DNA from: Marsupella aquatica
Taxonomy: Eukaryota > Plantae > Marchantiophyta
Assembly (NCBI GenBank): GCA_973895155.1
Contig: OZ316895.1
Location: forward strand, 23,532,622-23,596,621
Length of the DNA stretch: 64,000 nt
Direction of reading: 5' to 3'
Position numbers and translations under genes: made by a program. Positions within the stretch are counted from its first letter, which is position 1. Every line of letters begins with the position of its first letter. Of the stretch, positions 1-64,000 are shown piece after piece. Below the pieces are notes generated by a model. It had not been told where the DNA came from. It ran no database searches and worked only from the letters and a program-made list of their open reading frames with translations.

Positions 1-605
1 AAACTCGGATTGTAAAGAGATTTTTACTACGAGAACATAATTTTCTTCTGTGAATGTCGTAGGAAAGGACCTCAAGCACTCCAGACGAAGAAGTGACCCG
101 GCATGATCGTTGGGTGACAGACTATCTACCACATTCATGAAGAAAACGGTAGGGGCTCGAAATGAGCGAGCATAGAAGCAAAGCATTGGGTAAGAGATCA
201 TACACCACAATTTCTGCCAAAGCTGGTATGCACAGTTCCTTCCATCTATGTGTGGGGTAGAGGGATTTGAGCCCCACATAAAACCCCTGAAAAATATGCC
301 GACAAAACATTATATCTCTCACCAGTGAAGCTTTCAGCACATATCCCTATGGTGTTCATTCTGCAAGTATCAAGTTGAGACGGTGGAAATGACTACACCA
401 AAGTCCCCCGCTCACACTGTCTCGTTTAAAACATAACTACTTGCAGAAGCTAAATCTAACGCCCAACTAATCACTGTTTTATATGATGAGAAAAGCAATT
501 GCGGGCAGTGATGATGGACACAACTACACTAATGCTCACAATTCACCATCAAGAGCAACTCTTGGAAAGATGCCCAGGCTAACTTGTCCAATTCCCGGAC
601 TAGAT

Positions 606-5170
<4,565 letters not shown>

Positions 5171-5829
5171 ACTGACTGTTGGAGTTCAACGAGCAGGCAA
5201 GAAACTTAATTCAAATTCCCAAAAACTATCGCAGCATTGTCATCCCTTGCACATGGGTTCTACGAAAGAGCTTAGAATTTGCCAAAAGCATGACCACTCC
5301 GACCACTGCTAAAAATTCCTTTACATAACACGACACTTAGCCAGTCCATGAAGTAGCTAGCTGGTGTGGTCTCCCAGCCCACCACCTTAGCTATCTAGTT
5401 GTCAATGGACGAATCTAGGAAGTACTTCCTGTTGGACGGAGCTGTCAAGATGCTATGCAGGCACTCTGAGGGGGAACTTAGTGACCTCGTGACACCTCTC
5501 GCGTTTAGTCCTTCGTGGCAAGTGGGTTCTTCTCCGCTGTGCTCTCTCCTAGTCCTCTCGGTAGCTCGATTCCGGTTCGAGCTCTCCTTCTAATCCTCTA
5601 ATGAACTTCTGTGCTGCTGTTCCGAGTACAGTCTCTGGAAAGGCCCTACAGAACTGTAGTTCTGAATATGATGAAGATCTTGCTGCTCAACCGTCTGGGA
5701 TGGAATCCAGGCAACCATACGTCTGGGATGAAGTTCGGCAGCAGCAACGAGCTTGAGTCAGTGTGAGCGAGCCAGCTAGACGGGCAGACCCCTTTCCAGA
5801 AATCCCGGAACCTGGACGCTGCAGTTAGG

Positions 5830-6280
5830 GAGAGATAGATAGAGGATAGATTGAGAGGGTGGATAAGTCATTGCTGCATTGTTGTTCTCTATCCACAGCT
5901 TCCTCCTTCACCTCATCCATCATCAAACCACCGGCAGCTTGCCTCCTGACAAGTTACACCCTCCTAATCCTCACAATCTGTCACTCATCCACCGCACCTC
6001 ACCCCCTCTTTCGCTGTTCCCTTTCCCTCCTCGCCTTTCTCCTCTTCCTCCTCCTCCCCCGCTTCCTTATCGTTAGCTTTGCTTCATCCCCTTCTCCGCC
6101 TTCATTCCTCCCCACAATTCCCATCCACAATTCTAACCCAATCCACTTCATTATTATTACTAATCACGCAGCCTGGAATTACGAAGCCACGCTACTTTTT
6201 CGTCTTCCTCAGTTCTCCTCTCTCCCCTCTTCGCTCCCCTCTCTGTCACCTTGCTTACCTCGTTTCCTCTTCGTTAGCTC
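5830..6280. promoter_or_regulatory. GA/CT-rich low-complexity tract upstream of the YY1-like gene (probable promoter/5' UTR region)
   Basis: GAGAGATAGATAGAGG run at about 5830-5860 followed by a long pyrimidine-rich tract at about 5990-6280. Function is inferred from position only. Confidence 0.3.
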
Positions 6281-7219
6281 CAAGTAACAGAGGAGGGAGC
6301 TCACACAGAGAACAAACGACACAGGGAGAGTTCGGATAGGAGGGTGGTATCTGTGGAGCCAATGGGAGCAAGTCTAGATGAGCTGACGGGGCAGATATGG
6401 AGGTAGAGGCACCCGAATTCATAAGGCTCACAGTCGTCCACATTGCCCCTCCTACTACTCTCCTTTGTCATACTCATCACCACTTTCGCATTCTCCACCT
6501 CTTCCCCAATCCAATCATTACAGTCAGCCCCGTCTGCATATCCCCTGGTAGGAAGGCAACAGACACGCTTGCACTGTTGCACAGGTCAGAAGCAAGTAAT
6601 GATAAAAGTAAAGTAAGCAGGCAGGCAGCCTACCCAGGTCCCAGGCCAAGCTGATGATAATAGACGGGCACACACACCACAAGCTTCCAAACGGGCAGCA
6701 TGCCAACAAATCAGAATTGCCTCGTTGGGGTTTGTCTGTTGAGAGCCAGCCAGTGAGTGAGCCAGCCTCATTTTGCCATGGAACTGTAGCACACAGCCCA
6801 TGCAAATTCGGCTAGCTACAGTCCACTAGACCACAGTCCACCAGAGGCCCACAGCGCTGGAGCTAGTGAGCTATAATAAAAGGGCCTATCTGGCTACTAC
6901 TGCAATCACTAGAGTGGCTGAGATTTGTAGCTAAGGTGGGGCACTTTACCATCACTTTTTATGGAGTCATTCCATCTTTACTTATTTGACAGAAAGCTAA
7001 ATAAGGTGGGGTGTCTTTTACCTTTGCTTTCCAATTTACTCCTCTTTTCTCTCTTTTTACCTAACTTTATATAGTTTCCATATGAGAGGTACTAGAAAAG
7101 TAGTTGTGGATTCATCGCAAAGGTTCTTTGGAGATTTTTTAAGATTGGCAGTTACTATATTAGCTTTAGTGTCCTGTCTTTGAGTATAAATAGAGGTGAG
7201 TAGATTCAAGTTGGTTACT

Positions 7220-7519
7220 TCATTTTTCAGAGACTCACCCTGCCCCCATTCCCTATTTTCTGCTTGCACCCCCACCTTCAGTTGCGCCCCCTGAGTCCCC
7301 CAGAGTTAGGGTCTAGTGTCATTTTTCAGAGACTCACCCTACCCCCATTCCCTATTTTCTGCTCACACCCCCAACTTCAGTCGCGCCCCCAGAGTCCCCC
7401 CAGAGTCAGGGTCTAGTGTCATTTTCCAGAGACTCACCCTGCCCCCATTCCCTATTTTCTGCTTGCACCCCTAACTTCAGTTGTGCCCCCAGAGTCCCCC
7501 TAGAGTCAGGGTCTAGTGA
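7220..7519. repeat. Tandem repeat, about 100-bp unit x3
   Basis: TCATTTTTCAGAGACTCACCCT...GGGTCTAGTG recurs at about 7220, 7319 and 7419. Confidence 0.9.
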
Positions 7520-7715
7520 TTTTCCTTTAGATTTGTAAGCCTTGAGGAGTAGCTTTGGATGTAATCATAAATTTAGATTGTGAAAGCAATACTTGAGTCC
7601 TCCAAGAAATGTCCCAAAAATGAATCCCCCCTTCTAAATCTATTGGGTCATGATATATCTTTCGGGCTGATTTCTTCAATTTGTATCTATTTGAAGCAAG
7701 TTGCTAAAGCCAATG

Positions 7716-7893
7716 CTTTCTCATCTGTAAGTTGAGTAGTAAGCTTTTGAATTTCTGATGTTCCGTTTATACACCTGCTTTATGAAGCTGCTATGTGGCG
7801 CATGCCCTTTCTCATCTGTAAGTTGAGTAGTAAGCTTTTGAATTTCTGATGTTCCCTTTATACACCTGCTTTATGAAGCTGCTATGTGCCGCA
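7716..7893. repeat. Tandem duplication, about 91-bp unit x2
   Basis: CTTTCTCATCTGTAAGTTGAGTAGTAAGC...GCTGCTATGTG occurs twice, nearly identical. Confidence 0.9.
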
Positions 7894-10297
7894 ACTCTGG
7901 TGATCTGCTCTGGAAGTATGTTCTAGAGATGATTATTTAAATTTTTATTTCTTAGGGGGGATTTATGCACTGAAGCTCACATGAACCCAACTTTTGACAA
8001 AATGCCGGTGGACCGGCTCCACCCAGATAGACTGCAGACCAATTTTGGTACCCATATAGCACTTTTTCTTTGTAAGAAAATCCATAGTTTTCTGGTCAGC
8101 AGTAATCTGGTCCATCTGGGTTCCAAAGGTTCATAGGAGGGGTCGATCGGAGCACTACCCCGAGCATTACTTGGGGGGTTTCTTCTTTGTGTTTCCCATA
8201 ATGGCTTTCTTTGTTTCCATTTTCTTTTCTCTTTTTTGTCTACCAAGCTGCAACAGTACCCCCTAATAGACTCACAGCCTTGGCACTAGGCCTTTGTAAA
8301 ATGTTTCTATATGCCAAGGATTTTGAACTCTTGACCTCCCACGTCCAGTTAAAGCCTTTCAACCATTGTGCTAGGGACCAAAAACTTTGGTCCAAAATGG
8401 GATGACGTAAGATCAGTTTCTGGTGTAAAAACATCTCCACTGATTTGAAGGCCGATGCTCCCCAAACAACAGAAACACTTGTCCATTTAATGGCATTGTC
8501 ATGGCAATGTTGCTATTGACAATCCACAATTCTTCTAAAAATCCCTTCAACTGACCTCCATTCCTCAAACTGTGTGTTTGTACCTTCAATTGTATGATAC
8601 AAATGGATCTGATTGAGCCTTTCTGCCATTGTTGAAAATGGAGTTCTGAAGAGCAGAATATTTAGAGATAAATTACCAGTGGGGAGGGAAATTATCTGCA
8701 AATCCCCCATAAACACACAAGGTGGTTATGAAGACTCAGATGGAAGCAATCAAACCACAGTGTAACTAAACTGGAGTTCTTAAAACTTCATTCAGTTGCC
8801 TCTTTTGGGCCCTTGTTTTGTAGTCCCAGATGAACTTCACAGCATGGAAATTCAGGAAACACACTACAGCATGACTGGCATCTCATGTTCCTTTGGAATC
8901 TTTCCTCATTAATAGATTTAAGATAAAATATTTTTTTGCTTTAAAGCGATGTAACCTTGCCTGAAGAACAAGGTGATGTAGTGCCAAAGGACATTAACGC
9001 CATAAGGGGAGACCAGGTCCCCAAGGCAAAGCAATCCAATGAAGGGAGGGAAAAGGCCCCAAGAAGACCAAAGAGGTGACACACCAAATCTTGTCAAACA
9101 AGTACATTTGAGTTGAAGTTGAGGTTCCATTAATCTATTTGTTAAGCCACCATAATTCCCATAGACAACAATGTTTGATAAGATTCTTGAGGATAACAGG
9201 GCCACTAAAATCTGCATGAAGCCTTTGGGACAAAACCAAGATTTGTATGAATGCTCATACTTATGGGTGTGAAAGATTGTTCTGGCCAGTTAGTGTCCTG
9301 AAGTCAAACATGATGGTCCATTTGAGCATCAACTTCACTTTTTTGAAAGTTCCACAAATAAGGCAGTGTCTCAAGGCATAGCTCCAATTGGCACAGAGGT
9401 TGGCACAATCACAAAGAGGAGAGGAATTGGCCGGGATGGTGACCAGTTTCTCTTTCCTGCTAGTAAACACTTTGAATATACAATGTAAATTGATAATTTT
9501 CACTACAAAGAAAAGGAAGCAACAACCAAAAGACCGTGGAGGGATAAAACCAATAGAGTTGGTACAGAAGTTGGCCTTCAAAACACAATTGAAACCATCT
9601 GCAAGCATTCCTGTCTCATCTTGGAGTGGAAGGCTATCTTAGCACTATAATATGCAGTCTGGCTCTTTCTTTCTCATGGTCTGTTTATGAAATGTCATTA
9701 TTTTGGTGTAAAGCCTCCATACCCATAAGATTCTAGTGACTTTTTTTTTCCCTACCCAGGCAATGGACCCTAAAGTTGCCACTGGCTGTGCACCTCTGCC
9801 TCACCAAACATGTCACTCTCCCCTTAGCTCTCACACTCCTTGAACTCCACGTTGTCATGCTACCTGACCATCTCATTTATGCTCAACACACTGCTCAACA
9901 TCACTTCTTATTGACAATAGTATGCCAAGGCAGGACATGGGGCTAGTTGACAATAAAGTCAATGATTGCTGACTTGTGATGCAGGCAAGGCTAGTGGAAA
10001 AATCTCTTCACAAGACAAAAAGTGAAAATCTAAAGTTCTGTTGGCTTGGAATAAAGCAAATGGTCAAGGTAGATAAAGAATTTGCTTGATTGTCCCATGG
10101 GATACTCCATAGTTGCAGGCATAGTTGAAAACATTGGAACCTGGCCTGATGACCCCAAATGTCAGTTGCATGGCTTGCAAACACAAATAACTTTGAGGTC
10201 TCACTTCTGTGAAAATGGCACATTTAGTGCACCAAAACATAGGGTAACATTATAGGCTTTTAATTCCAACTTTCAGACTTAAGTTATTAGGGGTTTG

Positions 10298-10637
10298 TGT
10301 TGAGCATAGACAACATTCACAATGACATGCCCATAATCATCCCACGAACAAGCAATCGACACATGGAGAGAGATACGTGCGTGGTTCACCTCAACTGAGA
10401 CTACGGCCATGGGAACACACAAGAGCTTTACTACACTCTAGGCCCGTCGGTCATATTGAGTCCCCGCAATACAAACTCTCCCTATCTCTCAATTAGCTCT
10501 ATAACAATGAGCTTGTGTTCCTCCTATTCACTCAGACACTGCTTGTGTATATAGTGTGCAGCACAACTAACCTAACCAACTTTGCGACTAAGGTTAGCCT
10601 AACTAAGGATGCACTCATAACTCTGACCTAACTTACA
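10298..10637. mobile_element. Solo LTR (340 bp)
   Basis: TGTTGAG...CTTACA termini, 5-bp TSD GTTTG on both sides, and homology to the element at 60094-60439 (shared GTGGTTCACCTC and GGGAACACACAAGAGCTTTACT). Confidence 0.85.
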
Positions 10638-13609
10638 GTTTGAGCATTCAAAACGCTGCACGGGACGGGGGCTCCATATAGTGCCACCCCCAAGGCCTAG
10701 AAAAAATTGTATGGCTTCAAGTGGAGGGAATTAAGGGGGCTACAGTTTGCTGCCCAACTGGCCCAGTTTTAGATTCATGGTCTGTTTTAGGATTTATATT
10801 CAAATTGCACTTTGCAACCTTACTATGCAGTTCCTCTACTAGACATTTCAATTTGTTGCTGAGTTAGTAGAACTTTAGTTCTTTGGCCATTTGTACTGTT
10901 GGGGCTATTTTGGCTCTTTGGTTTTCTTCGGATTTTCCTATGGATTCCCCCATTTGTTTGTTTGGTTTTTGTCCTATTTGGATTGTTTCCATCGTTAGTG
11001 GGTTCTTACTTGGGGTTCCTTTCTCCCAGTATGACCCATTTGGTTGTTTCTTTTGTACTCTTATATATTCCATAGTTTCAACCCAACCAGCCTGAAAAAT
11101 CTTACATCTTTATCACGTGGCTTCCAACGCATCTGTAAGTAATTGAAGGTTTATTAAATTATTCGTTTTGCTCTCTTTTCCTGGTAATTAAAACAGGGTT
11201 AAATGTTCCCTCACCAAACCCTATCCTGTTGCACAACACCCACGCCACTCAGCTCCTGCCACCTGCTGGGGCATGTATCATCCTTACAAAAAAAAGGAGG
11301 AAATCCAGCAACACAACAAAAGGCAATCATGAGGTTAAGGGGAGATCGAATGAGGAGGGGCCTTTGGGCTAGATTTTATTTACTGGAGGTTTTCTATTGA
11401 CTCTTAGACTAGATTTTTTAGTATCCTTTCTTGCCCATCTGATTCATGGCAGTAGTTTATCAGTTATATTGCATTATTTATGGAGCTGCATGGAAAGTGA
11501 GGTACTTAGCAGTGGGGGCCCCATTGGCCAGGGCCCACTCCTCTCTGCATACTCATGAGGGCTAAGCAATCAGGAAAAGCGAAGGCCAAGTCAAAATCTG
11601 ATCCTTGCATGTGGGTCCCATATTTTGAATCTTGCTTTTTCATTCTACTGTATGACATATCCTATGACTGTAGATATAATTGTTTTTGAATTTTGGGGAT
11701 TAACAAGATTTTTATCTCCATTTCTTGAGCATGGTACAGCCTAATTTTGAAGGTTTTTCCATTTTGCCAGTGTGGCGAATGTCACCTTGCGAGAAGGAGA
11801 AGATGCCAGGAATATTCCTTATCTACTTTACTACATTAATCTCTGGAGATGTTACGATGACCCTTAGATTCTGGCTATTGGGGTCATAGCTACAGTAGGT
11901 GGGAATCTGGCTAATGGAACATAGAAAACCTACACTAGTGAAGTACGGCCAAAGTGGTCAGGGCTTCTTAGTCAATTGTTAGCACTAAAAAAAACATGCT
12001 TGGCACCTCCTTGGAACCATGCAGTCCAACTGCACAGTTTTATGGAATGAGGGTGACCAAGGATTGCGCTTTTGACGACAGTGATATAAATAGATTAAAC
12101 TCTCGATGTTGCATGGATTCTATGTGGAAGGCTAACCCGTACCCATAGAAAAATGAAAAAATATGCATGCAGTTCAATTCCCACCACACGTATAAATCTC
12201 ATGTGAAGATATGCTCTATACAATATGATTGTGTAAGGTAACGCGTGGCCTTGAGATTACAAAGGAAAAAACATACAGTAGGGGTTTATTTCTATAGGAA
12301 TCCAATGGTGACGACCAGTGTTCCCGTTCTGTGCAAATATTTAGCACTTTTGCTCCGGGGTGAAGGGGCTTGCAAATAATACAATGAGGGATTTAAACTG
12401 TTTTAGTAACTTATCTGCAATATCAACTGTCTGGATCTGACTGTACATAGATATGATGGTCATAATGTGACCATACAAGTCCAATATGCAGTTTTATCTA
12501 AGTGACAATTTCTTAACTGGCTATAAGTAGCACCTGCCTAAAAACAAACGGAAACACTGGTGAGGACCCAGGTTTTGACTATCATTGTACAATGAATCTT
12601 GACACAAATATAGATCATTGTTATCTAAACTACTAGAATAACTCAGACCTCCATGTCTATTACTCCTCTAAATGTGACGATTGACAAACACATTTCAAAA
12701 TGAGCATGATGGTTTACATATCCTTTGTTTACCATTTGATGTGGAAAAAGAGTCTGGCATACTCAGGACTGCCTGCCACCCCAATATCTCCCTTTTCCTC
12801 CCTATCATTGCAGTGCAGACATGACTGTCGGGCTGACCTGGATACACAAAATGTCCAGCCACCGCACCAATTTCCACTACAACACTATGCACCTCTTTTG
12901 CGAACCACCACCCTTCGCATCATACAAAGGAAACAAAATCCGAAATACCCAATTTGCGAACTTACTCGCATCGCAACGTCTTCGCTACTTCCCATCTCAA
13001 ATTCTTCGCAAATGGCCCTTCGCAACTACTTCGCAACTTGCGATTCTAAATACGTCGCAACATCTCCGCAACGTTGCGACGGCACTGTCCTTGCAAATAT
13101 TGAGAAACGACAAATTTCATTATTTTGCGAGAACAAATGAATCGCTCGCGTTGCGATAACATTTACATCGCAATTTCCGATGTTAAATTTCTCTATAACT
13201 TGCGATGCAAACAAACTCGTAAGATTGCGAGAAGCGGATGACCGCTTTGTTGCGAAGGCATTTAACTCGCAAACGTGTGGAGAGGAAGTCTTCGCTAGGG
13301 TTGTGATTTAGACAACATCGCAAGTGTTGCGATGCGTTTCTCCTCGGAATGGTTGCGATACGTTCACCGTGGCTCTTTGAGATGGGGGTTGGTTCTCAAA
13401 AGCTTCGCAAAATGTATATTTCATGGGTTTTTGTGTATTTGGGTTAGGGTGAGGGTGAGGGAGACCATTCATGGGTTTTGAAGCAGGGAGGAAAGTGATG
13501 TTGACCCAGTCTGCCGCAATTAAAATGGCATTACTGAAAAAGTACAAAAGTTACAAAATGGAAGGGTAAAAACCCTTAGGTAAAGTGCCACGGCCATGCA
13601 TGCTGATCG

Positions 13610-15761
13610 CTATACATGTGAACTCGATGTAAGTGCTCTAGCTACAACTTGTCTACATCGAGCTAGAAAGGAGTGTTCCTGCCCCTCCTTGCCTTCTTCC
13701 CCTTGGCCTTCTCCTTGCCCTTGTGTGCTCTTGGGGGGGGGGGGGGGTGCAACCTGGACTTCCTCCTCCTCTTGGTCACCCTCGGGGTCACCCTCATCCT
13801 CATCCTCATCCCCACCTCCACCGCCCTGGCTTGCCGCGCTACCACCCCCAGCACCACTGGAACGTGCTGATGCAAATGACTGGTCTCCAGTGCTAGTTGG
13901 CCTGGCTTGAGTAGCAGGAGCTGTGCTCCCCTCCCCTGTCCCCTCCACATCCTCATCACTACTATCGGTGCCACCCTCGGTATGGGAGTCACCATCCTCC
14001 CCTCCCTGCTTCCATTAGCAAACTAGGGTGTCTGTTAGTCTCATATTCTTTACAAGTGTGAACAAAAGAGATATTCATTCAAAATTGCAATGAATGTAAT
14101 AACCTAAAAATTCTCACCAATAATTCATCAACTTGCTGAAAGAGATGCTCCTTCCCATGTTTCTGGCCCACCTCCATCTCAGCCGCCGTAATCTTCCTCT
14201 TGTACCTCTTGTACTAAGCCAAAACAAAACCAGCACAATTGGGTTAACACCAACCCATAACCCGATTCACATGGCTTCTAAAAATTAGGGGGTTTGTTGG
14301 GGCTGGTGGGGTGGTGCATCAAGGTTTTGGGGTTATGGAGGGTGGCATATATGGGGAAGACCCTCAAAGAACACTTAAACGATCGGAAAATTTAAAAATT
14401 CAAATTTTTGAAATTTTGCGAAGGCGCCAGCTTCGCAATCATAAGGACAATTACGTTTGCGAAGCTGGTTGCGATGCCAATGTCTTCGCAACGCCTTCGC
14501 AAACGTAAGCAAAAAAAGGGCATAATAAGGTTTGCGAAGGATTTGCGAAGCTACCCGCATCGCAAATGTATCGCAAACTCTGTCATGGCAAAAACCCGAG
14601 AGGGAAGCAACTGTACGTGACCTAATCTGACACAACAAGTCTAATTGTAACTACTTGGTGGAAATGCAAGAAAGAGTTGGCTCATTGCAGGTGTGTTGGA
14701 ATAGGAATTGGAGTAGCAAGAAGTCAAGGGAGGAGAGGGAGGTGCACTCACGAATGTTGCTTTGAGGCCGGGGAGGCCACCTTGACCCAGCCTGTGGGTG
14801 ATGTTGGGCTTGTCTCGGACTCGCTCAGCTGCCTTCAGGAACTTGTTGGGTGGATCGCCTACTTCTGCTACAACCTGCTAGAGCTGGGCTACCTTCTGCT
14901 CCATCACCTTCAGGTCCCGGTCAGACTTCCCGGCCTCCTTTGCCCTTCGAGCCTTTGCCAGCTTCTCTGTGAAATCATTGAGGAGCCTGGCTGCTTTCAA
15001 CTTCACCTCTGTCTGGTAGAAGGCCTGCCAGATATCTTCTGAGAATTGCAGCGGCCTCTGCAAATTCCTATACTCCTCCAAATCTCTAAGGTGAGACCTG
15101 ATCTTCATTCTATCATGGTATCTAGCTTGTGACATGGAGTTTGAAATTTTGTCAGCAAGCCACTGTGAATCCATCTCTCCTCCATTTCGAAATGCATCTT
15201 TCACCTGATTGATGACTCACTTCTGCTCTGCCTTTGAGCGAGTGCCCCACTCGACTCCTCTTGCAAAATTTGTGGATACAATGTGCCTGATTGTGCTCTT
15301 GGCCCCATTGTAAGCAAGCTCGGTGGGAATCCCCTCATCCTCTAAAGTAATCAGAGGCAGCTTCCTCCTTGCTGCCTCCTTCTTTCTTTGCTCCTCCCTC
15401 TGTTTCCTGATCAGGTCTCTCTCATCTTTCCTCCTCTTCTTTTCCAATGCTTGAGGCGAGAGCACTCCAGCCTGAGCTCTCTCGTCCCTCTTTCGCTTCC
15501 TCTCAGCAGCCGCCTGCTCTACTGCCTTCCTTGCATCCTCCTCCACTGCTGCTTGCCCTGCAATGAGACCTGCTTGCAAGGCTTGGCCCAGAAGGGCACT
15601 CAATGATGCCAGCCCTGCTGGACTGGTGAAATCAATTTGACTCAATTGTGCAACCGAAAAATGCTCATCCACAATCGCCTTCAATCGATCCCCCCCCCTC
15701 GGTTGCCTCCGCTGCTGCCAGAAGCTCCTCCATCACCACCAGTCCCCTCTTCGCTCGCCAT
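13610..15761 (-). pseudogene. Disrupted TnpA/Ptta-like (Transposase_24-like) gene of the CACTA element
   Basis: Reconstructed exons about 14752-15761, 14118-14213 and 13610-14047. Contains RPLQFSEDIWQAF and ITHRLGQGG, resembling the plant Transposase_24 P..W and H.LG..G motifs. In-frame stops at 15217-19 (TGA), 14878-80 (TAG) and 14015-17 (TAA), a frameshift in the G-run near 15690 and a probable one near 14770. Confidence 0.7.
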
Positions 15762-16479
15762 CGCTCCGCCCTTGCCCTCGTTGCTCTCCTCAGGCCTGAA
15801 TGAACTGAATCCGCCTTGTCCGCGCTCGGCAATCCATAAGGATTCAAAATATTGGGCTTTGCGATTCGTTTCGCATCGCAGTTTGCGATGCATCGGCCTT
15901 CGCAAAAAGCTTCGCAAATTCTATCTTTGCAAAGTTTCAAGATTCGCAAAAGCCTTCGCTATTTGGTTTTGCCATAACCCCCGTCTCGCATGCGTATTTG
16001 ATGTATTGTTAGGGATACTAAGGGGGCTTATGAACATTAAATGGGGTAGATGTAGAGGATTATGTTGCATTTTAGTGGGATGTGATGAGATAAGGATTGG
16101 GGGGGTTAGAAAATTGAAGGAGTTATATTGCAGGGTAAGAGGAGGGGGTTTGGCCTGGTTAGGGGAGGGTTTCTTTTGTGAAGGTTGGGCTTAGATTGGC
16201 TTAGATACGAGGGGTTTTATGTTTTGGGTTTGCAGGGGGTTTTATTTATGAAGGTTGGGGTTATATGTATTGGAGGGTAAGAGCTAGGAGGGGTTTTATG
16301 TTTTGGGTTTTGGGGTTTAGGCCAACTTAGGAGGGTTTGAAAGAGAGGTTTCAGTTTTATAGTATCTTGGGTTACTTTTATGGTATCTTAGGAGGGTAAC
16401 CAAGAGGGGTGGCATATAATTATGGTAGAGAGAAGCATAGGATGGTTGAAGGGAATTGACCATTTAGGTTTTTGCTAAC

Positions 16480-17510
16480 TTCATTGGCTTACGCTTTTAG
16501 AGTTCCCAAGGGTCTATGGTGGGTTTTTATTGCATGACACTCACCTTTCACTTGAAGCGGGATGAGGTTTTGGTTTTTATGCTAACAATTGAGGGAAATC
16601 CCATGTAATCATGATCCAGTGCAGGACCATCACTGCTTCCTCAACTTTTGTCTAATGCATATGCATTGTGGGAACCCGGACATCTAAAAGGTATATTTAA
16701 ACATGTATGTTAGCAGGGTTTGATAAAGAGATTGTTCATAAACCTTGCCCTTCTTTGTTGTGCAAGAATATCTATATGCACATGTTTGGGGGTCTACAAC
16801 TTGAGAGAAGCTAATGGCTATCCAAACTTACTTTTTTGTTTCCAGTATTTTCCTCGTGCTTCTAGATTCAGCTCATGTTCAATGAGCCACACGACCTACA
16901 GGCACTATTGAGTCCGGATCTCATTCAGGTAATTATTGTCCAACTTCATTCTGGGCTTAGGCCTTTAGAGTTTTCCCAGGGGTCTAGGGTGGGTTTTTAT
17001 TGCATGACACTCACCTTTCACTCGAGGGGGGATAAGGGTTTAGGGTTTAGGGTTTTATGCTAACAATTGAGGGGAAAACCCATGTAATCATGATACAACG
17101 CAGGGCCAACACTACTACCTCAACTTTTGTCTAATGCATATGCATTGTGGGAACCCGGGCATCTAAAAGGTATAACATCATGTATACAGTCAATGTTGTT
17201 AGTACAGATTTTTATGCTTGCCCTTCTTTGTTGTGCCATGATATATGTGGGTAAATGTCTAAGATTCCACAACTTGACGGCTGCTAATTACCATCCAAAC
17301 TTACATTTTGTTTCCAGTATTTTCCTCCTACTTCTAGATTTGGCAAATGTTCCAAAAATCACGTGACCTATAGGCACTGTTGAGCCCGGGTCTCATTCAG
17401 GTAATAATCTAACCTCACTTAGGACATAGGGTATTACAATTTTCCCAAAGGTTATAATGTGGTTTCTTCTTGCATGACACTCACCTTAATTTGGGTTTCA
17501 TGCTAACAAA
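16480..17510. repeat. Diverged internal tandem repeat, about 470-bp unit x about 2.2, in the CACTA intergenic region
   Basis: TTGCATGACACTCACCTT recurs at about 16530, 17000 and 17470. TGTCTAATGCATATGCATTGTGGGAACCCGG recurs at about 16650 and 17128. Confidence 0.85.
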
Positions 17511-17610
17511 TATAAAAGGGTAATAAAGCCCCATGTATAAACCAACCTAATTGTTTTTTGAGTTCATTTTTTTAAAAATCGCTTTATATATGGCCTAATT
17601 TTTCCTAATC

Positions 17611-18810
17611 ATGCCCTACATGCAATGTAATGTGGCAGTGGATATGTCCTCTTCCTCTGAACTATCCAGTAGTGAGTACTCCTCCGATGACGATATACCC
17701 CCTCCTCCTCAGCCCGAGGTTACTGGTCCTCGTGGTCCACCCCGAAGACTTTGTGACTGCACCAGATGTGTGGGCCAAATTTCTCAAAAATCTTATGTGT
17801 GTGCTCAACATATTGAGAGATATGGACGTCATAGAGGTCTTACTCCTAGGGCTTCTTCATCCCATATGGTAAGTTTGTTTCAATTGATTGCGGTTCTTTA
17901 CTGTTATTTTTAGAGGTGAATCAATGTTTACACATATGGTTTACACATTTGGTTGTTTGTGGGTGTTTGCATGGAATAGGGATCCAGTATGCGTAGATTG
18001 GTGACACCACCACCCTATGTCCCATCACAAGGAGTTTTAGATGCTATAGGCAATGCACTTTCACAAGCCTTGGGTTTGGGAATTAGTACCAGTCATGGGA
18101 CAGAAGGGGAACACCCTCATGTGCCCACTGAGACACGAAGACCCCGGTCCAGGCCCCAATCCAACAGGAGGCCACGAGCACCCAATGACCCATCCAGAAC
18201 ACTAGTTCAGGGTAGGTGGGGTGTTTGTTCATTCACTGGCAAGTGTGCCTCTATCATCAAGGATTGGGAACCTATCACTCTTGGCTTGCCTTATTTTACA
18301 GATTTTGATGAGGAGATTGTGGTTTGGGGTAGACGTTGGATTGTGAAAACTTCCACACTTGGAGAGAGACATGGATATGGAGTATTTGCTTGTGAGGATA
18401 TCATCATGGATGAGGAGGGTGGGTCAAGTGTTCGTGGTAGAGAGGGTCCTACTTTGTTCCCATACGGTGGACCCATCTACAAGAGAAGACATTGGAACAT
18501 GATCCTTGCACAACATCCTGAGTGGAAAACATATGCTCTAGAGATGGATACTTTTGATGGTAGCACTAGAAGGTATAGTGAGCAGCGGGTGATAGATGGT
18601 GATCCCATACGTAATGGGAATATTGCTGGTTTCATAAATAGTACTGTGGGGACTCGGCCCAAGCGTAGGGCCAATTGTGAGTGGGTTTTTACTGATGGTC
18701 CAATGCCGGCACCATATGGCACGACATATCATAAGGACCATTGCTTAGTTCTTGCTACTAGGACCATTAGAGCAGGAGATGAGTTATTCACACACTATGA
18801 GTGGGATTAG
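17611..18810 (+). CDS. Transposon-borne SET-domain protein (putative lysine methyltransferase); exons 17611-17868 and 17980-18810
   Basis: SET motifs in order: VKTSTLGERHGYGVFACEDI (GxG), YGG, DG...GNIAGFINS, ANC, and ATRTIRAGDELFTHY (GEEL..Y). The donor ATG|GTAAGT at 17868 and acceptor ATAG|GGA at 17980 join in frame (phase 0). The start codon could also be the ATG at 17644. Confidence 0.85.
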
Positions 18811-21800
18811 GAAATCATGTCCTTTATCCTCTTGCACCTATTTTGGACTTCCCATTTACTATTATATATATGGCCTTTGGGCTCATTTTGGAGTAATAAG
18901 GTTTTAGCCCATGCATTTACTTTAATTCTTAATGTCTTGAATGAATGGTGTTAAGTCTATTTTAATTTGTTGTACTTGGTCAAATATACATGAGGAGGTT
19001 TTTTGGTTGTAATGTGCATAGAATGCGCAACCATCTCAACAAATGTTACCACGAAGGTTGAGAGCAACATATTGGGAGATGGGTATGCCAGAAGAGGGAG
19101 AACCATCAGAGGGTGATTCCTCATCAAGTAATGATGTAGGTGGTGCTGATGAGGAAGCCGCACCTCGGACTGATGACCAGGTCATGCATGATCAAGATAG
19201 AGCCATGGATGACTTCATGGTTGATTGGTTTGGTGCCGATGTTGAGGATGATGTGCCTCACATTGGTCATGAGGTTGGCCCTTCAAATGACCCACGGCCA
19301 CAACATACTCCAGAGGGACAACAACAATGGAAAGAGGCAGAGGAACATGCTCGAACACCTATTTTTGAGGGTGCTCGGTTGAGCCGTCTTTCTGCCATAT
19401 TGGGGCTCTTGAACATTCAAGCCAAACACAAGACAAGCAATTCTATGTTATCAGACATATTTGAATATTGTCATGACTTGATGTTACCCTCGGAGAATGT
19501 GTTGCCAGGGACCTGGAAGGATGCAAAGAAGGTTCTCTCATCCATTGGTATGGATTACCATATTATTCATGCCTGTGTGAATGATTGCATGTTATTTCAC
19601 GGGGATACAGCCCATATCACAGAATGCACAGTGTGTCATGAGCCACGGTATGAGCCAAACATGCTAACCCAGAAGGTACCAAGGAAAGCAGTTTGTTGGT
19701 TCCCCATAATTCCTCGCTTGTTGCACATGTATAGATGTTCTTACTTGGCCGAGTTGATGGTATGGCACAAGAAACATCGTTCGGAGCCCGGTGTCATGCG
19801 ATTACCAGTTGACTCTCCTGCTCATAAACATGTGGAATCAACATGGCCAGATTTTGAGCGTGACCCTCGGCATGTGCGACTGGGGTTGGCATCAGATGGA
19901 GTTAGCCCTCATTCACTTGGAGGGAAGGGGAGACCTACATCGGTCTGGCCTGTGGTTCTCATGAATTACAACCTTCCACCATGGTTGTCCATGAAAAAGG
20001 GTTTTTTGTTGCTATCTTTGATTATCCCAGGGCCAAAGAAGGTGAAGAACATGGACACCTATTTGACATTACTGGTTCAGGAACTCCAGAAATTATGGGA
20101 AGGAGTATGGGCATATGATGGTCGAAAGACTACAGGGGGTACCCCACGGGTTTTCAAACTCAAAGGGGTTTGTATGTGGACCATGCATGACTACCCAGGT
20201 AAGAACTTTGTTGTTTAAATGCATCATATTCTAATGCATGGTATCCCCTCATTTCCATGTGCTAATCCTAACATAATGTGTGTTTATATGACCAGGATTT
20301 GGCTTTGTGAGTGGGTTGCAAACCCAAGGCTACAAGGCTTGCTCCACTTGTGGCCCAAGCCTTGGTGATGTAGCCAAGTATTCATCACATCTTCGCAAGA
20401 TTGTTTATCTTGGGCATACAAAGTTTCTTCCAATGGGACATCAGATGAGGCGTGACCCACTACTATTTTCCTCTATTGATATGCCCTTTGGTGACGAGCG
20501 TGATGTACCTGAGCCAACAACTTTTACACACTGGAAAGACATGGCTGCAAGAGTGGCAGACCCAGAGGATCCCATGCAATTTGATGGTAGTGGCTTGACA
20601 AGGTGGAGTATATTAACCACTTTGCCCTATTGGGGTGAGTTGAAGATCCGCCATCTATTAGACCCCATGCACATTGAGGGAAATGTGGGAAAGGCTTTGA
20701 TAAAGGCTTTCTATGGAGAGAAAGACACTAACTTCAGGGAGGCTTGTGAGGATCTTGAGATGCATCCAGACGTGTGGGTCATAAGTGATCCTATCACAGG
20801 GATCGAGCATCGACCTTCAGCTCCATGGGTGCTTCCTATTGGCCAGAGAAGGGAGTTTCAGAATCGCATAGGAGACATGCGGTTTCCTACTGGTTATGGT
20901 GCCAATCTCCGAAAGGCCTTTGGGATGGAGGACAATCATAAGTGGCCAAGGTATCTCAAGACACATGACTACCATAGGTTATTGCAGCACATATTGCCTG
21001 TGGCCATAATAGGTTTGGCAAGTGAAGAAGTGCAAGATGCCCTTTGGTCATTGGGAAAACTATTGAGATGGGTATGCTCTAAGGAGATATATACTGATGA
21101 GATCCCTGGGATGGAGGTTTTGGTAGCAGAGGTGGTATGCAAGTTGGAGAAGGCCCTTCCTCCTTCCTTTTTTGACTGTCAAGTGCATTTACTTGTTCAT
21201 CTTGTTCATGAGGTGGCCATTGCAGGTCCTGTGCATTGTCGGTGGATGTATTGGCTAGAACGATACATGGCAGTGTTAAAAGGTTATGTACGTAACCGTG
21301 CACGGGTTGAGGGAAGCATGGCTACAGGATACTTAGCAGCTGAGAGTATGTTCTATTGTAGTAACATATTGGCCACAATTGATTGTACCTCTCCCCGTAC
21401 TTGGGTAGAGGAGAGGGAAGATGAAGAGGATCGTTTAACAGGTGCTAGGAAAACTCGCATGTTGACATCAGTGGAGGTGAAACAACTGACCACATTCATG
21501 TTGAGTAACAGCACTATCATGGAAGAATGGAGGGATTTCTATGAGGATGCCAAAAGTAACAGCACAAGACCAAGGATTTTTCCAAAGTACCTTGACTATA
21601 TGAAGGAGAAGTTAGTTGAGGTGGATGACATGGTGGTCAGGGGAGAGAGTGTATTACATTTTCCGGCTATCACAGATGATGTTCGTACCATTGTTCATGG
21701 TCCCTTGAGAGTGGTTACAACAAGGACAGCAATGTGGACACAAGGAAGACATTTCAGGTGATCTCCATCTACCTTAGTAACCTTTGATTTGAATCACTTG

Positions 21801-22415
21801 GTTTAATTTAATTCATTTGTAATACAAGCACGTATATTGAAGAGGCAGATTCTTGGTGTGTTCAATTAATTGGAATATGTTTGTGTCTATTTTTGTGTAA
21901 CATATCCTTATGGTTTGATGGATTTTAGGATTTCTTCCCTTGATGAGAAGAGGGGTCGTACCTTTGATTGTGGAGTTCAAGGACAATTCTCTCAAGATTC
22001 CCGCAGCAGTCGGCATGACACAAATATTATTCGAGATGTTGTGCCACATTATGGAAAGGTAGAAGAGATTCTAGTGATATCTTATGATGCACAATCAAAG
22101 TTTGAAGAGTATGTCTTCAAGTGCAAATGGTTCAAAGTGAACCTTGCAGGTAACAATCCTACTGTGGTTCAAGATGAGTGTGGATTTACACGACTGAAGA
22201 CTTCTGCCACTAGTTTCCAGCCATCTCATTGGCAAACATCAGAGCCGTTCACTTTTCCAAGTCATGTGGAACAATGTTTCTATATTCCATACCCCCCAAA
22301 CCCAGAGGAATGGTCACTTGTCATCACATATGTGCCACGGTCTCGTTCAATCGTTGGGGAAAAGCCTGATATTCTGGTTGTGTCCCAACCTGAAGATGAT
22401 GAGGACCAAGTTTGA
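17611..22415 (+). CDS. CACTA TnpD/Tnp2 transposase; exons 17611-17868, 19022-20198, 20296-21757, 21929-22415
   Basis: Transposase_21-type motifs IHACVNDCMLF, RHVRLGLASDG, WPVVLMNYNLPPW, LIIPGPK, WTMHDYPG, LDPMHIEGN; DUF4218-type LKTHDYH, FFDCQVHLLVHL, GPVHCRWMYWLER; DUF4216-type YGKVEEI, FKCKWF, EPF. All junctions are GT-AG and keep the frame, with no stops. Use of exon 1 is inferred. Confidence 0.93.
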
Positions 22416-24498
22416 GGGGTCTGTGTTTGTGGATATATAGCTACACGGATATATAGTTAGATTTGATGATATGAAGATTTCTCTTCTCGGTAGAATGGAG
22501 AAATATGCGCTTCTCAATTATCAATAAACTTATGTTTTGTAAGTATATCATTTTCAAATGTTGTTTTCTATATCTCCCATCCCTACCCCACACTCACCAC
22601 ACCTTTTGGTAGACTTTATGCAAAGAAAACTCATGTTGCTTGTAGTCCTCTATCCTCCATGCTTTCCTAATCCCCCCTAGCTGTTCTCCTTATTACTTGT
22701 ACCCACCTCCCTCCTCCTTTCTTTCATTGTCTGTCCCTCTTATTAAACCCTCCTTCCTCCTTCCTCTCCTTGTCCCAACCCCTGGCTTTCTATTTCAACC
22801 CTATACTTTCCTTACTTTCCACCCCTGTCCCCCACTCTTACCTATACAACCTAGCTTCTCTCCTCCCTCCTAAACCTATACCCTTAAACCTCCCTCATTT
22901 CCTTGTCCCTCTCTAAACCAATACCCTCCCTCCTTTCCTTGTCCCTCTCTAAACCCTAAACTCCCTCCTTTTTATTTTCACTCCCTAAATCCAAACCCTC
23001 CCTAAAACTATATCTACATACCCTTCCTCCTCCCTCATTTCCTTGTGCCCCCTAAACCTGTATCCTCCCTCTTGGATCCCTCCGTTCCTTGTCCCTCCTA
23101 GCCCCATTCCCTTCCTCCTCCTTTTCATTGTCCCTCCCTAAAAATTACATGTATCCACCCTCCTTTACCCTCCCTCCCCAATCCCATTCCTTTTCCACCT
23201 CTTTGAAGCGCTCATAATATTTTGCGAAACATCTTGCGAAACCCCTACACCCGCAAACTCATCGCTACATTTGCGATACTTAACAGCTCCCTAATTGCCA
23301 TCATCCCCTCATCGCAAACTTCCGAAGATACCACCATCTCAAAGTTGCGAAACCAAAACATTCACAAAATGAGACCCTAGACAGGCACAGGATTTGCGAG
23401 CCTATTACTATTGCAAGTTAGCCATATATTCCACAAACATCGCTCATTTGCGAGACAATAAGACTCGCAAAATATTTTGAGATGCTTAAATATTCGCAAC
23501 CATTTAGTTTTCCAGCGCATCTCAATGAATTTGCGAAGCGGTAAAGATCGCTAACTTGTTCAATGGTAATTGCTTCGGGAATGTTTTGCGATACCTGAAG
23601 TGTCGTAAAATGTTGCGATGGTCTAAGTTTCGCAATTATGTGTTGCGATGTGTGTAGATTCGCTAAGTGCGATGCGTATCGTATCGCAAGGTTAGCGATG
23701 AGATTAATCTTGCAAAGCTTTCTTCCTCTTGTAAAACGCCTTCGCAAAATTGGCAAATATGTAGTAGTGTTCCCGTCCAGAGATTTCCCTCGCCATCATG
23801 GAGAGTCACACTTACAAGAAATCTTGAGAGACGGAATATGATTTGGCATACTCTTGGAGCACTTAAAATACAAGGAAGGCAATTAAATATGGCTGATGTC
23901 TGCTCCACAAGGAAGAAGACAACAAACACCCATTCTGGTTCTACCCTTATTCTGGCTCTACCCTTACGCCCAAAAATGTGGTCCAGGAGATGGGTTATAG
24001 TCATCCATCTTATGAAACCAACTGTAGCAGTCTTTCAAGAGGCTTCATTGTCTCAATCTTCATCAATGAGGGCCTAAAGAAGATGACAAATTCTGTTATG
24101 ATGGCAAGTTCTCTCAGGGCTTCATTCGCCATAGTGTTTAGGAGCATTCAATTTGGATTCAAATGGTCACCATGTGGATGTGAAGTGGTCAATCTGCCAA
24201 TGTATTTTTGTTACAAAAGTGAGGGTGTGTTAGATGCAGTAGGACCTGTTCATGTAATCCTAAGTGAAATGATGGCTGTAGACAGAGAATTATGCTGGAT
24301 GTTTATCTGTCCATCTATCTCTAGGGAGAAACAAAGAGTGACAAGGAAACTGGTGACACATGAAACAGTGAACTGTCCCTGCCAGAACCTAGGGTGATAG
24401 GAGAAATGGCCAGGTGATAAGGGAGATGGCAAGGTGACATGGGATATCTCTGGACAAAGCAAATATTCAACCCATTGTCAAATACTTTAAGGTCATGC

Positions 24499-24633
24499 GT
24501 TCATTGATAATGGTGCTTGCCCAGTGATATCTCTCCACGTGTCTGGTTTAATGTCTCATTACACATGTTCATTGATAATGGTGCTTGCCGAGTGATATCT
24601 CTCCATGTGTTTGGTTTAATGTCTCATTACACA
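24499..24633. repeat. Tandem duplication, about 68-bp unit x2
   Basis: GTTCATTGATAATGGTGCTTGCC...GTCTCATTACACAT occurs twice. Confidence 0.9.
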
Positions 24634-26362
24634 TTATACAGTTGGTGTACACATTGAGCGCTACCAGCAAGAGAGGAATCCTGTCAGGGTCAATCAAAAT
24701 TCAACACAGGGCCTGAAAGTACGATCAAAGACATATGGTCTGAGTTATGAGCTATACAGTTTCCCAGGTGTCTCCCCACATATGCCGGTCGACATAAGGT
24801 CACCCTATACCTCATAATGGCGACCATATGACCTTAAACCTATACATTATGCTTGCTTTGTGACTTCTTTTGTTGCAAGTTGGAATGCTCCACCAGTTGG
24901 GGCATCTCTCACCAAAGCTAAGCTTGCACCCTACACTTTTAACATATTCTCCTTCCGAGCAACCATAAGCCTATCTTTTGTGCCTGGGTTTAATTTGACC
25001 TCATTGTCATGCTAAATGAGCTTCGATCTGTCGTTGCCACATGTTTAGCTTTCATGGAGTGTTCCTCTACTTTGGTCGTTGCCTATAGCCCTGGCTTTGT
25101 TGGGCCAGTTTGTTTTGTGGTGTAATTTCATAATGTCCCAGTTCCATTCCAATAAATAGGCAAATTTTACTCGGTAACATTAAGGAGGAGGCAAAAGAGC
25201 AGGCAAAGAGAAAGGGGAACAACCCAAGTGGGGCCTACGGGTCACCTCAGGAGGCCAAGGATGGCTTGTGCCCAGCAGGTCTCAAGTTCAATCCCAATCC
25301 AGTCAATTCTGCTCCTCCATGTCATATGGATTCTGTGCCAAATTGGCCTGGGCGGGTCAAATGTGTTATGTGCGATAGGCTGGTTTGAAGTGGGTGAAGC
25401 CATATCATTTTCAAGCATTACCATTTAGAGAAATGGTTTTGTTGGAAGATGATAGAACAGATCAGCTTATCAGACAAAAGTTTCAGTCACCTTCATGATG
25501 CCCCTCTCCTGTCTTTGCGCGAAAGATTGTTTCCGTCCCACCCCTACAGATTGATTTCCCAATTTTGCAATGGCCAGTGGCACTTGGATGGTGAAGAATG
25601 TAATTCAGGACAATCCAGCCACACATGACTTAGACTCATCAGCTTATCCTGAATGAGACTAATTGCCTTGCTGCCAGCTAGATGTGATACAACGGGCAGT
25701 TGAAGTAGACATACACATTGAGCAGAAATAGATCGCTGAGCAAGTACCACGTGCAAATTCTGAATCTTGATTTCGTGAATGCAGCACGACATTGAGACAT
25801 TACGTGCAGAGATTCAAAACTTTCTTCACCCACCTACGCATCTATTAAATCTTCAAACCTTTCAGCACTTGCTGCTCAACTCTCTATTGTGCATCTGAAA
25901 ATGGCCTCAAACGAGAAGCTAGCTCAAATGAATGCCCGTGCTGCTGACATCACATTTTGCAAGACAGCAGCGTGATGACCTCAACTTTCAGAGTAGGCCA
26001 AAATTGTGGAAGTGATCTTGATCCTGCTCATTCTACTGCTTTTTCTTGGGAGCAGGGGAATACGCTGTTGCAGTAGGACCAAACATCTACCATACGGCCT
26101 TCTGAAGACATCCATTATTGGAGCATTGCCTGCAACAAGTGTCCCACTTCGGATGAGCAAGAAATATATATCTAGAACTGCAAAGTTTTAACTCCACTAA
26201 ACGAGCCTCTCAAGCTACCCCTCGACATTGTCCCGTGTTTCGAGCTAAGAGCTTTTTTGAGTCATGCCGATATCTCGACAGGCCAAGGAAACGACTATGA
26301 AATGCCGCAAAGAAGGAATCAAGGACGGTGTGACAAACCTTTCCTATTCCAACACAAACTGC

Positions 26363-29300
26363 TCAGTCTGTCTTCTTGTCAGCTGCTTTTTGATCACCAT
26401 CAGCTGTTGGCACCTCTCCTTCAGATGTGCTTTCTTCAGAGACAGACTCATCAAAATCAAGTAGCTGCAGTTCAGGCAAAGACAAGTAGGCCACATGTAA
26501 GTACGCTGGTCCATTCAACATATTTATGCAATTATCTTTCAGGTAGTCCTCCATGAGATCTTTACCGCAATCGTAAGGAAAAATGATGCAGAACTTTACC
26601 GCTTTGACTTCTCCTTTCATCAAACTGTGAACAGCTACGAAACCAATAACACCTGGTACAATGTAGAGTAGAGCTGGCTGCAACACACAAAGAGGAGTAG
26701 GTTAGAGACGATAAAAAGTGAGCATTCACCTAGCTGTGGTCTTAATAACGACGTAATCTCACGTGAAACAGACGTGAAGGAGATTGGGAACATATCATTC
26801 GCTTTCAACATTTGCAGAGCTCACATGTGCAGATAGGATGTTTCCGTAAGGCTAACCTGAGCAGCTTGAAACCAATTCATGACAACTATGGTCACCAATA
26901 ATCCTGCAGTATACCCCGCAAAGGCACTGTTGAAGTAGCGTTTGCCGGTCTTCTGAGAGACGTCAAACCGTAGAGCAAGGGCTACAAAAATGCCTGTACA
27001 TGGAATTCAATTAAGTCAGCAACGAGTATACATATCTGAAAGAATGAGAATTTGGAGTTTAAAATAAAATCCTGGGGACTGACGTAACCACAAACCTGGA
27101 ATGACAATGTCGCCCAAGCCCAGCATGGAGAATGGTCGGGTTATATCTCCTGTGGGAAATATCAGCTGCGGAATACACGAAACAAACAAATATCAAAATT
27201 TCGAAAGCAATGCTTCCGACCTGAAACTTCAGTTATTGGATGATGTGAAGAAAAGCCTACATTACATGGAAAGTGTCTGACCCAGTGGCTAAGATTTAGT
27301 AGAGTATATACCCCAAACCTATCTGCCAGTGAGGAGTGCTTGAATGCCCTTTTGTGTAGACCAACTACTGCAACGCATCGAAGGGAAATGAATGATGTAC
27401 CTTGATAGGAGCGTCAAATGACTTAGCAACGCTGACCATAACCGGAGTAAAGAAGACCCAAAATATGTCATAGAAAAATAACCCTGCCTACAAAGTACCA
27501 AAACAAATTATTCAGTAATAGAACGAAAGTCTGGGTACGTTATAAACTTCGTAAGCCGAAAATAAGTAGGAGATACGCTACACAGTAATTGCCAATTAAA
27601 CTTCACTTTCTCCACAATGGGGAACGGTCCACAAAACACTCCCATCAGAGAAGTTTCGAATGAGAACATAACAAATACATACCAGCAGGATCGCACCGAT
27701 CTTGAATGATCCTAGAGACAACATCTCAATACCCTGCAGGAAATTTGCAAAGAGGCAAAGACTATTGGTCCTCCGCGAAAATCTTACGACAGGGAATTCA
27801 GGAGCTTGACCGGCATAAAACGTGAGAGATGCAAACATTGTGAATTCCAAGATGTCATTGTGTATATTTTCTTCAACAATATTTGAAACCAAAGTGATAA
27901 CAAGAGCATTAAATACCTGTATGGAGAAGGCCAACCCCAGTGTATTGTTTGCCAGCCAATGCTTCTTCAAGACATACCAGACACAAAAAAAGGTGCCTGG
28001 AATGCCTGCAATGACCTGCGACTTGGTGAACACCACCTCCACTTCTGCATTGTATCCAAGGCAATTAGTTTTGGCAACGTATAAGTCAGCTCATCGGTGT
28101 GCCACAAACTATTTGAAGACTTTCGTTTTCGGGAAGACATTATCTCTCTCCGGCCATCAAATGAAAGCATGTGCACATGGATAGGCTAAGAATGGTTTTG
28201 GCACATATTCGCTGTGTCAACACAACTGGTACAAATTATTTCAAAGGGATCGAAGTGACCAGTTCAACAGGCAAGGAATTACGAAAGAGAAAATGCGCAA
28301 AACTTCGGGAAATCTCACTTTTGAAATAGGGGAGATCCCAGGTGATAGGGACATCATTCCAACTTGGGGGCAGGAAGCTGTCAATCACCGGTAATATTGT
28401 TGCACTGCAAAACATCAATAGATGTAAACCAGATGGTAAGCACACAATCTGCAACATTCACGTCTCAACATATTGCTCCAATATTCAAGGCTATCCAAAA
28501 ACACAAATCTCTCTGAGACGGTCATGAACCGTTTGGTAGAAATGAAACAAAGTGAACAATAACATCTAACGTTCAGACTGATGCAGAAAAGGATAGCTTA
28601 GCATTGCCCACAAAATTAGTGATTTTGAGCCCACATACGATAGCGCAAGAATGCCCAGAACAAAGAAGTAGACCGTGAGGACTGTGTTGATCAGATCCTT
28701 CGGAAGGAACTTGAATAGAAGGAAAAGCGAGAAAAGAACAGCACTCCCAATGAATGGAAAGCGCATTGCGTGCTCCTTCGACATTGTTTCCTGCAATACA
28801 CAGACAGCCCTTAGAGGTGCATCAAAACCCTACGTGAATTTTCACCTTGAGTCAAACAGCCTATCCAGCCAAAATTAAAGAGCTAGAAAAAAGCAGATTA
28901 AAGGAGGCAGAGAAACTTACAGTAGGAGGCGCAGGCTTGACAGAGCGGTGGCAACCAATGAACACAGTCAGGCATGCTGTTGCTATCACATTGAAGTTCG
29001 GGTTCACTGTCACTACCAGAGGTGCCAGAGTCAAACCTGCAAACGAAAGGTGTACAAAAGATGCCGTGCTTAAGATCAAGCTCAAAACATCTGAACTCCA
29101 CGGGCCAAATATATTTTTTGCGCTCGCTGTGATCCTTAAGGGAACCAAGGCCACACCTGATGGCTAATACAGCACAGCTGTGGCTGATGTACAGGAACAT
29201 TCCCAAACCTTACCAACGGCATACTGCAAACCTACAAGGTGTGGCTTTGAATTTAAATTGGCGTAAATTGAACTCCCAAGAAGCAAGATAGAATCCCAGA

Positions 29301-30039
29301 CTGATGCTTGAACCCGGTTATTTCGCACATTGCAAGCTCCCATTGCCTTCGCACATTGACGAAGACAAGGCTGGATGCAAAACTGTTAGGAGTCGAAGCA
29401 GTCAACTCACGATGAAGAATGGCCCCCCATCCTCCTCGCCAATGGAGACAGACCTAATTAACACTCATCGACAACGCACACGCGATCTACACACATCACG
29501 ACCTCTCATGCCTAAGATAGTCGTCCTGTGCCCTATGAAAGACACTAAGCTCTGCAATCAGACTCGAATGGAAATCCCAGAGTCCATTAAGTCTGCAATT
29601 AGTCACGCTCAAAGTAGACAGGGGAGCAGCGAAAAGTGGCCGCGGGAGCGGTGTCCGAGATTTGTCTAACGCAATTCGATCGTCAAATAGATGGAACGAG
29701 ACGGAAAGAGAGGAAGCCAAATCCGCTGTTCTTCCACAAAAACCAAACGAAAGCATAAAACAGATCGGTGTTCTTCCATAATGGAAAAACAACAACAATT
29801 GAGAACGCAAAACAGATCTGAATTATGAAGACATAAATGCTTTTCACGGTAAAGCCTCAGAAAGAAAGACTCGAAGTCGACGACGAGCAAACATACCTCC
29901 AATTACTCAAGCCTACACCAACGACATCGCTGCTTATCCAGAACGCAACAACAGTGAAGACGATGGAGCCAATTTGTTTTTAAAGAAATGAATACCAACC
30001 TACGAGCGCCGCGCTCGCTATGCGCTCTGCTGTTGCCAT
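26363..30039 (-). CDS. SPP: Signal peptide peptidase (presenilin-type GxGD aspartyl protease), about 11 exons
   Basis: Exon chain MATAERIASAALV-G / LTLAPLVVTVNPN / ETMSKEHAMRFP / KHWLANNTLGLAF / GIEMLSLGSFK / GLFFYDIFWVFF (YD) / LGLGDIVIPG (GxGD) / QPALLY (PAL). C-terminus DKKTD resembles a KKXX ER-retrieval signal. First exon 30000-30039. Confidence 0.95.
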
Positions 30040-30890
30040 GACCGCAAAGACCGCGTCACAAATGAGCACTCGCAACCCTCGCCTAAACCTCCTCCCAGAA
30101 CTCTACTTCGCTGCCTCGTTCCTTTTCTACTCGTCGTCTTCTCTCCTTCTTTTCTCGAGCTACTCCAGTTCAACCTAATTCACCTCCGTTAAGTCCCATA
30201 ATCAACCCGAAAACTGGCTGTTCCCTCCCTTTCCCTCTGATCACTAGTCCAAATTCCACGCTCCACTCTCCACTCCGCAAATTGATGCCTGCTGACAATA
30301 CGCTTCTCCCTGCCTCAGCGTTCTCCAAAATCGCCTCTCTCCAAAATTTACGACAGCTTTGAGACAATTTCGTGCTCCTGTCACAAATACGTCTCAAACG
30401 AGCGTTTCAGACCAGCCGGCGTTCTGCGAAACGCGGATTCCAGCTCTCGACGTGCCGCTGGTGATGCAGCCGGCGACCACAATTGGAGCTCGCGAATTCG
30501 ATCAGTCAATCGAAACACATTGCAGAAGTTGAAGAGCGAAATTAGGACGAAATGACGACAGAAAGACACGATGAAAGTCCCAAAAGAAGAGAGAAGGCCT
30601 CTTGTTCTTCTTTGGAGTGTGAAGGACGGTGAATCGATCCATTAGCCAGATCACGATTAACTAAACTCACCATTTACCACTAATCCGGTTACTCGACGTC
30701 GTGTCAATCACTCCATGTTCAGTAACTAGCAGTACGGGTTCTCTATGACCCTCGATTGCGCATTTTTTTGGATGATCCACGGCCAGGAGAATGCGTTACA
30801 CAGAAGAAATGGTATGCTCTTACAGGGTAGGGAGACGGATTACACTTCCTCGTCCGTACTGTACGTCAGGACGTTTAACAGTGTGTTAGG

Positions 30891-31020
30891 TATTCATTAC
30901 ACAAGACCCACGCAATTACATTACATTACACCTCGGAGAACGCATGAACGACATTGTATTCATTACACAAGACTCACGCAATTACATTACATTACACCTC
31001 GGAGAACGCATGAACGACAT
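30891..31020. repeat. Tandem duplication, 66-bp unit x2
   Basis: TATTCATTACACAAGAC...GAACGACAT occurs twice. Confidence 0.9.
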
Positions 31021-31411
31021 GGGTCACAGGGTAAAGCATGTAAGGTTTACAGTCTGTTAGGATTTCAAGAATCACGTACTCAAATTAATGCAACGGATTT
31101 ATCCTTGGGATAAAAAATGAGCGTTTTGTCATACTCCTTCCTGAAACCGATCCTAATTAATTTCCATTTTAAATATGGTAAGAATTCAGGTTAGTGCATA
31201 CCAGCAGAGATGAATGTCAGCCGTGGGATCTATCGTAATGGACGGATACCATGAATGGGATGGATGGAATGACTTCATGGTCAAGGCAGTCATGACTTGT
31301 GGCGACGAATGAGGAGGCGAGTAGTTGCTGCTTGACGAATGGGAGAAATCGGGCAATTGGGCATGTGTGGGGGCTGGATACTCTAAATTACTAATAAAGT
31401 GCAATGCAAAG

Positions 31412-31573
31412 CTATTTTCAAGGGCTAGTGAAGACTCTAGACAATAACTATCAATATAAACAAAATAGAAGTGAGGATGAAAGGGTCAAAAACTATTTTC
31501 AAGGGCTAGTGAAGACTCTAGACAATAACTATCAATATAAACAAAATAGAAGTGAGGATGAAAGGGTCAAAAA
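31412..31573. repeat. Tandem duplication, 81-bp unit x2
   Basis: CTATTTTCAAGGGCTAGTGAAG...GGGTCAAAAA occurs twice and appears identical. Confidence 0.9.
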
Positions 31574-33449
31574 AACAAATTGAAACAAAGATGAATAACT
31601 CTATTTACATTCAAAGAGACTAGTCCTTTAATCTGCTCGTGCATTTTTTTCGTAGTTTTATATCCCATTATAATTATATTATTGGTAGTGACCCTTTTCC
31701 CCGACTTGGGGGGGTCTATTTTTTACTAGCTCGGGGTTATAGTTATTTAAAAGAATAGGGTGAGAGTTTAATGATAAAAGTAGCGGACGAAAATACACTT
31801 GGGGTCTAGGCTAAATAGTGTATGGCCTTTTCAGGGGCTATGGGTTATCCTACACTCTCAACCCTCAGTTCAGTGTAGGCTGTAAGTTACTATCATTGAG
31901 TTTTTTGGGGAGCACTTATACTACAGTAGTAGTGGATCGACTGTATATCCTGATCTGCTTTGCTCAATTATTAAGAGAGCCTAGAACTAGGCCATCATCA
32001 CCTGTACTAAGTCTTTATCTTATTTTCATTGTAAGAACTGCAAACTAACGGACGATCGGATAGCTAGGAACTAACTCTTGGAACTAATTTGGAATCTAAC
32101 AAATGGATGCGCTTGAATGCATCTGCACCTTAACTTCGATTTGATCTGGTCAGAATACCAAAATATTTTCAAGAGTGACGAATATTAACGCTCACTGAAG
32201 GATCTGTGAAGCCACACATGCATGTAGCCTGCCGCCCGGGAATCGGCCGAACCCGAGGAAGCCATGATGTACACGATGTAGTTAATTCCCGGCTTGTTGA
32301 TCGACATGGGACAAAAGCTCCGCAGCTGCCACCAATGACAGTGGCCGCCTTTCCAGAATTGTACAGTGGTGCAGCTGACCCCGGAGGCAGTGGAGCAATC
32401 GGTTTGACAGCACGCTTGGTTGCCCAGAGCAACGAGATCGTTCGAGCAGGTGTTGGCATCGGCTAATCCAGGATTACCGAGCATCTCACCTGCCGATGCC
32501 AACACTGTCATCTAATTCAGTACTGGTTTGACAAGGTTTGAAAAGTTATGCCATTTTTGTGTAAGATACCGCCGATTGGTAGAACAGGACCCTCTAAAAT
32601 TTGCAGTAAGGGGACATGCAACATTGGCGAACTACTACTCTTTGTGTACTTATAGATTCCATCAGAACTCTCACTGTCGAAGACTCCAGTCAATCCCAGC
32701 CGACTTCAACAATAACTGGCCGTCAGGATCTCTCGAAAGACACATACGATTGACTAGACTGCTGAAGAGCAGACATTCACGGCTCCGAAAGTATTACAAT
32801 TTAGTTCAACTCAAAAGTTGCCATCTTCTGAAAACAGTGTCGACAAGCATGTAACCATTGGACAGTCTCATGACGGGACAACACTTTAACAAATGAAAAT
32901 TCATATTCCGATATACTGTTCAACTGAAGTACATCGGAAGTTCCGGAAATGAGATGCACGCAAACAAATATTTCATGAAGAGACTCGGCTACTTCCGTTG
33001 AGAACGGAGGGACCTGTTTATTTGCTCAAAGAAATTTAACTGCCGAAGAACATGTAATGCCAAACTTAAAAAGGGTAATGCCATTACATCGAAGACCTTA
33101 GAGTTGACTACCATGCGGGAATAATCATGCCATCAGAAGTCCCTGCATGCTTCAAAAAAGGAAAATATGCACCCCGACGTCAGAAGTCCGTCCAGAAAAG
33201 GAAAATCTGCACCCCGACCTTGAGTGTAAGCAGACCTGACGCTGATTTGGCTCAGCGTTCAGATAGACACTCTCGGAAAGCATAAATTAGACTGATTGTT
33301 ATATAGCCAGAGAGAGCAGCTAAACTCCGAGGTGCAAGCATCATCCAGAGGATCTTCCAACAAAATCTGTACGAACGTTATGAGAACGATAATTGCGAAC
33401 TACCTGACACGCACGGCTACTTGTCTAAACCCTGACCGGTTCCGAATGT

Positions 33450-34537
33450 GGAGCTGAACTGGTAAGATCTGGTACTTTTGAAACATCATGAGCTTCTTCC
33501 TAATCATCATCCGAACCATCATCAAGTCCTTCCAAAACATCAAAAACTTTAGTCTTGAGCATGTGGAAGTGTTCCCTGAAGAGCGTCTCGGCTTCCTGTT
33601 GAAGTTTAGTTGCTGCAAGCGTCCGAGCGAGTCTGAGCATGTGTGGCACATTATCTACTGTTAATTGTCGGCAAAGCTCAGAAAAATTCCTTCAGAAATC
33701 CAATTTCCAGACAATGTGCAGCTCTGAGGACCTCATCAGGGCGAACAAATTCCGAGAAAGTTAATTCTCCAGAATGACAAAAATTCGATAGTTCTTCGTA
33801 GACTGGGTCTGTGCCAGAAAACAGCTCCTTGACCGGTTTCAGTCCAGTTCGACCATTCGCTATCGCCTCTTGGACGAATCGTGATTTTGCAGCCTGTACA
33901 TCATGTTGAAACAATATTGTTAACCAACGAACAAAGACACTCATATATCCTAAAGTCACATTTAAGATTTGATTTTCATGAAATGACGCCAGAAGTAAAC
34001 AAATATTTCGAGGTCCAACTACACCGTCATTTTTGAGGAACAGGAAACAGACGTTGGCGTGATGTCAGCCAATGGGATTAGAAGCAAGGAGTACAAATTC
34101 CTCACCACGACAGACAAAATTACAGCTGCAGGTGTAGGCACCGTAGAGCCATTGAGCTTTCGCATTGTCCACGCAGGCAGAAACTCGCGGGGCAGTTTCA
34201 AAAACTGCACCATAATTCCCTGGCTAAGGTTTTCGGCCTTCAGCCTCTCAACCTCCGATAGTAATTGCTCGTACTCTGTGCTCTTGTTCGTCAATGCAAG
34301 GGAGCTCTCGGCAGTTATCCTGGACAGTTCAGTTTGATGATTTTCTTTGGACGCGGCAAATGCAGCCCGCACCAACCTCAATTCAGCCTGAAGTTCCGTA
34401 ACTTGTTTCTCATGGCGCGATTGACAACTGGAGCAGCCAGAGATATCCAGACGATATTGACAGCCACTTACCCAAGTACGAACCACTGCCGGTAAATCGG
34501 CCTCCAAACAGTATTTACAATACTTCTGTGTTGACAT
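33450..34537 (-). pseudogene. Zn-motif/coiled-coil/BTB-like gene, copy A (frameshifted)
   Basis: Exon 1 34106-34537 (YCKYC...GCSSC plus coiled coil). Exon 2 starts at 33893 (AAKSRF...). A small deletion after IGFLKEF gives TGA at 33678, and the paralogous VDNVPHML sequence continues out of frame. The 3' end is approximate. Confidence 0.7.
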
Positions 34538-36607
34538 TACTGCTAGATAGCGATCGGTCTTTCAAGACATATCAATTACCGTTTATTCGAGAAGCTAAGC
34601 ATTGAAGCCAAGACGTTCTAAAGGGAAGATCAACAAGTCAATCAAATATATTAAGGTTGAAAAACGACGAAGATGTCACTCATGAACTACTCAAGAGCAG
34701 ATAACACGACAATCGCTTGATACAGATCATCTCTAGTGAGAACCCGGGGCACGGCAAGAGATAACACGACAATCACTTGATACAGATCATCTTGAGTGAG
34801 AACACGGGGCACGAAATAGAACACTGAAGCCGGGACTGACGCACGATATAAATCTCTCTACCATTTGTTGAGTGAAATACCCACTGCTGATTTTGTCTGC
34901 TTGGACAAACCGGAAATGGCGGGACTCCAGGAATCTACTAGGCCGATCTGGCGATCTGCTGTGTGTTCGCAATAATTAAGCACGGAAGGGGACTAAATGG
35001 GTTGAATAATGTGGCCGCCAGCAGCCAGCCACCCTGGCGGCGTAATGTCTGTAGTATGCAGGTCATAAGAAATAATGTGGAATCTACTGTACTGTAGATG
35101 TACCATATGTCTGCCGACGAAACCAGATGATAACTCAGTCATGTAAAGTACTCCCCACAGCATTTCTAAAACCATGCCTAATTCGTTGTTTGTTTCGTTG
35201 AAATGCTGAGCCACGTACAGTGATCTGTCCACACGTATAGGTGGAATGACTGTGTTCAACATGCGATGTAAGTCATAATTACTGGACCCGCGCCGCTGAG
35301 TTGTAACTTGCGATCGATTGAAATGCGGCCAAGTGTCCCTTTTATCTTTTTAACTTTCTTCCGAGAGAGGTTACTTTCCGAAATTAACGAGTCACAGCAA
35401 GTTCAACAAGTGATGCATTTACAAGTGCTAGAGATTAGTGTATACTTTCGTCTGACAATAAACTACTGACTGTGTTTCCCCTTCAACTGTCATCGATGTT
35501 ACCGATCAAACGTGACCGGGATGGCAACTACGATGTTGAAAACAGACGTTGCCAATTGACCAGTTTTCTTATTTCAAGGGTTTAAGCTTTGAAAGAAACG
35601 CTAGTTTTTCTCTTGTTTCAACGGTAGGCGATATTCCTTGTTAACCATAAAATTACTTTGCAATCCCGAGAGAATTCATTCCTTAATCTTCAGGTACACG
35701 TAGGATAGACATACTGTAGGGCTACCGACGAAGCCAGATGATAAAGTCCTACAGTCAGTATAAAAAAGCGCAGCATTTCTAAAGCCATATCTAATTTCGT
35801 TATATGTTTCCTTGAGATGGTAAGCCACTTACGGTGATCTGTCCACACGGATGGGTGGAATGACTGTGACACAGAGTTCAACTTGCGACGTTAGTGATAA
35901 AATACTGTACCCCTACGCGCCATGTGTTCTTGAGATGGATTGGAATGTGACGAAGCGTACATTTGCATGTTTCCGATCCGTCCTACTAACAGGGCAGCTG
36001 AGTAGTCTCGCTGAGATCCCGGCTGAGATCGCCTTGCTATTTAATGCAGGTGGAGGGAGAGGGCGATCGAACGCGCGAATGTGCTCCAAGAAATTTAGCT
36101 ACCAAGGAGATTGATAAATCAACGATGGAGACCAAATTTTAGAAGCAGAAAAGGTGCCATAAATATGATGCCATACAGTTTGGACAAAACATCATGTAAT
36201 TAAACCAACGACCATGTAGTTGATTGCAAGCAGATTCAACCCTGACAAAATTGGTTGAGATGCGGGAATGGTTCCACGACAGCTTCCAGAATTCAGACAT
36301 CCTTCTTCAAGAGAAAGGAAATCTACACCTCAACCATTGAGTGGAAGCAGACGTCACGCTATTTGCTTAGCGTTCGAGTTAGACATTCGCAGGAAATTAT
36401 AGATCAGGAATTTATAGATCTTAGTCAAAGGGCAGCTAAAATCCGAGGAAGCATCATCCAAAGAAGGATCTTCGAACATGATACCGTGGGAAAACTAGAT
36501 TCAAAGAATCATTTCGTACTACTACATTTGGAGCCCAGTAATTATCAAAATACTGGCAGGTCCCGAATGTGGAATTGAAATGGTTCAAAACAGGTCCTTC
36601 CGAAACA

Positions 36608-37891
36608 TCAGATCCTTCCGGTCGTAGCATGATCAAGACCTTCTAGACCGTCATAAAACTTAGTCTTCAGCATGTCGAAGTGTTCCTTGAAAATATTCTC
36701 CGCTTCCTCTTGCAGTTTAGTTGCTGCAAACTTCCGAGAGAGTTTGAGCATCTGTGGCACATTATTTACACTTAATCGTCTGCAAAGCTCAGCCTCACAA
36801 AACTCCTTCAGAAACCCAATTTCCAGATTATGTGCAACTTTCAAGACCTCATCAGGAGGCACTAGTTTCGAGAAAGTCATTTCCCCACGATGGCAAAACG
36901 TCAGTATTTGATCGAGTATTGGCACCGTCACAGTCCCAAGAAGATCCAGTAATGGTTGCTCTAAAATTTGACTTGCGCGTAGCATCATCCGGACGACTGG
37001 CGATTTTGCAGCCTGTACATGTAACAAGGCATAACATCAATTACGAACGGAGTACATATCGACGACATAACCTTAATTTACCTAGTATCTGCTTAGACGT
37101 CCTCCCAGCTGGCTTCCAACATTTATTTCGACTCTTAGATTCGACAATCAAGGAAACCAATTCAAATTGAAACTGACTTCCTACGCAATGTCCTCCAAGA
37201 ACCACTCACAAATCACCCCATGAACTTTGGAGAAGAGAATGTAGCATGCATGGTGTTAAAATCAAGAAAAAATTTAGAGGTCGATCCCCACCGTCATGAG
37301 GTGTTTCGTTTAGAAGGAAACAGAAGCTGACGTGATATCAGCCAATTGAATTGCAAGTATGGAGTACGAATTTCTCACCAGGACAGACACCAGGACAGAT
37401 AACTCTGCACCTAGACGTGGAGGTATCTTGAGGCCAGTCCTGGCCGCTTGCAGTTGCCACACATGCACAGGCGGGGGGTGCAGTTTTAAAAATTGCACTA
37501 TATTCCGCTGGCTGTCGTTCTGAGCCTTCAGCCTGTTAACCTGCGACAGTAATTGTTCGTACTCCGTCTGCTTGTGCACCAAGGCAATCGATCCCTCCGA
37601 TAGCAATTGCTCGTACTTGGCCTTGTTGTTCATCAAGGCAAGCGAACTCTGGGCTGTTATCCTGGACAGTTCAGTTTCGTGACTCTCCTTCCCGCTTTCT
37701 TCCGACTTTGCAAATGCAGCCCGCAGAGACGTCAATTCCATTTGAAGGGCCATAACTTCTTCCTCATGACGCCGTTGACAACTGGAGCAGCCCGAGATTT
37801 CCAACCGGTGAGAGCCGTTTTCCCAACTACGAACTACTTCCTTCTGATCAACCTCCAGACAGTATTTACAGTACCGTTCTGCATTCATCAC
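36608..37891 (-). CDS. Zn-motif/coiled-coil/BTB(POZ)-like protein, copy B (intact); exons 37379-37891 and 36608-37012
   Basis: In-frame GTGAG...TACAG intron. Exon 2 AAKSPVVRMML...LDQILTFCH...VLKVAHNLEIGFLKEFCEAELCRRLSVNNVPQMLKLSRKFAATKLQ matches the C-terminal half of BTB plus the BACK-like helices of SPOP/BPM-type adaptors. Confidence 0.8.
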
Positions 37892-40384
37892 TTCTAGATA
37901 CTGGTCACAATTTACAATGTGTGGGCGTGATCGAGATGGATATAGCTACCAAAGTAAGCGTTCTAGAGGAAGATCAAGATGTTGGCGAATTCCTCAACAG
38001 GAGAAACCACGACAATCACTTTATATCTATCATCTGGAGAGAGAACTCCAGGCAAGCGGTAGAACACAGGGGGACGTACCGCTCATTTTTGCACTTCGAC
38101 AAACCTGATCGAAAAACGGCAAGACGGATTCAAGGAATCTAGCAGATCTGCTGCATGTTCATAATGATTACGGTGCTTTCATTCGTGTACAGGAGGCCAT
38201 GCCCTTGGCGGCCCAATGGCTACCAGAATTATAACCACTCCTCTACAATCCCGAGGCAATTTATTCCTTTATTATCTTTGCTCGTGGTAAAGACGTACTG
38301 TAGAGCGAAGAAGTACTCTGGGTAGGGTTCCATCGGCCCTCATACTACACTTTGAGGGTTTCTCGTAAATCTTCATATTTCTGGGAGTCTGTGGGAGCCG
38401 TATTCCATCTGTCCTCATACTACACTTTGAGAGTTTCTTGTAGACCTTCATATTTCTGGGAACTTGTGGGAGAAGTATACCCTTCCTGAATTTTTATGAG
38501 ACATTATTACTGCCACTGAACTATTGGGCCAGTTGGAACTGGGACTTCTGAAATTTGAATGAGAAATATAATAAATGTAAATGATAGACAAGTGAATGCT
38601 TTGTAAAAATTCACTCAAGCTTTACACTTTGTAACTGATCTTCACTTGGGGATAATGGCAATAACCCCCTTGGGGATGGGTTACCCTACACATTATTTGT
38701 TTGCAGGCAACCCTCTGGTTTGAAAATTGTCTAAAATGAGAGCAGATGGCTTGCAACCCATAAGGTTTGTTTCAAATTCCAATCGGCTCTCAAGTTCTAG
38801 TTTGGTGTACACAGTGAAGTATTCTTTAGAGGCACTACGGGATGTAATGCACTGCAAACAAGAAGTTTTACCTCAAATTTTGAGAAGTTATTATGTTGAG
38901 CATAGACAATTATCGAAACGACAAGTTTATGAACCATGAATTTTCACTATCAAAACAAATATCACTTGGGATATAGAGTGTATAGCCTAGTTAACCTACT
39001 CTAGTTTCCAACTAGATAAATTAACTCTAACTACGGTTAGGGCCCGTCACCTTAGACTAAAAGTAAAAGCCTAATATACTATTGCCCATGATGTTCCAAA
39101 AACAGGCCCTAAGTGCACTTGAGGTACTGAATTATTTATTTATTTTAACTTTGGTATAACAAAAAATCCTAAAGAGGCTAATCTTGAATGGGCATTATGT
39201 TCCAAATGAATGCTCTCAAGTATACAAAATGAAAAATCACTAAAGGCATTAAGTTTAGAATAGTATGAAATAGCCTTCTTTGACAAGCTAAATTTGTTAA
39301 TACTCTATTCAAGATAGAAGAAAATTTACATAGAATAATCTTTATTGATGACTAAGTTAGAATAACTAAGTAATAGAACAGACCACCTGCAGTAGGTATA
39401 TGCTCACTGAATTGAATATGGCCGTCATTTGTGTTGAGTCCGCCAAACAAGGGGCGAAGTTTCTGTCAGATCACATCAAAACCTGTCCCCCGGTAAGTTG
39501 TCTTAAATCGTAAAATGAGGCTAATGAAGATCGCTAATCTAATCCCCACGAGCAGCAGTTCTCGTAAAGGATGCGGCATTGTCGAAATACTCATCTCTGT
39601 GCATTTATTCATGAGAACTCTCAGTGTATCACGGTCTGTCCCAGCTGACCTCGAGTTACCGGCCCTCAAGACATCTGAAAAGATGCTATGATCAACTGGA
39701 ATTTCGTTCGCTATATTGCCATGGATTCCTCAAGAGTATACATTCGCCCATCCCAAATTAGTGTAATTTAGTTGAACTCAATAGTCGCCAGCTCCTGGAA
39801 ACAATTTCAAGGGTGTAACCATTGGACAGTATCACGATAGGATAACAGTACTGTAACCAAACAAATTTAAATTCTTACGAGGAGACGCTGTACTATGCAA
39901 CCAAAGTAAATCGGAATTTTTGGAATGGAGATACACGCAAACAAATATTTCATGAGAGACCTACAGTAGCTACTTCGAATCCGTAGAGAGGACCTGTTAT
40001 TGTGTCAAAGAAATTAACTGCCCAAGAACACGTAAATAATGCCAAACTTGACACAACGGTAATGCAATTAAATCAAAGACCATACAGTTGATTATGCAGA
40101 CAGAACTTAGAAGTTCCTGCTTCAGACAAGGACAATCTCCGCCTCGACCTTGAAGAGTAAGCAGACATGATCGACGCTGATTTGTTCAGCGTTCAAGTAA
40201 GACACTCTCAGGAATTTAAATACAGATTAGACTGATTGTTCCTAGTCAGCGATCGTCGCTAAAATCAGGGGTCCAAGCATCAGCCAAAGGCACTTCCAAT
40301 AAAATCCGCGAGAAAGTGGATGAGAACGATAATTCCGAACTACATAAAATGGAGGCCAATCAACTTGTCTAAATCCTGAGTTGT

Positions 40385-41498
40385 TCATTGTGGAGCCGAA
40401 TGTCGAGCTGAAATGGTACCATCAAGTCCTTCTGAAACATCATCCGGTCCTCGTGAACGATCATCACCTCCTTCCGAGCCATAACTATCAAGTCCTTCCA
40501 AACCATCAAAAACTTTAGTCTTTAGTATGTCGAAGTGCTTCCTGAAGAGCTTCTCGGCTTCCTCTTGAAGTTTGGTTGCTGCAAATGTCCGAGCGAGTTT
40601 GAGCATTTGCGGCACATTATCTACTTTTAATCGTCGGCAAAGTTCAGTCTCACAAAACTCCTTCAGAAACCCAATGTCCAAAGCATGTGCAACTCTGAGG
40701 ACCTCATCAGGACGTACAAGTTCCGAGAAAGCTATTTCCCCAGAATGACAAAAACACGTTATTTCTTTGAAGGCCGGGCTTGTCCGCATTATCTCCTGGA
40801 TTGGTTTCAGCAGAGATAGATCTTCCGTTAGTGCCTTTTGCAATATATGCTGGTGATTTTGCAGCCTGTACATGTGAGAAGCCATATTGTTAACTAGCAG
40901 AACACAGACCAATGAGATGAGATGTCCTATACAGACATTTGGTCCAACGTCCTGCTGGTATCCAACATTGATTTCGCATTTCAAGGATTTGATTTTATGG
41001 AATGGTGCTCAACTCAAAACAACATTTTCAAGGTCCACACCGGCATTGTGAGGACAAGGGAACGGAAGTTCACGAGATGTAATCAAGCCACTTCAACTCT
41101 AGCAAGGAGCACAAATTCCTCACCACGACAGACAACTCTGCACCTGCATATACAGGCACATGAAAGCCGTTCACCGTTCGCACTACCAACTCAGGCAGGG
41201 ACTCGGGGCTCAGTTTCAAAAATTGCACCATACTTCGCTGGCTATTGTTTTCAGCCTTCAGCTTGTTAAGCTCCGACAGTAATTGCTCGTACTCTGCCGT
41301 CTTGTTTGTCAAGGCCAGCGAACTCTCGGCTGTTATCCTGGACAGTTCAGCTTGAAGTGCCGTAACTTGTTTCTCATGGCGGTATTGACAAGAGTAGCAG
41401 CCCGATATATCCAAACGTTATTGAGCGCCAATTACCCAACTACGAACGACTTCCGTCGAATCGGCCTCCAAACAGTACCTACAATACTGTTTTAACAT
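40385..41498 (-). pseudogene. Zn-motif/coiled-coil/BTB-like gene, copy C (disrupted)
   Basis: ATG at 41498 (MLKQYCRYCLEAD), in-frame TAA at 41418-41420, and the exon-2 start AAKSP (40865) is out of frame with the downstream BTB ORF. Confidence 0.7.
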
Positions 41499-42131
41499 CA
41501 CTGCCAGCTAGTGATCACCCGTCAAAATATATATCTTACAGTCTGTTCCAGAAGCTGAGCATCGACGCTTAGAAGCTACCTAGCTAGTACCAACAGTGAA
41601 CGCTCTAGACGAAGATCAAGATGTCGATCAATGAAGGCTAGGTATTCGATGACATCTTTCAAGGCCAAAACATAAAATATCGTTGACACACTGCTCGACA
41701 GGAGATCAAACGACAATCACCGGAAACCGATCGTCTCGAGAGAGAACTCGAGGCACGCAGTACGACGTTGACGGGCAACGTTGATCTCAGTACCATTAGT
41801 TCAATGAAGTAGCCACTGGGTCAGCTTGTTTTCCTGCTTGCATGGGCAAGTCTCCAATGGCGGGAATCAAGGTATCTACCGGGCCGTTCTCTCTGTGTTT
41901 GTAATAACTAAGCACGGAAGGGGAATTTACAGTGAACCATGTGGTGTCATTCATCTACACGGAGCCACCCTGGCGGCATAATGTGTGCAATTATGCCAGA
42001 TCATGACAAATAAGGAGTCTATCCCGACGTGTACCGGTAGATTAAGGAGTGAAATCTCTCTGGATTGTAAAGCGGTAGATTAAGGAGTGAAATCTCTCTG
42101 GATTGTAAAGCAGCCAGATATATGCTTGATT

Positions 42132-42475
42132 GGCCCGTGAACCTTTCTTACCTGATGGGCCCTTAGTTAATTTTTTTAACCAAATAAAATTTCTCTTAAT
42201 GACTAGTACACCTATTCTAGTGTGGTGTTACACTTGTCTTTTTGTGATATCTATTATGTACAGTGACTCTAGGCAAATTGCACGGTTGGATTGTGCGACC
42301 GGCCCTACATGGTCCAATCGTGCAATTTGCTTGGAATCATTTTACATAGTAGGCATCACACAAGAATAGGTGTAGATACCACACAAGAACAGGTATATTG
42401 GTCATTAAGAGGGGTCCTATTTGATAAAAGAAAGTTAACTAAGGGCCCATCAGGTAAGAAAGGTTATCAAGGGGC
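42132..42475. mobile_element. MITE-like foldback element (about 345 bp, almost wholly palindromic)
   Basis: AACCTTTCTTACCTGATGGGCCCTTAGTTAA at the left is the reverse complement of TTAACTAAGGGCCCATCAGGTAAGAAAGGTT at the right. Pairing continues inward to GCAAATTGCACG...CGTGCAATTTGC. No clean TSD was identified. Confidence 0.75.
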
Positions 42476-42477
42476 TT

Positions 42478-42972
42478 GAGTTTGGCAGAATTGTTACGGC
42501 CCTGTAGCTAATCATAATCAGGTATTTGATCATGGTCTATCTACCAAGCTAGAGTTTGGCAGAATTGTTACGGCCCTGTAGCTAATCATAATCAGGTATT
42601 TGATCATGGTCTATCTACCAAGCTACCTACCAAGCTACCGATAAATCAGCTGATTTAGACAATAGGGCTCCAGCTGAAGCCAGATCATAAAGTCGTATAA
42701 AAGTCCCCGAGTATTCCTAAAGCCATATTTAATTTGTTTTCAGTTTCCTTGAGATGCTAAACCACGTACAGTGATCTGCCCACAAGGATGGGCGGAATTA
42801 CTGTTATTCTTGCAATGAAAGTCATAATTGCTGTACCCATGCCCCCCCCTCTGTTCAACTTGAGATGCTAAACCACGTACAGTGATCTGCCCACAAGGAT
42901 GGGCGGAATTACTGTTATTCTTGCAATGAAAGTCATAATTGCTGTACCCATGCCCCCCCCTCTGTTCAACTT
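42478..42972. repeat. Two adjacent tandem duplications (74 bp x2 at 42478-42625; about 111 bp x2 at 42748-42972)
   Basis: GAGTTTGGCAGAATTG...CCAAGCTA twice and CTTGAGATGCTAAACC...TGTTCAA twice. Confidence 0.9.
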
Positions 42973-43909
42973 GCTGTGGACTGGAATGGAGATATATGCT
43001 TGATGGGACCTCTCGCAACCTGTTTCACGACTTTACAAAATTATTTGGCTTCTCAGTTGGAACCATATAAGATCCACACTAGTGTGGGTAACAAAACTTT
43101 CATAGGGTCCTACTAGGGAGCAAAAGTTTTATGGGGGCCCATTGCACTAAAAAGCTCCGCTAGGGGTCCCATCCTCAAGTATATACCTCGACTGGAATGC
43201 AGCTTAATGGCTTTGCTCTCATTTTCTTTTTCTGAAATTTTTCCGAGAGGTTTGTGTCCGAAATGTTACCAGTTTACAAAAGTTCCACAAGTGATGCACG
43301 TACTTACTTTTGCTAGAGATTAGGGGGCAAGCGTACAGTAGTTTTACTGGTCAAACGAAATTTCCACACAGAACTTTGGCCTCCAAACATTACCAGTTGA
43401 GATCGGGTTTACTGGATGTGGTGGGAGAGGGCGATCGGACCTGCACTCCAAGAAATTTATCTACCAAGAAGACTGATCCATCAGATTTTAGAAGCTGAAA
43501 TCGCACATACTGCTATGATTCCCTTCAAAGGTGCCATACAGTTTGGAGGAAAGATCGAGCAATTAAATCATAGTTATCGGCAAGCAAACTCGACGCTCAC
43601 AAAAATTGGCTGTCATGCGGGCATGGTTCTGCTAGAGCTCTTAGAATTTACAAGTTCCTACATATAAAAAAATGGAAAACTAAGCTTTCATCTCAAGATG
43701 GAAGCAGACATCAGATATTTGCTCGACGTCCGAGTTACACTCAGAGGAAATTATAGATCAGGAAATATAGATCTTAGTCGGAGAGATGCAGCTCAAAGCC
43801 GAGGATGATCCGTGGGATAATCGGATTCAGAGTATGATTTCAAACTACATTTGGAGGCCAAAAGTGGTCTAATGGCCGGTCCCGAATGTGGGTCCCTAGC
43901 TTAGACACA

Positions 43910-45057
43910 TCAGATCCTTCTGGACGTACCATCATCAAATCCTCCCAAAACCATCATAAACTTAGTCTTCACCATGTTGAAGTGTTCCTTGAGAAGCTTC
44001 TCGGCTCCCTCTTGCAGTTTAGTTGCTGCAAACTTCCGAGATAGTTGGAGCATCTGTGGCGCATTATCTACACTTAGAAGTCGGCAAAGCTCAGACTCAC
44101 AAAACTCCTTCAGAAACCCAATTTTAAGGTTATGTGCAACTTCGAGGACCTCATCAGGACGCACAATTTTGGAGAAAGTCATTTCCCCTAATCGGCAAAA
44201 GATCAGTATTTGACAGAGTACAGGGAGGGGCACAGTCTTAAGAAGATGCTGAAACTCTTGCTCTGGAGTGTCACTCGCACTTAGCATCTCCCGGAAGACT
44301 GATGATTTTCCAGCCTGTACATGTAAGCAAGCATGGTATCATTTACGAACAGAACAAATACCGATGAAATATCCTAAATCTAAGTGATAATTGCTTCCAA
44401 TATGTATTTCGACTCTTTCACTCGACTTTCAAGATACCAATTCCATCTGACACTGATTTCCTGTACAAGTCCCCAAAAGACGACGCAGATCACTTTGAAG
44501 AAGAGAAGGAATCATAGTACTAAATTCAAACAAAAGCTTTGAGGCCCGCACGGGCATTTGTAGCTATCGGCCAATTGATTTGCAAGTAAGGAGTACGAAT
44601 TCCTCACCAGCTCTGCAGCTATCCTCGAGGACGAATTCCTCACCAGCCCTGCAGATTTCCTCGAGGACCTCGAGCTAGCGGTGGCTGCTCGCAGTTGACA
44701 CTCATACAGAGGTCGCAGTTTCAAAAATTGCACCTTCCTTCGCTGGCTGTTGTTTTCAGCCTTTAGTATGTTAACCTCCGACAATAATTGCTCGTACTCT
44801 GCAGCCTTGTTCATCAAGGCGAGCGAACTCTCGGCTGCTATCCTGGGCAGCTCACTTTCATGACATTCTGTAGACTTAGCAAATGCAGCCCGCAGAGACG
44901 TCATTTCAGCTTTAAGGGCCGTAACTTGTTCCTCATGACGCTCTTGGCAACTGGAGCAGCCCAAGATTTTCAATTGGTGAGAGCCGATTTCCCAACTACG
45001 AACCTCTGTTATCTGATCGACCTCCAAACAGTACCTACAATACTGCTTTGAGTTCAT
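43910..45057 (-). CDS. Zn-motif/coiled-coil/BTB-like protein, copy D (intact); exons 44608-45057 and 43910-44314
   Basis: MNSKQYCRYC...GCSSC plus coiled coil splices in frame to AGKSSVFREML...IGFLKEFCESELCRLLSVDNAPQML. A 36-bp duplication creates a second in-frame donor at 44644. Confidence 0.8.
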
Positions 45058-48000
45058 CACTGCTAGATACCAATCGGCCATCAAGATTTATCACAGTTTA
45101 CAATTGGTGGGCGCTGATCGAGAAGGAACACAGTTACACTAGTAGGAGTTCTAGGGGAAGATCGAGATGTGGGGAAGATCGAGATGTGGGCGAATTATTC
45201 GACAGCAGATAGCACGACAATCACCCCATATCTATCATCTGGAGAGAGAACTCGAGGCATGCAGAGCGACCCACGACAATCACCCCATATCTATCATCTG
45301 GAGAGAGAACTCGAGGCATGCAGAGCGACCCACTGGATATACTAACAATGTAGCTCTGTCTGTCTTCGTTCGGTGAATTATCTACTGGGTCGGATCAGTT
45401 TTCCACTTGGACAAACAAGATCGATTCAATAATCTACGACCAATGCTTGTTCATAACAATTATGAACGGAAGGGGAATCAATGTGGCCGTCATTCGTGTA
45501 CCCGCCACGACGCCGGCGGCCCAATGTGTATGACTGTATGCCGAATGATTGCAAACGGTTTGCACTCCCGAGAGAATTCAATGCTTATTTATGTTTGCTC
45601 GTGGTACAGAGGTACTATAGGCTAATGATGAAGCCAGTTAAAACCCACCAGCGGCATTTCTACGTCGCAGGCTAGTATTGTTTTCCAATAGAGATGGTAG
45701 ACCACAGTGAAATCTAAGTATCCATACAAATGGTTGGAATGGTATCTCTCTAACATGTTCTCTCATATCTCGTCTCCCCATGGACGTATTAATATGTTAA
45801 TAGACTCTCAAACAATAGTTTCTTGCTGTATAAACCCAAGTACATTTATTATCCAATCGACTAAAATCATGCTCCCATGCATGGACCTTAGACAACAACC
45901 ATATAATTGGGATAGACTAATTAGAAATTAACTTTTATTATAAGTACGTTTAGGGTTTAACAAGAACTTAAAGCCAGGATGGACTGGCAGGTTGTCTATG
46001 AAACCCCCACTGATAAAAGAAACTTGGATGGATTAGGCTAAAACATATAAATATGCATGGATACTATTCTTTACTTTTCTGTCCATACAAAACAGTGTCA
46101 ATGATCAAAGCATCACTTCTGTCCAAAGATTTTCCCTGTCACTAACTCTGTCCTCACTGATGTCTTAAAGATATTTTGTCAGAGGTCAGAGCACTTTAAT
46201 TGAATGCTTCGCTCCATTCCCTAAATAGAGTTCAATAAAAATATAAAGTATATTTAGTTCCTTATATAAATACTTGATTTGGCCTCTATGCTTTATCAAA
46301 CTTCGAGTATGAGTGCTTCACTTTTTACTCATAGTGCCTCAAGTAATTTGCTCAATGGTAAAATACCAAATGAACTTAATTTACTCCAAAAAATAATTTA
46401 ATGTTCATAAGCCCGATTAAAAGGGAATCAAGTAACACAGTGACTCATTAACCAAAGGAACAATTTTGGTTAATTGTAACGTGCGAGCAAATAGTAAAAA
46501 TTTTCCTCGCACGAGCAAAAAAAATTCCTGCATGACCCCTATTTTTCTACATGCAATTGCCTCACTATCAACTACCTGGCTGGTAACATCTCTTTTGGGG
46601 ACTCCCTTTTTGCTAGCGAGCTCGCTAGCCATCTGCAGCCTTTAAAAAACACCAAAAATGTAAAAGGCACCAAAAAGCAACTGAAAATTGGAACCATTAT
46701 TGTCTCGCTATCAAAATCTCCTCACTATCAAAATCTCTTGTTTGCTCGCAACATAGAATACCTCAACAATTCTCACCAAGGAGGCTATGGGGCAAATCTA
46801 AGGCAAAAATAATCTCAATTTTTACAATGGATTCATATTTTTCTACACATTTGTTAAAGATTCTAGGGCATTGACACTTTGCGGAATGACTATACTACTT
46901 TCAGAAATGCTTTTACATAATCTTGTAGTTTATATAACATTGCTCTTGTTACCGGGATTGAAGGAAGTTTTTCATTGTGGAGGTAAAGAAAATTTTAATT
47001 TGCATAAGCAGTTGTTGAATATTATTTTTGACAGACCATTGTTCTTGTTGTAAATAATGTTTTGACTAATTTATTGCTATAGTGCTATTTGAGATTTTTG
47101 GGGGGAGTATTGTTAATGAATCCTATCTTTTAGAGAGCGTTGCTCTTGTTACAAGGAGCACTTCGAGTACTTTGCTGCGGCGGAGATGCGGAAGATTTTA
47201 AATGTGTGTTTTCATTCCATTTCATTGACATCCTCAAATTGACTTTGAGATGAGCACGCAATGTTCTTAGAGGGACAGAAATGTAGGTAAACAATTAATG
47301 AGAGAGTTTACCATCCATTTACAGTTGGGCTGTCTCATAATTAGGTGTAAAATGGTCTGTCCCTTGTCACAGTCCATGGGGATAGATGGGGAGAACGTAG
47401 CAGTCCATCCGGGCTTTTGTTTCGTTTAACAAAGATGACCCTTATGTTACTGTACTATTAATCTCCGTGATTTTCATAGTTATAATATGTTATTTTTTAA
47501 AGATGTTGTTGAGAAATAGATTTTGGTACCAAAGATATCATTGAATAAAAAATTTATTTATTAAAATATATTATTGCACAAAGCCTTTTGTTGAGTGAAA
47601 GCTATCATTGTTCAAAATACTAGCTAAGGTAGCCACACGAGCTATTTTTCTTTTTTCTCCTTGCACAAAAAATATTATTGAATAAAAAATGTCATTGCAC
47701 AAAAACTGGCTATGACCACCACAAAAGAATTAAAAAATGAGAGGTTTTTTTTTTCCTTTTTTTAATCCTTTTTTCTTTTCTATTCCTTTTAAACCTTAAC
47801 CTCCCCCTTTCCCCCATTTCACTATTATTTGGTCTTCTCTTTTTGTCAATCAACATCACTCCACTTGCTCGCTGCCCCTCCCCACCGGTGTGAGGCTGGA
47901 GCCCTTTGAGGGGCTGCCCTACATTTTGACTATGCCCCTCAACCCTTGCCTGACACCTTGCCGTCAACGCCCGTGCCATGCACTTCACTATGTCTTTGGG

Positions 48001-51000
48001 CCTTATTACTTTTGTTTTTTGACATTGAAAATGACAGTGCAAATGACTGTAAAAATCACCACAAGTATTGGGAGGACAATTTTTTATTGGTTAGTGTATA
48101 CAATACTCTATTGACTAGAATACAATTAGCAATTAAACTCAACCTAACTATGAATCTATGATGCATCACAATATTGAATATTACAATACTTCCTTACATG
48201 GATCATGGAGGGAGGATACTCCTTGTGCATGCATTGTGTTGAATTCTTTCACGTTTTGTTTGTGTAATTATTTATTGCTTGTCGTGGATAACGTGCAACT
48301 TTTTGTGAGTCACACTAAACTCAATTCACACTTTATTACTTACCTTTGACCAGATTTTTTAATTTTTGTGCCAAATTGAATGACAAACACATCATTTTTT
48401 TGTGCCACCTCTTTAAACTCAATTCATGATATATCCGTGTATTGCAATTGCAGTCTACCTAAACCTATCCATGGGTGAAAGCAACTTGACTAAACCATCA
48501 ACTGTTTGGTTTGGGGCCGGTAGGGACTATGATTGAATGTTTAGAATTTCAAAACTGATGCGAATACAACATGTGCAATATCTTAAAATGTTCATTGTGA
48601 AATTGTCCTCACAAAACGTGTCCAGATGATGTTCATTGTTTCAAAATTTGTCACAATGACTTATGTCTCTGTCATAAGGTTTGGGAGAATATATTGTATG
48701 ATAGGTTATTGGGAGGCTAAGTATCTTTTGGTCAGCATTTGCATGTCATCTAAGTGACACTATAATGTTGTGAGGTACACTTAGGGATATCAATTGTTGG
48801 GGAGGACAATTTCAAAGTGCATCTTCAATTGGCATAGAGGAGATTTGTGCGAAGTGGGCAATTTTGAATGGAACAGGCTCGGTGACAAGCTACATCACAG
48901 GATAGAGTGTGCACAAAAACAAGACGCAATTTCACATGGATTTAGGATGTGGCCAGGGTACTTGATGCAAAGGCCACGAGAGCATGTGTAAGAATTTAAC
49001 ATTGTCACCATTCATTCTTGATATTTTTTTGGTTATTCTTCTGTATCCACTTCAAATCACGCCCATGTTCCTGGCTGTTTTGTAGAGGATATATAAATAA
49101 ATGCAAATTGTCTTTGCATTCTGCTCTGGTGGCTGATTGTAACTTTATTCTGGATTAGGGCCATCCAACTTTGGGGTGTTTTCCCCTGGCTGCCTCGCTT
49201 GGCCCTCATTGTTTCGGCTTTTGTTGGGCGTATCTGCCCCTGTGTGCTATAAAGCTATTTTCAAACAAACAAAAACAAAAGCAATAGTCTATTAACAATA
49301 ATTGTGAATGATTCCATTAGTGTTACTACCAACACTTCTGTGTTTATTGGAATCAATTCAAAATATTTGTGATGAGAAGATCCCCGAGAAGATTGATCCA
49401 AAAAATGTTGCATGAAACCAGGAATCTTTTTGTCAGGTGTAATCACACCCCTTGAGGGTGAAAATGTGAGTTTACAATGTTGTTGAAACTGTCATTTCTG
49501 GACATAACATACAATGAATACATTACATCAAGAGGACACAACCAAGCCGGTACATTCACATTGCTCGTTGATCAAGTACATTCAAATTTTGTGTTGGGTG
49601 TTTTATCTTAGTAATATATTCTTAGTATGCTCCATAAATAGTGTTTATTTGAGCCCAAAAACTGCTCGACTCGCATATTGCTGTAACTCACATTGCTTAC
49701 ATTGCCACAGTATTTTCATAATAACACTATGGTATTTAAGTGTCAGTTGTGTTAGTATGTTCTAAAATGAGTGTTTTTGAGCTCAAAATATTTTCTACTC
49801 ACATATTACTGACACTCATATTTGCTTACAGTGGACACTCTTTCAGTAACAGCAGTAACTATGGTAGACAAGTGTAGGCAGATATTTGAAGTAAAGAAAC
49901 AGTTGAACTGATTAAAGAAGTTAATAGTACAGACTAGGCTGACCACTAGTCTCTTGAACTCAAATATATATGAGATAAAAGTTGATCAATAGTACAGACT
50001 AGGCTGACCACTAGTCTCTTGAACTCAAATATATTTGAGATAAAAATTTGCCAAAACAAAATTCCTTCCTATTCTCACCCGTTGGTTTTTGGCTCTCATC
50101 TCTATTGTGCACTTTGAATTATTCCTTGAGAGTCACAGTCTAGAGATTTCACTCTATACACCAGCCCTGAAAAGAGTGTAGAGGGTTCACTATTCCTTTA
50201 AAAGTCACAGCCTAGAGGCTTCACTCTAGACACTAGCACTGAAAACGGTAGAGGGTTTTTCCATCGTGCCTTATTAATAAGATACACCTATTTATGGAAA
50301 GAAACAGTTGAACGAGAAGAAGGAAGTTGTCACTGTCTAGATGCTTCACTACAGTGAGTAGCCCTGAAAAGTAGGTGGAAACAATTCAACTCGAGAAAGA
50401 AGTTGATGAACAGTGTAGATAGCAGATATTTGAGGGCAACAAACAATTGAACTCAGGAAAGGAGTCGAGGAAGTAGTGGCTTTCCATATCCTGACGTCTG
50501 AGGATAACTCCCCGGATCCCTAACGGACAACCCCCTGGTTTCATGTTGAAGAGGGGCCAAGGTACCCAGCCGGTTCGCTGCACTAATAAAAGAAGTATAG
50601 CAGTGGTCCTTTCCAGTCTTGTAATCATCAGTAAGGAATCTGGGCCGACTGATCTTCAAGCTCAGTGATTGAAGATTCCTTCCCAGTCTTGTAATCATCA
50701 GTCAGGAATCTGGGTCGACTGATCTTCAAGCTCAGTGAGTGAAGATTGAAGGTTCCATGGCCCTCGGTGGTAGAGCTGCGAGTGCATGAAATTGATAGAA
50801 ATTTGATGGTATTGTTGTGTACAGATTGAGCTAGACGTCAACTTGTAAAAGCCTTCATCAAGACGTCAACTGGTAAAGCCTTCATCAAGACGTCAACTCA
50901 TAAACTCTTGTCGAATTTAGTATAAATTAGTGCAGAGATCAAAAGGCGCCATACCTGGAGAGAGGTTACACATCGAATCAAATGAACAAAAGATCGAAAT

Positions 51001-51951
51001 ATGTTGCACATCAAATCAAATGAACAAAACATCGAAATATGTTGCACATCGAATCAAATGGATAAACAACAGTTCACAGAGGAGGAAAAAAGTGAGCATT
51101 AACAAACGAAAAAGCACACAGAAGAGAATGGGAGATGTCAATTGTTTGTATCCCATCAAGTTTGCGCGTGTCCCACATGGAGCTGGTGACGTCACAATTG
51201 TAGGATGGGTCGTCCTTTGAGGATTCCAAAATCGTCCACGACATCGACTGCTCCGTTGGCCGCTTCACAGAATTCTGTCTCCCTGTTAATTAACCATTCC
51301 CATCTCAGCCTGTTTCTCGAGTAAGTTATCGCTCTCCAGGACGGACGTTATCATCCACCCACAGCTCGCCTTCAAGAGCGCGAAGGATTCTCGAAGCTGG
51401 ACATTTCTAAGCATACGGGCTCATCGTCTAGACTGGTAAATGCTCTAACTGGATGACTGCAAAATGCGATTTGATGTTAGACTTGTATTCGAGCTCAGTA
51501 ATGGGACTTACTCAGCTGAACAGCCATCGCATCCTATTCGTAGAAGGTGTTTATTGAATAGCTTTGTCAGTTTTTGCTATTGAATCGTACCCGAGCTGAG
51601 TGATCTCACTCTTAGCTGCACTGTCATTTCAGAGTCAGTAGAAAGTTATTCACTACATATTAAGGGTGTCAACTTTATTAACGAAAAGTCAACTTCTAAC
51701 CATAGACCAGTGTTGCAGCTCAGTTTTAACATTAGGACTGTTCGACAGCCAACTAATTTGGTTCAGCTTGTGATCCGGACCTTAACAAAGCGGACACTGT
51801 TATACAATCGAGAGTTTGATTTGAGCTCCAGCTCGAGGCAAAGTACATCGATCCAGGCGAAGGAATTCACTTAGTTCATACCCACATTTCATATCATGGA
51901 CTGAGATCTAGTCCGGTAAACTGTTGGTCATGAGTACAGCATTCTAGTGCC

Positions 51952-53478
51952 ATGGAGTCCATGCAAGGAAGGACTTCGGGCGGGAGTTCACAGGTTCAAG
52001 GAGGAGGAGAAGGAGATGCCATCCCCAAGAAGAGCCTCGGAGCAGCAGCCACGCTACGGGGGAACCTGAGGTCCAATTTCTCGACGAAGGGTGGGATTTG
52101 GCAAGAGCTGAGCGGATCGGTGGGAGACATTGGAACATTCTTACCCATCCTGCTGGCGATGGCACTGGTGAACGGGCTGAGCTTCGGGACAACCCTCATT
52201 TTCACGGGCATTTACAATCTCATCACCGGGGGGCTGTTCGGAGTTCCCATGCCCGTGCAACCCATGAAATCCATCGCCGCTGTGGCCATAACGGAAGGAA
52301 ACCCCCTCACCGTGCCTCAGATCATGGCCGCCGGAATCACCACCAGCGCTGTCCTGTTCTTCCTCGGCGCCACAGGGTTGATGACCCTCGTCCAGAAGTT
52401 CGTCCCATTGTCCCTCGTCCGGGGAATCCAGCTCGCTCAGGGCATTTCGTTCGGCCTCACTGCTGTCAAATACGTCGTCAAGAATCAGGTCCTGAGGACC
52501 TCGAAATCGACCTCCGACAGAAGCTGGATGGGCTCGGACGGGTTGCTCCTCGCATTCTCGGCGTTCTTCTTCGTGATCCTGGTTACAGGCGCTGGCGATA
52601 GGTCGGGCAACGGGTCGAACAAGGGCGGGGCCATCGTCAAAGACAAAGACCAAGACGAGAAGTTCACATTTTCTGCTCCTGGTGAGGAACTGCCGACGAC
52701 CATCGAGGATGAAGAGCAAGCTTTTCCGCAGAAGAGAACGGATTCTAATTCAGGGCTCGGGAGATGGAGAACGCGGGCGAGATTTGCATCAATAATTCCC
52801 ACAGCTCTTATAATCTTCGTGGCGGGCGTCGTGATCGCCATAGCGAGGGACACAGGCGTGTTTCGGGGGTGGAAGTTCGGGCCGGCTCGGATGCATGTCG
52901 TCCACATCTCATCGCACGACTGGAGGACGGGGTTCGTACGTGCCGCCGTGCCGCAAATCCCACTCTCGATCTTCAATTCCGTCATCGCCGTCTGCAAGCT
53001 CTCGCAGGACTTGTTTCCGGAGAAGAAATTCGTCACTCCGAGGCACGTCTCGGTGAGTGTGGGGCTCATGAATCTCGTCGGGTGCTGGTTCGGAGCCATG
53101 CCGGTCTGTCACGGATGCGGGGGGCTCGCGGGGCAGTACCGATTCGGGGCGAGGACGGGGCTGTCGGTTGCCATTCTCGGGACCGTCAAGCTCCTCGTCG
53201 GTCTCGTATTGGGGAGCTCGTTGTTGAGATTGTTGAGTAATTTTCCGATCGGGCTGCTCGGAGTGCTGCTGTTGTTCTCAGGGCTGGAGCTGGCTATGGC
53301 GTGCCGCGACCAGGCCACTCGCGTCGACGCCTTCGTGATGCTCGTCGTGACATTCGTGGCTCTCGGGACCAGCAACCTCACGAAGGGATTCGTCGTCGGT
53401 CTCATGGCCTGGGCTGCCGTCAAAATCAACGAGCTTGTGATGGAAGCTCGATGGCCACGACGAGAGGATTTTGCGTGA
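51952..53478 (+). CDS. MOT1: Molybdate transporter, MOT1 family (intronless, 508 aa)
   Basis: ELSGSVGDIGTFLP, PMPVQPMKSIAAVA, PQIPLSIFNSVIAVCKLS and GAMPVCHGCGGLAGQYRFGAR are MOT1-family motifs. Multiple hydrophobic helices. Confidence 0.95.
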   Translation: MESMQGRTSGGSSQVQGGGEGDAIPKKSLGAAATLRGNLRSNFSTKGGIWQELSGSVGDIGTFLPILLAMALVNGLSFGTTLIFTGIYNLITGGLFGVPMPVQPMKSIAAVAITEGNPLTVPQIMAAGITTSAVLFFLGATGLMTLVQKFVPLSLVRGIQLAQGISFGLTAVKYVVKNQVLRTSKSTSDRSWMGSDGLLLAFSAFFFVILVTGAGDRSGNGSNKGGAIVKDKDQDEKFTFSAPGEELPTTIEDEEQAFPQKRTDSNSGLGRWRTRARFASIIPTALIIFVAGVVIAIARDTGVFRGWKFGPARMHVVHISSHDWRTGFVRAAVPQIPLSIFNSVIAVCKLSQDLFPEKKFVTPRHVSVSVGLMNLVGCWFGAMPVCHGCGGLAGQYRFGARTGLSVAILGTVKLLVGLVLGSSLLRLLSNFPIGLLGVLLLFSGLELAMACRDQATRVDAFVMLVVTFVALGTSNLTKGFVVGLMAWAAVKINELVMEARWPRREDFA

Positions 53479-53589
53479 AGCAAGCTCAGGACAGCAACAT
53501 TGACAATTGCGTTTCCTCTCGTGTTCTACAGTCGAAACCTCGATGAAATCAACATTAGCGTTCTGCATCCGGCCCCTCTTATGTGTTTT

Positions 53590-54275
53590 AAATCTAGATC
53601 TCAAATGCAAAAAAGTGTGATCATCTCAATCACACAAGAATCCAAGTGATTATTTTGCAGATGTGAATCTAAGTAAGCAAATCTAGATCTCAAATGCAAG
53701 ACTGTGTGATTATCTCAATCACACAAGAATCCAAGGGATTCTTTTGCAGATGTAAATCTAAGTAAGCAAATCTAGATCTCAAATGCAAGAGTGTGTGATT
53801 ATCTCACTCACACCAGAATCCAAGTGATTTTTGTGCAGATGTGAATTCAAGTAAGCAAATCTGGATCTCAAATGCAAAAAGTGTGATTATCTCAATCACA
53901 CAAGAATCCAAGTGATTCTTTTGCAGATGTGAATCCAAGTAATCAGCGAATTCAGATAGTAAGCAAGAGTGATCATCTCAATCCAAGTGATAGCTCAATG
54001 CGGACACAGCTAAACCTCTATAGCAAGAAAGTGATCACCTCAATCACTAAATCTTGGTTTATAGTATCGTATATTTGCTGTGCTGCCTGTTTATTTGTTT
54101 TGTTTTGTCATGAGGCTATTGGGTTTCACAAATGGGATCATGATCTCAAATGCAGAAAAGTGTGATTACCTCAGTGACACAAGAATCCAAGTGATTACTT
54201 TGCAGATGTGAATTCAAGTAAGCAAATCTGGATCTCAAATGCAAAACAGTCTGATTACCTGAATCCAAGTAAGCA
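53590..54275. repeat. Minisatellite, about 88-bp unit (4 copies plus about 1.3 after an interruption) downstream of MOT1
   Basis: AATCTAGATCTCAAATGCAA...ACAAGAATCCAAGTGATT...GCAGATGTGAAT at about 53591, 53679, 53768, 53857 and again from about 54142. Confidence 0.9.
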
Positions 54276-54599
54276 GCGAAATCATATAGTAGGATATAGT
54301 AATTGTCTCAATGCAGGCACCACTAATCCTATATTGCAAGAAAGTGATCATCGCAATTGCTAAGTCTTGGCTAATAGTAAGCATCATATATGTTGCCAGT
54401 TTTCCTGATTATTTGGTTTGGTTTGTTCTGTGATGGGGCTATTGGGTTTTCACAAATGGAATCATGCCTCTGTGGCTTGCCCAGCTGTATCACCTCCATC
54501 CATCATCAATACTAGTCTCACCCGCTTCCTTGAACAAAACAGAGGTGTGGATAAAAAATTATTGGAAAAACAAGATTCCTTACTCTTCCCCTCCATGAC

Positions 54600-54770
54600 T
54601 GCCCCATCCTTGATTACGTACTAAACTATCAGAGATCTGTCAAACATTAGAATCTCTGCCCCATCCTTGTTTTCGTATTTAAAACTATCAGAGATTTTGT
54701 CAAACAATATAATCTCTGCCCCATCCTTGTTTTCGTATTAAAACTATCAGAGATTTTGTCAAACATTATT
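54600..54770. repeat. Tandem repeat, about 58-bp unit x3
   Basis: CTGCCCCATCCTTG...AAACTATCAGAGAT..GTCAAACA occurs three times. Confidence 0.85.
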
Positions 54771-57261
54771 ATCTACGGGAGTTCCACTTCCCTTTATTTC
54801 ACGACTACGAAATGAAGCATGAACTACTGTATCACTTTTTATAACATGAACCCATTTGAAAATAGTCGAATAATCATTTGAGAAATAACACGTGCAATAA
54901 CCCATTTGTGAATCGACAAGGATTTTTGTATTAATTCAGATATCAATTATAGTAGCTCCCACAAATGTTTGTTGATTCAGGCTTCTCTTCTGGTTTTATC
55001 GCCACTCATGAGACTGTTGGTCTTGGGGGGGATCGTCTACAAAGAAACAAAAGATACTCATCTTTAAGCTCGTGCATGGTGATAGTTTAGTACAAGCAAG
55101 TCTGGAGTAGTTTCTCGCACGGTGGTCTCGATGCTGTGAAAAAGATTTTTGCATGAAGAACTTCGTTGCCCTTGTGTCATAGCATGAATTTGAACCTTCA
55201 GGAATGGGTGTGCTGCATTTTCTTGCATTACTTGCACTGGTGCTCTCTCTAGGTTTCAGTGGTCGATGTTCTTCTCTTTCTTTCCTACCAATGGCTTGTA
55301 ACGCTCGTCTCCAAGTTCCGAACAAAGAGTTCGTCACACCTTCCAGCGAGAGTTCGAGCGAGATAAGATAGTTGCTGGGGTGTCATCATACCCGGGGCTG
55401 GGAACAAATACAGAGTTAAGGTAATTGCTGGGGATGTCATCATACTCGGGGCTGGGAACAAATTCAGTCTCACGGAGATGGACAATACCTGTTGCGAAAA
55501 AGTTTTGTACAACCTTCGCTTCACAGTTGTCTCCAATGTTGGAACCATACATGACTTAAAAGTATCGTGCTGATATCAGGATGTAAAACTGTACACATAC
55601 ATTATCAGATTGTACCGACATGCTCACATACGCGGTCTCATGAAGGAAGGGAAATGCTTAAGCTGCGTTGAGTGAGGTATTTGAGGCACCACCTTGACGT
55701 AGCAATCAGCTATACGCTTGGACAATTCTGACTTCTTGGCTGTATGCAGAACTGACTAGTAATTTGGAATAATTAGAGGACAGTCAATTAAGAAGCTTAG
55801 GAAACCTTTTCGCATACTGATGGCTGCCTAGTCGGATGTTGTCGTCAATCTCAGCAGCGTGCTTTGGGGCCAAAGAGAGATCAGAGAGCCAGAAAGCGGT
55901 GGCGATGGATGACCAGTTGGCAGAATTGAAAACTCTGGTACAAAGAAGCAGAGCAATGTGGACGAACAGTAAAGATTGTGTGCCTTGACAGGGCCAAAGA
56001 AGGGACCCGAAGGAGATCCATGCGATCATGGAAATTGCAATGAAGACTCCTTACTCCACCACAACTTGCAATCACATCTTCTTACTAGAAAAGGCAGAAA
56101 ACTTAACACACTTATCAAATTCTTACATAAAGGAAAAACGCTTATCAAATTTTTACATAAAGGAAAATATTGCAAATCAAATCAGCGCCATAAAAGTCGA
56201 CAGTCGACCATGGGATCAGAGGATTGAGAGATCTCCCCGGTATCCTGAAACTGGTCATGAACTTACTCATTGATGAACTTACTCGAGGACACCGACATGG
56301 ATTTCAAGTAGTGAATGGAGCTTTAAAAGGCTGTCGATATTCAAATCCGCGTTAGCAAGGATTAGTGCTACAGGTTCCATCAATCTCCATTTCAAGGCAA
56401 GATAACTAGCAAAACAAACTTCCCTGGATTTCCACATGATGACATTCACATCCATTAGTCACCAGAATGGCTGAGTCACAGATTCCTCGAGTCTGAGGCG
56501 ACTAAATGAAAACAATCCAGCGTCTGGATCACTGCCAAAGAAATGTTCCAATTCTGTGGCGAAGCCCTAATGTACAATTACTAGGTACTACACCACCAAC
56601 ATCAGTGTTTCGACAGATACAGGTGATCTAATCAGTCATTTATTGTGCGCGTGGACCGGGCCAAATATGTCCAAAAGAATCTTCAGCTTCGAAATGAAAG
56701 CTGTTTTAAACTCCATGATATATCCTGCAAACTGGAGCTCCCCACATCTTGGGATAGACGACAGCTCCTCACTCACTAGATACAATTTCCTGGCCCGCAC
56801 AGAGCCTTGACAGCCATCTCTGTTACGTCATTCGGATCTGCAGGAAGAGGGGTTCTGTGGAATAATCGTACAGTTAAAACAGACCAAAAACTTATATATT
56901 ATATGAATGACTGCTGTTATATCCGAGCTCAAGGTGCTTCCCAAAATGCTGAAGTCAGTAGACACTCAATGCCAGAGTAAACCCTAAAACAACAACGGTA
57001 CAAGTTTTTCAGTGAAGGACTCTCCCGGACTTACAATAATGCTTCATCGAGACCCATTCCGAAAGTCTTCCTGAAGAAACTGCCATGCTTGCCTGTACAC
57101 GAGGGCTTGCCTGTAAAAGGGTAGACACACTCCAGCTGAACATCCGATGCCTAGAACACCAACACCTGCATTCTAACAGCGGCGTAGATTTATTGAATGA
57201 AGAAGTCTACACAGCTCCAAGAGTCAGGACTCAGGAAACGGGTCGTGGACAAAAATCGATC

Positions 57262-58996
57262 TTATCTGTCGACTTCTCCGAACACAATATCCTGGGTACC
57301 GATTATGGTGACCACATCAGCCAACATGTGATGTTTAGACATGAAGTCCAAACCTTGCAGGTGACCAAACCCTGGAGCGCGAATCTTGCAGCGGTACGGT
57401 CGGTTGGTGCCATTACTTACCAAATAAACCCCAAATTCACCTTTAGGTGCTTCTATAGCGGTGTAGGTAGCCCCAGGTGGAACATGGAAACCTTCAGTAT
57501 GAAGCTTGAAGTGGTGGATAAGAGACTCCATGGATTGCTTCATCTGTGTCCGAGATGGAGCGGTTATTTTTCGATCATCGCTCTTAATCATACCCGTGGG
57601 CATCTCATTGAGACACTGAATAATAATTCGAAGACTCTGCCTCATTTCCTCCACTCGCACGCAATATCGATCATAACAATCTCCTCGACTGCCTACCGGA
57701 ACATCAAAGGTCATTTTGTCGTAGACATCGTAGGGTGAAGCTTTCCGCAAGTCCCACTTAACTCCAGAGCCTCTCACCATCACGCCAGAAAACCCCCAAT
57801 CCATAGCCTCTGACGCTGTGACGACGCCGATGTCTACCAACCTCTCCTTCCAAATTCGGTTGTTTGTCAGCATTTCCTCTAGTTCATCTATCCTAGAAGC
57901 GAACTGCTGGCTGAAGAGGTATATGTCCTCGCTCAATCCCAAGGGAAGGTCCTGAGCAACCCCACCCGGTCGAATGTACGCAGCATGCATTCTGGCTCCT
58001 GACACGCGCTCGTAAAACTCCATGAGCTTCTCTCGCTCTTCAAATGCCCAGAGAAATGGAGTCAGTGCTCCCACGTCCATAGCGTGAGTGGTCAATGCCA
58101 GAAGATGGTTCAACAAGCGAGTAATTTCACTGAACAAAACTCGTATGTACTGTCCCCTAATTGGTACTTCGATGTTCAAGAGCTTCTCCACTGCCAGAGA
58201 GTAGGCATGCTCCTGGCACATCATGGATACATAATCCAGGCGATCGAAGTAAGGCAAAGCCTGAAGGTAGGTTTTGTACTCGATGAGCTTCTCAGTACCG
58301 CGGTGGAGCAGCCCAATATGTGGCTCAGCTCGCTCCACTACTTCTCCATTCATTTCCAGAACTAACCTGAGGACACCATGAGCTGCAGGATGCTGAGGCC
58401 CAAAATTCAGAGTGAAGTTCTTGATCTCCTTCGTCTTGGATTTCGTCATTTCAGTGGCATAACATCTACGACTCTCTGCCAAGTCTGCTGCTCCGTTCCC
58501 GTCCTGATTATGCACAGAAGCTCACAACTTTCATGCTTCCGCACAGGATACAACATGCTACCTTGCCCTAATCGAAAGAGGCCATACGAGTTGATTCCAA
58601 TTTTCCAAGGCTGTGATCAACAAGAGACAACCGACCGATCCAACAGACGACAGCCTACCCGATTGGGGTGACCCGGCTGCCGTTTCATAAACGCTTGCAA
58701 GGACTACTTACATGACCAAACTAATGAAAGTCCTCCGGAATCGGTTGCATTCAAGGAGAGCACAGAGCAAAACACTACTTCAGAAGGAAAAATGAACATA
58801 AACCAACCCTAACAAACGGATTGCAAAGATCTCAGGCTAGAATTCGAGCACAGTGGGACAGAAAGCTCACGCTTGGCTGGTGCTTCACAGATGGGTTTCC
58901 TTGGTTGGATCCGTCGATGACGCAACGCAGTTGTTGCCATGAAGCAAGTCGCAGCTTGCCGAATCTTGAAGCTCCGGCACGCATCACCCCTGCCAT
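57262..58996 (-). CDS. nad7: Nucleus-encoded NADH dehydrogenase subunit 7 (complex I 49-kDa subunit) with mitochondrial presequence; exons 58871-58996 and 57262-58503
   Basis: [42 protein letters not shown] and C-terminal DIVFGEVDR. The upstream exon [25 protein letters not shown]... is Arg-rich and acid-poor, ends AGC|GTGAG and joins in phase 0 to CAG|GAC at 58503. Confidence 0.95.
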
Positions 58997-60093
58997 GGTG
59001 TGAGACTCCCGAGAAGACTCCCGACGCGGAGACGATCTTCCAGCCCTGCTAGATCAGTGTGTAGAAACCCGGAGGGTGAGGTGGATCGATCTCCACTTCT
59101 CTTTGTAACCTACGGAGCTTGTAAGGTGATGGGTCTTCGTCGAATTATGCTGATCGTGTCAATTTGAGAAGAGCTGTTTTCGTGGCCACCTCAATTTCCA
59201 AACGTCGGTCAGATCCCAAGTGTTTGCTTTTGTTGGGTGAAACCTTTAGTTCAGTACAAAGTTCAGTCGTCTCTCTGTAAAAGCACACTCTGTAAGTGCA
59301 ACACCTGGATAAATGCAAGGAATCCCGTTCTACTCCCTTTTTAATGGAGTTAGCAATTTTTTTGCCACCTTTTTGGAAATGCAAACGGGCCTGAAATTTT
59401 CAGGCTACAGTAGAAGAAAACTTTAGAATTACAAACCCTCCTTGTGTTGGGTGAACTCTTTGTTCCGCTCAAAGTTCAGGTGTCGAACTAAGTGCAGACT
59501 CCATAAGTGCTTAACCTGGATAAATGCAAGGAATCCCCTGTTCCCTTTTTCCATGGAGTTAGCACTTCCTTGCACCTTTTGTACATGCAAACAGGCTTGA
59601 AAATTGTCGGCCAAAGGACAGCATTATAAGTCCAAACCCTCAATAAGTGTACATGAACACTGCTTGGAATGCACACAATGGCATCAAACTTCATTTAATT
59701 AAGTGGATGGCATTTTTGGTAGAGTGAAAATTGCACTTACAGGGCAGGCATGTGGTGGAAGTCAAAGGACTCTTCACCCACAAAGGACAATTGTCCATTT
59801 AACAAAGAGATGTAAGCCATAGATTGTTGTGGATACAAGCACATTTCTACGGGTTTGCATTGTCTTTCTTCCAATTCTAAGGAATATATGAGAGAATGAA
59901 CCGATACTTTAAGATGTGGACACCTCCTGCTTTAAGTCCTTCTCATATTTATATTTGCTAAGCTTGTGAGAATATGTACCTTATGTGGACATTGAGTACT
60001 TGTTGGCTTGTACTTTTATTTTGTAAAGCTAGCCAGTAGCGGCTTGTTACATGACAATGGAAACCTGTATACAAGTTAATATTGAGCTAAATA

Positions 60094-60439
60094 TGTTGAG
60101 CATAGACGAAATTCGTAACAGCAAGCCCATGAACCATCCAATGCACAAGAGTCGACACAGAGAGATATGTGGTTCACCTCCACATGAGGTTACGTCCACG
60201 GGAACACACAAGAGCTTTACTGCACTCTAGGCCAACCGGCCATACCAAGCATCCACAGCACAAGCTCTCTCTATCTCTCAACTAGCTCCGTAACAATGAG
60301 CCTAAATTTCACCAGGGTCTGGCATCAGCCTTGACTATATGCACAACAACACTACCGCTAACATTAGCTAAGTCCTAACCCGAGTTAGACTAACTGTAGT
60401 TAGCTCATGAGTCAACAAGACTAAGAGCAATATCTAACA
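60094..60439. mobile_element. Solo LTR (346 bp)
   Basis: TGTTGAG...CTAACA termini with 5-bp TSD AAATA on both sides. Same family as 10298-10637. Confidence 0.88.
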
Positions 60440-61372
60440 AAATACAAATGGGGCACAGGTTGATAATCAATTTTGTTTGGAGGACACTTTAGTAATATTG
60501 AATAGTTTGGGGCACAGATCAGTAAAAAAAACTGTATTGTCCAAACCTTGTGTGTGCAATATTGTGCAAGAAATATTGTACACTTTGTCTACCATTTTGT
60601 CCAAACTCTATATATTGTCACAAACCCTATAGTGACCACATAGTTTTGGTCCCACACCTAGCATTTTGGGCAAATTCCCAAGAGCAGCAAGGGCTAAACA
60701 TTCCAAGAGATCAATTTTGGTCACAAACTTGGTCAACGTTGTTTCAAAAGATCTTCAATCTGGAGTTGATCCTTAGAACAAGAAGACCTGCAGTTATTTT
60801 GGCGTAAATATGTCACAAGTGTGCCAACATCTTGTAAAGCCACCGTTATACAATAAAATACAATAAAGAATTATGTGAACTGTTAGGTGATCTTTAGGTT
60901 AAGTAGTCAACATCACCTTCCATTGATCTTTGTCAAAAAGACATTTATAGATGTTTCTAAATGACACCAGGCCCTAAGTCTTCCCTGGGAGTCTTCCTTT
61001 GTGCTCCGCACTTAACAATTTTTGAAGAGCTAACACATACAATCTGTCATAGGCCCTATACACCTGAGAAATGGAATATTTGTGAATCTGCCTGAGATAG
61101 ATTCAGGTTTATTTTACATGCATCCCTAGTACTTCCCACCCAGGTCATGAGTGTCCATCCTGACGATAAAAACCTTCAATTTTTAAAAGATTTTTAATTG
61201 TTCAAGATTGTCTATACATAGCCAACTAGTCCACGTCAACAAAGTAGGGAAATGAGGAGGACATCTTAAACCACACCTGCCCATATAAAAGCCCCATTCA
61301 CTACTCCTCACTCCTGTTCTGTGGTGAAGACTCTTTTATTAGAAAAGGTAAACCACTCACCATCTTTTGTGG

Positions 61373-61640
61373 AGCTCGAGCCAGTTTATTTTTTAAGTGG
61401 GAATTTTAGCCAAATTCCACGCTACATTTTTCTGGCACCATTAGCCACTCTTCCACCAAATCATTGACCCCATTAGCCAGAATCTAACGGCTCTCCTTAA
61501 ATCTAGGGATATCTGACGGTCACAACTTAATTTAATAAACTTTGTCAGACAATATTCTTAGCATCTCCTCCCTCATAGAAGCAAACATTCGCCACACTGG
61601 CTAAAAATAAAAAACCTTAAAAAATAGGCTGGCTCGAGCC
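61373..61640. mobile_element. MITE-like element with about 25-bp imperfect terminal inverted repeats
   Basis: GCTCGAGCCAGTTTATTTTTTAAG at the left versus CTTAAAAAATAGGCTGGCTCGAGC at the right. A diverged inverted relative lies at about 11720-11930 (shared GCCAGTGTGGCGAATGT and TTAGATTCTGGCTA). Confidence 0.6.
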
Positions 61641-62919
61641 CATTCTTGAACATGTGCACTTTATAATGAGAGCTAGGGGTAACATTTATAGGTGCAGTAA
61701 AGCCCCATTGTTTGTCCAAAAAACCGGTATCCACCGGGTTTCATTTAGTACCATTTTCCTGAAAATGTGAAGAAAAGTTCACTAGGAGAGGAATGTAAAA
61801 AAAGGGATAAGTACGGACACTTCTACTACTTTTATATGGACACTGGTGGTTTAGATAGACCATGAGAAATAAGAAAGGGGATTGCATATTGCGGTGAGGT
61901 GCTTACAATGATAGGTCACAAACTGTGAGTCACCGTGCATTCTTGAATAAAGTTTCAATAAACAACAGTGGACTTACAGTTCATGATTTTTGTTCAAAAT
62001 CACACTGGGACAAACACAGTTGGTAACATTTTATTATATAAATAACAATAGAAGATTAGAGATTTTGGTGTGCTTTGCACCTTAGTGTCAAGAGGGCCTC
62101 TTTGTGGCGATTTTAATTTAGCATACGCAAAATCACACAGGGACACTCATGGTTGGTAACATTTTAATATACACAAGCCCTATGCCAGTGCATTGCACTG
62201 TGCAAGGAGGGCGAGGGCCGGCCCATAGGGAGTCGGGCCAGGGCATTTATGGGGCAACGGGAGTTTAGGGTTTAGGGTTTAGCACATATGTGCCATGGGT
62301 GCACATTTCTTCCATCAAAGGTCAGGGAAAACAGTTAATCAATTTGACGGTTATTGATCCTTCCCACCCAAGAGATATTTTGTATTGGGAAGAAGGACTA
62401 AAAAATGTGGGATCCCTTATTATAGTTGTAGATATTGCGCCAATTTTTACCGTGGTTGTCATTCAAATTTGCAAGGCACAAAAATGAGAAATTCTGTTAG
62501 AGAGAAGGAGTAAAGCCAAAAAGTGAATTAAGTTTAGTGTGAATGGAAAAGAGTCACACCATTGTTAGAGAGTAAATTAAATGAGATAAACAAAAACAAG
62601 GGACTATAGTAACACAATGCACCAGGATCAATGAGGATCTTCCCTCCATGATCAATTCAAGGAAGTACTCTACATATGGAATAGGGTGTAATGCATAGTT
62701 TTGTGTAATAGTGGTAGGAGTTAAATTGCAGATACTACTTTAATTAGTCAATAAGGGGACTACATGCACAGCTTTAATCAAATAAAAAACTATTATTCCA
62801 ATATTTGGGGTGCTTTCTTATATTCAATTTTTTGTGTCATTTCAATGCCAAAAAAACAAAAGGATAAGGCCCAAAGACGTAGCAAAGATCATGGCATGGG
62901 CGTTGATGACTCAGTGTTG

Positions 62920-63440
62920 GGTAAGGACACACTTTTACTTGACAACATATTTTCACTTCACAATATCTTTCACATAACAACCTTTTTGGCGCCATGACAT
63001 CTTTTCCCTTGACGACATCATTTTATTTCATGACATCTTTTTCACATAACGTCGACACCTTTGGCAAAACAACATCTTTGTACTTGATACCATCATTTTA
63101 CTTGATGACATCTTTCACATAACCACATCTTTGGCAAAATGACGTCATTTTTCTTAACGACATCTTTTTATTTGACGACGTCTTTCACATAATGACATCT
63201 TCGGCAAAACAACTTCTTGTTTTTTAACAGCTTTTTATTTTACTTGACAACAACTTTAATTCACATAAAGACATCTTTGTCAAAATGACTTTTTTTTCCT
63301 TTACGGCATCTTTTCACTTCACGACATGTTTCACATAACAACATCTTTGGCGTCATAACTTCTTTTTTCTTAACGACATGTTTTTACAGCACAACATTTT
63401 TCAGATAAAGACATGATCTTGGGCATCACATCGTCTTTTG
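62920..63440. repeat. Degenerate minisatellite built from GACATCTTT and TTCACATAAC motifs
   Basis: Many imperfect recurrences of GACATCTTT, CACATAAC and TTGGCAAAA. Confidence 0.7.
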
Positions 63441-64000
63441 TGCAACGCATGGGTATTGAGCTAGTTCACCATATTACACTGTTTACCTAGTTAGTGTTAC
63501 TAACACTAATTTTGTAGCTAGCAAGAATTTGAGTCACATAAGAAATAGGCTTACTAACATGAACACTAAATTTAAAATAACATGATTGATTCGATTAGTG
63601 TTACCGTGAAATACAGTTATTAGAATCAGCTCAGAATATTTGTGAGAGGAGAATAATTGATCCAGAAAATGTTCCATGCATGAAAATGTTGCAGTCACAC
63701 CGTTGGAGTGTGCAAAATGTGACTTGAAACAATAATATAGAGACAGGATACCTTCCATGAAGGGAGCACAACTAAACCATTACATGGGATACTAGTTAAT
63801 CTCATCAATAATCAATCACTTTCATCAGTCGGTCTGATAACAGCTATCACCTCGCGATCATCTAAGAGAGGCCGTCGAGTTGCGGCGGGAGAAAAAAAGA
63901 GATTTAAAAAAATTAAAATAAAAAAACAAAATCACCCTATTTCCACAAGGTCAGCCAAAATGCTTTTTTTCATTTTTTTGGGTCCAAAAGCCTATCTCGG

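Follow-up and report, generated by a model that had tools for sequence, protein, structure and literature searches.

A SET-domain exon nested in the transposase gene of a bryophyte CACTA element and its predicted alternative splicing

SET-domain genes carried by DNA transposons have been described before. In red algae, Plavaka elements of the EnSpm/CACTA superfamily possess an accessory gene, PAG2, which encodes a Pfam SET domain, has long been kept and is proposed to be a chromatin modifier (bioRxiv 10.1101/2025.02.11.637652). In that preprint's description PAG2 is a separate accessory gene that also encodes a DNA N6-adenine methylase domain, whereas in the element reported here a SET exon is nested in an intron of a land-plant Tnp2-family transposase gene and would share its first exon. 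HarbingerS, oomycete MuDR elements and some Helitrons likewise carry a SET methyltransferase gene aboard a DNA transposon (PMC12730594; 10.1101/2025.02.11.637652), but they belong to other superfamilies and hosts, and the summaries given there describe accessory genes and do not mention a shared exon. Among CACTA elements, maize En/Spm (TnpA and TnpD) and Arabidopsis Spm3 produce a transposase and a regulator by alternative splicing of one gene, as is predicted here, and Spm3 TnpA leads to hypomethylation of cognate copies (10.64898/2026.08.24.746577). TnpA is, however, a DNA-binding regulator, and the account of it in that preprint mentions no SET or methyltransferase. The predicted alternative product of the present element is instead an enzyme-like SET protein, and the element has a separate divergent gene, termed gene B, in addition. 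In SETMAR, a host gene has become joined to a domesticated transposase and yields a single protein, whereas the SET domain considered here moves as cargo, with no catalytic core predicted in the same product. The likeness to SETMAR lies in SET and transposase sequences within one gene, as outlined in a preprint whose Table 6 lists 823 candidate transposon-chromatin fusions (bioRxiv 10.1101/2021.11.30.470311). The first-pass annotation, made from the DNA letters, had raised the possibility that the arrangement was new. The literature searched yielded no paper on this land-plant SET-CACTA lineage or on the nested-exon design, both of which are apparently undescribed and make the element a real variant; Repbase and supplementary element lists could already include the family. 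As to SET domains on DNA transposons in general, including one in the EnSpm superfamily, the novelty does not hold.

The element lies within a 64,000-nucleotide stretch of the Marsupella aquatica genome (contig OZ316895.1), referred to here as the window, and spans 12875..23769 (10,895 bp, no strand assigned). Its left end reads ttc|CACTACAACA at 12875 and its right end TGTAGTAGTG|ttc at 23769, with terminal inverted repeats (TIRs) of the form CACTAC(A/T)ACA that match in 9/10 positions and a target site duplication (TSD) of 3 bp, TTC, at either end. Clusters of subterminal repeats, a feature of CACTA elements, are found on the left at 12898..13405 (TTGCGA/TCGCAA), with further clusters at 14416-14571 and 15859-15944, and on the right at 23222..23769 (TTGCGA, together with the TIR), none with an assigned strand; the left-hand clusters recur in 5/5 long relatives examined. 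CACTA elements are defined by TIRs that begin CACTA and end TAGTG (PMC4158355), and the TIRs, the 3-bp TSD, a Tnp2-family transposase and subterminal clusters are all present here. A second pair of sites in the window, 32503/48039, also passes the TIR and TSD rule, which alone can thus be satisfied by chance. The ends of the element are supported beyond this rule by steps in contig depth near both of them (runs X1-X3, of which X1 or X2 is possibly the window's own sample) and by enrichment of the TTGCGA motif, with 52 copies in 10.9 kb inside the element and 16 in 53.1 kb outside. The ends of one relative (L030:6255-16147, TSD ACA) match those of the window element. Near-identical contigs in run X1 reach a depth of ~500-600 against 16 at the flank, which is no copy number but suggests a recent multi-copy family.

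The transposase gene is read on the plus strand from exon 1 (17611..17868) through exon 2 (19022..20198), exon 3 (20296..21757) and exon 4 (21929..22415). Joined at GT-AG introns, these segments give 1127 stop-free codons, and the spliced protein matches Pfam Transposase_21 (E 1e-39; first part in exon 2, second part in exon 3), DUF4218 (exon 3) and DUF4216 (exon 4, which ends in the stop). Exon 1 is 258 nt long, in phase 0, and encodes a Ser/Pro-rich stretch and a CxCxxC-x11-CxxH-xxxYG finger before terminating in the donor ATG|GTAAGT. The ATG at 17644 is favoured as the start over 17611 because annotated homologues start with MSSSS, and would give a transposase of ~1116 aa. Between exon 1 and the transposase body lies the SET exon (17980..18810, plus strand), open across 276 codons, which comprises a linker, an N-terminal beta-hairpin extension, the SET core and its own stop, and scores 27.1 bits against Pfam SET (cut-off 22.4). 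It is a predicted alternative last exon, and with exon 1 would encode a SET form of ~351 aa if starting at 17644. The AT-rich spacer that follows (18811..19021, plus strand) is predicted to serve as the 3' UTR of the SET form and the 3' end of a long intron, and ends in a conserved CATAG acceptor. Both acceptors, TAG|GGA at 17980 and TAG|AAT at 19022, are in frame with exon 1. A CACTA element bounded by TIRs and TSD, an intact SET exon with its own stop and a phase-0 donor at 17868 in frame with both acceptors had all been claimed in the first-pass annotation, and each was confirmed.

Sphagnum-type metagenome loci show the same order of exon 1, SET and transposase together with all three splice sites, and the relatives that carry a name belong to Sphagnum, Calypogeia and Riccia. 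Exon 1 lies upstream of SET in 19/19 loci with sufficient upstream DNA, and the transposase lies downstream in 21/25 loci with at least 400 bp on that side; a truncated SET without a transposase within 4-10 kb was seen in three loci, and a fourth, distant locus offers only 402 bp. Near-copies of a single Sphagnum-type family make up most of the loci, so these counts represent only about four or five independent lineages; locus L041, which gave no match on re-search, was excluded from all of them. Distant SETs in Riccia gene models (~40% identical) also adjoin Transposase_21, the SET occupies the same place in moss and liverwort elements, and the family, taken at E<=1e-30, falls into at least 53 clusters when grouped at 50% identity. 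With the distant locus L040 set aside, dN/dS of the SET core was 0.15 between the window and L001 (95% bootstrap 0.08-0.27), 0.15 between the window and L005, and 0.22 between L005 and L001, all between-lineage intervals lying below 0.4; the transposase core gave 0.08-0.10. These values place the SET core under purifying selection. CACTA elements often pick up gene fragments, and dN/dS near 1 among close copies, as expected of decaying insertions, is what a neutral captured host fragment would also produce, but the between-lineage values, the breadth of the family and the shared position in mosses and liverworts refute such a capture, which we regard as extremely improbable. The possibility that the SET exon was a one-off or neutrally evolving fragment, considered when the locus was first annotated, is thereby dismissed.

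How exon 1 is used is read from the splice sites and from its resemblance to transposase N-termini. A GT donor follows exon 1 in 20/20 loci that have it (GTAAG in 17), an in-frame TAG|G SET acceptor is present in 17/20 loci, and the CATAG|AAT transposase acceptor is in register in 21/24, recurring in the further subfamily L005 and among the loose ends from run X5. An in-frame TAG immediately precedes this junction in the window and in the 21 in-register loci. The window, most Sphagnum-type loci and X5 nevertheless keep the codons N-x-x-P-S before the first Met of exon 2, which are therefore likely translated from an upstream exon. Aligned with 35 full-length CACTA transposases at their N-termini, the exon-1 finger reached an HHalign probability of 92% (E 5e-7, 34 columns), a match inflated by the picking of segments for CxCxxC; a Pfam search with exon 1 alone gave no match. 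In three proteins (P0051, P0289 and P0291) a CxCxxC-type finger runs straight into the exon-2 homologue within a single ORF, and in another (P0114) finger and SET share one ORF. By sequence, exon 1 is similar to the N-terminal CxCxxC..H finger of the transposase itself, and the SET product likely borrows this module. Fusion of SET and transposase through an internal donor was rejected: a rough weight matrix found no conserved phase-0 donor in the SET exon or spacer, where the sole conserved GT, at 18221 (18/19 loci), is in phase 1. Fused SET-transposase gene models of Sphagnum and Riccia (P0021, P0155, P0177 and P0178) have differing junctions and resemble artefacts of gene prediction across broken copies. 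The five sequencing runs found, none on record as RNA, have contigs that span the introns. Among the joints listed for them, in one comparison with X1, X2, X3 and X5 and another with X1, X3, X4 and X5, neither 17868-17980 nor 17868-19022 occurs.

A first exon common to both forms is the simplest reading of this sequence evidence, with one promoter giving two mRNAs. In one, the donor at 17868 would be spliced to the SET exon and the message would end within the spacer; in the other, the same donor would skip 17869-19021 to produce the transposase form, so that the transposase's N-terminal finger would be reused in the SET form. A layout of two separate genes, with exon 1 serving SET only and the transposase beginning at Met8 of exon 2 or in some unseen exon, driven by a promoter of its own or as a second cistron, appears improbable. 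Met8 is conserved among relatives, separate-gene layouts are reported for Arabidopsis Spm elements in the outline given by one preprint (10.64898/2026.08.24.746577), and annotated proteins connect exon 1 to SET only: searched against longer proteins it gave 8 matches, all exon 1-SET forms or fragments and 0 exon 1-transposase, a blank that is weak evidence, and gene predictions favour the nearest exon. Separate genes would, however, leave the conserved CATAG acceptor and the N-x-x-P-S codons before Met8 unexplained, and would deprive the transposase of the N-terminal CxCxxC that 35/59 long CACTA transposases carry. The two proteins with a common N-terminus envisaged at first annotation draw support from the splice sites and the finger, with the protein search standing against them. 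The parallel drawn at that stage with TnpA and TnpD extends to one gene with predicted alternative splicing but is loose, because gene B (13610..15760, minus strand) is a better candidate for the usual CACTA ORF2 than the SET form. This divergent accessory gene, a candidate for a TnpA-like role, matched no family in Pfam, PHROGs or Atlas; homologues occur at 12/41 loci, with dN/dS of 0.15-0.17. In the window copy, a frameshift close to a G run at ~15690 and a stop at 15217-15219 interrupt the gene; sequencing-run contigs show G at 15219.

The SET exon was modelled with a pLDDT of 90.8, superseding an earlier model from 33 sequences (pLDDT 59.8). Its best structural matches are all SET domains (Z 10-12, rmsd 2.2-3.8), the top one having Z 12.0 and rmsd 2.5 over 124 aligned residues; Set1, EZH2, SET8, SET7/9, NSD2 and PRDM3 tie in Z-score, so the fold search cannot assign a histone-site subfamily. 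The motif residues G132/G134, Y162/G164, N220 and Y273 are present, and in the alignment GxG is found in 62-63/65 sequences, the motif-III Asn in 56/65, the second Asn in 64/64 and the C-terminal Tyr in 52/57. Most SET domains have the canonical NHS histidine; here the motif-III His position is Ser in 61/65 sequences and His in 0/65. The SET form also terminates three residues past the catalytic Tyr273, without the post-SET segment that, in the description of RomA/LegAS4, normally contributes to binding S-adenosylmethionine (SAM) and substrate (PMC10653858). By profile the best solved match is Legionella RomA/LegAS4 (PDB 8swi, 5czy; E 8e-7, Foldseek E 5e-8). A phmmer search against the PDB gave 0 matches. 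RomA/LegAS4 is described in the same source as an H3K14 methyltransferase (PMC10653858), and its SET likewise lacks the motif-III His, which is thus typical of SETs but not required. It is only 23-30% identical, ties in Z-score with many eukaryotic SETs, and depends on ankyrin repeats and on a post-SET segment, both absent here. The match reveals neither origin nor substrate. A viral or phage origin of the SET was not supported: viral contigs, PHROGs and NCBIfam contained no relatives, and viral folds match at only ~20% identity; a phage SET cluster in Atlas scored 0.92. The SET form is thus far a predicted SAM-dependent lysine methyltransferase.

Given the anatomy, conservation, purifying selection and SET fold observed, the best explanation as a whole is a bryophyte CACTA element with an alternatively spliced zinc-finger-SET protein, a predicted methyltransferase that would act on chromatin and help the element remain active; the balance tips slightly towards it. 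It is least secure in proposing that a histone at the element's own copies is what becomes methylated and that this mark would work against silencing, and the anti-silencing role is offered as a hypothesis. A stronger version, in which a land-plant lineage spliced a transposase zinc finger onto a captured SET, creating a sequence-targeted histone methyltransferase that marks its own copies, escapes silencing and has passed between liverworts and peat mosses by horizontal transfer, is doubtful. Splicing as proposed and an active enzyme could also go together with a non-histone substrate, be it the transposase, the protein from gene B or a silencing factor of the host. SET7/9 and SET8 also act on non-histone substrates, the SET fold resembles such minimal SETs, the fold search singles out no histone-site subfamily and the common finger might bring SET form and transposase together. 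Histone methyltransferases nevertheless make up nearly all of the structural neighbours, and reviews, in their treatment of the subject, take transposon-borne SETs as putative chromatin modifiers (PMC12730594), leaving a non-histone substrate unlikely. The Ser in place of His and the absent post-SET segment could instead point to a dead or weak pseudo-enzyme, and a transposase N-terminus without the catalytic core would suit a binding module or a protein that regulates transposition in a dominant-negative manner, as a truncated repressor isoform would. Retention of GxG, YxG, both Asn and the catalytic Tyr over 65 sequences to ~25% identity, and the existence of a SET that is active although it, too, lacks this His, make this quite improbable.

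The preferred reading, a chromatin-directed zinc-finger-SET protein, bears on how plant transposons may evade silencing. Plant transposon anti-silencing factors such as VANC and TnpA bind DNA; a writer enzyme encoded by a land-plant transposon would, if true, be a direct and assayable mechanism. With intact SET and transposase frames here and close relatives in several bryophytes, the substrate of transposon-borne SETs becomes testable. Annotators should note that many of the 'SET domain-containing proteins' of bryophytes, a single cluster of which has 360 members, are probably transposon cargo and not host chromatin genes, and the element itself may bring its own putative chromatin-marking enzyme.

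Exon 1 (17611, or 17644 judging by homologues, to 17868), a SET exon scoring above the Pfam SET cut-off (17980–18810) and three transposase exons (19022–20198, 20296–21757 and 21929–22415) all lie on the forward strand of the CACTA element, and this architecture is almost certainly real, conserved and under selection. The first-pass annotation, which proposed that exon 1 is spliced to either the SET exon or the transposase, was correct in its coordinates and reading frames, and exon 1 joined to the three transposase exons gives 1127 open codons. A search with the SET exon matched 46 proteins, those named belonging to five Sphagnum species, Calypogeia fissa and Riccia sorocarpa. A SET profile search gave 148 clusters, 53 with E<=1e-30; among the 28 cluster representatives checked, those named were from Riccia (6), Calypogeia (1) and, remotely, Ginkgo and Psilotum (E about 1e-6 and 1e-13). 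Remote family members in vascular plants are P0225 (Ginkgo), P0188 (Psilotum), P0165 and P0169, one being a transcript-style record.

Across 41 related metagenome loci, nearly all Sphagnum-type by identity, exon 1 was present upstream of SET in all 19 with sufficient upstream DNA, and the transposase downstream in 21 of the 25 with sufficient downstream DNA; of the remaining four, three have a truncated SET and the last, a distant locus, offers just 402 bp downstream. Riccia gene models, with SET domains ~40% identical, likewise run into Transposase_21, and when 65 transposase cores were arranged in a quick tree, the 9 rows known to be SET-linked fell on the same side of one branch, with weak support (SH-aLRT 82). 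The dN/dS of the SET core was 0.15–0.16 when the window was compared with three loci and 0.22 for locus L005 against L001 (bootstrap upper bounds 0.26–0.38), with values of 0.08–0.10 for the transposase core. Near-identical copies gave a dN/dS of about 1, which is the signature of decay after insertion. This linkage and selection rule out a one-off, neutral capture of the SET exon, the reading that the first-pass annotation had set against its own proposal. The dS to Sphagnum-type copies was 0.6 in the SET core (18331–18807), about half of the 1.25 in the transposase core (19337–20197); this could reflect splicing signals carried by an alternatively used exon, or subfamilies having swapped the SET exon at a later stage.

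The element spans 10,895 bp, with the TSD ttc preceding CACTACAACA at 12875 and following TGTAGTAGTG at 23769. Because its TIR is short (9/10 matching) and one unrelated pair within the window also satisfied the TIR and TSD rule, the ends were checked by other means. Contig depth in sequencing runs X1–X3 steps up and then down near both ends, and in X1, possibly the source sample, the right-junction contig has a depth of 16 against 500–600 for near-identical inner contigs, depth not being equivalent to copy number. Of the TTGCGA motifs in the window, 52 lie inside the element, bunched at its two termini and around gene B, against 16 in the other 53 kb. In a relative, L030, the ends match and the TSD is ACA. 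Gene B and exon 1 are separated by a promoter region with three diverged direct repeats of ~450–490 bp (16430–17540), and contig joints were seen at 16335–16572/17049.

Gene B (~15760 to 13610, reverse strand) is a conserved accessory gene, kept in 12 of the 41 loci and under selection, for which family searches gave no match; the window copy is disrupted by one frameshift and one stop. TTGCGA clusters at its promoter and in one of its introns, as expected for a putative self-regulating DNA-binding protein.

Both splices of exon 1 are predicted with good confidence to be used. The donor GT of exon 1 was present in 20/20 loci having the exon, the in-frame SET acceptor was kept in 17 of these 20 and the transposase acceptor CATAG/AAT was in register in 21/24 (one a codon off, two mutated), the loci counted being mostly near-copies. 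The same acceptor occurs in L005 and in a diverged subfamily of run X5, and in a second subfamily (X1/X3) similarity restarts at 19019, after an unrelated spacer. Directly upstream of this acceptor lies an in-frame stop, and N-x-x-P-S before the first transposase Met is nonetheless kept, its Pro codon changing synonymously, so translation probably enters the codons before that Met from an exon further upstream; a conserved phase-0 donor was sought in the SET exon and spacer and none was found. Against the exon 1–transposase splice, all eight matching annotated proteins join exon 1 to SET alone. Exon 1 alone had no match in Pfam and one relative matched Transpos_assoc weakly (E 0.03), but the exon 1 motif CxCxxC..H..xG aligns with the N-terminal finger of 35/59 long CACTA transposases (HHalign 92%, segments picked by motif). 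In intron-less related ORFs such a finger is fused directly to transposase (P0051 cluster) or to SET (P0114). Taken with the conserved splice sites, these likenesses make it likely that the SET exon was inserted behind the transposase's own finger. An additional intron of ~150 bp near codon 199 of transposase exon 3 is present in three Sphagnum-type loci (L013, L017 and L030) and absent from the window copy.

A confident structure model of the SET domain from 65 sequences (pLDDT 90.8, pTM 0.86) resembles every class of SET domain to much the same degree (Z 10–12). GxG, YxG, both Asn residues and the C-terminal Tyr are kept; the usual His is replaced by Ser and the chain terminates three residues past that Tyr. 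The His is likewise absent from the best solved match, RomA/LegAS4, described as an H3K14 methyltransferase (PMC10653858). This likeness does not excuse the early chain end, because post-SET segments are described as assisting cofactor and substrate binding (PMC10653858). The domain is probably catalytically active.

Transposon-borne SET genes are reported in HarbingerS and oomycete MuDR elements (PMC12730594) and in Helitrons and red-algal Plavaka, the latter assigned by its authors to the EnSpm/CACTA superfamily (10.1101/2025.02.11.637652); predicted SET–transposon gene fusions are reported genome-wide (10.1101/2021.11.30.470311), and Spm is reported to produce transposase and regulator by alternative splicing (10.64898/2026.08.24.746577). 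The novelty suggested earlier does not extend to SET genes in transposons generally, but may hold for land-plant CACTA elements: searches of titles and abstract openings, mostly, outside Repbase and bioRxiv supplements, found none with a SET exon, nor is one described in the accessible portion of PMC11982613.

The element is 72–80% identical to a Sphagnum-type copy across about 5.4 kb of DNA, dS against such copies is unsaturated (0.6–1.4), and the Calypogeia protein is 61% identical to the Sphagnum one versus 41–43% to those of Riccia. These values fit moss–liverwort horizontal transfer, sorting of old lineages being a possible alternative. Elsewhere in the window, an intron-less gene for the NADH-dehydrogenase 49-kDa subunit of complex I (nad7; 57262–58521, reverse strand) with an N-terminal extension lies among nuclear genes. 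Mitochondrial nad7 is reported missing from most liverworts, hornworts and a few mosses, and nuclear in Marchantia (PMC5798402), and the window gene fits this mitochondrion-to-nucleus transfer, which makes a liverwort the likely host. Ordinary host genes encode a C2H2 zinc-finger protein (606–1631, reverse), a signal peptide peptidase (exons within 26363–28090, reverse) and a molybdate transporter (51934–53478, forward). Four tandem copies of a gene unit with a BTB-like and a Cys-rich coiled-coil part, 70–89% alike and spaced 3.1–3.9 kb apart, occupy 33500–45300 (reverse).

Alternative splicing of the transposase gene would yield a finger–SET protein, a predicted lysine methyltransferase that would support the element via chromatin; this mechanism as a whole is given slightly better than even chances. 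A histone anti-silencing role for the SET form is more tentative and is held somewhat less likely than not.

Follow-up and report, generated by a model that had tools for sequence, protein, structure and literature searches.

In maize Spm and in the Arabidopsis families EN/SPM3 and EN/SPM7, the transposase and an accessory protein are produced from one gene by alternative splicing, as described in the available part of PMC13547354. The subterminal repeats of Spm are recognized by a tandem HTH domain of TnpA, according to the available part of a second report (bioRxiv 10.64898/2026.08.24.746577). SET genes carried by DNA transposons are on record as well, namely in the HarbingerS and MuDR families of Phytophthora (PMC12730594, accessible text) and also in Helitrons and in the EnSpm lineage Plavaka of red algae (bioRxiv 10.1101/2025.02.11.637652, accessible text). 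In the literature covered, with Repbase Reports and subscription journals outside its scope, we found neither a bryophyte SET-CACTA element nor work on the function of PF13963, the transposase-associated domain; the available part of PMC4158355 held nothing further on the transposase N-terminus.

Here, we analyzed a stretch of 64,000 nucleotides from the liverwort Marsupella aquatica, referred to below as the window, in which a complete CACTA element carries a SET exon, probably inside its transposase gene (Table 1). The sequence leads us to favor, with somewhat better than even confidence, the reading that the first coding exon is the transposase gene's own, and that the SET exon in the intron behind it would give rise to two proteins by alternative 3' splicing. 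Such an arrangement would resemble maize En/Spm and Arabidopsis EN/SPM3 and EN/SPM7, in which one CACTA gene gives two products and the accessory protein is made from transposase-derived parts, with the difference that the splicing is predicted here (available parts of PMC13547354 and bioRxiv 10.64898/2026.08.24.746577). The En/Spm accessory protein, as portrayed in these parts, is an HTH DNA-binding regulator, whereas at the locus described here a SET enzyme domain, probably captured, precedes the transposase body. With HarbingerS, MuDR, Helitrons and Plavaka PAG2, our element shares the presence of SET on a DNA transposon, and Plavaka belongs to the same EnSpm/CACTA superfamily. In the accessible accounts of these families, however, SET resides in accessory genes, PAG2 being a DNA adenine methylase-SET fusion within a three-gene cassette. 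Unlike in HarbingerS, MuDR, Helitrons and Plavaka as described there, the SET exon would be nested within the transposase unit and fused to the transposase's Cys/His tip, and it occurs in land plants. While SET-carrying transposons are already known, a SET exon that is nested in a transposase gene and borrows the first exon of that gene appears to be new.

SETMAR/Metnase also combines SET and a transposase in one transcription unit, as a domesticated host gene that encodes a full SET-transposase fusion. In contrast to SETMAR, the SET exon described here ends in a stop codon and has no strong in-frame donor to the transposase, and it belongs to a mobile, multi-copy element.

Table 1. Positions of the CACTA element and of the features within it, given in window coordinates.
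Feature	Position	Strand	Remarks
Complete CACTA (En/Spm) element, 10.9 kb	12875..23769	.	Termini CACTACAAC / CACTACTAC
Left subterminal TTCGCA/TCGCAA repeat field	12875..13420	.	Hexamer matches n=28
Divergently oriented accessory gene, helical, acidic tail	13610..15760	-	ORFs; interrupted in the window copy
Second probable 5' UTR exon	ends at donor 17170	+	Block and donor conserved between window and L001; putative
Probable 5' UTR exon	17339..17400	+	Inferred from block and donor 17400, conserved between window and L001
First coding exon, ATG 17644, 75 codons	17639..17868	+	Ser/acidic/Pro-rich start, Cys/His core, short tail
C-x-C-x2-C-x13-H-x4-G-R-H module	17752..17832	+	Very probably a shortened remote homologue of PF13963 core positions ~34-67
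GT-AG intron, 111 bp	17869..17979	+	Equal length in L001
SET-domain terminal exon, 276 codons + stop	17980..18810	+	Phase-0 acceptor; PF00856
Second acceptor CATAG/AAT, phase 0	19020..19021	+	Before transposase body, 211 bases past SET stop
TnpD-type transposase body, three exons	19022-20198, 20296-21757, 21929-22415	+	PF02992, PF13960, PF13952
Right subterminal repeat field	23200..23769	.	Hexamer matches n=23

The element shows the hallmarks of the CACTA (En/Spm) superfamily, i.e. CACTA termini with a 3-bp target-site duplication (TTC at 12872-12874 and 23770-23772), subterminal repeats, and a Tnp2-type transposase. TTCGCA/TCGCAA hexamers are concentrated in the two subterminal fields and in two smaller fields inside the element (14400-14580 and 15850-15960); these four zones hold 77 hexamers in 1408 bases, compared to 33 in the other 62592 bases of the window. 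Read depth in the public DNA run X1 was about 520-2650 within the element and 16-77 in the flanking bins, which indicates that the CACTA family is multi-copy. The accessory gene on the minus strand carries stops at 15217-15219 and 14878-14880 that are private to the window copy, other copies being different at these sites. Its protein had no match in Pfam (all three pieces), in the PDB, or in a local phmmer search. A stretch near 15050-15350 resembles what we take to be DNA-binding helices of the TnpA type. Donor-like sites were also seen on the minus strand at 16535-16547, 17003-17015, and 17476-17488.

Outside the element, the window contains an uninterrupted nad7 reading frame of 419 codons on the minus strand (complex I 49-kDa subunit; 57262-58521; PF00346, E 1.8e-124), which lies in a nuclear, repeat-rich context; nad7 in the nucleus is typical of liverworts. 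At 33500-45300, a unit of ~3.1-3.9 kb is present in four diverged copies in tandem, probably a tandem gene array, in which one frame has a BTB/POZ match (40388-41008, 21.7 bits). A MITE-like inverted-repeat element of ~325 bp, with 38-bp arms that are 95% complementary, is located at 42140-42465, and an ORF of the MOT1-type molybdate transporters (PF16983) at 51934-53478 on the plus strand.

The translation of 17611-17868 is free of stops and contains RRLCDCTRCVGQISQKSYVCAQHIERYG. The first-pass annotation had taken this interval as a first exon with a CxCxxC...H motif. The motif was retained, whereas the start had to be moved downstream: the ATG equivalent to 17644 (MSSSS...) is the start in L001, a related metagenome locus that served as the reference for exon conservation and dN/dS, and in nearly all models from Sphagnum and Calypogeia. 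The ATG at 17611 was dismissed because it is not conserved among the relatives; judging from the sequence, it probably sits in an intron that ends at the AG of 17637-17638. The exon is likewise first in the coding sense only, since two blocks with donors at 17170 and 17400 are conserved between the window and L001 and 5' UTR exons are thus probable upstream. At its downstream end, the exon is bounded by a phase-0 donor (ATG/GTAAGT at 17868), and both the exon and this donor are kept in L001.

Short blocks with plus-strand donors are found at 17140-17400 of the window, with a duplicate at 16650-16930, and at 280-495 of L001. When these blocks (17140-17400 and their L001 counterpart) are joined, one frame encodes a short Cys/His peptide with a Y-R-H-C-stop end in both loci, and no start codon for this peptide was seen in the blocks of either locus. 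They may represent UTR exons with a conserved upstream ORF at 17140-17400; the unit of ~480 bp is tandemly duplicated in the window copy.

A six-frame search of the window gave a single C-x-C-x2-C-x13-H-x4-G (17752-17826), compared to an average of zero in 30 block-shuffles; the bare CxCxxC is frequent, with 13 occurrences in the window compared to a shuffle mean of 3.4. Between the window and L001, protein identity of the first coding exon amounts to 71%, with a dN/dS of 0.25 for the whole exon and 0.47 for the leader. The Cys/His core (36 codons, dS ~1.0) is under purifying selection, its dN/dS being 0.13. An alignment of 11 relatives shows no change at C37, C39, C42, or H56, and the motif is conserved in the relatives from Sphagnum and Calypogeia.

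We then asked how the exon relates to the transposase-associated domain at the N-terminus of plant CACTA transposases, to which it had been likened. PF13963 at the N-terminus of TnpD/Tnp2 has the same C-x-C-x2-C-x13-H-hydrophobic-x3-G core as the exon, and both show a predicted helix after the Cys cluster; in its predicted join to the transposase, the exon would, like PF13963, also lie ahead of an acidic linker and the Tnp2 body. In contrast to PF13963, the exon is also in frame with SET, and it has neither the helix half, nor the W-x-x-H-G-E, nor a Pfam match. Searched against Pfam, it hit no family at E up to 10, PF13963 included, and nine further queries with homologues or ORFs gave no PF13963 match. 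The N-terminal half of the domain (positions ~1-33, with the W-M...Y..G-V..F helix) is absent, the leader being Ser/acidic/Pro-rich instead, and neither the exon nor the GR-type transposases of its clade (see below) have the C-terminal W-x-x-H-G-E. By the Pfam gathering cut-off for PF13963 (27.7 bits), the exon is not a member of the family and is without two of the domain's three parts, but it matches the core. The proposed resemblance hence holds for the core and does not extend to membership in PF13963.

The match to the core was characterized with the best 150 relatives of the transposase exon. Among the 76 of these that have long N-termini and were scanned by Pfam, 46 contained PF13963 above the cut-off and 3 more below it. 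The spacing of 13 residues from the third Cys to the His, as found in the exon, was present in 36 of the 47 motif-bearing proteins among the 150 relatives. With a local PF13963-like profile built from 44 of the 46 Pfam-confirmed stretches (two near-duplicates were left out), the exon ranked top among 1327 ORF pieces of the window (12.7 bits, E 0.009; next 7.0 bits), although the scores from the local profiles, 12-15 bits, are far under the 27.7-bit cut-off. No shuffle of the core reached the score of the exon in 1000 free permutations, compared to 22 of 1000 when C, C, C, and H were fixed and 78 of 1000 when the Gly was fixed too; most, but not all, of the PF13963-like signal thus stems from the five motif residues. 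HHalign aligned the exon family to the PF13963-like profile with 91.8% probability over 34 ungapped columns (template 34-67 of 76), a result reached by 0/60, 0/60, and 1/60 column-shuffled decoys. The reverse search with the exon profile against the 150 relatives was weak (best 7.6 bits). Taken together, these comparisons make it very probable that the exon is homologous to the transposase-associated domain, in a remote and partial manner. On the structural side, the module part of a homologue model had a pLDDT <50, a single-sequence model of the 40-residue core reached a mean pLDDT of 60, and VIA-align with this low-confidence core model returned one row (Z 2.2), which is uninformative. A two-copy prediction of the module (residues 26-70, two zinc) scored 0.00 with an uncertain fold, and a PDB sequence search with the exon alignment gave no match.

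Intermediate forms of the module are found on transposases that lack SET. Five such models (P0113, P0130, P0132, P0144, and P0215) have a shortened module as their own N-terminus with an H-x4-G-R end, which the H-x4-G-R-H end of the exon resembles, and three of these five bridge models match PF13963 at 13-15 bits, i.e. below the cut-off, over positions 29-71. A GR-type profile of the five sequences scored the exon at 14.5 bits, and 4-6 of 1000 shuffles with the motif fixed did as well; there is some circularity in this score, because the five were picked by eye after the motif was known. The transposase tree (143 rows, with 8 left out because their coverage was short; rooted at the midpoint; support by SH-aLRT only) is independent of this hand-picking. 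Here, the window transposase and three SET-containing models fall into a 7-row group (SH-aLRT 93), and a 37-row clade (SH-aLRT 100) holds this group together with all five bridge sequences; all PF13963-labelled rows (Pfam matches plus five labelled by motif only) are located in the other 106 rows. The distant SET-bearing relative P0099 shows the same C-x-C-x2-C-x13-H-x4-G ahead of a SET remnant. In the simplest history, the module would be the ancestral transposase tip of the 37-row clade, and SET would have been inserted behind it. Scans of viral and prokaryotic genome contigs with transposase patterns revealed no relative.

The SET exon matches PF00856 with 27.1 bits (cut-off 22.4), and its core has a dN/dS of 0.22 between the window and L001. 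A PDB sequence search with the exon gave no match. In the model of the Calypogeia homologue P0002, the SET part folds confidently, and Foldseek retrieved 234 PDB chains with E-values of 0.001 or less, SET8 being the best match (E 3.9e-7); as this fold match is at 18% identity, H4K20 is not assigned as the substrate. Applying what we take to be the usual names of the SET motifs (GxG, YxG, (R)FxNH, and ELxxxY), we found GYGVFA, FPYGG, and ELFTHY to be present, and GFINS without a His after the Asn; the weakly matching SET domain of LegAS4 likewise has no His at this site. A post-SET Cys cluster is absent. Relatives of the SET exon amounted to 46 matches among 756 candidates, the named ones being from Sphagnum, Calypogeia, and Riccia, and a weak search for longer SET fusions (484-2000 aa) found none among 1598 candidates. 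The SET exon (17980-18807) shares 67-70% identity with P0001 from Sphagnum and P0002 from Calypogeia; for the first exon, the value is 78-85%. Since this identity is high for a moss/liverwort split, the element may have been transferred horizontally among bryophytes.

The splice sites around the SET exon are compatible with two joins. The acceptors before 17980 (SET) and 19022 (transposase) are both in phase 0, as is donor 17868, an agreement that alone has a one-in-three chance. Donor 17868 is the sole phase-0 donor of at least 7/9 in the coding exons before 19022, in the window as well as in L001. Joining the exon to 17980 gives an open frame of 351 codons (module-SET), and joining it to 19022 gives an open 1116-aa model (module-transposase), in which the motif lies 221 residues before HACxxxC; the range in 35 PF13963 proteins is 96-223. 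L001 has preserved the second acceptor at its end, and so have divergent copies in run X5; the spacing of 12 bases to a conserved block is unchanged. The ORF from 19022 carries no Cys/His motif, in line with what had been noted for the ORF from 19043, as one Cys only precedes HACVNDC from either position. A read-through fusion of the full SET and transposase parts was rejected, given the stop at the end of the SET exon and three strong internal donors that are in phase 1 compared to the phase-0 acceptor; the database chimeras P0021, P0072, P0097, P0099, and P0100, in which SET is truncated, were treated as predictor joins.

These sites and the relatives of the exon lead us to consider it probable that the exon is shared and that both isoforms are made. 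A different history would be a subfunctionalization, in which the exon comes from the transposase N-terminus but now serves the SET gene only, and the transposase mRNA skips the exon and SET or starts separately, with translation from ATG 19043. Seven codons separate the acceptor from this in-frame ATG, for which four DNA runs show no variant row; there is a good upstream donor at 17400 that is conserved in L001, and the Arabidopsis EN/SPM families alternate between spliced and split-gene layouts according to the available part of PMC13547354. In addition, public gene models either link the exon with SET or continue into the intron, and none of the 13 longer proteins found with the exon joins it directly to the transposase. 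Predictors, however, presumably favor the nearer acceptor, and the public models would therefore not test the longer join. Moreover, of the 55 relatives in which the N-terminus is long, 40 have such a motif on their own transposase, and the divergent family preserves the frame from the acceptor to ATG 19043; its first codon is identical there, and its Pro codon is synonymous. We therefore regard an exon restricted to SET as unlikely, though not negligibly so. It is highly improbable that the motif arrived with the captured SET gene or by convergence and is unrelated to the transposase-associated domain. The lack of a Pfam match, the commonness of CxCxxC in the window, and the shuffles with five fixed residues that equal the PF13963-like score would fit such an origin; the exact spacing and the ungapped profile-profile match, the G-R-H end shared with transposases from its clade that lack SET, and a location as expected for the missing transposase N-terminus argue against it.

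According to the reading that we favor, i.e. a first coding exon that belongs to the transposase gene, an ancestor of the transposase lineage would have captured SET as an alternative terminal exon, and alternative 3' splicing would decide between a module-SET protein of 351 residues and a module-transposase of 1116 residues. The Cys3-His pattern suggests that the module may bind one zinc via C37, C39, C42, and H56. It might then be a small docking surface through which the SET isoform is recruited to the protein complex of the element, or to its chromatin, with the module itself not reading TTCGCA, and the SET domain would methylate a lysine of a histone or of an element protein in favor of the element. 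The docking role is the weakest step of this scheme, and we put it forward tentatively, as less likely to be right than wrong. The first-pass annotation had envisaged a transposon-derived targeting or dimerization module, a role that is conjectural. In its strong form, this alternative makes the shared module a sequence-specific DNA-binding domain, which would read the TTCGCA repeats and target SET methylation to the element. The density of the subterminal repeats, the Cys/His-rich and basic composition with a predicted helix after the Cys cluster, and the low dN/dS of the core are consistent with DNA reading. The core, however, comprises only ~27 residues, and the opposite strand has a helical accessory gene of its own, perhaps TnpA-like, that could fill this role. 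In Spm, moreover, the repeats are read by the tandem tri-helical HTH of TnpA, as far as the available part of bioRxiv 10.64898/2026.08.24.746577 reports. Because of this known reader and the accessory gene present here, we prefer docking, and we judge a TTCGCA-reading module to be improbable.

If the transposase skips the exon, the finding would come down to a further SET accessory gene that bears a relic of the transposase. In its most far-reaching form, which is speculative and rather unlikely to hold in full, our interpretation would be that a CACTA lineage of mosses and liverworts has built its own chromatin writer by exon capture, that the zinc tip on SET docks at the transpososome or subterminal chromatin, and that splice choice toggles between 'mark myself active' and 'jump'. 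Should the shared use of the exon be true, the transposon would have acquired an epigenetic enzyme with no need for an additional promoter or start codon, by a route in which an enzyme exon enters the first intron of the transposase and the tip is reused. Overall, this would provide a natural experiment on the transposase-associated domain, with a module that is useful on the transposase and the SET enzyme alike, and would make docking versus DNA reading by the module directly testable.
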